A stretch of DNA of 64,000 bases from Piromyces finnis finn (lineage: Eukaryota; Fungi; Neocallimastigomycota): assembly GCA_002104945.1 (NCBI GenBank), contig MCFH01000013.1:186001-250000 (forward strand). The letters are read 5' to 3'. Positions 1 to 64,000 of this stretch are shown here, one piece after another. The position numbers were made by a program, and so were the translations under genes. A model generated the notes under the pieces. It worked only from the letters and a program-made list of their open reading frames with translations, made no database searches and was not told the DNA's origin. The first letter of the stretch is position 1, and the number at the start of each line of letters is the position of its first letter.

Positions 1-2218
1 CAATTATGTAATTGGTTAGGATTAGTATTAAATTGAGTATTTGAATTAGTAACATTCTGAATATTTGATTTTTTACTTTTATTATTATTCTTAAATAGGG
101 GTATATTAAATAGTTTTTGAAATAATCCTGTATGCTTATCAGGTATTTCCTTAGGTATTGTATTAGTTATACTGATTGTATTTAACATTAAGTCATTTTT
201 TAATTGATTCATTTCTTTTTCTACTTCTTTTTCTATTTGTTTTTTAATTTCTTTTTCTCTTTTATGTTTTCTCATTTTATTATACATCCTTTTATCATAT
301 TTCTTTTTTTTATTATGGTTTTTACTATGAGATGGTAGGGATTTTAATTGTGTTTGTGAAAAGTGTCTATTCATAGGGGGTTTTTTCATACTATTTACTA
401 TATCTTTATTACTATGAGATTTATTGCAATCATTACTCTGAACATATTCATTATGATTATTATTTGATAATAATGAGATATTTAATGATGAAGAATCATA
501 AGATAAAGTATTCATTGGACTATCATTATTATTGATATCATTAATTAATGAAGAACTATTTACTTTTGAAGCAACTGTTTTATTATTAATTTGATATTTT
601 GATAGTTGATCATTTTTCTTATTCCTATTTGAAACAGCCTCTTCCAAATTTTTTAATTTATATTTCTTTTTTTTATTTAGTATAACATTATTATTATAAG
701 TATTAATAGATACTCTTGCATTTTCCAACTTTTTTTCTTTTTCACTTGATTCTATTGAAAAAGTTTTATGAGAATAAGGTTCATGTATTTCTGTTTGTTT
801 CTCTTCATATATATACTTTGAATTTATTTTATTTTTCCTTATAGTATTAACTGTATCTGAATGATTTTGTAAAATATCATCAGGATTACTGTTAGAATGA
901 CTAAATATAGCATTATTATTAAACTTATTTATATTATATAATATTTATTTATTAGTATTATTAATCAGACGTTAGTTTATAACAATATAATATAATAATA
1001 TATAATATACTTTTGATTTATCTGTCAAAGTATCACTTATTAATGATGAATAATCATCAGTTGAATTATCCAAATTGATATTCATAATGGGTGATCCTTT
1101 TGATGTTTCCTTATTTTTGTATTTATTACCTTAAATTTTAAATTAATAAATTAATAAATGAATATAAAATTCGAGGTTTTTTTCTCATCACTTTTAATAT
1201 TTCATGTAATATAAATACAATAAATATTATAAATATAATACCATACCATAATAATTTTTTATTTTTTTATAAACATCGGAGTTTAGCAAATCTTTACAAT
1301 AAAGATGGAAAGAAATCATATATAATGAAATTTGGAGGGGGGAATAAGTAAAATCAAATATTTTATATTATTATTTGTTATATTAATTATTAATAATTAT
1401 ACCACTTGTTTGAGCTGATAATAAATGATTTTTTCTCTTTTTGTTTTTTAATTGTATTTTTTATTTGGAAAATATATAATTATAATTAAATTGATTATAT
1501 TTAATCTTTTATTAATAATATTTTATTTAAACAATAAATATGATAAATGATGATGCTTACTCTTTCTAATAACATATAATTAATATACTTTTATATATTT
1601 CAAAAAAAAAAAAAAAAAAAAAAGTTAACAAGGATTTTATAATCAGAAATTATTATATTATAATAATTACATTAATTTTATTTGAATGATTATCCATTAC
1701 TGAAAAGTTGTTATTATTGCTATCTTCTGTTATTTCTTCGTTATCATTTAGTAAAACAGTTTCTGTTTTTCCAAAATCAGAAACGTTTGAAAGTTTTTGA
1801 TTATTTAAGCTTTGTTGCTTTTTATTTCTTTTAATATCCAAACAAAATTGTTGAATTTCATGCATTGCTTGTTGTTGATAATTAATTTCATTATTTTTAT
1901 GTTTATTATTTTTATTTAAATGTAATGGATATGCTGGATAATTTGAATTTGATTTAAAAACTTTTTTCTTATTATTTGATATATTTTTATGCTTTGAATA
2001 ATGAACATTTGCATTCTTATTTTCATTATTTATTACATATTCATTTCGATTTGTATTATATGACTGAAGCTGGTCTGTTAATAAAAAGATATCCTTTTTA
2101 TATATTTAATATATATATATATATATATTGTTAATCACAATTTATTCTAAAAATATATTAAAATGTATATATTTTTTTTCACCTGAAGAAATCCATTTTG
2201 ATTATTTGAACTCTCCAT
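1..2218 (-). CDS. Hypothetical Asn/Lys/Ser-rich low-complexity protein, spliced, runs off the window start (3'-partial)
   Basis: Candidate ATG at 2218 (MESSNNQNGFLQ, GT donor), then in-frame exons ~1671-2095 (includes track ORF 1653..1865), ~1402-1436 and a long open exon from ~1129 toward position 1. GT-AG phases are compatible. No family recognised. Confidence 0.6.
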
Positions 2219-2811
2219 ATTGTTTTATTCCTTTACAGTTTAATAAAAAATTAATTTTCTTAATATATCGGTTTCTAAAAAATACATATTTGAAAAAAGT
2301 TTTTTTTTATAAATATTTTTTTTTACCTAAAAACTCTTGTATATATGAGGTTTAAATATTTATATGCATATATTCAGTAGCATTCATATCTCTAAAATAT
2401 TATAAATACTATGTGAATAAAATATTACAATGTTTATAATATCAATTATTGCTATATCTTTAATTAATTTTTATATTTTCCAAAGCATTTTAATTTATCC
2501 CTGTTACATTAAAAAATATTTATTAATTAAGAACTTGATTATTAATTAAACTTTAAAAAGTAAAATTACAATCTTTGAAAATGAAAACTCTCAAAATAAA
2601 AACTAAATACCACAAAATAATATGGTAAAAGAAAAGAAAAAACAATAATGACTTAATAAGATAAATTATTTTTATTTATTTATGAAATTAATGTGATAAA
2701 ATCAATAAATATAATTTATAATTATACAAAAAGGTATTTATTTGTTTTTTTTTATCGTATTAAACATATTCAAAAATAATAATAAAGTTCATTATGATTA
2801 AATATCAATAT

Positions 2812-3557
2812 CTACATTCTTATCTGATTTAATGATGTTTTATAAAATATTGGGAAATAATTTTTAAATTTATGAATATCTCGTCTTAAAATTTGTCTAA
2901 CTACTTCTGAACATTTATAAGACTCTTCTTCTATGATGGAAGGTGTTCTTAAATTTGATGGTATATTCGGTTGTGATTTTTTTAGTAATTCCCACACTTT
3001 TACTAAGATACAACAGATATCTTTTCCTTGGATTTCACTAAAAAGCATTCCTGCTAAACCTAATGGAGCAGGTACCCATTGAGACTAATATTCATAATAA
3101 TTATTTACAAAAAAAAAAAAAGGTATATATTATTTATATAAATACATTTATGTTAATTTTCGTATATATTAATATATTTAAAAATATATATATATAATTA
3201 GGTTTAAAGTAATAAATATTTAAAGCAATTAATATAATTCTTTTATCAAAGTAAATAAAATACAAACATTTCTTAAAATATTCATTAATTTTTTTGTATT
3301 ATTTAATTCTTCTGGAAAATCATTAGGTTTTTGTCTTATTGGACTATTCCAAAACCATATCGCCGAAGCTAAAAGACTTCTGACAATATCATATATATAA
3401 GTATTAATAGTTGAATCTTTGCATATTATTTCCAATATATTCCAAATAAATGGATTTTTATTAACTGTACGATTTAATTGAATATCCCTTAAATTATTAA
3501 ATAAAATAAGCATTATTTTAATTAGTATTAAATAATAGCCAAATAATTTATGAATTA

Positions 3558-3656
<99 letters not shown>

Positions 3657-6600
3657 TATTATTATTATTATTATTATTAACCTATCAAAGAATAAAGAAG
3701 CTTTTGGTATATTATCATCATATTGTTGGACAGATGGTGGAATAAAAGCCAAGGACTTAACAAATTGTTTAGTGAAAAATGCTGTATTTCTGTTTTTACG
3801 ATCTTTTTTTTTTTTATTATTAAATAAAATAGAAGTTTAGTTTTTATTAATTATTAAAATAAAATTTACTAAATTATAAATACAAGTTTTTTTTTTTTTA
3901 TTATTATTATTATTATAATTTATATTCACCACTAATATTCGATGATAATTTGAAAAATAATGTTATCAGGGAACAAACATCAAACTTATTCCATTTTACA
4001 CTTTCTTTAATTGAATGTTTAATCCTAATCATTTAATTAATGAATTAATGAATATATAGGCAAGTATATAATTAAAGAATAAAAAAGTTAGCTTAATGAA
4101 TAGCATATCAATATAAAACAAATATATATTTATCATTATATAATATTTCTTTTTACATATTATTCAAATTTTCTGCTTCTCCATTATTTTTTTCAGATTT
4201 AATACTGTACAAATTATCCTCATTATTGTTAATTTTTTTATTTAATCCTATCATCAATAATGGATCTCCTGATCTTTTTTTCAAATCAGTAGGAAACACA
4301 GAAGTTCTATTACTTTCTGTTAAATTTGATGGAGCTAATATACGTTTTTTGGTATCATTATTTTTATTTAAAATACTTTCTTTTTGAGCTTTTAATTGTT
4401 CACACATAAGAAGATTAGCTTCAAATAATGAATATCCATAAGTTTCCTTTTTTTTAACTTTTTTATTATCATCAACCTCATCTAAATATACTTTTATTTT
4501 TTGAATATTTAAAGCCTCGTTTAAAGGATTAATATCAACATTACAAAAAATTTCTTGAAACAATAAATCCAACGTTGGTCCAATATAATTTGAATTCTCT
4601 AATAATCGTATTACTTGAAATATACAAATAAAATATGTATATAGTAATTTATAGTATTTAATATTTAAATATTAATATTAGGTGATATAGTGATAGGTTA
4701 ATAAAGAGCTTCATCTAAATTTTATACTTACAACAATTAGTTATGGAAGAAAACATCTGAATTAATTCATTGTTAGTAATAGTTAATTTAGGTTTAATTC
4801 CAGATGTACTTGGTAAATTATAAATAATTCTTTTACGAAGATAATTAAAGTAATTAGTAATTAATGTAGAACATATCTGGAATTTTTCACAAGGTAAAAC
4901 ATTATTTGGAAGACACTTTGATAACAACTTATAGGATTGAATAGCAATTTCAACATTATTATGATTAATATATTGGTATATTTGTTTCCATTGATTTGAA
5001 TTTGAGAAAATATTTTTACTATTTTCGGGGTGATCCTTTGGTAAATAGTCGTTAACTTCTAGTAATAAATTAAATCGTTGAAATAATGATTTAATTTCAT
5101 CATCTACCATATTCGGAAGTTCTTCAAAAATATCCTTTATACAATTACTTGATAAAGAAAACATTCAATTATGTTAGTATATCTAATATGAAAATAGAAC
5201 TATAAAAAATATGTAATGAAAATATGTGTAAATACCTTAAAACATTTGGACATTTCAATTCAAATGCAATTTTTAATTTCCAAATAATTTTTATATATGA
5301 TAAATAATTAGTATCTGATTCAGATTCTAATTCTTCACCTTCCTCTAATATATTGGAAGAATCTAATTGTGGTGACTCATAAGATAAATATTTTATGGCA
5401 TGTGATAGAATTTCAATTGAAGATAACTTTCCAAAATTAGTTCCACAAAGCTCCAGCATTCTTAAGATAATTTCAATATTCGAGTTTTCTGAAAAAGATT
5501 CATTAACACGTTTTACTAATAATTCTGATAAATCTTTAACATGAGATCTAAATGAACTCATTATACTATTTGAATTATTTTGTAATATAATGGAATTATG
5601 AATCTTTTTTTTTTTTTTTCATGGCATTATTTAATTATATAAAGATTTTTAATAAGTTAATAACTAGTTTGGAAAATAAAATATTTCGATCTTTTTGAGA
5701 AAATACATATATTCAGATATTATATTAAAATAATTCTTACAGTGTTTAAAAGTAAAATTAATAATTCATTAAGTTTCCTTTGAATAGATATTTTAATTTG
5801 ATAAAAATCTCTTTCATTGATCATAAATTCATTAGTTAAAGATATAGAAGCATTATATAAGTCTTCAAAACAAGTGAACCATAAATACATGTATTTATTT
5901 ATTGGGAAATTAATCGAATCATTATTAAAAATTTTTAATAATATAATTTCAATTACGTTAACAAATGGATCTATAGCTCTTAATAGTTTTTACAACAATT
6001 AAACAATTAATATATATATATATTTAAATTAATTATTGCATTATTATATACAGTTTTTTTTTTTATTTTCTAATTTATCTATTTATTTATTTCATTCTAT
6101 TCCATTTTATTTAAAAATTTATTTATATATAATTAAAAATAAAATTAAAATTAAAATATTAATAATTCATTACCCATTTGATGATATTATTTTTGAAAAT
6201 TTATTTAACTTCTCATATACTATCATTTTTACAATAGTACTACCTTTAAATTTACTGAACACTTTTTCTAATACACCTATCCATAAAATGATTAATATTA
6301 TTAATAAATTATTAATAAATTAATGGTATTGTTTTTATTATTTTTATCAGTATTATTATTATATTCTTACCTTCAATTAACTGAGGGGTACTCACTAAAA
6401 ATGTGAATAAATAAGAGAGAATATATCGTTTCCAATCTACATAATTTATTAATAATAAAATAAGTATACAAAATATAATAACGCCTATATCTTTCTTTTG
6501 TTTATTTATTTATTTATATATTTATATATTTTTATTTCTTACCTATCATTTGAGTTGTACTTAATTCATTATTATATATTTCAACTAAATCAACGAAAGA

Positions 6601-7976
6601 ATCTATTACTTGAGTAGAACATTTATTATTACAGTAATCGACCAAAGATTTTACAAATGTAAAAACTTTGTCATTTCCTGATTGAGAAAATATGACATTA
6701 CTATGAAACATTTAGTAATTATTTAATACCAATTTAATATTATTATATATAAAATTGATATGATAATACTAACCTTAAAACAATAAAGCCAGAATTTTGA
6801 CAAGATAAAATAGCATAACTATGAATTTTTGATAAAAGGTTTTCAGGGTGTTTTCTAACAACATAATAAACAACCCACTGAATTGAGTTCTTTGAATTAT
6901 TTCCATGATCAAACATATACTTTATTAAATATATTATTATACAATGATGATAATATATATATAATAATATAATAATATAGTAATTAATATAATAATAATG
7001 ATAAATAGAATAGAATAGAATAATAATTTTAATAAAATTATTATTTAACAATTATAATCATATTAATAAATTATTATTTACTGTAAAAAAGAAATCCATT
7101 ATCATATTTGTATATCCAGGCCTAAGATATATAAATATTGTTACATAATGTATTTTAGTTATTAAATAATAATATTTCTAGTTTTACTCGTCTTTTTTCT
7201 TTTTTATATTTATTATATAAAAATAAAGCATAATACCCTTGTTCATCCAGTTCAGTTATTAAGCATTCAGCAACTAATGATACTAAAGGATTTACTAATG
7301 GATATTTTATATTTCTTGATATTAATATAGATATATCATTGTTACTGTTAGAACCTTTAAGAATTTATTTATAAAAATTATAACAATAAAAAATACAGAT
7401 TAAAGAATTGAAATATATTGATTTATTATATACATATTAAATAGCTAATTAATTAATATATATACCAGTTATTCTTTTTATACAATTTAATGACCACTAT
7501 AAATTATATCCAAAAAATATTATATAAAAAAGAACAATTAATAAAATAATGAATGCTATACTTTTTTTTTTTTTAGTAGCAATAATAAAATGACAATTTC
7601 AATTTAAAATAAATATATATGCATAATAACCATAAATCTAAAAAACATTATTTACCGATATTAAACATTTTGTCCAGCAATATCCATTTTCAATTCCTAT
7701 TAATTCTTTTAATGAAATAATATTATTTCCAAGAATTGTTTGTTTGTCTAATTTATTATTACTTATACTACTAGATGATTCACTGTAAGAATCATTTATA
7801 TATGATTTGTTGTTCTTTCCATAATTATTGTTTACTGAACCGTTTGACTTCATAAATGATAATGCTTGTTTCACAACATAATCTTCAAGCTGTTTAAATT
7901 GGTTATTTCTTTCTTTTTGATTTTGAATTTTTTTCAAAACAATTATAAAATTTTTGAAATCTATTTCTGAAGACAT
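2812..7976 (-). CDS. INTS5: Integrator complex subunit 5-like protein, multi-exon
   Basis: Joined exons give ENGYCWTKCLIS|WSLNCIKRIT and IQWVVYYVVRKHPENLLSKIHSY near the N-terminus, resembling INTS5 [20 protein letters not shown] and [22 protein letters not shown]. The C-terminus QWVPAPLGLAGMLFSEIQGKDICCILVKVWELLKKSQP...VVRQILRRDIHKF resembles INTS5_C ([37 protein letters not shown]...LHSVLHRNIDRL). Track ORFs 7638-7976, 6743-7051, 5169-5561, 4715-5164, 4153-4572, 3229-3513 and 2812-3048 contain exons of it. Confidence 0.7.
3556..3679. repeat. (ATT)n microsatellite inside an INTS5 intron
   Basis: About 40 ATT units seen directly; source of the poly-Ile ORFs in the track. Confidence 0.95.
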
Positions 7977-8967
7977 TTTTATTATTCGATTACAAAATTA
8001 CTCTACTAAGCATTAAATAGTAAATGTTTTAATATATATATGTGATAATATATTTTAATTTTTTGTAATGATGATTGAAATTTCTAATTGAAATTTAAAT
8101 CTTAATTCCGTATTATTATTAAGAATTATTTAAGAAAATATATATAATATTATATTATATTATATTATTAAAAAAATAGGATTAAGAATAAATTTTCTAA
8201 TAGAATAATTGATAAATAGCAAATGTACAAAAATAGTAGACTTTAGTAACAATTAGGTTGAGTTTTAAAATTCTATTATTAATAAAGGATAATACATTTA
8301 TTAAATATATTAAAGTAATTAAACTTAAAAAATATCATAATGAATTAATGAATTGAGTATAATAAAAAAGAAAAGGATAAAAATTAGGAATAGGAATCAA
8401 TCTCTTTTTTTTCAATTTAATTTAATTTAATTATTTAATTTAAACTATAACATATTTTTTGGTAATTTGATTTTTTATTTTAAATATTTATCTTTACAAG
8501 CAAGATATTTAACATTTTTGATTATTATTGTACTACATAAATAATAATTCATTAAAATTTCAATTTTTACCTAAAACAAACCAAAACAAGAAAAAAATTA
8601 AAACTAAAAAAAAAAAAAAACAATACGATACAACCAGTAATAATATAATTAAAGAAAAAAAAAAACTATTAAAATAATTATTATATTTTTATTTTTTAAT
8701 AGCTTTATTTTATTTTTATTTTATTATTTTTAATCTGTAATTATAATTTTAAATTATTATTAGTATTATTATGATTTATTATGCTTATAATGCTTATATA
8801 GATTATTATTATTTTTTATATATATTATATTTTTTATTTTTTATATTACTTTATTTGTTTTATTTTTTTTTTTTTTTATTTTTTAATATTTAGTTTTTAT
8901 ACTATTTACTTTAGCGACAATTTTGGCTATTTATTATTTATATAAGTATTTAAAGTATCTAATTCAA

Positions 8968-10485
8968 TTAAAACCATTTGTATCTGATATATAATATAAT
9001 GACGATAAATAAGAATACAGCAACTAAAGGTCCATATTTTTGATATATAGCCATCCAATTTAACTTTTTAGCATCTTTATAATATTTCTTAGATTCGGAA
9101 GATAAAGTACTAGATAAAGTACTCATTCCTATGAATTAATATATATATAATTAATATTTAATGAAATTTTTTATTTATTGTTTTTCAACCATTATATATA
9201 TTGATGCCTACTGTCTAAATGTTCTCCTCTGCCTAAAACATCTTGAATATTCTTTGTCATAATTCTAGTAACGTCCTGTAGATCTTCATTTAGTTTATTT
9301 ATATTTCTTTGTGCTCTTGTGTCCTTATATTGCTTTTTAGTCTTTTGAATAAAAGTATCTATTTTTTTTTATTTAATTAAAATATTAATTTTAACATTTT
9401 TGAATTAAAAGCATGTAATAAAAGTTATTCTTACCAAACTTTACAAATGCGTATGGTCTAGCAACAGTACCAACTTCAGTTCCATATTTGGATTGAAATT
9501 CGGCTTGTAATTCTTCTAAGAAACTGAAAGCCAACTTTTTTGGATAGCTTCTTTCACATAAACATAAATAACAGATACCACATTCAATTAAATAGCTTTC
9601 AAAATTTTAAATATTGAAAATATTGAAAATAATAATAATATTTAATATCAAAAAAAATAATTTATATATTCAATTTAATCTAATTATAATATAAAGTATA
9701 GAATTATAGAATAAAATAATAAATTAATAAATACTGGAAGAAATATGATCCTGATTCAATTGAACATCTTTGTTCAGTACCAGCTTTTGATAATTTCTTA
9801 AAAATAGATTTTGCTTGATTCTTGTATTCAGTTAAATCTTCAGACTTGATAATAGATAATTTTAAAATTATAAAAGTGTTTTTATTAATTTATTATCTTA
9901 TATAAATCTATTTACTTATTCAAATTTTGATATATTAAATTTTTTATATTTATTTTATTTCTTTAAAATTCTATATATAAATAATAATTATTGATAACTT
10001 TTTTTTCAAATTTATTATCCTTTCATACTTTTAATATTGTGATAATTAATAGATAATAACAAAATATTAATAAAGCTATTATTATTGCTAAATATGATTA
10101 ATTAAAAATAAAGTTATTCAATAGCTATTATTATTATTAACTAAATATTTGTCATTCATTTTAAGTATATAAGTATATTTTTACATTATTAATCATTGTT
10201 ACAATTTATTTGGTAAACTATAATTTAAAATAATTCATTATTATTATAAAGATAAATTAGTCTGTATTATTGAACCTTTAATGTTTTTTGTTTTGTTTTC
10301 CGTCGGTTGTTGTTTTCTATTCTGTTTTTGCTTTTATTTTTCTTTTTTTTTTTCATTTCTATTTTTTTTTATTTTTACTTTTATAGTTGTTTGTTTATAT
10401 ATTCTATCTTTACCTCTTCATCATCCATAGAAGCAGCTAAAGGTAAACCATCGGCTACTCTTGAAATTATAACTGTCTTAACCAT
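8968..10485 (-). CDS. SEC22: Longin R-SNARE Sec22, multi-exon
   Basis: Exon 1 MVKTVIISRVADGLPLAASMDDEE. Later exons give CLCERSYPKKLAFSFLEELQAEF...ARPYAFVKF, DTFIQKTKKQYKDTRAQRNINKLNEDLQDVTRIMTKNIQDVLGRGEHLD and a C-terminal TM segment YGPLVAVFLFIVIIIYIRYKWF*. Confidence 0.95.
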
Positions 10486-13400
10486 TATTGTCTAAATTTA
10501 AATTTCTATTTATTTAATGTATTAAATTTTCGGGTTTTTTTTATATAGTTAATAAATAAATAAACATTTAGATATGTATTATGCATTTATAAATAAATTA
10601 AATTAATTATTAATATTTTATTAATTTCATTAAAAAGAAAAAATTATACTTTTTTCTTTATATGTTTATTATATATTTTGATTAAAAATAAATATCTATC
10701 TATTAATAATACATTAAAAAAAAACAAACCTTTTTTCTTAATATTAAAAGTGTAATACTTTGGTAAATTAATAGATTATTATAAAAAAAAATAAATAAAA
10801 TAAGATATTTTTCTTCTATTTCTTTTTTTATATATTTTTAATATAATTTAAATAGCAATAGAATAATTCTTTATTCTTCTTAATATTATTATAATTGTTT
10901 TTTTTTTCTTTTTCCTTTATTTTTATTTTATTTTTTAAAAAAATTTTTATTAATTTTTTTAATTCCTATAAATTATATATTAACTATATTAATATAAAAA
11001 ATTTGTTTTATATATAAATTTTAATGTAATAAAAAATATTTATAAATTTTAAAAATATATATTAATATTACATAGATACACTTATTCAATGATCTATGGC
11101 TTTAATAATTAATTAATTAATTATATATATATTTATTATAAAAAATATTTATGTATATTATTATTTATGGCGTATTATAATTAATGTATGTAATTTATAT
11201 GATAATTAATGAATTGTATCAAGAAAGAAGGCAATAAATTTATGGCTATTCATTTCAAAAGCTTTTTTAAAATGACTTTGTTATTAACATCATTATTAAT
11301 AACAAAAGCAAAAACTACAAATTATAAAATAAAATATTAATATAAAAAAATACTTGCAGTATATAAAAAGTAAAATAAAAATATATATTATTATATTATA
11401 TAGAAAAGTATTATAACTTTTAAATAAATAATAATAATTTTATAGTTTTATTATTATTTAAAATGTATATTAATATTAATTAAATTGGTAGATAAAAATA
11501 AATATATATATTCAATCTTACTTTTTTTTTTTACTTGTGATTTAAACATTATAAAAAAATGAAAAAAAAAAAGACTTTGTTAACAATATTAATATTTAAT
11601 AATTGCATATATTAATGTTTCTTTTATTAGTTCTTAATAATAAAACTTTAACTATTTTTAATAACATAGCATATTGTTTTTTTTTTTTTTACAAAAAATT
11701 ATTCGAACTGTTGATATAAATGGAGAGTCCACCAATTAATTATGAAAAAATTAATTTATTTTCATTAACATCTAACTCTTATTTCTTTTAAATATAGCAG
11801 ATATTGTTATTTGTATTATACTATTATTTCAAAAATTATAAATATTAATATTTATCTTTTTAATAATATCAACGTTTTTTTTTTTTAATATAATAATAAT
11901 AATAATAATTTTATTTAATTCATCTAAAAATCATAATTATAATTATAATACTTATTTATATACTTTATTCTAACTAGAAATAATAATATATAAATAGATA
12001 TAATAACACTTTTTTTAATTTTCCTTATTTTCATATTCTTAAAATAATAATATATGTAAAAAAAAGTTATGCAATTGAAAAATATTCAAATGATTCCACA
12101 CCAAGTTACTTCATAAACATTTTTCAATCAATAGGTTTTCAATTAAATATCTAATTTTTTATCATATAAATACCATTCAATACTAACAAAACATAGACAA
12201 TAATTTTTAAATTATTATAGACATTTTAAAAGATTGAATTGTTTCATATAAAGTTTAAGTTAAAAATATTAGTAATACGAAGTAGATATATTTTTAATTG
12301 TGGTAATATCTTTCTTGCGGGTTAGGTTTACAACAATTAAAAATTATGATTTAATGTATAATATATAATAATTCCTTATCGTTTCATTTATTTATATTAT
12401 ATAAGATGTAATATAAATAATAATAATAATAACTTAATATTAGTACTTTTTTTAATCATTTATATATAAAAGCAAAGATTAATGAATCTTTTTAATCTTT
12501 GTTCTTTATTGCTTTATTGTTACATATTCCTTTTAAACTTATTTTTGTTTTCCATAGAGGTTACATACAAAATTTTTATTGATATTTTTTTTAACCAATA
12601 ATTTATTACTATATATTATATTAAACTGTAATATATATATTTAATAAATATTAAAATAAAATGTTAAAAAAATACAATAATGGCTAGTTTGTTATTAGGT
12701 AAATTAAATATTTTGATTTTAATATTATCATATAATATATTTAATATATCATTTTCAATATATTTATCATTTAATAATCCAATAATCTTTATTTATTTCA
12801 ATAATATATATATTAACATATACTATTAATATATATTTAAATTGAATAGATATAATTATATGTTATAAAAAAAAAGTTAATGAATAATTTAATAAGTAAA
12901 ATTTAATAAAGAAATAAATAAATGAATGAATAAATAAATAAACAAACAGATAAATAAAAATTGAAAGGATTAGAATTATATTCTGATAATGTTTAAATTA
13001 TTGATTATTATTATTATTTTAATATAATTATTTATATATATTATTTACATGTTTTTTTTTTTTTTTTTTTTTTTTTCTTTGCAATACTTTTTTTAAAAAA
13101 TATACTTTATTATTATTAAATAATAATAATAATAATATTTGTTTTTCATTAAATGGTTTTATAGTATTTTTTTTTTCTAAAAGTAATTAAAGCACATTAA
13201 TAAAGTATATTTATAATTTTAAATAAAATAATAACATTTGTAATTTACATAGGTATTAAAAAGAGAAAAAAAACAAACAAACAAATTTTAATATAACTTC
13301 AATCAAATACTTTCATTTATAAAACTTTGATTTCCTCAAAATATTCAAAAGTTATATGATAATACATTATAGTTTCAATATAAAAAATAATAGAATCAAT

Positions 13401-14248
13401 AAGCATTTTCTTATTTAAATGTGATTTTTTTTTTTTAAGTAATCAAAAATAATTAATCATTTATTATAATTAACAATATATAAATTTTTAATTATAATCA
13501 TAAAATATACATCTTCAATAAATATGTATAAAAACATGCATTTTAATAAAATAGAAAAAAGAAAATTTGAAAGAAGAGATGAGTAATAAACATCATATAT
13601 GAAAAATCAAGGATTAAAATATATATTAAAATTATAATTATCAATTATTTATTTTTTTGTTTTTATTTTATTAGAATTAATAAACTATTAAAATAATCAA
13701 GTATAATTAAAGTATTTAATCCTTATTTCAATACTTTATCAAAGTAATTTTTATGAAATAGATATCATATGATTGTTAAAATAAAATTAAAGTAGTCAAT
13801 CAATTAAAAACAATTAAAAATGAATTAGCAATTTAATTAACAAACAAATAAAAAATGTTACTTAAATGAAATTATCAATAAATTATTAAAACACTATATA
13901 TCTTTATAATTTATATTGTTATACATTATTTTTAATATAAATTGCATCAAAAATAATGAGGAAAAATAATTTAATGCATTTATTATATATACTAGATACT
14001 TTTATTTAGTATAAATTTTGTAATAATATGGTATAATTAGAATCAAATCAAAATAAATTAAAAAATATTTATTTATTTTTTAGTATTTTTTTTACAATAT
14101 AACTGAAAAAAAATAGAAAAGTTATTCAAAATATAATATGAGAATTAGAAAATGGAAATAAAAGATATTAATAAATATTTTAATAATAATGTCTAAATAA
14201 TGGTAAATTCTAATATTTTTAATTAGTATATATAATTAATTTAACAGA

Positions 14249-17200
14249 ATGTTTTGGAGTTTTGCTCAACCAACAACTGTGATTGATGATTTATTTAATC
14301 AAGAAGATCTTCAATTAGAAACCTTATTAGAAGAAGATGATTTATTACAAGAATGCAAAGCTCATAATTCAAACCTTATTAGATAGTAAGATTTAATTAA
14401 TTAATATATTATAAAAAATAATTTATTAATATTATATTTATATATGTATTTTAGTTTTTCAAATCCAGAAATTATAAAAAAGTTATTAAACTATATTACT
14501 AATCCACCAGAAGAATTAGATGAATTAAAGAAATTAAAGTAAAATAAAATATAACTGCTTATAAATTATTAAAATTTTGTTTTTTTATTTTTTTGAAGAA
14601 AGTTTTAAATTAATATTGAATATTTTATACAATATAATAAGGTATTCTTATTTATCATGTGAAATTCTTTCTTGTGATATATGGCCAATTCTTGATGCTA
14701 TTATGGAAAATACTGATGCTTTGGTTGATTTCTGGAAGTTTGTTGACCGTGATGAGCCATTAGAAATCTTCCAAGCCAGTTATTTCTGTAAAGTTAACTT
14801 AGTCCTTCTTCAATATAAATTACCAGAGGTTTGTATTAAAATAGAAAAAAAATATGATTATATAAATTATATAGATATATCTATTAATTTATTTTTAAAT
14901 ATTATCTAAATTATTTTAGATGTTACAATTTATACGTGGACATCCAGATATTTTGTCAAAAATTTTAAAGCATATTTCATCTTCACCTATAGCTGAAATT
15001 TTATTAAAATTAATTAGTATAAGTGACCGCGAAGAAGCAAATGGAATTATTGAAGTATGCTTTTTTTTCTATTTAATAAAAAAATGGTTGAAACTTTAAC
15101 AATTTATTAATTTATACTTTGATATAATTTATAATTTATAGTGGCTTCAACAAGAAAAAGTTATACCAAATCTTGTATCCCGTTTTGATCCATTCTTAGA
15201 TGATGAAGTAAAAAACCTTTTATATTATAAAACTAATAATTATTGATTCAATAAAATAACATTCGTATTCATTAACACCTTTATATTATAATTATAGACT
15301 CATACTAATATAGCTAATACTTTAATCGATATTAACTCTGTTAGTTATACCTCACCATTATTAACAAATGATTTATTAACAGCGAATATTGATGGTGTTA
15401 ATTCTTTCCTCTCATCATCAATTACTAATTTTGGTGGTAATGCTTTAGTTGATGAGTTAAAGAGGTAGATTTAATAGTAAATAAATTTAAATTAAATTTG
15501 ATATATATAGAATTTGTCTCAAACTTATTTAAAAATCATTATAAATTTAATAATAGTAAGGAAATTGTTGAACAACTTGTTAAATACATGCTTGATGAAA
15601 AGGCTCCAAACTCTACCAGTTCACTTATTCATGGTACTACTGTAATAATCGATTTAATCCGTCGTTATTGCGGGTAGTTATTTAATATATTATAAAATAT
15701 TTATATTAAAAGATATTATAAATATTAATAAATTCTTTAAATATCATTATTAGTGATATTGAACAAGCTGAATATCAACAGCATCAATATGATCATTTCC
15801 AACAAGAAAATATTAGAGATGAAAATCAATACCAAGACGTAGTTCCTCCAAATCCACCAACAACTGCTCAATTTGAAAAGTTATCTTTAGCTTTAAATGA
15901 TTTATTAAATGTTTTAGGAAATAATTTAGAAAAGTTTGAATATTTATTATTGCATCCAAAGAGCATTGTAACTATTTTTTATTCTCTAAAATTTAAAATC
16001 ATTTTTATATTTTGATAAATAAATAATTTTATTTATGTAATTTTTTTTAATTACTTAAAAGAATGGTCCAATACCAACAACACTTGGGGAAGTTGTACCA
16101 TTAGGTACTGAAAGATTAAGAGTTTGTGAACTTTTTGCTGAAGTAATTCACCTTCAATATTTATATTCTAGTAGTCCATTATTTGATAGAATTGTTTTTG
16201 AACAAAAAGAAGAAGAGAAAAAACGTACATTAGTTGAAGAATTAATTACTATAACTGATAAATTTACTGAAAGAAAGATGTTACCAATCTGCTTGGTATG
16301 AATTAAAAAAATATTAATATTACTAAACATTATATTTAAATACTAATATCATATAATATTACTATCATATAGAATTTATTCTTTGAATTCCCATGGAATA
16401 ATTTCCTTCATTCAGTTGTTTATGATATGATCGCAAAAATATTCAATACCTGTAGTTATTTAGTTACAGCAACTAATTTAACTAATGAAGTTGATGATGA
16501 AAACCAATTATCAGCAGAAGAACAAATGTTTTCATCATTATCTGAAGAAACTAAAGAAAGAATGAATATGATAAAGAATAGTGTTATAAAATTAACCGAT
16601 TCTGTAAGAATATAATAGCAATAATAATGATAATAAACAACAGTAAACAATACATTCATAGTAATTATTTATTAAATATGTATTAGATTCTTGATGAAGG
16701 TCAATTACCACAGAAGATTGTTAAAGCACAAAAATTAAATGATGAAGAAGAGTATGTATTTTTTTTTCTAAAATAATATCTTAAATATTTTATATTAAAC
16801 GTATATTTGATATAATTAATAGAAAAAAAGAAAAAGGTTTACGTCTCGGATATATGGGCCATTTAACTCATATATCAGATGAAATTTGTAAATTAATGAG
16901 CAAGTGTTCTAACCAATTTTCTGATAAAATCAATGGTAAATTAAAATATTAATAACAATAAAATAATAGTTCTGAAGATTATATTTTAATTTTAAAACAA
17001 TATACTTTATTTAAATGTTAGATTATATAAACGGAAAAGATTGGAATGATTATATCAATAATTCATTACAAGAAACAAAAAATAGAGATTGCCAAGCATT
17101 AGGTGGTCAAAGACCAAATAATGATACTATAACTAATATATCATTTGGATATCAACCACAAGATTTTGAATATGATAGCCAAGAAGATCAATACAGACTT

Positions 17201-17993
17201 AATATAGGCGCAACAGACTTTGGTGATGAAGAAGATGATATGAATGAATTTGATGTAAATGGATTCGAATCAATGATATCTTCTAATAATAGTAATAGAG
17301 TAAGAATCAATTTGTAATATAATTTATTAGTTACCTTTGGTATTATTTTTACCATCAATAGAGGAGTTTGTATTAAATTAACCTTTATATATTTATTTAA
17401 ATTATAAAAAGGATTCACATGAAAGATTCTTTGAAAATAGTTCAGAAGATGAAATGGATAGTTCAGAAGAAGAAGATTGGATAAAGTAAATAATAACTAT
17501 AATTATATAATATATCTTTTATATATTAATTTTGTTTATATTATATTATACCTTTTTTTTAAATAACAGTGGTTTAGATAATCAAGATGTAAGTTGAAAA
17601 TAATAATTAATAAGTAATCAAAAAATATACATTTATAAGTAATAAATATATTTTTTATTTTAAATATAGAAGTTAGACAGTAATTTATTAGGTCAATCAG
17701 AATGGACTGCTGATTTCAGTGATTTCGATAATCATATTAATGGAGGTTCTTTAGATGATCAAGATAAATTGAATGATTGGGCCAACTTTGATGAAGCTTT
17801 TAGTCCAGATAAAATAAATGCTGTTAATATTTCCACATCTTCAAATGATTCAAGAGACGAAAATACATCAGGATTGGATAAAGAAAATATTTTAGGTGAT
17901 CTTGACAATAATAATATTGTTGATACACTAAATAATCTTACTTTAGATGAAAAAGAATCAAAGGATACAAATAATGAAGGCGATTCAAAATAA
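14249..17993 (+). CDS. SAPS: SIT4-associated protein / PP6 regulatory subunit (SAPS domain), multi-exon
   Basis: N-terminus MFWSFAQPTTVIDDLFNQEDLQLETLLEEDDLLQECKAHNSNLIR; also YSYLSCEILSCD, PLGTERLRVCELFAE, FFEFPWNNFLHSVVYDM, RLGYMGHLT, and an acidic tail containing DWANFDEAF. Confidence 0.92.
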
Positions 17994-19248
17994 ACTATAC
18001 ATATTTTTTAAGTTAATTTTTATTTCTTTTATTTTTCTTTTTCATTCTCTTTTTTCTGTTTCTCTCTCTCAATTATTAAATTAGCTTTACAATAAATAAT
18101 TTTTTCATTCAATTTTTTCTTTTCCAACAGGAGATTTATTATCGAATAATCTTTTTTTTTTTTTTTATTTATTTTTTTTTTTTTTTATTTTTAAAAAAAG
18201 CAAAACAAATTAAAACCAAATACCAAAAACTAAAACCAAAAACCAAAACCAAAACCAAAAAAAAAAAAAAAAAAGAAATTTAAAAAAAAAAGAAAGAAAG
18301 GAAAGAAAAAGAATATAGCCATATTTCTCAAAGCATTTATTATCTTTAATAATTTAAACAGTATTTAGCAAACTTACTTTCATCAGATAATTAAAAAGTA
18401 TATAAAATATAATTTTAAATATAATAGTAATATAAAATAATGAAAATGAAAAAGTGTTTTATATGTTGAATCTTTATTAAAGGTTGCTATATAATATAAA
18501 TACCTTTTTCATATTAAAAAAAAGTATATAAAAAAAAGAAAAAAAAATTGAAAAAATTAAAAAATATTTTAAAAAAATAGAAAAAAATATTATAAAACAA
18601 CCAAAAAAAAAAAAAAAATAATGTTAAATTAACTACTTTTGATATTATTTTTATTAATCTTAATTACGTTAAAATAATAACACTAATAAAACATAAATAT
18701 ATAAATATAAAAGTTTTTTCTCATTATAGTTTTACATTTATATTTTTTCTATTTATTTTTTATTTTAAAATACCAATATCGTGCCCCATTGTAATTTATT
18801 TTTTTATTGAGTTTTGAAAATAGTTTATTAGGAATAATGTATATATAATAAAAATAAATAGTAGGATAAAATGAGAATAAAAATTTTTTGAAAAACATAG
18901 AATTTTATTAGTTATTAGAAACATTATCTTTATAAATAATTATCTACAATGATATATAATAATTAATAATGACAAAAAAAAGTTTAAAAAGAATAAACCT
19001 TCCTCCATTAATAATGTTATTATTATTTTTTTTTTTTTATTTTATTAAAAAAAGGTTACATTTTTAATTTTATAAAGTATTACAAAAATAAAATTAATTT
19101 TATTATATTTATATTTCTATTATAATATTATAAATATTATATATAAAATTTTAATATTAAATTTTAATTTATATTACTATATTTTTATTTTTAATTCTTT
19201 TGTAGGATATATAAAGTAAAAAGTAAAAAAAAAAAAAAAAAAAATATT

Positions 19249-19281
<33 letters not shown>

Positions 19282-19325
19282 AAATAAAACAAATATTATA
19301 TATATAAAATTAAATTATTAATACA

Positions 19326-19609
19326 ATGTTAGCTACAGCAGCATCATATTATATAAAATTATGGAATTTAAATAGTGACAATGATGTTGTGTCGGTAAAG
19401 GAAAAGTCATCTTGTATGCCACATGGATCTTCTAATGTACTATGCATGGAATGGACTCAAGATTGTAAATGATTATAAATAATTGAAATTAATTTATTAT
19501 AAAATTTTATATTTTCATAAAATTTGAAAATAGTATTAATATTACTTGGAATTTAAATTAATAAAATACATAAATATATATTATAATATAATATTGTATG
19601 ACAAATAAC

Positions 19610-19641
<32 letters not shown>

Positions 19642-19807
19642 TAAAGCTTCATTAATTGGAACAGCTGGAAGTGATGGTTGTTTAGTATTGTGTATACCTG
19701 AAACAGGTATTTTTTCTGAAGTTATACCGACTGGAAGATTAAAAAATTCGGTATTATATACAATTATATAGAAAGCATTTTCAAAGTATAATATTTTAAA
19801 TTTATTC

Positions 19808-19842
<35 letters not shown>

Positions 19843-22800
19843 TTTTTATTTTATTTCATTGTAACATTGTTGCTTTTTGAAATTCTATTAAAGAAAAATG
19901 ATGAAATTTATTCCATGAAATTTTATAACCAATCCAATTTAATAGTTTTTGGAGGCTCAGGAAAAATAGTCAAATGCTGGGATAGACAACATAATAAATT
20001 CTTGAATAATTTTTTAGTAAGATATAAAAATAGAAATAGATAGTTATAACTATTATGCTTGAATGAACTTCAAAATAATTAATAACATAATGTAAATTAT
20101 ATGTCTATATAAAGGGTCATACCAAAACAATAAAATCAATGGATATTAATCATTCAGAAATGAATATATCGTCTGTTTCAGAAAATGGTGACATATTAAT
20201 TAATTCTTTAGACGGGAAAACTTCAATACTAAAAAATATAACTGATAATGTAATTGAACAAAGTCTATTTATATAAAGTTTAATAATATATAAGAAAAAA
20301 GTATTTTATGAAATTAAATGAATATGAAATACTAATTATCAATTTGTTATGATAATTAATATTATAAAAATAATATATTTAAATATAACCTTTTTTTTTT
20401 TTTTTTAAAATTTTTAAATACATGTTATTATTTAGTCATTAAATAAGATTATATACTCGAAAAATAGTAACTCACAACTATTTACAATAGATGACCATGG
20501 ATTTTTATATTCATATGATACCATTAACCTTCTAACCGATTCAAAAATTAAAGTATGTGATTCTATGTCAATTAATGATGTTATTGTATCACCACTTAAT
20601 AACAATATACTTATTACCGCAAATGAAGATGGAACTTTAACATTTATTGATTATCAAAATAAAAAGTAATTATAAATAATTTTTTATGATGTTATATAAA
20701 TAATAGTTAATATTTATTAAAATAATGTTTTACCTAATAATAATTTAAATATAAAAAATAAAAAAATATTTTTAATATGAATCAGTATTGTAAATACATA
20801 TAAAGCTATCGATCCATTAACATCTGTATCAGTAAAAATAGATGGCTCTATGTTAGCTTGTGGTACATCAAGAGGTATGCGAATACAATTTTGATGATAA
20901 TATTAAAACAAATTTGATTTATTATTAAGATAATTAATTTATCTTTTTTATTATGTAAGGACAAGTATTACTTTATGATATCCGAATGAATAAACAACTT
21001 CATAAATATTGGGCAGAAACAAAATCAATAAAAACTTTAAAATTTCAAGTATATATACGTTAATTAATACATTTCAATTCTATATTTATTTTCTTTTTAA
21101 GTTATTTTATAACATATATTTAATGATATTAAATAGAATATTCCTAGTAATGGCAATAGAAAAAGAACTCAATCAATTTTAACATTAGAAAATAATACCC
21201 TAAATCGTAATTTTTATAACCTATTATAATAAATATTAATTGTTAAACTAGATTTTTATTTTTTTATTTATTTATGATTTTTTTTTTTTTTTAAATTATT
21301 ATCATGTTAATATCACATTATTATTATTTTATTTTTATGAATAATAAATTGTTTGATAAAAGCTAAAGTAAGTTATTGGATAGGTTTATAATAAATTAAA
21401 AGTTTTATTATTAGTCCATATCACATAATATTAATATATATTTTTTTATTGCTAACCTCAGAAACATATATTATCAACAGAAAGTGTAGAGGCAGAAACA
21501 TTAGAATATAAAACAGATGCTTCAAACTTTGATATTAGTAGTCCATCCACTCCTACTACCTCCAAACCATCATCAAAACTAGCATCATTGAAAACCAATG
21601 AGAATAATAATAACCAAAATAACAATATTACTTCAAATTTATTATCAGTCTTTTCATCAAATAAATACCAACCACCTTCAAATCTATCTTCTTCTTTTTC
21701 CCCATTAACAAATCCCCCTTTTAATTATGATTTTAGTAAAAATAAAAAGTCTTCAACCTATACCAATACCTTATTAAACAAAGATGAGGACTTTCCTAAT
21801 ACCCCAATAAGAAAAATAGAAGAAAACAAGTTAATTAGTAAAGACAAGGGTAAAGGCAATTCCGTTTTAACTTTTACAGACTTTTTGAAAAATAATTATT
21901 CTAAAAGTAATACAACAGAAGTTGTGACAACTTCAAAGGATATCTTATCTACTACTAGTCCAAATTCTATTCATCCATCAACTACAAATGATCATGTTTC
22001 CTCTCACGAGTTATCTTCATCGAAACCAGTTAATAAAGTGACACCAAAATTAACGGTCGTCACTATGAATTCAAAAGAGGATCCCCCAAAAAAGTTAAAA
22101 GGAAGCCATAATATTAAAGAAAAAAAAGACAGAACGGACGATGAAAATACTTCGACCAACCCTACCAATACTTTTAATGATATATGGCTTAATCCTGAAG
22201 TTTTTGCTCCTCATAAGGATCAAGATGTAACCTTGACCACTTCAGAACTTTCTTCTATTCCTACGGAAAAAGAAAATACTTCTTCTTCATCTAAATTATT
22301 ACCTAGTACCATCAACTTTGGTGAAGAAAGTCAACCCAATGATGCTCTCTACGATCGTTATGTTAATGAAAATTCTAATATTTTAAAGGAAAAACTACAA
22401 AATAATATTAAAGAAGAATTACAAAAGAATGGAATTTCTATTCATGGTAATTTTTATATAATAATAAATATAAATCATATCGTATTTTAATTAATATTTT
22501 ATATTGTTGGTATTTCTAATATACATATATATATATATATAAATTTTATTTTAAAAAAAATGAAATATATAATATATTATATATGCTAATATATATAATA
22601 TATATAATATTGATATTAGATGAAAATAACACGTCATTAGATGAAGGAATATCCTCTATATCAAATAAAATTCTTGAAAGTGTTGTAGAGGAAGGTCTTC
22701 AAGAATTAAAAGGTTTTCTTCGTAATGATATTAAAAATATGCATTTAGAAATTATTAGTCAATTTCATTTTCAAAAGGTAAATTTTAAATAATTATAAAA

Positions 22801-23013
22801 AAAAAAAAAAAAAAATTTATTTTTTCTTTTTCTTTCTTTTATTAATAATATATTTTTAATAAATAAAATAATCCTTTATTTTTACCAAAATAGTATGAAA
22901 TAGAAAAAATGTTTAAAGAAGAACAAGAAAAAATTGGACCTTTATTAACAGAATTACAAAAATTAAGAGAAGAGAATGAACGCCTTAAATGTCAAATATA
23001 TAAAACATCCTAA
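19326..23013 (+). CDS. NEDD1: NEDD1/GCP-WD-like gamma-tubulin ring complex targeting protein, multi-exon
   Basis: N-terminal WD40 repeats (YIKLWNL, IVKCWDR, DPLTSVSVKIDGSMLACGTSRG, LLYDIRM), a long S/T/N-rich linker (track ORF 21588-22490), and C-terminal ILESVVEEGLQELKGFLRNDIKNMHLEIISQFHFQK...ELQKLREENERLK, resembling the NEDD1 gamma-tubulin-binding coiled coil. Confidence 0.8.
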
Positions 23014-23516
23014 TTCTATGGCTTAATTAAAAAGTGTATATATAATAAATAAATAAATTTTAGTTTAATCCAATAACATCGCTTTTTTTTTTTTTAATTC
23101 ATTAATTTTAATAACTGATCCTATCTTGAAAAAATGTATATACATAATATAATGGCAATATAGTTTTTTTTTAAAGACGTATATTATCATATCATATTAT
23201 ATTAGATATATATTTTCATGTATTTTTATATATCTAATTAAAAAAAAAAAATTTGTATATTTTTTATTATTTTCTTTTATTTATTTATTATCATTATTTT
23301 TTCATTTTTATTTTTCATTATTATATTTTTAATATTATTATATATTTTATTAATTTATTTATTATTATTTTTTTTTAATTATTATTATAAGTTTGAAATA
23401 TTCTCCATATTTTAAAGTATTTATTTCATAGTATTATTATTATTATCCTTTTTTTTTTTTATTTATTTTGTTTTTACTTTTTTTATTTTTTTAATTATTT
23501 AATCCAAGAAATTGCT

Positions 23517-25236
23517 TTATTTTCTAACTCTTCTACGACCTGGTGGAGCAGGTCTTTTATGTCTATTGTATAATAATTATTTAATAATTATTGGAAAAAA
23601 AAAAAAAATAAAAATGTTAATGCATATTAATACATAATTATTATATTTAAAAGTTGTTTTTTTATAAATAGACTTTTTTTTTTTTTTTTTTTTTTTTTAC
23701 TTACATAACTAATGGAGAATTACTTGGTGAAGCATTTCTTGATTCAGCAGCATGTAAGTCTTCAATAATACTTTGTTCATCTAAATCAGATTCATTACTA
23801 ATTTCAATCTATTTTTTTTTTTTCAAAAAAAAAAAAAAAAAAAAAAAAAAACACATTTTATTAATAAACTATTTAAAATATAGACGATAAAATTTTTATT
23901 TATTAAAAATATATATATACCTTTTTATCCAACTTAATTTTATAATCATTTTCAACATAGTTAACAACAGTATTTCTAGCAGAAGAATAAATCATTCTTT
24001 CCTTGACCTTTGATTTTTCTGGACAAGAATAAATAAAGACTAATTTTATATATTATATAAAATATTATATTGAATTATTATTACTATTATTTAATTTTTA
24101 AAATGAATATTAATTATTCTTGTCTATTACTTGTAGATGTAACATTAGCACTCTTGAATTCATGAGCAAATTTCATAAAAATGAAACATGGTGATTCGGA
24201 TGGTAATTCTGAACGAATATCATCGATTTTTGAAAAATTATTATTACTTCCATCAAGTTCAACACTTTCACTGACACTCTAATTATATATATATTTAAAA
24301 TATGAATATAGTATAACTTTTAAATAAAAAATAATTCTATAAATTTCATACCAATTTAATATAAGAAAGTTCATTATTTTTGAATTTTTCAAGAGCATCT
24401 TGGGTATCTTGACTAAATGGAAAAGCAACAGAAGGAGCAACTGTAAAGCGTGTGGTAATGGAAATATCGTTTTCACTCTTTTGAAATTATATACATATTT
24501 AATTTAAAAATATTGAATTTATTACTATTATGATTATTAGAATATAAAAAATATTATTAATATTTTTTTTTTTTTTTTTTTTTTTACTTCAGCTCTGTTA
24601 AGTTCTTTCATTTCCTTTTCTCTAAGAGTTAATGGAAGAGATTTAATCTTTTTATGATTCTTTATACTTTCAAGAGTTATTTCATCCTTTTATAAACAAA
24701 CAAACAAACGAAAATAAAATAAAAATTAATATAATTATATTGATATAAATAATACAAATATATAATAAATCAATTCGATTTTTACCTTAATTGAACCATA
24801 CAGAGAATCAACAAATTTATTGTCTCCAAGAACCTTAGTTAAGGTAGCACGAGAAGCAGCGTAAAGCATTTTTTCTCTGACCTTTTTTTTTTTTTTTTTT
24901 TTAAAATAAATAAATTAATAATATAGTTAGATAAATATAAAAAAAGAATAAAATATATTTTATTCTATAATATTTTATTTTCAGTTGCAATTTTTAATAT
25001 TAATTTAATAATAGATAGGTACTCTTGAATCATCTGGAACATAACTAATAATAATCCAATCAAAAGTTTCAGTTGTTTTAGAGTCTAAACGGTAAAGAAT
25101 ATAACAAGGGGAAGCTGGATTCAACCATTGAGTAATATCATAATCTTTTATATTGTTTTAATTTAAACAAGTACCACATAGATAAAATTAATTAAATTTA
25201 ATTTAAATGAATTCATTAATAATAATAATAATGGTA

Positions 25237-25311
<75 letters not shown>

Positions 25312-25843
25312 GATAATAATAATAGATAATAATAATAGATAATAATGGTAATAATAATAATAGTAATAGTAATAATATAAATATATATATATATATATAT
25401 TTAACAAATAGAAATTTTATAGTAAATACCTTCTTCCCATGTTCCTGAAGTTGGAATTGTACCTTCAGGAATCATTTGTTCTATTTAAATTTTTATTTTA
25501 TATTAGTTTTTTCATAATTTTAATTTAATATTTATTTAATTATATTTTTATTTAATTAAAAATAAATGATAATAATTTTTTTAAATCACCTTCTTTAATA
25601 ATAACTCTGATAGCCCTAGTATCGGGTTCAGCTTCTGAGAAGACCTTTTTTAAGTCTTCAGAGGCTATAAATAATATTATAATAAGTGAAATTATATATT
25701 GTTGAGTATACATATAAACATAATTAGATATATAAATTATAATAAAACATAGTAAGTTATTGCATAAACTAATGACAGTTTAAAAATATTTATTGTAAAT
25801 ATATTAAATTATACGTACGTGTAATTCCCGTTTGACTTGACAT
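23517..25843 (-). CDS. TWF1: Twinfilin (two ADF-H domains), multi-exon
   Basis: MSSQTGIT..., PCYILYRLDS, WIIISYVPDDSR|VREKMLYAASRATL; second ADF-H FIYSCPEKSKVKERMIYSS; C-terminal capping-protein-binding tail RHKRPAPPGRRRVRK*. Confidence 0.95.
25217..25370. repeat. (TAA)n-type imperfect microsatellite in a twinfilin intron
   Basis: Long AAT/TAA run with variant units, seen directly. Confidence 0.9.
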
Positions 25844-26572
25844 TTTATTCGCTTTTTACTTTTTTTTATAATTGAATTTTTTATAGTATATATTATTGAT
25901 AATAATAATAAAAAAACATATAAGTATATATGTAAAATATGTAGTATTACAAATATAATATATATTCATTATTTATAGGTTTGTAATATAATTTATTTTT
26001 GGTTTATCTCTATTTCAATATTTATTGATGAACTAAAACTTTTAAAGTGCTATAAAGTCAAATTTACATAGTAAATATGAAAGGCATTTGCTGAATATCA
26101 ATCCTACATTATATAAATATTTTTACAATTTAATTTTTATTAATTTCTTTTTGACATTCACCTTTTTAATTATATATTTAAAAATTCTGAAATTAATAAA
26201 TATATATTTATGTAAATTTAAAGAAATAAAATTTTTATTTTTTTTTATTTTTTTATTTTTAATATTTTTTTAAATTATTAAAATTTTAATTAATATATGT
26301 TTTTTTTATTAAAATATTAAAAAAAAAGTTTATGATCCATATTAAAATTTAAGGGTATTAATAAAGAACTAATAAAAACAAAACAAAAACAAGAAAAACC
26401 AAAACCAAAATCATAAGGGAAATAATTTTATATTTATTAAAGTAAAACAAATTTTTTAAGGGTATTAATTATTATGTTAAAATGTATTTTCTATTAAAGT
26501 TTAAACTAATTTTATTTATTATTTTTTCTTTCATAACGAATTATTTATCTCATAAATTTTTTAATAAGAAAT

Positions 26573-27801
26573 TTATGCTGTGATTTTTTTCTCCATCCAT
26601 ATGGCATTTGAGAAATCAAAAGGTCTAGGTTTTAATGTTTTATCTAATGATAATTCATTTTCAATTACTTTTTCTACGCATTCATCATTCAAAGGAATAT
26701 TATCATAAATCTTTTTATTTATATATAAATATTATATGAATTAATATATTCTTATTCTTATTATTTATTTATTTATTAATATTTGATATTTACCTTTTTA
26801 TCTACTTTAATTGTAGGCAATATTTTACTTTCTTCATACTCATATTTTAAATAAAAATTTTTGGCATATTTTGTTTGGAGATAAATTTGATTGACATTCA
26901 TTCTAATTTTGATATTTAATATTATTAATATATAAATAAATTGTAAATAGAATAAATTAAATACTCATAATGTTTATTTTCATAACTAATTCTATTATTT
27001 CTTTTGTTAAAATTACTTTTTCAATATTTGTTCACCATACAATAGAATTGCCTTCCCTATTCCATAATTTCTATAGTCTTTATCGACAACCACTTTTTTT
27101 TTATATTCATACCATACAATAAAAATATGAATTAGCAATATGTATTTATTCTTTTGTATAACAAATATTCTATCTCTTTTTTTTTTTTTAACAAATATTT
27201 GAAAAAATTTCTTTATTTGCTTACAAGAATCCATTATTACTTGTTTAGAATTAGTATTTTTCGAAAAAACTGGTTGAGCTGAAGCCCAACGACTATGTCC
27301 AATAATTCTAATATCCTTTTCTTTTATTAATTCATTCTCTTTACTAATTTTTGCTACTTCGCTATTGTCATTCTTATTTTCTAGATAAGCTACAACAGAA
27401 AAAGGAAGAAGATAAGGTAACTGATCTTTTGGTATATTATTATAAACAAAGTGAAAATCAGTTTTATTTGAATTTGAAAGAGAACTATTTATATTTGATA
27501 TGCTTTTTGATTCTGCTTTATTATTGGTATATTCATTTGATATATTACATTCTACGTTTGTATTAAATAAATTATGACTACTTCCAATTAATTTTAAACG
27601 CTGAAGAAGTGCTCCTGAATTAGTTAATGGCCATTCTTTATTTACCAAATGAAATGCTTTATATAATGCTTTATTTGGTGATATAGGAGTATCATGTAAT
27701 AATGATATAGTACATTGAAGATTAGAATTTAAGTTAAGTTGAATTGAATTATTATTATTATTTAATGGACTATTATAAATTTCCGAATTATTTTCTTTCA
27801 T
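26573..27801 (-). CDS. NAA80: GNAT acetyltransferase, NAA80 (actin N-terminal acetyltransferase)-like, 4 exons
   Basis: AFHLVNKEWP (cf. CADLINDQWP), IIGHSRW (cf. VVGHARL), IMDS|LVVDKDYRNYGIGKAIL (acetyl-CoA-binding motif A), QIYLQTKYAKNFYLKYEY (cf. KLHLTTHDQVHFYTHLGY), C-terminal AIWMEKKITA* (cf. FWMEKDI). Confidence 0.75.
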
Positions 27802-28207
27802 TAAAATATATTATTTTCCTATTCTATTATATAAATTATTCAATAATTATTTTTTTTAAAAATATAAAAGTAAATTTAAAATAAATTAACTATTTTTTTT
27901 AATACTTTTCAATTGTCATAAAAAAGGAAAACGAAAAAAAAATAATTATATTATTTTCAATTTTAATAATGAAATATGAATAAATATTTAAGATGATAAT
28001 AAATAAATATATATATAATGATTTATTCCATAAAAAAAATTATAAATTACCTTTATTGATGTATCAGTATCATTTAGTTAGATTTATATTTTTTACTAAA
28101 AAAAAAAAAAAAAAAAAAAAACACAACTATAGATTTATAATAAAAAAAAAAGATTTTTAATATATGAAAAAATTAATTATAGATTTATGTATATTTTTAA
28201 AAAAATT

Positions 28208-28368
28208 TAAATAGTTTATTCTATATTAGTATATTAGTGGAATTTAAAATATTTTATTAATTTTTATATAAATAGTTTATTCCATTCTATAATAGAATTT
28301 AAAATATTTTATTAATTTTTATATAAATAGTTTATTCCACTCTATAATAGAATTTAAAATATTTTATT
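28208..28368. repeat. Imperfect tandem repeat, ~55-60 bp unit, ~3 copies
   Basis: Unit aaatagtttattcc(a/c)...tataatagaatttaaaatatttt(t)attaatttttatat is repeated. Confidence 0.75.
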
Positions 28369-29595
28369 TAGGATATTATTAAAAAAAAAAGTATTCATGA
28401 TGCTAAGATTATGGTAATTTTATACAATTTTCTTATATACAAATCGTGAAAGGATTACTAATATTTTAATTGTGTATACTTGTTGTATATACATTCAACG
28501 AAAGATTTACCACACCAAAAATTTTAGGGAATAATTTTTTAATCAAACCATATTTAGAGAAAGTAAATTTAATAAATAGGCAATTAAGATCTATTTCAAT
28601 TTAATATATTATTAATATGTATTCAATTGATTATAATATATTTAAAATTTTTTAATTAAAATTTAATATATTTGTATTTATTAAATGTAAGAGAAACAAA
28701 AGAAATTTGTCTATTATAATAATTATCATTCACCATTATAGATTAAAAATGTGATATAAATAATAATTTCATATAAATAATAACCAATAAAATCTTTATA
28801 TTTTCTAGTGATCTACATTAAATTAATTAAAAAATGGAAAAGGATCTTCATTAGTCACAAAATTTTACTCATCACTTTAAACTTTGGATAAAAATTTAAA
28901 TTTATGCTTATTGTTAATGATACATAAGTAATATTAGTAATAATTTAATTCGTATTACCTCTATTACTACTACTATTCTTATTACTTTCTATAATAATAA
29001 TAATTATTCCTTCCTTATAGATCACATGTTATAGATCATAGAATTATGCTTTTTCTATACAATATATGTCATATTCACCCTATTTAAAATATAAAAAGAA
29101 TGACTTTTTTAATTTATATATAAAACTTTAATTGTTAATATTTTTTCTTTTAAAAATCTTGAAACAAAAAAAAATAGGAATACAATTTTATATGAAAGTA
29201 AACAAAAACAAAAAAAAAAAAAAAAAAGCAGGAATGGGGATAAATAGTATAAAGGCTATTTTTTTTATTTTTTTATTTATTCAAAGCATTCCTTATTATT
29301 TTATTAATTATAAAAATTACAATATTAATGTGATTTTAATATATTCCTTATTTAAATTAATAATTATATAACAACAATAATGATACTTTAAAGGATTAAG
29401 TAATGTTATTTTTTAAAGTATAATTTTTATAAAAGAAATCGTAACACTTTTAATAAAACTTACTTTTTAAAAAATTGTATATTATAATACAGAATAAAAA
29501 TTTTTAAGGGTCAATACAGATAATTTAATTAGAAAGTGAAGATATTTAATATATATATTATTTAATAAAATAAATAATAATACATCAATCTATCG

Positions 29596-30300
29596 TTTAG
29601 TAATAAAGTTTATTATATATATATATATACATTTTGCATATTTCCCCTTGTTCTAGAAATCAAAATGAATGAAATTAAGGAAAAATGTCAGGTTAAAAAG
29701 AGTTAGAAATGAAATAAAGTTGATATGAAATAATAAATAAAATTGTTTATAATTGCAGTTATATAATAAAACTTTTATTAGCTCTATTATTTTTTGAATA
29801 TAAAAAATTATAATTATTAAAAAAAAGGAAAGAAATGAAAAGTGATGCTATTTTATATATTTTCCTTTTTTTAAAAAAACATTCGTAATTCAATAAAAAA
29901 AAATGAAAACTATAAACTTATTTTTATAATGATTTATCATATTAAAAATCACACTTTCATAGAAAATAGAATCAAATATAAATTAAATCAATTATAAAAA
30001 ATTCTCCATAATTGTTAAAATTACTAATCCTCATTGGCTAACATTTCTAACTCTTTTTAACCTGACGTTTTCCCTTAATTTCATTCATTTTAATTACTAG
30101 AAACAAGGGGAAATATGCAAAATATATATATATATATTTTACATAATAAACTTTATTACTAAAAAAAAATAACAATACTTTTCATTTCTTTCATATTTTT
30201 TATTTTTAAATAATTATATATTTTTTATGAGTTAAAGTTTTATTATAGAATTACAATTATAGACAATTTTATTTATTATTTCATATCAACTTTATTTCAT
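29596..30300. repeat. Inverted duplication of a ~260-bp segment (29596-~29850 versus 30042-30300), circularly permuted
   Basis: 29596-29711 is the reverse complement of 30042-30163; 29709-29775 of ~30232-30300; 29828-29843 of 30177-30192. Confidence 0.8.
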
Positions 30301-31696
30301 GCAACATCTTTAAAAAGCACTATTAATTACTATAGAATAAAAAAATTCTATAGTTATAACAAAATAAAATTCTTATTAAAAATCCACAAATCTATTATTA
30401 TGCAATCATGATAAAAAAACTGATAGTATGAGTGATTTATAAATAATTTTTAATGCTATTAAATTTTGTGTTACCTTTTAATTTTCCGTTATTCATTTAT
30501 ATTTAAATTTTAAATAATATTAAAAAATGTATAATAAAGGTTACATTTTTTAATAAATATTATTAAAGTTATTTATACCTATCGTTTCTTTTCTTCAAAC
30601 ATTTCTTATTAAAATACTAAACTGCTTATACATAATTTAATTATGGGCCTAATAAATAACTCACGTGATATACATTTAATTTGGTAAAATTTTAACACTA
30701 TTTTTTTCTATTTATTAAATCAATAGAATTAAAGTTTATTTAAATTACAATTTTTACTAATTCAACAAATATATTCTAATATTAGTAGTAAATATATTGT
30801 TAAATATATTAATTTAATATATATGACTTATAATATTCTTTAGTTTATTAAATCAATTTAAAACAATAGTATATATGATTTTAACTTTTTTATATATAAT
30901 ATAATACATATAATACTATGGAATATATTAGTAATATAATATACAATATTTTGTTTTTTTTTTTAATTTATTATTATTAAAGTTTATTTCTTACCATTAT
31001 TGGATTATTTAATATAATTCAAGTTAATATAATTTAAATTAAAATATATAATATTAATATATTCATATAATAATAAATACTGTTTATATTTATTACTATA
31101 TATTATAAAATATAATTTACTTTCTTTTTTGAGTCATTTAAAACATGTTTATGATAATTGTGTTACTTTTATAATATATTATCTCTTTTTGAAATATGTT
31201 TCAATATATACATAGAAACATATACAATAAAATATACTCTAATATATAGTGACATAAAATTTAAAATATATTAATAATTATTTTCATATCTTTAGTTGAA
31301 AAGATAATAAAACCTTATTTAATATAATTTAATGATTATAATAATGTTGTGAATAGGAGCAATTTTTGAAATAAAAGAAATTAAAATTCCTTCATTTTTT
31401 TTTTTCATTAGAATTTTTTTTTAATATTTTTTCCTAATAAAAATATTGAATATTTTATTTTTTTATTTTAGATAAATAAAAAATAAAATAATTAATAATT
31501 AAAAAAAAAAAATAATAAAAAAAATAAAGAAGGGAAAGGAAATAATTAAATTTTATTTTATTTATTTTTTAAACTTTAAAGATAAAGAAATAAATAAGTA
31601 AAATTTAAAAGATATAATTATTTCAAAAAATATTAAAATAAATTAATAAAAATATAATTTAATAAAAATAAAATAAAAGAAAAAAAATAATAAAAA

Positions 31697-33374
31697 ATGC
31701 ACTGTTCTAAATTAATTTTATTATTAATCGCTGCTTTATGCAGTATGGTTTTTGCTGTTCCAGTTAATGTCGAAAAGAGAGTAAGCAATGTTAATTAATA
31801 ATAATAAAAAAAAAAATAGAATATAATGTATAAAAGAATATTTTATATATAAAGTATTTTCAGGATCAAAAAATTAATATAAAAAAATAAGGCATAAATA
31901 AATAAAATAAAATAAATAATACAAATTGTTAAATTAGAAGTAATTGAGTATTGAATTATAGCATTTATAAATTATATTTTTAATTGATTCCATAGAAATT
32001 AATAGCAAATTAATCAATCTTTAATAATAAAATATTATTTATCAAGAATTATAATAATAAAGCAATATAATTAATAAATAAATATTAAATAATTCACCTT
32101 TAATTTAGGAAACTTCCTCTAAGGCTATTCCAACTCCATACACAAAGATTCCTCCAACATCTTCTGTTACAGTAGGTGCTTCTACAACCTCATCAAAGGT
32201 TCCACCACAAACTACTTCAAAGGTTCCACCAACTCTTACTAAGGAACCACCACAAACTACTACTAAGAATCCACCACCAGTTACTACTACTAAAGCTCCA
32301 CCAAGCATTGCTACTACTACTTCTACTTCTTCTACCAAAGCTCCACCTCCAACTAATACTACTACCAAGAGTCCACCAAAGACCATCCCAACTACTACTA
32401 CTAAGAGCGCTCCAACTACCTTCATAACTTCAAAGGCTCCACTTTCATCTACCACTTCTACTAAGAATCCACCACCATCTACTACTACAAAGAACCCACC
32501 AAAGACTGTTCCAACTACCACTTCCAAGACTGCTCCAACTACATACATTGCTTCAAAGGCTCCACCATCATCTTCTACATCAACTACCAAGTCTGCTCCA
32601 CCAGTTATTACTACTAAGGCTCCACCAGCTCTTACTACTACTACTACTGCTAAGAACCCACCACCAGTTGTTACTACTAAGGCTCCACCAGCTCTTACTA
32701 CCACTACTGTTTCTACTAAGATCCCACCACCAACTGTTACTACAAAAACTGCTCCATCTACTTATCCAACCAAGTTTACTACTGTAACTGTTCCACCAAA
32801 GACTACTACAACTACTCAACCACCAAAGATTACTACTGAAACAGTTCCACCAAAGACTACCACTACTCAACCACCAAAGATTACTACTACTACCACTTCA
32901 ACCAAGGTTATTCCAACTTCCAAGACTATTCCAACTTCAACCAAGGTTATTTCAACTTCTAAGACTATTCCAACTTCAACCAAGACTATTCCAACTTCTA
33001 AGACTATTCCAACCTCAACCAAGACTATTCCAACTTCTAAGACTATTCCAACCTCAACCAAGACTATTCCAACTTCTAAGACTATTCCAACCTCAACCAA
33101 GACTATTCCAACTTCCAAAACTATTCCAACCTCAACCAGAAAGACTACTACAACTAAAACTATAACAAGAACTACTACAACTCGTGTTTCAACTCCAACC
33201 AGTAGTAGCCAAGATTACTATTCTTGTAGAAGTGATGACTGGAACTGTAAGACTGAAAAGTCTAACCAATGTTACGCTGAATTAAATGCTTGTTGGCAAA
33301 AGCCATGGTCCGAATCTCTTGGACAAGAATGCCAAAAGATCAATGAAAGTTGTTCAAAGATCTGGTCTAACTAA
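31697..33374 (+). CDS. Secreted Thr/Pro/Ser/Lys-rich mucin-like protein with a C-terminal 6-Cys domain (exons 31697-31780 and 32109-33374; 449 aa)
   Basis: Signal peptide MHCSKLILLLIAALCSMVFA, propeptide ending KR (Kex2-type), GT-AG intron, a 422-codon exon of TTTKAPP-like repeats, ending DYYSCRSDDWNCKTEKSNQCYAELNACWQKPWSESLGQECQKINESCSKIWSN*. Not in the ORF track; only antisense or off-frame shadows are listed. Confidence 0.88.
32898..33131 (+). repeat. Coding minisatellite, 6 x 39 bp (STK[V/T]I[P/S]TSKTIPT)
   Basis: Six consecutive 13-codon units counted directly. Confidence 0.9.
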
Positions 33375-34262
33375 AAAAAGTTAGAAAATACGACATAATA
33401 AAATTAATAAATAAATTACAGTAAAATATATTTATAAAAACCAATTGCTATAATTGCAGAGTAAACAAACAAACAAGCAAAAAATAAACAATATTTAAAT
33501 CAATTATTAATTAAATGGAAAAATTAGATTAAAAAAAATTAGAATTTATATTTAATTTTTTTTAGATAAAGTCAAAATTTAAATAATTTGATAAAAAATA
33601 TTTGTTGTATATCATATTATATAATTGATTTAAATAATATGAAATATAATGAATAAAATAAAAAAAATTCCAAAATAATAAAGATATTATTATTAAAAAA
33701 TAATAATAATTTTAATTAAAAAACGAATATTATTCATTCCAAACATAATTAACTTCATAAAATCATCATATATTACATAATATGTAACATAAAAAAAATA
33801 ATAAATAATATTTATTAATATTAAAATATAAATATGTATAATATTTATTTTTTAATTATAAAGTTTGTATTTTATATTGATGATAAAAATGGTTTTATTA
33901 TTATTATTATTATTTAATTATTATTTAATATATATATATATAATGTTTGTTTTTTTTTTTAAAAAAAAAGAGAAAGAAATACGTTTGGTTTATGTTTGGA
34001 GTAATTATTGTTTTTTCTTAATTTTTTAATATATTTTCAAAAGGACATTAGAATGTGTATTGGAATTATATGTTTTATTATTGCAATTTATATAGTATGT
34101 AATAGAATTGGAATAGAATTAAAATAAGGTGATAATTCTTTATACTTAATGATTATTTTTAGTTTAAATTTTAGTTAAGGATACTTTTAATAATTTATGG
34201 AATAGTGTGCAAAAAAGAATTTGAATTTTTTACAATTCAAAAAAAAAAAAAAAAAAAAAATG

Positions 34263-34277
34263 AAAAGTAAAATTTTA
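34263..34277 (+). repeat. Left target-site duplication of the LINE (aaaagtaaaatttta)
   Basis: The identical 15-mer occurs at 39971-39985, right after the poly(A) tail. Confidence 0.85.
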
Positions 34278-34569
34278 CCCTCTTGGGAACGTGCCTTCAT
34301 TTATTTAATAAATGTAGTTTCTCAAGGGGGTCTACTCATGCTCATGGTACTGAGAGAGTAGAAAGAATTAAATCCAAGTATTGCGCAATGGATGCTTGGT
34401 GCCCTCTTAGGAACGTGCCTTCATTTATTTAATAATGGAGTTTATCAAGGGGGTCTACTCATGCTCATGGTACTGAGAGAGTAGAAAGAATTAAATCCAA
34501 GCATTGCGCAATGGATGCTTGGTTAGTCTTTAAGGGAAAATTATTAGGACTAAGCTCATGGTACTGAGC
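34278..34569 (+). repeat. Tandem ~124-bp repeats (2 copies plus a partial third) at the LINE 5' end, rich in hairpins
   Basis: Copy 1 34278-34401, copy 2 34402-~34524; the gctcatggtactgagc hairpin recurs at 34554-34569. Confidence 0.9.
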
Positions 34570-35173
34570 GATTAAAAAACATTTTATTCATCGAATTTAA
34601 GTATTTGATGAATAAGTTGAATGTTTGATACTCAGGTAAGTTTGTATAGTATTTAATTAGAAGAGTAATACATTTTGTTGCTGTATTTTTTTCTTTTATT
34701 CATGTATTCATGTAGTACTACTCTTCTCTTGTAAGAATCCAATGTAGTCAACTTTAGCATTTGCATTGTATTTTTATATTCATGTAGCTATTGTTGTATT
34801 GTTTCTTGTAAGAGACTGATTCACTCTACATCATGTAAAAATACTATTCACAAGCTTTCTGGTGTCGACATTCTTGATTCAAATTTTTTACCAATTTAAA
34901 TATTTAATGAAAAGTAAAGTCAAACAATTTTAGTGTCAAAAAGCGAATCGAATTTACTAACAACAAACCAAAACTAGAATTTTTAAAGAAAATTTACAAC
35001 TAGAATTCAAAAAAAAAAAAAGAAACTTTAAACAAAGCATCGTAACAATTTTTGTTCTATCCAGTACTTTTAAGAAGAGAGAGAGAGACAGATTTTTTTC
35101 CATATACGTTATATTTGTAATTTTTATTAGTATTTATTTTATATTCAATATTTTTTAATTAGAATTTATTATC

Positions 35174-38100
35174 ATGTCAGTCCTTTATATTAAAGATAAG
35201 AATTATATCAGACGTGGTACCCGGTCTTATGGTATCCCCTTAGATGATATTCGCTCCTTCTTTATCCGTGGTATTCGATCATGGTCAGTAAATATGCTAT
35301 GGGAAAAACTCGAGGTTATTCTAGAAGATAAATTTAATTCAGTTATTAGTGTTAAATATTTTCAGACTTTCAATGATCACTTTTTCTTAGTCAAGGTTCA
35401 TGGTTCATCGAAAGATTGTATTAAAATCTTACACATGTTAAAGAAGAAACTTTCAGTTACCTCAATTTCCTTTTCAGCTCGTAGTAGAAGGAATCACAAA
35501 TACACTTTTTCCACTCTCAAACGTAAAATTTTAGTTTCTAATAAACATCAACATTCTATTCAACAATCATTTCAACAATCAGTTCAACAATCTCATCAAC
35601 AATCCGATCTTCAACTAGATCTTCAACAAGATCTTCAACAAGTTTCCAATCATGAAAATATTCCAGATCTACAGCAAACACAATTTCAATCTCAACATTC
35701 AACAATTAATTCTAATAGCTCTATCAACTCTGATAACAGTTCAATAGTTGATAGTTCTTCAGTTTCACAGCCATCTAGTAATAGTTCTACTTATTCCTCT
35801 GATGCATCATCCATTAATAACGATGACTTTAATAATAATAATAATAGCAACGATTCTTCCTCATCCAACAAGCCTGATAACTTTTCTTTTTGTCTTAGTT
35901 GGAACACCAATGGGTGGAATCACGAAAAGAGAGATAGTATTAGCTATTTCACAGCTATTTTCAAACCATTATTTTTATGTTTCCAAGAAACTGGTAATGG
36001 TTCTGGATCGAATACAGATTATCCTTGTCGTGTTACTTTGCGAAACTATAGACACTTTTTCAAGAAAGCTGACGAATCAGTTCCGGGAATGAGAGGTTTA
36101 TATTTAGGTTTTCACAATTCATGTCAAGCCTCACTTGAAAACTTCTCTGGAAAGTATATTATTTCTATTTATACTTTTAGTCTCTGGAATAGATTCAAAT
36201 GCTCGATTGGTAATGTTTATATGCCTCATAGTCATCACAACATCTATGTTGATCATGCAAAGTTAGAAGTTCGCTTGTGGTTACAAACTCATTCATCCCA
36301 TCCATCGATTCTTGTTGGTGATTTTAATATGTCTAAAGTAAAATTATCCAACTGGTTATCAACTAATGGATTAGGAGATTGGGAAATTCTTCCGCTTAGA
36401 GGGTCTACTATCTCTTGGACTCGAGGTGATCAATCTTCCGACATTGACCATGCTCTTATCAATTCGAAGATGAAAGATCTTATTCACTCAGGATCATTTA
36501 TAAATAATTTTTATCCTGTATCAGACCATAAGCCACTTCTTATTAATGGTAAAATTATTCCTATGGAAGATTTTTCTAATGACTTTAATGTTCCTAAGAA
36601 AATTCTGAAATGGAATAGATTAAAATGTATTGAGGAAAAGGAATCTATTCTCAGTCATAATAAATTCCAAATACTTTCAGCAAAATCCAGCGATCCTAAT
36701 GTTTCTACAGATGAACTTTCCAAAGAGTTTACTTCAACTGCTTTTTCAATTGCAGACGAGCTCAGTATTACTTCAGCAAATAATGTTATAAAGTCTTCAT
36801 TTCATATTTCACAACAAATTTTTAATCTTCAAAAAATCAAAATGAAGTTGTATAAGAGATTTAAAAAAGAAAGAATTTATGATATAGATGAATTTATTAA
36901 AAGAATTAAAATCTACCGTAAACTCATTGATTACATCCACAAAAGATGTAATGAATTTAGGAAGCAAGAATATCTTCATTGGATTAAAACAGGATGTGAG
37001 TATATGAAGAGTCATAATCCTAAGAAGGCCTGGAAATGGATCAAGAAAACTGCAAAAATTGGAAAAGATTCTTTCTTTATTGCTCAACCAATTAAAAATA
37101 AAAATGGGGAATTAGTTGTTGCTACGGAAGAACAACTAGATGTGTGGCATGATCATTTCGAAAATCTTGCATCAGACCCAAGTGGTGTAAGTCTTGATTT
37201 GGAGCATTGGTATGAAGAACCAACGAATAAACGTTTTTCACTTCCTATGCTTGATGAGTGGGATATCAACCAAGATATTAGTATTGATGAAGTCAAGTCA
37301 GCTATCCTCACTACTCCAAATTATAAAGCATCAGGTCCGGATGGTATTCCAATTGAATTTTACAAAGCATTAGTTCCATCAAGTAATGATTCTAATAATG
37401 CGACAGATAATAATTCTTCTGGTAATACTACTTCAGATAATGATGCTCATGGTTTAAATTTTATTCTTAAATTATTCAACCGTATTTGGGATGGAGATTT
37501 CCCCAACTCATGGAATGAATCCAGTATTGTTTCTATTCCTAAGAAGGGAGATTTGACAGATTGTGATAACTATCGAGGTATATCACTTATCAATAATGGT
37601 ATTAAGTTGATTTCCAAAATTGTCACCACTAGAATCTCAGAATATGGTTTAAAGAATAATTTCATTAGACCTGAACAATTTGGTTTTCGAAAAAAGGAAG
37701 AAAGTATTAGTCTTTTCATTTCAATCCAAGAAATATGCCGTAGACGTCAATTAGATAATAAAGAGACATATTTGGCCTTTTTAGATCTCAGGAAAGCATA
37801 CGATTCAGTCCCAATCGGTAATATTCTCCATAAATTAGATTGTTTAGGAATCCGAGGTAAGAGTCTACAATTTATCAAAAATTTATATTTAACATCTAAG
37901 GCTAATGTCAAATTAGATGGACAATTCTCGAAATCTTTTGATGTGAAGAAAGGAGTCCGTCAAGGTTGCCCTCTTTCTCCTATTCTCTTTAATCTCTTTA
38001 TTAATGATATATTTAGAGAGTGCGAAGATCTAGGAGTCAGTTTAGGTGACACTCGATGCTGTGGTGGACTTTTTGCAGATGATATAGTTATTTGTGCTCC

Positions 38101-39697
38101 AACAAGAGGATGCTTAAAAAAGATGCTTAGAAGAGTTAATGAATGGGCATTGTATAATGAAATGGAATTTGGTATCCAGAAATGTTCAACGATGGTGATT
38201 CGTCCTGAATCAATAGAAAATCAGAACAAGAGAGATCCAACATTTTACTTAGCAGGACAACCCATTCCAACTACTGATTGTTATACTTATCTTGGTGTTC
38301 CATTTGATAAGAATCTGTCCCTTAAACCAGTAATTAAAGCTCTTAATAACAAGGTTTTGAAAGGGCTTTTCTCAGTCAGTAAATTCTTAAGAAATCCTAA
38401 TATTCCTATTCCCTTCAAAAAGCTAGTACTTAACTCACAAGTGATTAGCAGAGTTTCATACTTTGCACCATTACTTGGATCCAACAAAGCTAGGTCTAGG
38501 ATTGCTCAGAAGCATGTTAACAAAGGAATACGATGGGTTGCCGGAGTTCATAAAGCTGTATCGTTTATATCTTTATACTCTATTTCAAAAGATTTGAATA
38601 TTCCTCCATTGTCAGCCAAATGTGCGTTAGCTCAGGTTAGATGTTTTAACAAATGGAAAAACTCAAATTGTATTATCTCACACCTTGTCAATTACATTCC
38701 TAAATTTAGAAAATACACGTGGTGCAAATCAAGTAGGACACTTGATAAAAAACTAAAGAAACATGGAGATGTTAAAGCAGTTAAAAACTTTTATTGGAAA
38801 GATCTCAAAGGGAATTCAATCAAAGCGCAATATTATGATGATAATAAATTTATTGAAACTAAAGATTTTATTAAATTATGTTATGAGTACCCAGAGTTTG
38901 CCTATGGCTTCTACTGGCTATTGAAAGCAAGAAGCGGATACAAGTTGGATGCTAGAGTTGCCAAAGCTGCCAAATTTGTTGATCCAGTTTGTCCTAACTA
39001 CTGTCCATGTTGCAAGTGTGGAGATCAAAGTATTAAACATTGGTTATTAGATTGTCCAACATTTAGAGATATCCGTATTAAACATTATGATTCCATAGTC
39101 CAGCTATTAAATTTTTTCAGTCAACGTAATTCCAATAGTCCTATCAATAATAATGAAATTGATAATATCAGTAGAGATAGTAATAACATTAATAGTAATA
39201 GTAACAATAGTAATAGTAACAATAGTAATAGTAACAATAGTAATAGTAACAATAGTAATAATAACAATAATAGAAATAATAATATTAGTAATGATAGCAA
39301 TAGTGAAGATAATAATTCTAATTTAGATAGTAATTTAGTTAATGATAGTAATAGTTCTAATAATCCGGTGAATATTAATGTGTATGATTATTCTAGTGTG
39401 TGCAGTAAAATATTTAAATTCCTTCTTGGGGGAAGAAGTTTTAACAATATTAATTACAATTCAAGGGAATGGAAAGAACTTTGTAAGCGTCAGATTCAAT
39501 CTGATACTAACGAAGGAACACCATTCTTGACGGTAACCGCGGAACTTCTAACCAAAATCATGCCTTTTGCTATTGGCCAGCAATGGTCAATGTTCAAAAG
39601 GTTTGAAGCAACATCCAAGAGCGTCAATGCTGAAGAAACAGTAAGACAGGCCAGGAGGGCCAGCGCAACCAATGGAGATCATAATTTTGTTCCATGA
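35174..39697 (+). CDS. LINE polyprotein: N-terminal RRM-like domain, AP endonuclease, reverse transcriptase, C-terminal CCHC zinc finger
   Basis: APE motifs SWNTNG, LCFQET, VGDFN, SDIDH, SDHKP; RT motifs SGPDGI, NYRGISL, QFGFR, FLDLRKAYDSV, GVRQGCPLSPILF, FADD; zinc finger CPCCKCGDQSIKHWLLDCP. Confidence 0.97.
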   Translation: MSVLYIKDKNYIRRGTRSYGIPLDDIRSFFIRGIRSWSVNMLWEKLEVILEDKFNSVISVKYFQTFNDHFFLVKVHGSSKDCIKILHMLKKKLSVTSISFSARSRRNHKYTFSTLKRKILVSNKHQHSIQQSFQQSVQQSHQQSDLQLDLQQDLQQVSNHENIPDLQQTQFQSQHSTINSNSSINSDNSSIVDSSSVSQPSSNSSTYSSDASSINNDDFNNNNNSNDSSSSNKPDNFSFCLSWNTNGWNHEKRDSISYFTAIFKPLFLCFQETGNGSGSNTDYPCRVTLRNYRHFFKKADESVPGMRGLYLGFHNSCQASLENFSGKYIISIYTFSLWNRFKCSIGNVYMPHSHHNIYVDHAKLEVRLWLQTHSSHPSILVGDFNMSKVKLSNWLSTNGLGDWEILPLRGSTISWTRGDQSSDIDHALINSKMKDLIHSGSFINNFYPVSDHKPLLINGKIIPMEDFSNDFNVPKKILKWNRLKCIEEKESILSHNKFQILSAKSSDPNVSTDELSKEFTSTAFSIADELSITSANNVIKSSFHISQQIFNLQKIKMKLYKRFKKERIYDIDEFIKRIKIYRKLIDYIHKRCNEFRKQEYLHWIKTGCEYMKSHNPKKAWKWIKKTAKIGKDSFFIAQPIKNKNGELVVATEEQLDVWHDHFENLASDPSGVSLDLEHWYEEPTNKRFSLPMLDEWDINQDISIDEVKSAILTTPNYKASGPDGIPIEFYKALVPSSNDSNNATDNNSSGNTTSDNDAHGLNFILKLFNRIWDGDFPNSWNESSIVSIPKKGDLTDCDNYRGISLINNGIKLISKIVTTRISEYGLKNNFIRPEQFGFRKKEESISLFISIQEICRRRQLDNKETYLAFLDLRKAYDSVPIGNILHKLDCLGIRGKSLQFIKNLYLTSKANVKLDGQFSKSFDVKKGVRQGCPLSPILFNLFINDIFRECEDLGVSLGDTRCCGGLFADDIVICAPTRGCLKKMLRRVNEWALYNEMEFGIQKCSTMVIRPESIENQNKRDPTFYLAGQPIPTTDCYTYLGVPFDKNLSLKPVIKALNNKVLKGLFSVSKFLRNPNIPIPFKKLVLNSQVISRVSYFAPLLGSNKARSRIAQKHVNKGIRWVAGVHKAVSFISLYSISKDLNIPPLSAKCALAQVRCFNKWKNSNCIISHLVNYIPKFRKYTWCKSSRTLDKKLKKHGDVKAVKNFYWKDLKGNSIKAQYYDDNKFIETKDFIKLCYEYPEFAYGFYWLLKARSGYKLDARVAKAAKFVDPVCPNYCPCCKCGDQSIKHWLLDCPTFRDIRIKHYDSIVQLLNFFSQRNSNSPINNNEIDNISRDSNNINSNSNNSNSNNSNSNNSNSNNSNNNNNRNNNISNDSNSEDNNSNLDSNLVNDSNSSNNPVNINVYDYSSVCSKIFKFLLGGRSFNNINYNSREWKELCKRQIQSDTNEGTPFLTVTAELLTKIMPFAIGQQWSMFKRFEATSKSVNAEETVRQARRASATNGDHNFVP

Positions 39698-39933
39698 CAA
39701 AATTTTGATCTTTGGCTCGGTGTCCCATTGGAAGTCAAATACAATTATTATACTTTAGTATGATAGTGGCTTTCTTACTTTAATTAAAATTACTAGAATA
39801 CATTATACCCAATTTTTATTCATTTGTGTTTATTTAAACATATTTATTTTATTTTTATTTTAATTTTAATTTTTATATTACATGTATTATAATTTTAATT
39901 AAATTAATAATAAAGTTTAAAATATTTGATGCC

Positions 39934-39970
<37 letters not shown>

Positions 39971-39979
<9 letters not shown>

Positions 39980-39985
39980 ATTTTA
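39971..39985 (+). repeat. Right target-site duplication of the LINE
   Basis: Identical to 34263-34277. Confidence 0.85.
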
Positions 39986-40725
39986 TAAATATTTTAAAAA
40001 AAATTTTCAAGTTTGAAATTACAAAGGAAATAGAATTTTGTAAAAAAAAAAAAAAAAAAAAAAACACAAAAACAATCAATTTCATTTTATATTAACTCTA
40101 AAAAAAAAAAATGAAATAACGAATTTTCTTTTGTAATGCTATAAATTTTAATTTTAAAAGTATTTACAATAATTATAACAAAATATTTATATGCTTTTTG
40201 TTAATACAATCACTACCTGATGATGTTTATGTTTTTTGATAACATTCAACTTTTTTGCTTATAAGAAGTCAAATAACTACATCATGATTATCATGATTAT
40301 ACTTCATGGTATACTATATAGAAGGTTTATTTTTATTTTTTAATTAAAATATATTATTTTTTTTTTTTAAACATTTTTATATATAGTATGATAATTAAAA
40401 CTATATAAAAAGTCATTATAGATTTAAACACTTAATAAGAAAGTTTATAGCATTATATCCATTAATTTCAACTATTATTATTATTATTATTATAATTATA
40501 AATTTCAATTGCTTATTTAATTGTTAATTTATTATTATGCTTTTTTTTTTTTTTCTTATCTAGCTTGATTTATTTTATTTATTTATTTTTTTCTTTTTCT
40601 TTTATTATTATAATAATATATATATTTTAGATAATATATATATTTTATTATTTATTTTTATTTACTAGTATCATTATAGATACATCTATTTAATATAAAA
40701 CTTTTTTTAAATTTTTTTTTTTTAT

Positions 40726-43013
<2,288 letters not shown>

Positions 43014-43087
43014 TTCTTTTATTTATTATATTATATTATTTTGTTATTAAATAAGTTGTAAATTTTATTGTAATTAAAATTTTTAAA

Positions 43088-43121
<34 letters not shown>

Positions 43122-44026
43122 TTATTCTACGATTTGATTTTTATTTACATCAACTTCTACCTTCTATATTATTATTAACTATATAAACTATTGGTTATAA
43201 TTTATTTGTATATATAAATTATTCTTTTCGTTATCGTTTTCTATAAAAATTTTCTTTTTTTATGAAATAATGATAATTTAAGTATGTTTTCCAGATTCGA
43301 AATTTAATAGCATAATTAAAAAAAAAAAAAAAGGAAGTAAAATAAAAGTATTATTTCATATTTATTATGAAGTCGTCAAAATGGATGTATATCAATGTTG
43401 GTAAAACAATATATATATATAATAAAAATATAAATTTAAGGAAATCAACATTTGAAATTCAGAATATTTAAAAATTAGTCTCAACTGTAAATAAAATATT
43501 TGATATAATTATTATTATATAATTAAAATAATAAATGTTATTTCTTTTTCCTTTTTACCTTTTTAATTTTTTATTAAAGTATATAAATTTTTAATTATTG
43601 TCTGTCCCGTATTTTAATATTTTATTTTTAATATTTTGTTTTTTTTTTTTTTTAAAATTTATTTTTTATCTTTTTTTTATAGATAATTTTAACCCTTTTT
43701 ATATTTTTTCTTTTTTTTTTTTTTTTTATACAAATAAAATTTTTGAATTTAATTAAAAATTTAATATATAATTAATGTATTTGAAAGAAAAATAGAAAGA
43801 TACACCTATTCTTCTAAATCAGTTAAACAATTAATTATAATAAGAATAAGAATAAGAATATATATATATATACATCGATAAAACTTGAAAATAAGAAATA
43901 TTCAATATTTTAATAAGATATAAAATAAATAATTATTAATGAATAATAATATTTATTCATTAATAAACTTTTTTTAAAAAAAAAAATTAAAATAATTTTC
44001 AATTTTGTAATTTCAATTTAACAAAA

Positions 44027-47000
44027 ATGTGGCATTCAGCAAGGTAAATTTTAAAGTTAATTATCAATTAATACACAATTCATATTATTGACTAATAAAA
44101 AAAAATATATAATTTACATCCCTTTTTTTTTCCCCTAATTTTCTATATTACATCTTTTTTTGTTTTCTCTACACGACATTGTGGTAATCGAAAAATCAAC
44201 AATTAAAACTTCATCGTTACTAAATAATACAATTAAAAAATTTTACAATTCAAAATTCATATTATATGAACAATTCATAAATATATGACTTCAATTTAAT
44301 TATTCTATTTAATTCCTTTTTTTTTTCTTTTTTATTTATTTGCATGTCTGTTTGTTGTCTTATTGTCTTTTTAATTAATTTATAAATTTATAGAAAACAA
44401 GAGAAAAAGGTAATGCTCTACTTTTTCTATAACACTATGTTTATATTAAATCTTTAATAGAATTAATATAATATATAATATAATATATTATTTATTGTTT
44501 TTATTGTTATATTAAATACATATATATAAACACTAATATGGTAAAAGGTCTATGCCATTATGGTAGATCATAAAAAGAGAGTTGAACGTCGAAAAGCTTA
44601 TTATGAATCAAAGGTAATTCATACATTTGATAAAAAAAAAAAAAGCAATAAATTCATTCCAATTAAAAATGTTGAATATTTTGATTATTATTAATAAATT
44701 AATATTAAAAACCATAATATTTTATTATTATGTCATTTATTGGAAATATATATAATAAATAACTAGCTTGGAGACCCAAGTCAACTTTTACGTATTGCTG
44801 GTTCTGCTGTAAAAATAATACCAGATGCAGAAAGCTATTACTATCATGAAAACCAAGACAATTTGTGGGTTAAACATTTAAACTTCACTTTTAAAATTAT
44901 ATATATAGATAAATAATAGAGAATAATAATAATAATAATAATAAAAAACAATAATATATTTGAAATAAAAAAAAGTAAAAGCAAAATAAAAATAAAACTT
45001 TTAAAGCAAATAATATATATATATTTTTATTTTTATTTTAATTACTAAACCCCGAAAATATATATATTAATGGAATGGATATAAAATTCTTTTATAAGAA
45101 AAAAGAAAAAAAAAAAAAAAAGTTTTTCTATGACTAAAAAATATTATTATTTATTTAACATAAATTTTTTTTATGAATATTATATGTATATATTATATCG
45201 ATGATATTCAAAAATATAAAAATGAACTGCATCTCTTAATGATTTTTCAAATATCACATAATTCATTTTTTTAAACCGAATAATTTATTCAATTAAAATG
45301 TTTTAATTTTTATATATATGCTATTTGAACAACAACATTTAATAAAAAACATATATATATATAAATACATCTCGAACAATCAAAAAAATAAATAATAATA
45401 AAAAATATAAAAAATGAAAAATACACCTATTATGACTATAATATCCATTCATTATAAATCAAAAGAATGCCATGGCAAGGTGACAAGGAAATCAAAATTG
45501 ATAGGTATTTATTATAAAAATAAATAGAAATAATCAATAAAAAGTGTTAATTTCTAATAATTCATTATTCAAAATTAATTAAATAAATAATTATATTAAA
45601 AAAAAGATTTGATGGAAGAACTTTATTAGACTTTATATCTGAAGTTCCACAGGATCCTAATTTTAAAAGTGAAGATGATACAATGAAAGAGGAATTAAAC
45701 TATGAGCGTTATGCTGATTTAATTAATAATGAAAGATTACAAGGTTTATAAAAAAAAAAAAAATAAATAAATACTACAATTATTATTATTTTAAATTAAA
45801 TAATATTTAATTTTTCCCCTATATCTATTTTTATTTATTGTACAGTGGAAGAAAAAGATTGCCTTGAAGAAATCGAAAGAGAATGGAATAGTATTTTATT
45901 AAAAAGTTCTAAAGCAATGAAGGGGTAGAATCATACTATTTAACATAATTGTGATTTTAAATCAAAAAATATTGATATAACATCAAATTTATATATATAA
46001 ATAGTAAAGGATCTGATGATGAAGATGAAGAAATAGAAAAAGAAGACATAAATATGTATTATATCCTTTTAAAAAAGAAAACAATTATATATATAATTAA
46101 TAAAATGGATTGAGAAAAAAAAATATAGTTTTTATTGAAATAAATAATTAATTCATTTTTCATTTATGGAAGGAAGGAAGGAAGGAAAAAAAAAAAAAAA
46201 AAGATATATTCCTTAACTATAGTTTATTTTATATTCATTATAAACATCCCAAGCTTTATAAAGTTATTAATGATTTAACAGACGAAGAATGTACCAAATT
46301 AAATAAAATGGGTGAAGATTATGGAATAGATAATTATTGTAGAATGATTCGTGTACTAAAGTAAGAAAGAAATTATATTTTTTCATTTAATAATAATAAT
46401 AATATAAATATAAATATGTATATAATAACTTTTTAATTTCATTTAAATAAATATAAATATATATATGATAACTTATTTAATTTCATTTAAATAAATATAA
46501 ATATATATGTGATAACTTTTTAATTTCATTTAAATAAATATAAATATATATGTGTATATATAGAAAAGAAAAGGATGACCAAAAATTAGAAAAAGATGAA
46601 GAAGAGGTATTGTTTGTTTATTCCAAAATATACATAGTTGTGTGTATATGCAATAAAATTTGTAATCCGAATAAATAACCCATTTATAATGTATATAAAA
46701 ATATAATTAGAAGAGAAGTAAACTAAGAGGTGATCGTAGAAGAAGAAGAAGAAGAAGAAGAAGAAGGAGAGATGATGATGATGATGAATATTCATCCAGA
46801 ATAAATCGTGGATATAATCCAAGAGATAGTCCAACTTATGAACCATATGAAAGGTAAATTGATAATAAAAAGTTTTTTAAAGTTTATTTTGATGTAGGTA
46901 TATTTTAATATTAATTTATTGAATTTTATATATTTATTAGTTCTACCGATTCGTATGATTCAGAAAGTGAAACAGAATCAGAATCCGATAATGGAAATGA

Positions 47001-47969
47001 AGATAAAAAGAAAGAAACAGTCGATGAATTCATTACTGAATTTGGAGCAGAAGAGGATGAAAAGGAAGAAGATAAAAGTAAAGATCATTCTGAAAAAGAT
47101 ACCAAAGAAAAAGATAGTCATCATAGTCACAGTCGTTCCAGTAAAAAATCAAAGTAATATTTAATGAGCCTTTCAATTCAATATTATTAATATTAATTCC
47201 TATAATTGATAAATGGTTTTTTTTTTTTTTTTTCAATTTCAATTTACACCGTATAGAAAAAGTTCAACAGAATCTACGCCAGCACCACGAGTTTTTGCAA
47301 AACCAGAAGACAAGAATAAGAATGAAGAAGAAGAATTAAAAAAACTAACACCATTAGAACGATTAAAATTAAAGTCAAGAATGGCATTAGACAAACAAAG
47401 TAACCTTTATCCTAAATATTATCAATAAATAATTATTTTAATTATAATTCTTTTTATATATATACCTACTTAATCATTTCCTATGTATATATTTTATATG
47501 ATACTAATTTATAAAAAAAAAAAAAAAACTTTTTTTTTTTTATTTGAATTGTTTAAATTTATATTGTTTAGTTTTGGAAGATGAACGAAAGAAAAAAGCA
47601 AAAGAAATGGAACAACAAGCAGAAGAAATGAATAGAGAAGAAATGTATAATCTTTTAGTAAGTAATCGTAGACAAAAAAGAAAAAGAAGATCTTCTTCCT
47701 CCTCTTCCTCCTCATCATCAAGAAGTCGTAGTCGTAGTAGACATAGACATCACCATCATCATCATAGACATAGTCGTAGTCGTAGTCATAGCCGTAGCCA
47801 TAGTCGTGGTCATAGTCATGGTCGTAGTCGTAGTCGTAGTAGAAGTAAAAGTAGAGATAGAAGTAGACATAGTAGACATCATAGGAGTAGAAGTAGAGAT
47901 AGACATTCTCATTCTCACAGACGTAGTCGTAGTCGTAGTAGATCAAAATCAAGACACAGAAGACATTAA
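44027..47969 (+). CDS. CLASRP: CLASRP/SFRS16-like splicing regulator (SWAP N-terminal DRY_EERY domain plus C-terminal RS domain), many exons
   Basis: Spliced N-terminus MWHSAR|KQEKK|VYAIMVDHKKRVERRKAYYESK|LGDPSQLLRIAG...|MPWQGDKEIKIDR|FDGRTLLDF...NYERY; also INDLTDEECTKLNKMGEDYG, KLTPLERLKLKSRMALDKQ, and an RS/His-rich C-terminus (track ORF 47544-47969). Includes 17-nt (44027-44043) and 16-nt (44394-44409) micro-exons. Confidence 0.88.
46061..46245 (+). other. Probable U12-type AT-AC minor-spliceosome intron in CLASRP
   Basis: 5' end ATATCCTTTT at 46061, branch site TTCCTTAAC at 46209-46217, first downstream AC at 46244-46245. Removal keeps the frame (..NMY|YPKLYKVINDL..). Confidence 0.75.
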
Positions 47970-48281
47970 AATTAAGATATAATTTAATTCCCAAAATATA
48001 AAAATGACATAAAATATAGTAGTAGATATAACCTTTTATCGTTCATCATTGTAAAAAAAAAAAAGTTTTAATACAAAAATAAATATAAATAATAAAAAAA
48101 ATAGTTTTTTTTTTTTATTCTATATTTACTTTAGTAACTTTTAATTTTCTAAAAATAATAGAATTTTCCAAGTCAATCAATAGAATTCCAATAATATAAT
48201 GAATAAGAAGATAACAATATTATTGGATTATACTATTATATTACTATATAATATTATTATACTCTTATGATACATGCCTTA

Positions 48282-48312
<31 letters not shown>

Positions 48313-48414
48313 GAAAAGATTATAAATATTTATGTATTTTCCAATTACTTTATGAACATTAAAAATGTTGTTTAAAATAAATAACCATCACTAGCCAAAT
48401 AATAATGTTGCTTT

Positions 48415-48570
<156 letters not shown>

Positions 48571-51500
48571 AAAAAGAATAATCGATTTAATATAAAGTGA
48601 AACATAAATATAGGTTTTATGTTTTACTACATTTTTTAATTATTTCACTTTATTTCATTCCATATCCATGAAATTGATTGTATTAATTGTATTGTATGGC
48701 AACCTTCCAAATTTAGTAATTTATTTAAACTATTTAATAATATTTTAATTTAAAATTTCTTGTGTTTAAAAAAAAATAGTTTTTATTTTTTTTTAGTTCA
48801 TAAATGATCCTTTAGAATTTATTAAATAAATATAAGGTTAATATATTATTTTATATAATAAAGTAATTTTAAAATAAAAGAAAAAGAGTAGTATGCTTTA
48901 TTAAGAATAAAAAAAACATGTTAAATGAAAAGTATCAATTCAAATCCTAAGATAGATAATCTTTTTTTTTTATTATAAAAATAAAGTCTTTAAAATTTAT
49001 ATTTAATTTGTGGTATAACAAAAATAACTTTACACAAAAAAATCAACCAATAAAAATAAATAATATAATTATAATAAATAAACTTTTTTTATTATTAACT
49101 TTCCAAATCTGGAAAATAAAACTTTTTACAATAATTATTTATGTGGTTAAAAAAAAAGAAATTATAGGTGTCTGTTAGCCTTTTATAACTTTTTATTTTT
49201 GTATTTTTTAACTATTATTCTATAGAATTGAAACTCTATCATCATTACAACAACAACATTTACTTTTTTAAAAAAAAAATCTATTGATATGCTTTATTAT
49301 GTATTGCATAATTAATCGGTATGGTTACACACGTGCCTATTCAATTCATTATATTTTTAATTATATTTTAGAAAAAAAAAAAAAAAAACTTTTATCTAAT
49401 CATAGCAATTGTCTTTTTGTTGTTATTATGGTTATTTACAATAATCCGTAACAATAATAATAATTATAATTGTAATATTGTAATTATAGAAATGGCTGAA
49501 TTGCTGCCGTTATATCCATTATTTTGATTATGAACATTAAAATAGCTATAGTAGATTTTAGGATAAACTATTTTAGAAATTTCAATATCAATAAATTCTA
49601 TAAAGTTTAATTATATGAAAAACTAAAAGTTACTTTATACTATTATTATTGCATGAATAAATTCAAAAGACGAAAGGGTTATAATTGAGAAAAGAAAAAA
49701 ATAAAAAAGTTGATTTCATTTATTCTAACCTTTTCCTTACTTTAATATATCAAAAAAAAAAAAAAATAAAAATAAAATTTAATTAAAATATTAATTAATA
49801 TTTAATATTTTTTAATTTAAAAAAGTGAGTAATTAAAAAAAAAAAATTTAATAATAATAATAGTTTCATTTATTATGTGTTTTTTTATATTTAAATATTC
49901 CATTAAAAAAAACATTTTTTATAGGAAAAGACATGATGGTCTCTATTGATGGTTGTGTCTTTTTTTTTTATTTTCTCTATACAATGAAGGGTAAAATCTG
50001 AACCATTTTATTCTATTCTTTTTTAAACATATAAAAGTAATGTATAACAATAAAAATTATACCAATCTATCTACTTAATACTATTTCTACCACACATACT
50101 TATTATAGGCAGTTTTTTTTTTTTATTAATGATACTTTTATTAGTAATTTTATAGTAGTTAACTTTGTTAAATTTATGCTCTTTTAATGTGGGAACATTA
50201 GTTTTGTGTTTTTTTTTTTTATTAATTTTTTATTTTTAATTTAGTATTAACCATTTTACTTTATAATTTTTTTATATGTATGTATTGTTTGATAAAAAGA
50301 ATAAGGAAAGAAAGGAAATGTTAGTTTATTAATCTTTATAAAAAAATATAATTAAACTATAGCCTTTTTTTTTTTTTGGTGTAGTTGTGGTATGGGTCAA
50401 GAAATTTTTTTCTTTTATTTCTTTTTAAAAAGTTTATAATAAAATATTTTAAATATATATATATAAAACATAATTAAATATTTATTTTTTTTATAAAAAT
50501 CATTAATTAAATTGTAAAGTTTAAATCAATTCATCTATTTCATATATTAATATACTTAATTAATTTTATTAAAATATATTAAAAAAAAAGAATGTACTAC
50601 AATTTAAAATACAAAAACATATAATATATGTGTTATATATAATAATATAAGTAATTCAATATAAAATAATATATTTATAGTAAATTTTTAAAAAATATAT
50701 TTTAATTATTTAATATATATTATTCATTCATTATATTTACTTTTTTTTGTTTCCTATTTTGAAAAATAAATAAATGTAAATAAACAAAAAACAAAAAAAA
50801 AAAATAAATGTAAATAGGTTAGTAGGTAAATAATAATGAAGGATAATGCCTTTTTTTTTTTAATTAGAATGAGTTAAAATCACAAACTTATTTAAAAAGA
50901 AAGTAAAAAAGTAACTTTTTTTTTTTTAAAAAAAAAAAGATGGAGGATCTTCATTTCTGTATTCTATTTAACCATCTTTTTATTTATTTTTTTAAATACT
51001 AATCTCTTTTAATTATGATGTTAATTAAAAATCAAATTAATTAGTTCAACATATATCTATATATTATTAATATAATGAAATATATATTATTTAATATCTT
51101 TTAATTCTAATATTAAATAGAATTTGTATTGAATTTAAAATGAAAAAAGATGGAAAATATATACTCATCCATTATGAAAAAAAATATATAAAAAAATTGA
51201 GTTAAAAATTTTTTTTTTCTTCTTTGTAAAATTTATTTCAAAATATCAACATCAACTCATCACATTTATTAAAAAATAAATAAATAATATTCTTTTTTAT
51301 TAGTAAAGAAGAAGAAGAAGAAAAAAAGAAATATATATATATATACATTTTAAAAAAGAAAATTATATCATACATACATATAAAAAGATAGGATATAATT
51401 TTTTTTATTATTATATACATTTTTACAGAAAGTATTCATTTTTTAGAAAAAATAGAATATATTCAATTTTAACATCAAACAAGATAAACTTTATAAATAC

Positions 51501-52269
51501 AAATATTTAAACATTAATTTATTAAATATAGAATTACCATTTTATTTATTACTTTTAAGTAAAAAGTATTATAGAATAAAAGGAAACACTTTAAAGAAAA
51601 AAAAAAAACACTATATAACGTTTTTAAAATAATATAGAAATTGAAGTTTATACATATAAACAATAAAGTATTGTGTTTTATAAAAGGTAATAAACGATAT
51701 TCATATATACTGTTAAAACCTTTATTTATATCTTTATTTATTTAGCTATATTAAATAAATTATTTATTTTTATTTATAATGGCGATTATATTTGTTTAAT
51801 ATGCATATTTTTTTATTGAAATATTTATGTAATTATTATTTGATAAAATGATAGTGAGTGAATGAAAATTTTATTATTAAAACTGTTTTAAATGTTTTTT
51901 TTTAAATAGAATAAAAAAAAAGATCAAAATTTTAAAATATTTTTTTTTATTGTACATTTTATTTTAAATGATATTAAATATATGGTGATATATTACTAAT
52001 TTAAAATTAACAATAAATTTTAATATATATTTGAAATAGACAAAGATAAATCTATTAGCTAATACTTCGCACTTTTATCAAAAAAAAAAAAAAAAGTAAA
52101 TAAAAGCTAAAAAATAAAACAAACAAACAAGAAAAAAACATAAATAAATTAATAAATAAATAATATAATACTAAATATTATTATTTTTTTATGTATTCTA
52201 ATATAGTTACAAAAAAAAAAAAAAAAAAACATAAATATCTATTACTTTAAAGATAAATAAACTATAAAT

Positions 52270-54200
52270 ATGGCATCAAGAATTATAAATATTCCTCCAA
52301 GAGAAAACAGAAAGTCCAAGGAAGCTTGGGCTTTAATTGATAGTACAGGTCCATGTGAAGAAATGAAGTTTAACTTAACACAAAATAAATTAGCTAAACT
52401 TGAACATTCTGGTGCATATGTTTACCATGATTATTCTGAATGCATTGATATTGCTTGTCCAGCAGATAGAGTAAGAAAATAGATAATAATAGATAATGAA
52501 TAGGATGAAAAATTAATTTATATATAATAAAAAAAGTTTTAAAAATAGTTTATGATTCAAGAAGAAAAAACATTTTTGATATTTTGTAGATATATAAAAA
52601 GCAAAGTTATTAATTTTTAAAAATATATATTTATTATATTATAGAAAATTAATTTCAGTTCTACTTCTTACCTTGGTTTAAATCAAGACCCAAGAATGAA
52701 AGAAGCTGCTTATAAAGCTATTGAACAATATGGTTTAAGTCCACTTGGTAGTGCACCATTTGGTGGTTTAACCAATCTTCATGAAAAATTAGGATACCGT
52801 TTAGGTAAAATTTATGGATTACCATATGGTATCACTACTTCAGGAGGTAATTAATTTGAGAGATATAGAAGGAGCAGCAATATCAATTATACATTTTTAT
52901 GTTGTATTAATTCATTATTTAAACTAAAATATTAAAAATTTAGCTACTCTTGCTAATATGACTATCATTCCTTTAATTGTTGGTGCAAAGGATTTCGTTT
53001 TTTCTGATGAATTAAATCATACTACTATTATTGATGGTATTGATTTATCAAAGGCTAAAATGATTAAATATAAGCATAATGATATGGAAGATTTAGAAAA
53101 AAATGTTAAATTAATTCATGAAAAATTCCCAGATAGAGTAAAATTAATTATTTTTGATGGTGTTTTCAGTATGGAAGGTAAGTCAACTCAAATAATGAAT
53201 TTTATAATTTTAAAATATAATAAATTTTAAAAAAAATAACAACTTTTAATATTTTTTATTTATATATAAACTTTATTTGAATAGGTGATGTATGTGATTT
53301 ACCAAATATTGTTAGAATTGCAAAGCAATACAATTGTAAAACTATGATGGATGAATGTCATGCTCTTGGTATTATTGGTAAGTTTTTAATAAAATAATAA
53401 TGGTGTGGCATTAAGAGAGAAAAACATATAAAAAAGTTTTTATATTTCTTTCTATTAGTAGTATTGTAGAAAAAAAATTTTTTTTAAAAGAAGTAATAAT
53501 AATTAAAAAAAAAGATATAGCATTATATTAAATTTAAGAATACAAAGATAAATAGTTATCATTTTTCATAATAAAAAAAGAATGCATTATTATTCTTTCC
53601 CCATCAAAATAATATTATTAATATATCTAATACAAAATGCAATGAATTTTATTTATCTATTATAATAAAAAAAAGGTCCTCATGGTTATGGTACTTTAGA
53701 TTACTTCAATATGCCAGGATCAGTCGATTTTGTTACTGGTACTTTAGTAAAGTCTCTTTGTGCCCATGGTGGTTATATTTGTTGTAGAAGAGATTATCAA
53801 AATAAGTTAGAAAATTCTAGTGGTATTATTTTCTCTACAAATAATACTCCAGCATATGCTGCTACTTCATTAAAGGCCCTTGATTTAATTGAAGAAGAAG
53901 GTCCAAATAGTGTTCGTGCTAGACTTCAACGTAATATTAAACATTGGAAGGATGGTATTCGTAATCTTGGTTTTAAGATTATTGAAGGTGTCAGTTGTGT
54001 TTGTCCAATTATGATTTATGATGAAATTAATGGTCTTAAATTCCAAAGACGTTTATATGAAGAAGGTTTAAACTTCTCAGCTGTTGCTTTTCCAGCTGTT
54101 CCAAAAAATCAAGCTAGATTAAGAACTACTATTTTAGCTTCACTTACTGATGACGATATTGATGAAGCTTTAAGTATTATTGGACGTGTTGCTCAACAAG
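52270..54200 (+). other. Alpha-oxoamine synthase (AONS/KBL/SPT/ALAS family, class II PLP aminotransferase fold) domain of the PKS
   Basis: KINFSSTSYLGL, FSDELNHTTIIDG, YKHNDMEDLE, IIFDGVFSMEG|DVCDL, MDECHALGIIG, VTGTLVKSL (PLP Lys), GGYI, AFPAVPKNQARLR. Confidence 0.92.
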
Positions 54201-57200
54201 AATTCCCACAAATTTTAGTAAACAAATCTACAAAAATTTACCCAGCTCTTCCAAATCCATTAAAACCAAGAGTTAAAGATTTTGATACTTATGAAAAGAA
54301 GAGTTATCTTCACCCAATTAATAAACCAAAATATGCTGTCATTGGTGTTGGTTGTCGTTTCCCAGGTAATATTAAATCAAAGGAAGATTTCTGGGAAATG
54401 CTTACTACTGGAAGATGTCTTACCTCTGAAACTCCAAAGGACCGTTGGGATTCTGCTGAATGGTATAACAAAGAGCCAAAGAGAGGTACTGTTCAAACTA
54501 CTAGAGGTGCATTTATGGAAGATGCCTTCTACTTTGATAATAAGTATTTCTCAATTTCTCAAAATGAAGCTAAGGAAATGTCACCAGAACAACGCTGGTT
54601 ATTAGAATTAGCTGTTGAAACCTTTGAAGATGCTAACATTAATCCAAAGAAATTAAAGGGTTCTAGAACTGGTGTCTTTGTCGGTTCTTCCGGTATGGAT
54701 TTCGTAGCAGCTCAAATTTCTCATGCTAATGATTTAACTCAACACTCTGCTACTGGTCTTGAACTTTCTATTCTTGCCAACCGTATCTCATACTACTTTG
54801 ATTTAAATGGTCCATCTATTTGTACTAACACTGCATGCTCTGCTTCTATGACTGCCTTAAATCTTGCTATTAATTCCATGATTACTGATGATTGTGATGC
54901 AGCTCTTATTGCTGGTACTAATTTATTATTCACTCCAGGTAGTTGTGTTGCATACTCTCAACTTCGTGTTGTCTCTGTTGATGGTTCTTGCAAACCATTT
55001 GATAAGAGGGCTGATGGTTATTCTCGTGTTGAAGGTGCTGGTATGTTATTGATTAAGCCATATGAAAAGGCTGTAAGAGATGGTGATAAAATTTATTGTG
55101 CTATTTTAGGTAGTAGTACTAATGAAGATGGTCATACCCCATCTCTCACTATGCCATCCTATGATTCTCAATGTAAATTATTAACTCATGTTTGTGAAAA
55201 ATTCGACATTGATCCAGCCTCAATTGATTATGTTGAAGCTCACGGTACTGGTACTGCAGTTGGTGATCCAATTGAAGCTCGTTCAATAGGTTATGCCTAT
55301 GGACGCAGAGTTCGTGAAGGTAAACAAATTAAGACTACTCGCCCAGGTGAGACTGAGGAAATTCTTGATCAACCAACCTATCCATTGATCATTGGATCTA
55401 GTAAGGGTAATACTGGTCATGGTGAATATTCTAGTGGTATTATTGGTATGATTAAGGCTGTTTTAATGCTTCACCATCGTACTATGGTTCCAACTATTGC
55501 TCATGAGGAAATGAACCCAGCCATTGATGCTGAAGGTTTAGGTATTAAGGTTGCTACAAAGTTAGAACCATGGACTACTCCGCACACTTTACGTATTGCT
55601 GTTAACTCTTTTGGTTTTGGTGGTTCAAATGGTAATGCCATTTTTGAAGAAGTTGTTAATGAAAAGCCAGAAGATTTAGTTATGAATATCAAAGATGCTA
55701 AGAATCCAGTTGTAGCTACCTTCTCTGCTTACGATGAAAAGACTCTTCAACAACTTTTAAAGAAGTGGAATACTGAAATTCCAAATGAAGATTTATTACA
55801 AGAACTCTTTATTTCTTCTCAATGTCGTGAATATGAAAGTATGCGTTCTGCTATGATATTTAGTTCTATTGACGAAGCTAGATCTCTTATTCAAGAAATG
55901 GCAGAAGGTGATGTTGAAAAGTTCAAGAGACACGAAAAGATTTACATGAAGCGTGTTAAAATCAGTGAAAAACCAGGAATTAACTTTGCTTTCTCTGGTC
56001 AAGGTTCTCAATTTATAAATATGGGTAGACGTATGTATCAAACCAATGATCTCTTTAAGAAGGTTGTCGATTATTGTGCTGCTGTTCTTGTTACTATTAA
56101 TGGCGGTGAAGATATCTTTGAAAAGTATAGCATCTTTAAGGGAGATGTTGCTCAAATTAGCGAAACCGATCTTTCTCTTCCACAATTCTCTGTTCTTGCT
56201 ATTGGTATTGCTCAAATTGCTTTAATTGAAGTTTGGAAGTCTATGGGTGTTACACCAAAGGCTGTCTATGGTCATAGTATGGGTGAAGTTGCTGCTGCTT
56301 ATGCTGCTGGTGTTCTTACTATCGATGATGCTGTCTTATTATTATACATGCGTGGTCATATTCTTGCTCAATTAGATGGTACTGGTAAGGGTATGTTAGC
56401 TCTTGGATGCTCAGTTGAAAATGCTCAACGCTTCATGGCTAATAAGCCAAATGTTTTCATTTCTGCTGTTAACAGTGCTAATTCTATTACTTTAGCCGGG
56501 GATCTTGAACAAATTAATGCTGTTGCAAGAGAAGCTCAAGCTGAAAAACTTTTTGCTGTTGTATTAAAGGTTAAGCAAGCTTTCCATTCTCCATACGTTG
56601 AAGGTGCTGAAAAGGCTTTCAAGGAAAGTATTAGAGGCATTGGTGAACGTACTAAAGCTCCAAATTGTAAGTTTGTTTCTGCTTGTTTTGGTCAAGAATA
56701 TGAAGGTCCATTCGATGAAAATTACTGGTGGGCTAATATTCGTAATCCAGTTAGTTTCCATGCTGCTGCTTCTATTGCTACTCAATTCTCTAAGCGTGTT
56801 TTAGAAATTGGTGCTCATCCAGTTCTTGGTATGTATCTTAAGGAAATCTATGGTAAGGATAACGTCTACTTCTCCTTATCTCGTAAGATGGATGACGTTG
56901 ATAGTATGTGCCGTACTACTGCTAACTTATTCATTGAAAATGCTGTTGATATCCTTGACTACACTCAAATTTGGGATGGTAAGGTTGATCTTTACAATGC
57001 AAAGTCTGGCGTTGCTGTTCCATTAAAGAAGTTACGTTCTATTAATTATGTTCTTCCAAAGCATGTATGGAACCGTAAAGAAATTAGAAAGGTTTACACT
57101 GACTATATTGGTACCAATCCAATTCATGAAATTTACACCACTCGTGAAAATGTTCTTAAGGATATGGGCGTTACTGAAGATGATCTTAAGCTTCTTAAGA

Positions 57201-60200
57201 GCATTAAGGAAGGTAAGGCTACTGTCCCAACCTCAGTAAAGCCAAAACCTGTATCTGCTGCAGCTCCAAAGACCACCTTTATTCCAAGTCAATCTAACAT
57301 TGTCTATAGTTCTGGTAATCAATGGAACTTTGAAAATCATCGTTACCTTCAAGACCATGTTGTTAACAAAAAGATTGTTCTTCCAGCTTGTGGCTCTGTT
57401 AGTCGTGCCTTTAGTGGTTATGCCAATGCTCATCCATTAATGATGGCTCAAAAGGCTATCATTTCTCTTGAAGATTTGAAATTCGATCGTATGGGTATCT
57501 TTGATAAGGCTATTGACTTTAACACTGTTACTGGTCCAATGCCACTCACCTTTAAGGAAGAAGGCAGTACCAATACTTATAAGGTTATATTTAATGAAGA
57601 TACTGAAGTTTCTTCCGGTAAGTTTAACGATGCAGATGAAACTGAAGCCTTAAAGCAAATTCCATCTGCTGATTACTTTATCAAACAATGTTCTTCTGTC
57701 AGTGGTGGACAAGGCGTTACTCCAGACATGTTCTACAACCGTACTCATGAAATTGGTTTAGACTATGGTAAGGAATTCCGTTTATATAAGGCTATACGTT
57801 CTGGTAAGAATGTTGCTTATGGTAAACTTGCTGTTAGTAAGGAACACCAAAAGATGGTTTGTCATCCAGCTGTCTTAGATAACTGTATTCAGATTGTTTT
57901 TGCTTCTGGTGTTGCCTCTGGTGATTGTCAAGCCCTTCCAGTTGGTATGAAGAAGGTTGTTTTAAGTCAAGGTGGTCATTTCCCAGAAGGAACTCTTATT
58001 GTTGCCACTGAATTAGTTAAACAAGATATTAAGGAATGTGTCTCTAATGTTTACATTTATGATGAAAACAAGAATATATTTGGTTTTGTTGAAGGTTTAA
58101 CTATGTCCTTCCGTCGTGGTAGAGCTGAAAAGGCTATTGATTGGATTCATCTCTTAGGTTATGAAGAAAAGGCTCCTACCTCTACTGAAAAATTACCAGT
58201 TGCTTGCCGTAATGTTATTGTTATGTGTACTGAAAGCCAACAAAATGAAGCTAACGCTCTTGCTACTCATATTGGTAGTGTCATTGCTGGTTTACAAAAT
58301 ATTTGGGTATTACCAAATAACCATGTTGAAAATATTCAACAAATGGTTGAAAGTGCAATGATTAAACCAAAAGAAACTTTTGTTATTGATGCAAGCTTTA
58401 TTGATAGCCCAGAAATTGATCGTGCCTTCATGACTCTTAAAACTATGGTTAACTATGAAATCCCAGTTTTATTTGCTGCTTCAAAGTACATCAAGGATGA
58501 ATCTGCTAACTCTCGTGCTATTGCTACTAGTAAAGCTGTTATTGGTATGGTTCGTGCTGCTCGTGCTGAATGCCAAGTTCCATTATTTACTGCTCACGCT
58601 AATCGTTTTGAAGATTTATACTTGGCTGTTTTACGTAGTGATCTCACTATGGATGATCCAGAAGTTGAAATTATTGATGGTAAGGTTCAATGTGTTCGTT
58701 TCATGAAGTTAGACAAGGTTCCAGATGTTAAGTCTACCAATGTTAAGTTAGAAAAGAGTGCTAATGGTCAAATCGGTCAAATGAAGTTTACCGAATGTAT
58801 CGGTCTTCCAAAGTATAATGATGACCAAATTGTTATAAAGACCAAGGGTGTTTCTATGCAATTCAAGGATATCATGACTGCCATGGATACCTTGGTTGGT
58901 TTTGATGACTATGAACCAGGTATGGAATGTATTGGTCGTGTTGTAGCTATTGGTAAGAATGTTGCCAGTGATCCAAAGAATGTATTACAAATTGGTGATC
59001 CAGTCGTTGCTTTTGCCCACAAGTATGGTCATCTTCTTCGTACCTATGGTGTAGCTGATCCACTTTCCGTTCAAAAGATTCCAGAAAGTATGTACAAGGT
59101 TGAATATGCTGGTATCTTTATTGTTTTCATTACTGCTTACTACAGTTTACACGTTCGTGCTGGTGGTATTAAACCAGGTCAAACCATTTTAATTCATGCT
59201 GCTGCTGGAGGTGTTGGTCAAGCTGCTGTTAAGTTATGTCAACTCTGGGGTGCTAACATTATTGCCTCAGCATCAGCTTCTAAACAACAATTCCTTCGTG
59301 ACACCTATGGTATTGAACATGTCACCAACTCTCGTGATCCAGAACAATTCTACAGTGATGTTATGAAATGGACCAATGGTAAGGGTGTTGACTTTGTCTT
59401 AAACTCTCTCTCTGGAAAGAGTCTCCGTATGGGTATTAAATGCTTAAAGAACGGTGGTAAGTTTGTTGAAATTGGAAAAACTGATATCTTGAATGATAGT
59501 CAATTAGGTTTACATTGTCTCCTTAACAATATTTCCTTCATTTCTTCTCACATTGACCTTCTCAACAACCAACAAATGAGTTTCTACAAGAACATTATCT
59601 TTGATATGTTTAAAACCGGAAAACTTACTCCAATTCCAGCCAAGATCTTCTCAGCTAACAAATATAAAGAAGCCTTCTTCTATCTTGCTAGTGGTAGAAA
59701 TGTTGGTAAAACTTGCATTGAATTCCAAGACAATGTTGCCATTGACTGTAATCCAGTAACTATTGTCGATCCAAACTTAACCTATCTTGTTACTGGTGCC
59801 TTTGGTGGTGTTGGTTTAAGAGTTGTTCTTTGGTTAGTTAGCCGTGGTGCAAAGAACCTTTTATTAACTACTAGTGGATCAGTTGAAAAGCAATATGAAC
59901 AACCAATTATTCGTTCTTTAATTGAAAAGGGAGTCAATGTTATGATTAAGACCTGTGATATCACTGATTACAACAATGTTCAACAATTATTCCAACAAAC
60001 TCAACCAAGAGTTGCTGGTGTCTTCCATTTAGCTAATCGTTTTGCTCCAGGTTTAATTAGTACTTCTGACCTTGCTTTACTTCGTAAGGGCTTTAATGCT
60101 AAGGCTGAAGGTGCTTGGAACTTACACAAGGTTACTGCTCAAAAGCAACATCAAGTTCAACTCTTTGTTGTCTTTTCTTCTATTCTTGACGTTTTAGGTA

Positions 60201-63200
60201 ACCGTGGTCAAACCGCCTATGGTGCTGCTAATGCCTTCTTAAGTTCTATCATTGATCACCGTAGAGAAAATGGTCTTTCTGGTAATTGTATCGCTCTTCC
60301 AGCTATGCGTGGTTCTGGTTACTTGGCTAAATGGAACCAAACTAAGCAATCTAAGGAATTTGAACAATTAATTGCCCTTCTTGATACCGATGAATTAGTC
60401 AATGTTATGGATGGTTTAATTCGTTACGATCTTCCAGCTAATGTTTACATGGCTAAGGATTGGTCAGATATGTCTTACAATGCCGAATTTGTTGCTCCAG
60501 TAACTCGTAGTATTTCTCACTTACGTGGTGTTAACCCACTTCCAATGGTTACTTATCCAATGGAAAAGAAACTTGATCTTCCATCCTTAATTAAGAATGG
60601 TGGTGGTTTCTATATGGCTGAACCAACTTCTATTCCAAAACCATCTGCTGCTCCAGTTCGTTCCTTTACTCCAGTTTCTGTTAAATCATTCAGTCCAGCT
60701 CCAATAAATCCAGTTCCAGTTCGTTCCTTTGTTTCTGGTTCTGCTGCCCAAGTTGCTGCACCAGTTTCTGTTCAACCAAGAGTTGCTCCAGTTGCCGCTC
60801 CAGTTGCTGCTGTTCAACCAAGAGCTGCTCCAGTTCCAGTTGCTGCTTCAGCTCCAGTTGCCCCAGTTGCTGCTGCTAAGCCATCTAGTGGTCTCAACAA
60901 GGATAAATTAACTAAGGATATCTCTGAAAAGTTACAAAGTATGTTAGGTTTAATTGATGAAGAAATTGATGTTACTATTCCACTTCGTGTCTACGGTTTA
61001 GATTCCTTAACTGCTATGGAATTAACCAAATGGATTGAAAGTGAAATGAATATTGAATTCAGTCAAAGTCAATTATTAGGAGATGATATTACTACTGAAG
61101 ATTTAATTAATGTTATTATGGAAGGTTCATCTTCAGCACCAGTTGCAGTTCCAGCTGTTGCTCAACCAGCTGTTGCTCCAGTTGTTGCTCAACCATTTAT
61201 TGCTCCAGCTCCAGTTTCTGTTCCAGTTTCTGCCCCAGTTGCTGTTCAACCAAGATCATTCCAACCAACTCCAGTTGCCTCTGTTCAACCAAGAGCTGCT
61301 CCAGTTCCAGTTGCTGCTTCAGCTCCAGTTGCCCCAGTTGCTGCTGCTAAGCCATCTAGTGGTCTTAACAAGGATAAATTAACTAAGGATATCTCTGAAA
61401 AGTTACAAAGTATGTTAGGTTTAATTGATGAAGAAATTGATGTTACTATTCCACTTCGTGTCTACGGTTTAGATTCCTTAACTGCTATGGAATTAACCAA
61501 ATGGATTGAAAGTGAAATGAACATTGAATTCAGTCAAAGTCAATTATTAGGAGATGATATTACTACTGAAGATTTAATTAATGTCATTATGGAAGGTTCA
61601 TCTTCAGCTCCAGTTGCTGCACCAGTTGCTGCACCAGTTGCCGCTCCAGTTGCCGCTCCAGTTGTTGCTCAATCATTTGTTGCTCCAGCTCCAGTTTCTG
61701 TTCCAGTTTCTGCCCCAGTTGCTGTTCAACCAAGATCATTCCAACCAACCCCAGTTGCTTCTGTTCAACCAAGAGTTGCTCCAGTTCCAGTTACTGCTTC
61801 AGCTCCAGTTGCCCCAGTTGCTGCTGCTAAGCCATCTAGTGGTCTCAACAAGGGTAAATTAACTAAGGATATCTCTGAAAAGCTACAAAGTATGTTAGGT
61901 TTAATTGATGAAGAAATTGATGTTACTATTCCACTTCGTGTCTACGGTTTAGATTCCTTAACTGCTATGGAATTAACCAAATGGATTGAAAGTGAAATGA
62001 ACATTGAATTCAGTCAAAGTCAATTATTAGGAGATGATATTACTACTGAAGATTTAATTAATGTCATTATGGAAGGTTCATCTTCAGCTCCAGTTGCTGC
62101 ACCAGTTGCTGCACCAGTTGTCGCTCCAGTTGTTGCTCAATCATTTGTTGCTCCAGCTCCAGTTTCTGTTCCAGTTTCTGCCCCAGTTGCTGTTCAACCA
62201 AGATCATTCCAACCAACCCCAGTTGCTTCTGTTCAACCAAGAGTTGCTCCAGTTCCAGTTACTGCTTCAGCTCCAGTTGCCCCAGTTGCTGCTGCTAAGC
62301 CATCTAGTGGTCTCAACAAGGGTAAATTAACTAAGGATATCTCTGAAAAGCTACAAAGTATGTTAGGTTTAATTGATGAAGAAATTGATGTTACTATTCC
62401 ACTTCGTGTCTATGGTTTAGATTCCTTAACTGCTATGGAATTAACCAAATGGATTGAAAGTGAAATGAATATTGAATTCAGTCAAAGTCAATTATTAGGA
62501 GATGATATTACTACTGAAGATTTAATTAATGTTATTATGGAAGGTTCATCTTCAGCTCCAGTTGCTGCACCAGTTGCTGCACCAGTTGTCGCTCAATCAT
62601 TTGTTGCTCCAGCTCCAGTTTCTGTTCCAGTTTCTGCCCCAGTTGCTGTTCAACCAAGATCATTCCAACCAACTCCAGTTGCCTCTGTTCAACCAAGAGC
62701 TGCTCCAGTTCCAGTTGCTGCTTCAGCTCCAGTTGCCCCAGTTGCTGCTGCTAAGCCATCTAGTGGTCTCAACAAGGATAAATTAACTAAGGATATCTCT
62801 GAAAAGTTACAAAGTATGTTAGGTTTAATTGATGAAGAAATTGATGTTACTATTCCACTTCGTGTCTACGGTTTAGATTCCTTAACTGCTATGGAATTAA
62901 CCAAATGGATTGAAAGTGAAATGAACATTGAATTCAGTCAAAGTCAATTATTAGGAGATGATATTACTACTGAAGATTTAATTAATGTCATTATGGAAGG
63001 TTCATCTTCAGCTCCAGTTGCTGCACCAGTTGCCGCTCCAGTTGTTGCTCAATCATTTGTTGCTCCAGCTCCAGTTTCTGTTCCAGTTTCTGCCCCAGTT
63101 GCTGTTCAACCAAGATCATTCCAACCAACTCCAGTTGCCTCTGTTCAACCAAGAGCTGCTCCAGTTCCAGTTACTGCTTCAGCTCCAGTTGTCCCAGTTG

Positions 63201-64000
63201 CTGCTGCTAAGCCATCTAGTGGTCTCAACAAGGATAAATTAACTAAGGATATTTCTGAAAAGTTACAAAGTATGTTAGGTTTAATTGATGAAGAAATTGA
63301 TGTTACTATTCCACTTCGTGTCTACGGTTTAGATTCCTTAACTGCTATGGAATTAACCAAATGGATTGAAAGTGAAATGAACATTGAATTCAGTCAAAGT
63401 CAATTATTAGGAGATGATATTACTACTGAAGATTTAATTAATGTCATTATGGAAGGTTCATCTTCAGCTCCAGTTGCTGTTCCAGCTGTTGCTCCAGCAC
63501 CAGTTGCTGCCCCAGTTGCTGTTCAACCAAGATCATTCCAACCAACTCCAGTTGCCGCTCCAATAACTGTAGTATCTGCTCCTGTAGTTGCTCCAACCCC
63601 AATTAGATCAATCCAACCAACTCCAGTCGTTGCTCCAGTCGTTGCCCCAGTTGCCGCTGCTAAGCCATCTAGTGATCTCAACAAGGATAAATTAACTAAG
63701 GATATCTCTGAAAAGTTACAAAGCATGTTAGGTTTAATTGATGAAGAAATTGATGTTACTATTCCACTTCGTGTCTACGGTTTAGATTCCTTAACTGCTA
63801 TGGAATTAACCAAATGGATTGAAAGTGAAATGAATATTGAATTCAGTCAAAGTCAATTATTAGGAGATGATATTACTACTGAAGATTTAATTAATGTTAT
63901 TATGGAAGGTTCATCTTCAGCTCCAGCTGCTGTTTCAGTTGCTTCCCCAATTCAATCAAAATCATTTCAACCAGTAAGTGCAATGAATAGTATATTATCT
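52270..64000 (+). CDS. Alpha-oxoamine synthase-fused highly reducing type I PKS (AOS-KS-AT-DH-ER-KR-ACP x>=7), 3'-partial; exons 52270-52470, 52645-52846, 52944-53177, 53285-53377, 53676->64000 (~3685 aa in window)
   Basis: Four GT-AG introns with compatible phases. All motifs checked in exon 5 lie in one frame through to the window end (..SAMNSILS). AOS, KS, AT, DH, ER, KR and ACP motifs are recognisable. Missing from the ORF track because there is no stop codon in the window. Confidence 0.95.
54332..55650 (+). other. Ketosynthase domain
   Basis: YAVIGVGCRFPG, MSPEQRWLLE, GPSICTNTACSAS (Cys 54836), VEAHGTGT (His 55241), SSKGNTGHGE (His 55418), NSFGFGGSNG. Confidence 0.95.
55975..56930 (+). 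other. Acyltransferase domain, probably malonyl-CoA
   Basis: FAFSGQGSQ, GHSMGE (Ser 56276), QAFHSP, NIRNPVSF, LEIGAHPVL. Confidence 0.92.
57300..58120 (+). other. Dehydratase domain
   Basis: YLQDHVVNKKIVLP (His 57356), LDYGKEFR, HPAVLDNCIQ (Asp 57878). Confidence 0.85.
58740..59730 (+). other. Enoylreductase domain
   Basis: GMECIGRVVAIG, TAYYSL, ILIHAAAGGVGQAAV, GVDFVLNSL, GGKFVEIGK, GRNVGK. Confidence 0.92.
59780..60420 (+). other. Ketoreductase domain
   Basis: YLVTGAFGGVG (NADPH), CDIT, AKAEGAWNLH (Lys), FVVFSS, GQTAYGAAN (Tyr 60218). Confidence 0.92.
60900..63910 (+). repeat. Seven tandem near-identical ACP domains separated by Pro/Ala/Val-rich linkers
   Basis: GLDSL phosphopantetheinylation Ser codons at 61004, 61475, 61955, 62423, 62879, 63335 and 63788; spacings 471, 480, 468, 456, 456 and 453 bp, all multiples of 3. 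Confidence 0.97.

Follow-up and report, generated by a model that had tools for sequence, protein, structure and literature searches.

The 64,000-nucleotide stretch of Piromyces finnis DNA analysed here (the window) contains a gene in which a PLP-dependent alpha-oxoamine synthase (AOS) is fused upstream of a polyketide synthase (PKS), and this candidate amino-lipid megasynthase is expressed as one mRNA across the junction between the AOS and the ketosynthase (KS). The AOS probably off-loads a saturated chain onto a small amino acid, which would yield a long-chain 2-amino-3-ketone, a sphingolipid-like base that may serve as a high-flux lipid building block.

The gene has five exons on the + strand and runs from position 52270 to beyond 64000 (Table 1). 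A stop-free frame of 3444 aa extends from 53669 to the window end; together with four short 5' exons, joined through canonical GT..AG introns, it gives a spliced model of 3685 aa without a stop, to which all residue numbers below refer. An RNA contig of 1711 nt, present in 3/3 runs (X1-X3), spans 52244-54595 with 0 mismatches. Exactly the four predicted introns are spliced out of the contigs of these three runs, which reach from the 5' UTR to inside the KS, and the joint 52470>52645 is present in four RNA runs. Run X4 has one contig, of low depth, in which intron 3 is kept. The second half of the AOS shares exon 5 with the whole of the PKS contained in the window. The fusion is real, because the C-terminal half of the AOS and the KS lie in one exon and an RNA contig spans their junction. 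In GC and GC3, the AOS part shows no signal of recent transfer when set against the PKS part.

Table 1. Features of the megasynthase gene, in window coordinates
Feature	Position	Strand	Basis
5' UTR, extent as in the RNA contigs	52244..52269	+	contigs of runs X1-X3 start 26 nt before the ATG
Exon 1: residues 1-67, ATG, N-terminal segment, start of AOS	52270..52470	+	gene model, RNA
Intron 1: 174 nt, GT..AG, 13% GC	52471..52644	+	gene model, RNA
Exon 2: AOS segment, NFSSTSYLGL and LGSAPFGG pocket loop	52645..52846	+	gene model, RNA
Intron 2: 97 nt, GT..AG	52847..52943	+	gene model, RNA
Exon 3: AOS segment, His160 (ELNH), Ser210 (FSMEG)	52944..53177	+	Pfam Aminotran_1_2 3e-09 alone; RNA
Intron 3: 107 nt, GT..AG	53178..53284	+	gene model, RNA
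Exon 4: AOS segment, Asp235/His238 (DECH)	53285..53377	+	gene model, RNA
Intron 4: 298 nt, GT..AG	53378..53675	+	gene model, RNA
Exon 5, unbroken: AOS C-terminal half, linker, KS, AT, DH, ER, KR, ACPs; continues past the window end	53676..64000	+	stop-free frame, Pfam
Alpha-oxoamine synthase (PLP), residues ~66-420, exons 1-5	52465..54205	+	Pfam, PDB matches
Codon of PLP-binding Lys269 (GTLVKS)	53750..53752	+	alignment with the Schiff-base Lys in KBL and SPT
AOS-KS linker, residues 421-463, within exon 5	54206..54334	+	RNA contig spans the linker
Ketosynthase (KS), Cys631 (54836-54838, TACSAS), His766 (HGTGT), His825	54335..55498	+	Pfam, motifs
Acyltransferase (AT), Ser1111 (GHSMG), QAFHS = malonyl type	55985..56854	+	Pfam, motifs
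Dehydratase (DH), His1471 (HxxxKxxxxP), Asp1645	57320..58105	+	Pfam, motifs
Enoylreductase (ER), GGVGQAA	58820..59713	+	Pfam, motif
Ketoreductase (KR), GAFGGVG, Tyr2425	59780..60310	+	Pfam, motifs
Tether from KR to first ACP, 147 residues, second half Pro/Ala/Val/Ser-rich	60446..60886	+	sequence
Tandem ACP array, 7 ACPs	60798..63943	+	repeat analysis, Pfam

In exon 5, Pfam recognises the KS (2.4e-72), the AT (6.6e-50), the DH (as PS-DH), the ER (as ADH_zinc_N), the KR (2e-44) and seven PP-binding domains (3.1e-67). The Aminotran_1_2 profile is split, its positions 82-162 falling in exon 3 and 203-361 in exon 5; on an orthologue it scores 1.2e-39. Lys269, His160, Asp235, His238 and Arg393 (ARLRT) align with the catalytic residues of glycine C-acetyltransferases (KBL) and SPT, and the residue set of the AOS family (Schiff-base Lys, stacking His, pyridine-N Asp, O3' His, carboxylate Arg) is complete. 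The PKS part consists of a single KS-AT-DH-ER-KR-ACP module with intact active-site motifs, as in iterative highly reducing type I PKSs and FAS-like enzymes; the core is most likely a type I synthase with one module that works iteratively and with full reduction, in the manner of FAS and MAS. Its closest solved structures are mycocerosic acid synthase (MAS, 1.9e-172), Dictyostelium PKS16 and animal FAS, which are likewise iterative, fully reducing and of the fatty-acid type. To our knowledge, none of these architectures carries an AOS. Animal FAS has a single ACP and releases its chain by means of a thioesterase.

The AOS lies about 2200 residues before the first ACP. Seven ACP serines (GLDSL) are found within the window, in cores that are at least 98.8% identical and are separated by Pro/Ala/Val tethers of 67-76 residues; at the DNA level the array has a 456-bp period (6.8 copies, 92% matches). 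It resembles the arrays of PUFA synthases, which hold 6-13 tandem ACPs with flexible linkers and in which the number of ACPs scales with productivity (PMC9702510). PUFA synthases differ in being organised as KS-MAT-ACPn-KR-DH, with KS/CLF and FabA-type DH subunits. No methyltransferase, thioesterase or reductase domain is found by Pfam in the window; complete orthologues also have no methyltransferase domain and no thioesterase, reductase or other release domain by Pfam, and we count this lack of another release domain in favour of a release by the AOS.

An earlier note on this DNA had read the gene correctly in every point that could be checked: the ATG at 52270 is that of the gene model, the RNA contigs beginning 26 nt upstream; the order AOS-KS-AT-DH-ER-KR-ACPs is recovered by Pfam on pieces of the protein; the spliced frame that it took to be continuous from AOS to KS is seen as one mRNA in the RNA contigs; and the catalytic residues that it listed for AOS, KS, AT, DH, ER and KR are all present in motif checks. 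Its premise of an unmethylated chain is consistent with the Pfam search, which found no methyltransferase domain, and its count of at least seven ACPs agrees with the seven in the window, in an array that reaches toward the window end, and with the 7-10 of complete orthologues.

Full-length orthologues with the same layout and 7-10 ACPs occur in Anaeromyces and in three Neocallimastix species. At the 3' end of their arrays are further, more divergent ACPs, then a stop, the C-terminus lying 63 residues past the last ACP serine. The Anaeromyces and Neocallimastix orthologues match the P. finnis protein at an identity of 0.94-0.95 in the AOS, 0.94 in the KS and 0.91, without indels, in the linker, against 0.62-0.66 in the tethers; these values point to strong purifying selection on AOS, KS and linker. 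The PLP lysine and the other AOS residues are kept in 7/7 full-length proteins. In databases the orthologues are named "hypothetical protein" or "Type I PKS", and two of the models (P0003 and P0395) begin inside exon 5, the small 5' exons having been missed.

The family to which these proteins belong is PKS family 1 in Swift et al. 2021 (PMC8106346), with the members A. robustus 248107, N. californiae 512986 and 502166, C. churrovis 489529 and P. finnis 411080. They are orthologues, with the domain order of the P. finnis megasynthase and 92-95% identity over AOS-KS in 248107, 512986 and the cluster holding 502166. The family occurs in all four gut-fungal genera surveyed by these authors, it is transcribed, and all copies are reported as detected by proteomics (PMC8106346). 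The accessible text and supplements of that paper make no mention of an AOS or aminotransferase domain or of a product. The gene family is already catalogued as PKS family 1, and the AOS domain is new to that description. Two conserved neighbours, PIG-X and a GNAT gene, match the C. churrovis cluster list (PMC8106346), and the upstream neighbours are housekeeping genes with conserved synteny.

The question is then what kind of AOS this is. Its best matches among solved structures, at about 1e-66, are soluble bacterial enzymes, KBL (3tqx, 2.5e-67; 1fc4) and the SPT of Sphingobacterium multivorum (3a2b/8guh, ~9.5e-66). All catalytic residues align with those of both enzymes, from which the fungal AOS differs by its pocket loop and its fusion to a PKS. 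LCB2/SPTLC2 chains match at 1e-43 to 1e-47 and are not its closest kin. [quoted passage not shown] The AOS is below every equivalog cut-off and therefore cannot be assigned to SPT. In the S. multivorum SPT, serine is recognised by a pocket that includes Asn52 and the Gly80/Ser81 loop (PMC10196870). In the fungal AOS, Asn52 is replaced by Thr, Ala79 by Leu and Arg82-Phe83 by Ala-Pro, while Gly80/Ser81 are kept, so that the A-G-S-R-F loop reads L-G-S-A-P. The predicted amino-acid pocket is atypical, and the amino-acid substrate is not readable from the sequence.

In trees built with FastTree and IQ-TREE, the AOS groups with P0241, P0351 and P0368 (SH-like and SH-aLRT support 99). The best relative, P0241 (46% identity), was considered as a truncated fusion and rejected: the 1.7-kb contig on which it lies contains a stop and some 200 nt of non-coding DNA, with no KS frame, as expected of a stand-alone AOS. 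The nearest neighbours whose gene context can be read (P0351, P0368 and P0355) are bacterial. P0368 is part of an AOS-FAAL-ACP operon, P0351 adjoins a gene of the ceramide-glucosyltransferase family, and the next sister in the tree is a FAAL-AOS fusion beside an SDR. The nearest relatives thus share a bacterial operon, or a polypeptide, with FAAL-type AMP-binding domains, and two of them adjoin other lipid-type genes (the separate ACP gene and the ceramide-glucosyltransferase-family gene). The proposal that the AOS off-loads the chain is strengthened because its nearest relatives accompany FAAL-type domains and the PKS core is nearest to MAS, PKS16 and FAS.

Searches of 5.8 and 1.8 billion proteins returned, among the matches listed, no AOS upstream of a KS outside anaerobic gut fungi. 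In the KS-containing proteins among the top AOS matches listed, the KS always precedes the AOS, and outside gut fungi the fused AOS comes after a KS or a carrier protein in the matches listed. Two Actinomycetota clusters of the ESM Atlas, of about 1.1 kaa, contain KS and AOS, in entries that give no domain order; in the pSCATT locus of S. cattleyicolor a KS gene is followed by an overlapping AOS gene. Bacterial KS-AT-DH-ER-KR-AOS megasynthases (P0391, P0291, P0289) likewise combine a reducing PKS core with an AOS in a single polypeptide, but their AOS is C-terminal and they are only 32% (KS-AT) and 36% (AOS) identical to the fungal protein, which points to an independent fusion; P0391 was rejected as an ancestor on the same grounds. 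A literature search yielded nothing relevant on PKSs that carry an AOS at the N-terminus or on aminotransferase domains in the PKSs of Neocallimastigomycota.

The chemistry that we propose is already known from two-gene systems, although the layout is unusual. PKS-derived sphingoid bases were established in bacteria in 2025: according to the accessible text of that report (PMC12134224), in Pseudomonas fluorescens MYb115 the chain made by the iterative type I PKS SgaA is condensed with serine by SgaB, an AOS with demonstrated SPT activity, to give 3-ketosphinganines and so sphinganines. The logic would be the same here, with iterative PKS and AOS on one polypeptide. The likeness drawn here is one of logic; SgaA and SgaB are encoded by two separate bacterial genes with a clustered ketoreductase (SgaC), and the accessible text describes neither a tandem ACP array nor an N-terminal fusion. 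In fungi, the AOS of the Fum1/Fum8 pair and that of the sphingofungin pair (SphA) likewise transfer a reduced chain to an amino acid on release, and the products are sphinganine analogues, but these are separate proteins encoded in clusters with tailoring genes, and SphA (PDB 9pep) is a distant match of our AOS (6.7e-22, compared to 2.5e-67 for KBL). In SxtA and in RedL/PigH-type enzymes a PLP-dependent AOS is fused to carrier-protein machinery and acts on an ACP-bound acyl chain; in all surveyed architectures, however, such embedded domains are C-terminal, after a carrier protein (PMC3870968), while the fungal AOS precedes the KS. The earlier note cited the PKSs paired with a stand-alone AOS and the C-terminal fusions, but not SgaAB (PMC12134224). 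It also knew of no characterised enzyme with this architecture and left novelty to be confirmed: the AOS N-terminal to a KS is indeed seen only in anaerobic gut fungi among the matches listed, in a family that was already catalogued (PMC8106346).

The scheme that we infer for the off-loading step, the type of chain, the amino acid, the downstream steps and the biological role is the following. The AT would load malonyl units onto the tandem ACPs, and KS, KR, DH and ER would extend them to a long acyl-ACP, saturated and unbranched. Swinging on its long Pro/Ala/Val tether, an ACP would bring the thioester of the acyl chain to the dimer of the AOS, which would lie next to that of the KS. There, the PLP would form an aldimine with an amino acid of small size (most likely serine, though alanine or glycine are possible), and a decarboxylative Claisen condensation on the thioester would release a 2-amino-3-ketone of the 3-ketosphinganine type and free the ACP. 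To become a sphinganine- or ceramide-like lipid, the ketone would further need a separate ketoreductase and an N-acyltransferase. The phrase "one-gene pathway" of the earlier note was overstated, because a 3-ketoreductase from elsewhere would still be needed. We take the 7-10 ACPs, the finding of the protein in cultures and the very strong conservation as signs of a lipid building block that is made at high flux and matters for fitness, and not of a trace metabolite. C. churrovis is reported to make dihydrosphingosine as a fungal product (PMC12471499), which also counts for a sphingoid base. On the other side, a chain-releasing domain at the N-terminus is without characterised precedent, which counts against release by the AOS. 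No ketoreductase/SDR, ceramide synthase or transporter, and no clustered 3-ketosphinganine reductase as in the SgaAB system, is found among the seven longest ORFs of the 52 kb upstream, which counts against a sphingolipid.

The same chemistry could serve another purpose. The product may be a diffusible amino-ketone signal, like the alpha-hydroxyketone autoinducers of CqsA/LqsA, that regulates the zoospore/rhizoid/sporangium cycle. Indeed, Swift et al. proposed a regulation of the life cycle for the conserved PKS family 1 (PMC8106346), the AOS family includes the synthases of the autoinducers CAI-1 and LAI-1 (CqsA is matched at 7.7e-26 in the PDB, and NF005526 at 176 bits), and no tailoring gene is among the seven longest ORFs upstream. 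We nevertheless consider a signal unlikely, since high flux is what one would expect of an enzyme that has 7-10 tandem ACPs and can be detected as protein in cultures, CqsA-type enzymes rank with the weakest matches of the AOS, and a FAS/MAS-like core suggests long chains.

It may also be that the product is a sphinganine-analogue antimetabolite, following the logic of fumonisin, sphingofungin and myriocin, directed against rumen microbes or protozoa. Fungal pairs of a highly reducing PKS and an AOS make such inhibitors, according to the accessible parts of PMC7376913 and PMC13612406, the accessible part of PMC8406330 describes gut fungi as competing with bacteria, and the SphA structure 9pep does match the AOS (6.7e-22). 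This purpose appears improbable: the seven longest ORFs upstream include no clustered genes for tailoring, resistance or export, gut fungi are anaerobes without the oxygenases that decorate such toxins, 94-95% identity across genera and housekeeping synteny are atypical of secondary metabolism, and the AOS is distant from SphA-type enzymes.

Very unlikely, in our opinion, is that the AOS is a loading domain which, working in the direction of KBL, would cleave a 2-amino-3-ketoacid by retro-Claisen thiolysis and pass the acyl group to an ACP thiol as a starter. N-terminal PKS domains are normally loaders, as the position of the AOS would suggest, and KBL enzymes, which physiologically carry out this thiolysis, are the best matches of the AOS in NCBIfam and the PDB. 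But the KBL score is under the cut-off (319 versus 460), the pocket has an SPT-like Gly-Ser where KBL has Ser-Val, no threonine dehydrogenase partner is among the seven longest ORFs upstream, the enzyme would be left without any release mechanism, and the nearest relatives are fused to FAAL-type AMP-binding domains or in operons with them. Last, a catalytically idle AOS, acting as a dimerisation or scaffold module or as an amino-acid sensor while a trans-acting enzyme releases the chain, is hardly credible, considering that its PLP-binding and catalytic residues are intact in all seven full-length proteins and that it is as conserved as the KS.

Regarding the place of the off-loading AOS in gut-fungal lipid metabolism, gut fungi are scored as having canonical SPT subunits, KDSR and ceramide synthases in the accessible part of a 2026 Pfam-based survey, with SPTC1 = 1, SPT2/3 = 1 and KDSR = 2 in A. 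robustus, counts that might include PKS-fused domains. If a canonical SPT is present, the megasynthase would be a second route, which counts against our reading. There is only a small chance that it is instead a high-flux route of the gut fungi's own, by which they make long-chain bases independently of oxygen, and not a side pathway. As an example of what this would allow, a last cycle without the ER step would end in a 2-enoyl-ACP, and from it a delta-4-unsaturated base could arise without the O2-dependent desaturase, which is absent in gut fungi.

The off-loading mechanism gives a concrete product hypothesis for PKS family 1, which is transcribed and translated in gut fungi. If it is true, this enzyme would be the first in eukaryotes to make a sphingoid base by way of a PKS. 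It would also be the first megasynthase with a chain-releasing AOS upstream of the KS, a position that bears on the reach of tethered ACPs and on the placement of release domains in PKS engineering. It touches on the diversity of sphingolipids in strict anaerobes without lipid desaturases and hydroxylases, and on the action of amino-lipids in the rumen community, compared with that of the bacterial SgaAB products in the worm gut. Should the oxygen-independent route to long-chain bases prove true, an essential entry step of eukaryotic lipid synthesis would have been rebuilt on a PKS chassis.

The window is extremely AT-rich, with a GC content of 13–17% between genes and 35–41% within the AOS-PKS gene, in which an alpha-oxoamine synthase (AOS) domain precedes a giant polyketide synthase (PKS). 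A stop-free frame of 3444 codons runs on the + strand from 53669 to the window end; four short coding pieces lie 5' of it, and the spliced product has 3685 stop-free residues within the window (see the table). The ATG of this spliced model is at 52270, exactly where the earlier note had placed the gene start. The Pfam match to Aminotran_1_2 is split: its first part is in exon 3, and its last part (profile positions 203–361, including the PLP lysine) opens exon 5, where it is followed by KS, AT, DH, ER, KR and seven PP-binding domains. Since the end of the AOS and the KS are both in exon 5, the AOS-KS junction does not depend on any splice.

Coordinates of the exons of the AOS-PKS gene and of other features of the window
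Feature	Position	Strand	Remarks
AOS-PKS exon 1	52270-52470	+	canonical GT..AG joins between all exons
AOS-PKS exon 2	52645-52846	+	
AOS-PKS exon 3	52944-53177	+	
AOS-PKS exon 4	53285-53377	+	
AOS-PKS exon 5	53676-64000+	+	continues beyond the window
PIG-X/PBN1 gene (GPI mannosyltransferase subunit)	40729-43022	-	two open pieces; counterpart in C. churrovis list
Retroelement, 1512-aa open frame	35159-39694	+	reverse-transcriptase domain (RVT_1, 1.2e-35)
Repetitive open frame, 421 aa	32109-33371	+	Ser/Thr/Pro/Val-rich
GNAT acetyltransferase ORF	27016-27810	-	weak match (2.1e-4); GNAT gene at corresponding place in C. churrovis list

Three RNA-type runs (X1-X3, one organism, two studies) agree with this model. 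The share of sampled words of 52200-55200 that is present in them is 0.74, the exonic share under the exon model being about 0.75. Each run yields one 1711-nt contig on 51800-56800, with 0 mismatches, which begins 26 nt 5' of the ATG, omits exactly the four predicted introns and reaches some 260 nt into the KS, to 54595; further overlapping RNA contigs lie downstream. In two of the runs the introns have a depth close to zero; in the remaining one, their depth is far lower than that of the exons. The AOS and the PKS are thus on one transcript, as the earlier note had proposed: the contig spans the junction, and separate transcripts were not seen. In X4, a run from a different study (2022), a low-depth contig at 52942-53287 has introns 1 and 2 removed and intron 3 retained, with one substitution and, at 53228, one additional A; it may be unspliced pre-mRNA or come from a slightly different strain.

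When 5.8 billion protein clusters were searched through a word index with the AOS-KS region as the query, 3057 of them matched. Among the best 120, three clusters combine PF00155 with the full PKS set: that of Anaeromyces robustus BCR32DRAFT_248107 (3733 aa, 95% identity), that of Neocallimastix californiae LY90DRAFT_512986 (4276 aa, 94%) and one represented by a JGI protein (92%); the remainder of these 120 are all bacterial modular PKSs that align over the KS only. Further cluster members come from N. lanati (two paralogues), N. sp. 'constans', N. californiae (502166) and Piromyces sp. E2 (a fragment), and every member is named 'hypothetical protein'. The complete orthologues have 7, 8 or 10 ACPs, stop 63 residues past the last ACP serine and contain no release domain.

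Relative to the window protein, the identity of the orthologues is 0.94–0.95 in the AOS, 0.91 in the AOS-KS linker (no indels), 0.94 in the KS, 0.86–0.87 in the AT, 0.82–0.84 in the DH region, 0.90–0.92 in the ER, 0.89–0.90 in the KR and 0.62–0.66 in the tether. Every AOS motif is kept in all seven full-length proteins, at a constant spacing to the KS. The AOS is thus constrained as strongly as the KS, and the linker between them gives the impression of a structured segment, not of a floppy one.

The A. robustus and N. californiae orthologues were described as 'PKS family 1' by Swift et al. 2021 (PMC8106346), who found the family in all four genera studied, transcribed, with all copies detected by proteomics, and proposed an important conserved function. 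The words aminotransferase, oxoamine and sphingo- are absent from the text of that paper, as are aminotransferase and PF00155 from those of its supplements that were searched. The family is already in the databases and in one paper, where its AOS domain went unnoticed. Several public orthologue models (e.g. those of P0003 and P0395) begin at MPGSVDFVTGTLVKS, inside exon 5, so that the small 5' exons, four in all, and with them most of the AOS domain are left out; from the N. californiae 512986 model, 13 residues close to the N-terminus are missing. It may be because of such gaps that the fusion has not been remarked upon.

The neighbours of the gene agree with the C. churrovis PKS1 cluster list (Dataset S3 of PMC8106346): the order of the PIG-X and GNAT genes is that of the list, except that here the retroelement has inserted between them. 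The surroundings are conserved housekeeping synteny and not a tailoring cluster. Between the two PIG-X/PBN1 pieces there is probably an intron, with a long stretch of poly-Ile/poly-Asn-Tyr low complexity (41681-42103) inside it. The 421-aa repetitive frame has no Pfam match and is also overlain by long antisense open frames.

The catalytic equipment of the protein is complete. In the AOS, the catalytic residues of glycine C-acetyltransferase (KBL) and of the serine palmitoyltransferase (SPT) of S. multivorum have aligned counterparts in His160, Ser210, Asp235, His238, Lys269 and Arg393. The KS has Cys631, His766 and His825, the AT a GHSMG motif and a malonyl-type QAFHS, the DH His1471 and Asp1645; the ER and KR nucleotide motifs are found, together with KR Tyr2425. 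Seven ACP serines each lie in GLDSL, and the seven cores share at least 98.8% identity. Tethers of 67–76 residues (79–86% Pro/Ala/Val/Ser) join the ACPs, and one of 147 residues leads up to the first; in DNA the array is a 456-bp repeat in 6.8 copies. Pfam detects no methyltransferase, thioesterase or reductase domain in the gene within the window. The closest solved relatives of the KS-to-KR core are mycocerosic acid synthase (1.9e-172), the FAS-like PKS16 of Dictyostelium and animal FAS, all of them iterative, fully reducing enzymes of the fatty-acid type.

The best solved relatives of the AOS are bacterial KBL (3tqx, 2.5e-67) and S. multivorum SPT (about 9.5e-66), eukaryotic LCB2 being a much weaker match (1e-43 to 1e-47). 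No NCBIfam equivalog cut-off is reached (KBL 319/460, BioF 299/426, Bacteroidota SPT 289/640 bits). Stand-alone homologues are 36–41% identical to the fungal AOS; an exhaustive phmmer search of 1.84 billion representatives (2912 matches below 1e-30) gave as best match a 447-aa stand-alone AOS, P0241, which is 46% identical and has the unusual DECH motif in common. Trees of 179 and 75 AOS domains place the fungal clade together with P0241 and two bacterial proteins, P0351 and P0368, at 99% support. P0368 lies in an AOS-FAAL-ACP-acyl-CoA dehydrogenase operon, P0351 adjoins a Glyco_transf_21 gene (ceramide glucosyltransferase family), and the next sister lineage, a FAAL-AOS fusion, adjoins an SDR. 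Tree position and gene context thus place the AOS in a bacterial-type, lipid-associated branch tied to FAAL-type acyl activation, and not with LCB1/2. In codon composition the AOS is entirely like its host. In the bacterial locus L003 (1622-4218), the Glyco_transf_21 gene is directly 3' of an AOS near the fungal clade, which suggests a compact glyco-aminolipid pathway. In the pocket loop, Gly-Ser stands in place of the Ser-Val of KBL, as it does in SPT, and four other pocket positions differ from S. multivorum SPT, including Asn52 to Thr (alignment read against PMC10196870). The AOS sequence does not single out one amino acid as the substrate.

AOS chemistry uses up an acyl thioester and frees the product from its carrier. 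The AOS is, moreover, the one candidate for chain release, so that off-loading by the AOS is the most economical reading. Iterative synthesis on the PKS would give a saturated acyl-ACP, which the AOS would condense, with decarboxylation, with a small amino acid to yield a long-chain 2-amino-3-ketone. Both the length of the tethers and the conservation of the linker would suit an AOS dimer that is docked beside the KS dimer and reached by the ACPs, whose number suggests, by analogy with PUFA synthases (PMC9702510), a high throughput. The product could, with the same chemistry, serve as a diffusible amino-ketone signal or as a sphinganine-analogue antimetabolite, two roles that we consider about equally unlikely. 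That the AOS is a loading domain working in the KBL-type retro-Claisen direction is very improbable, and that it is idle scaffolding slightly more so, considering its intact and highly conserved catalytic residues, the lack of another release route and the ties of its nearest relatives to FAAL-type acyl-activating domains. The AOS-PKS observation of the earlier note is confirmed by gene model, RNA contigs and motifs, and its interpretation, that the AOS off-loads the PKS chain onto an amino acid, is supported as a hypothesis by sequence comparison.

Direct precedents exist for this chemistry. Pairs of a fungal highly reducing PKS and a stand-alone AOS give sphinganine analogues. In bacteria, sphinganines are made by SgaA, an iterative PKS, and SgaB, an AOS with proven SPT activity, and 6101 homologous clusters have been reported (PMC12134224). 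Dihydrosphingosine has been found among the products of C. churrovis (PMC12471499), a finding that does not point to its source. According to a 2026 survey, anaerobic gut fungi have SPTC1, SPT2/3, KDSR and ceramide synthases and lack every lipid desaturase and hydroxylase; its SPT counts are based on Pfam and may include PKS-fused domains.

The layout itself is unusual. A search limited to candidates of 2050–6500 aa and scored on the AOS region alone returned the fungal proteins and a single bacterial one, P0391 (2891 aa), whose AOS is C-terminal, unlike that of the fungal protein, and whose KS-AT is only 32% identical to it. Among the 150 best AOS representatives, the KS comes before the AOS wherever both occur; embedded AOS domains in a published survey are always C-terminal, after carrier proteins (PMC3870968). 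The ESM Atlas holds Actinomycetota clusters with KS and AOS on one protein (about 1.1–1.6 kaa, two at about 1.1 kaa), whose entries give content and no domain order. On the S. cattleyicolor megaplasmid pSCATT (Streptomycetaceae; locus L007, 4897-7954), an AOS gene comes after a KS-only gene and overlaps it; together with the Atlas clusters, this looks like a separate, uncharacterised KS+AOS system. The architecture search suggested earlier thus finds an AOS N-terminal to the KS in these fungi alone, among the matches listed. The condensation chemistry is already known from two-gene systems; it is the fusion, a putatively releasing AOS upstream of the KS with 7–10 tandem ACPs, that appears to be specific to anaerobic gut fungi, and the hypothesis regarding its product is directly testable.
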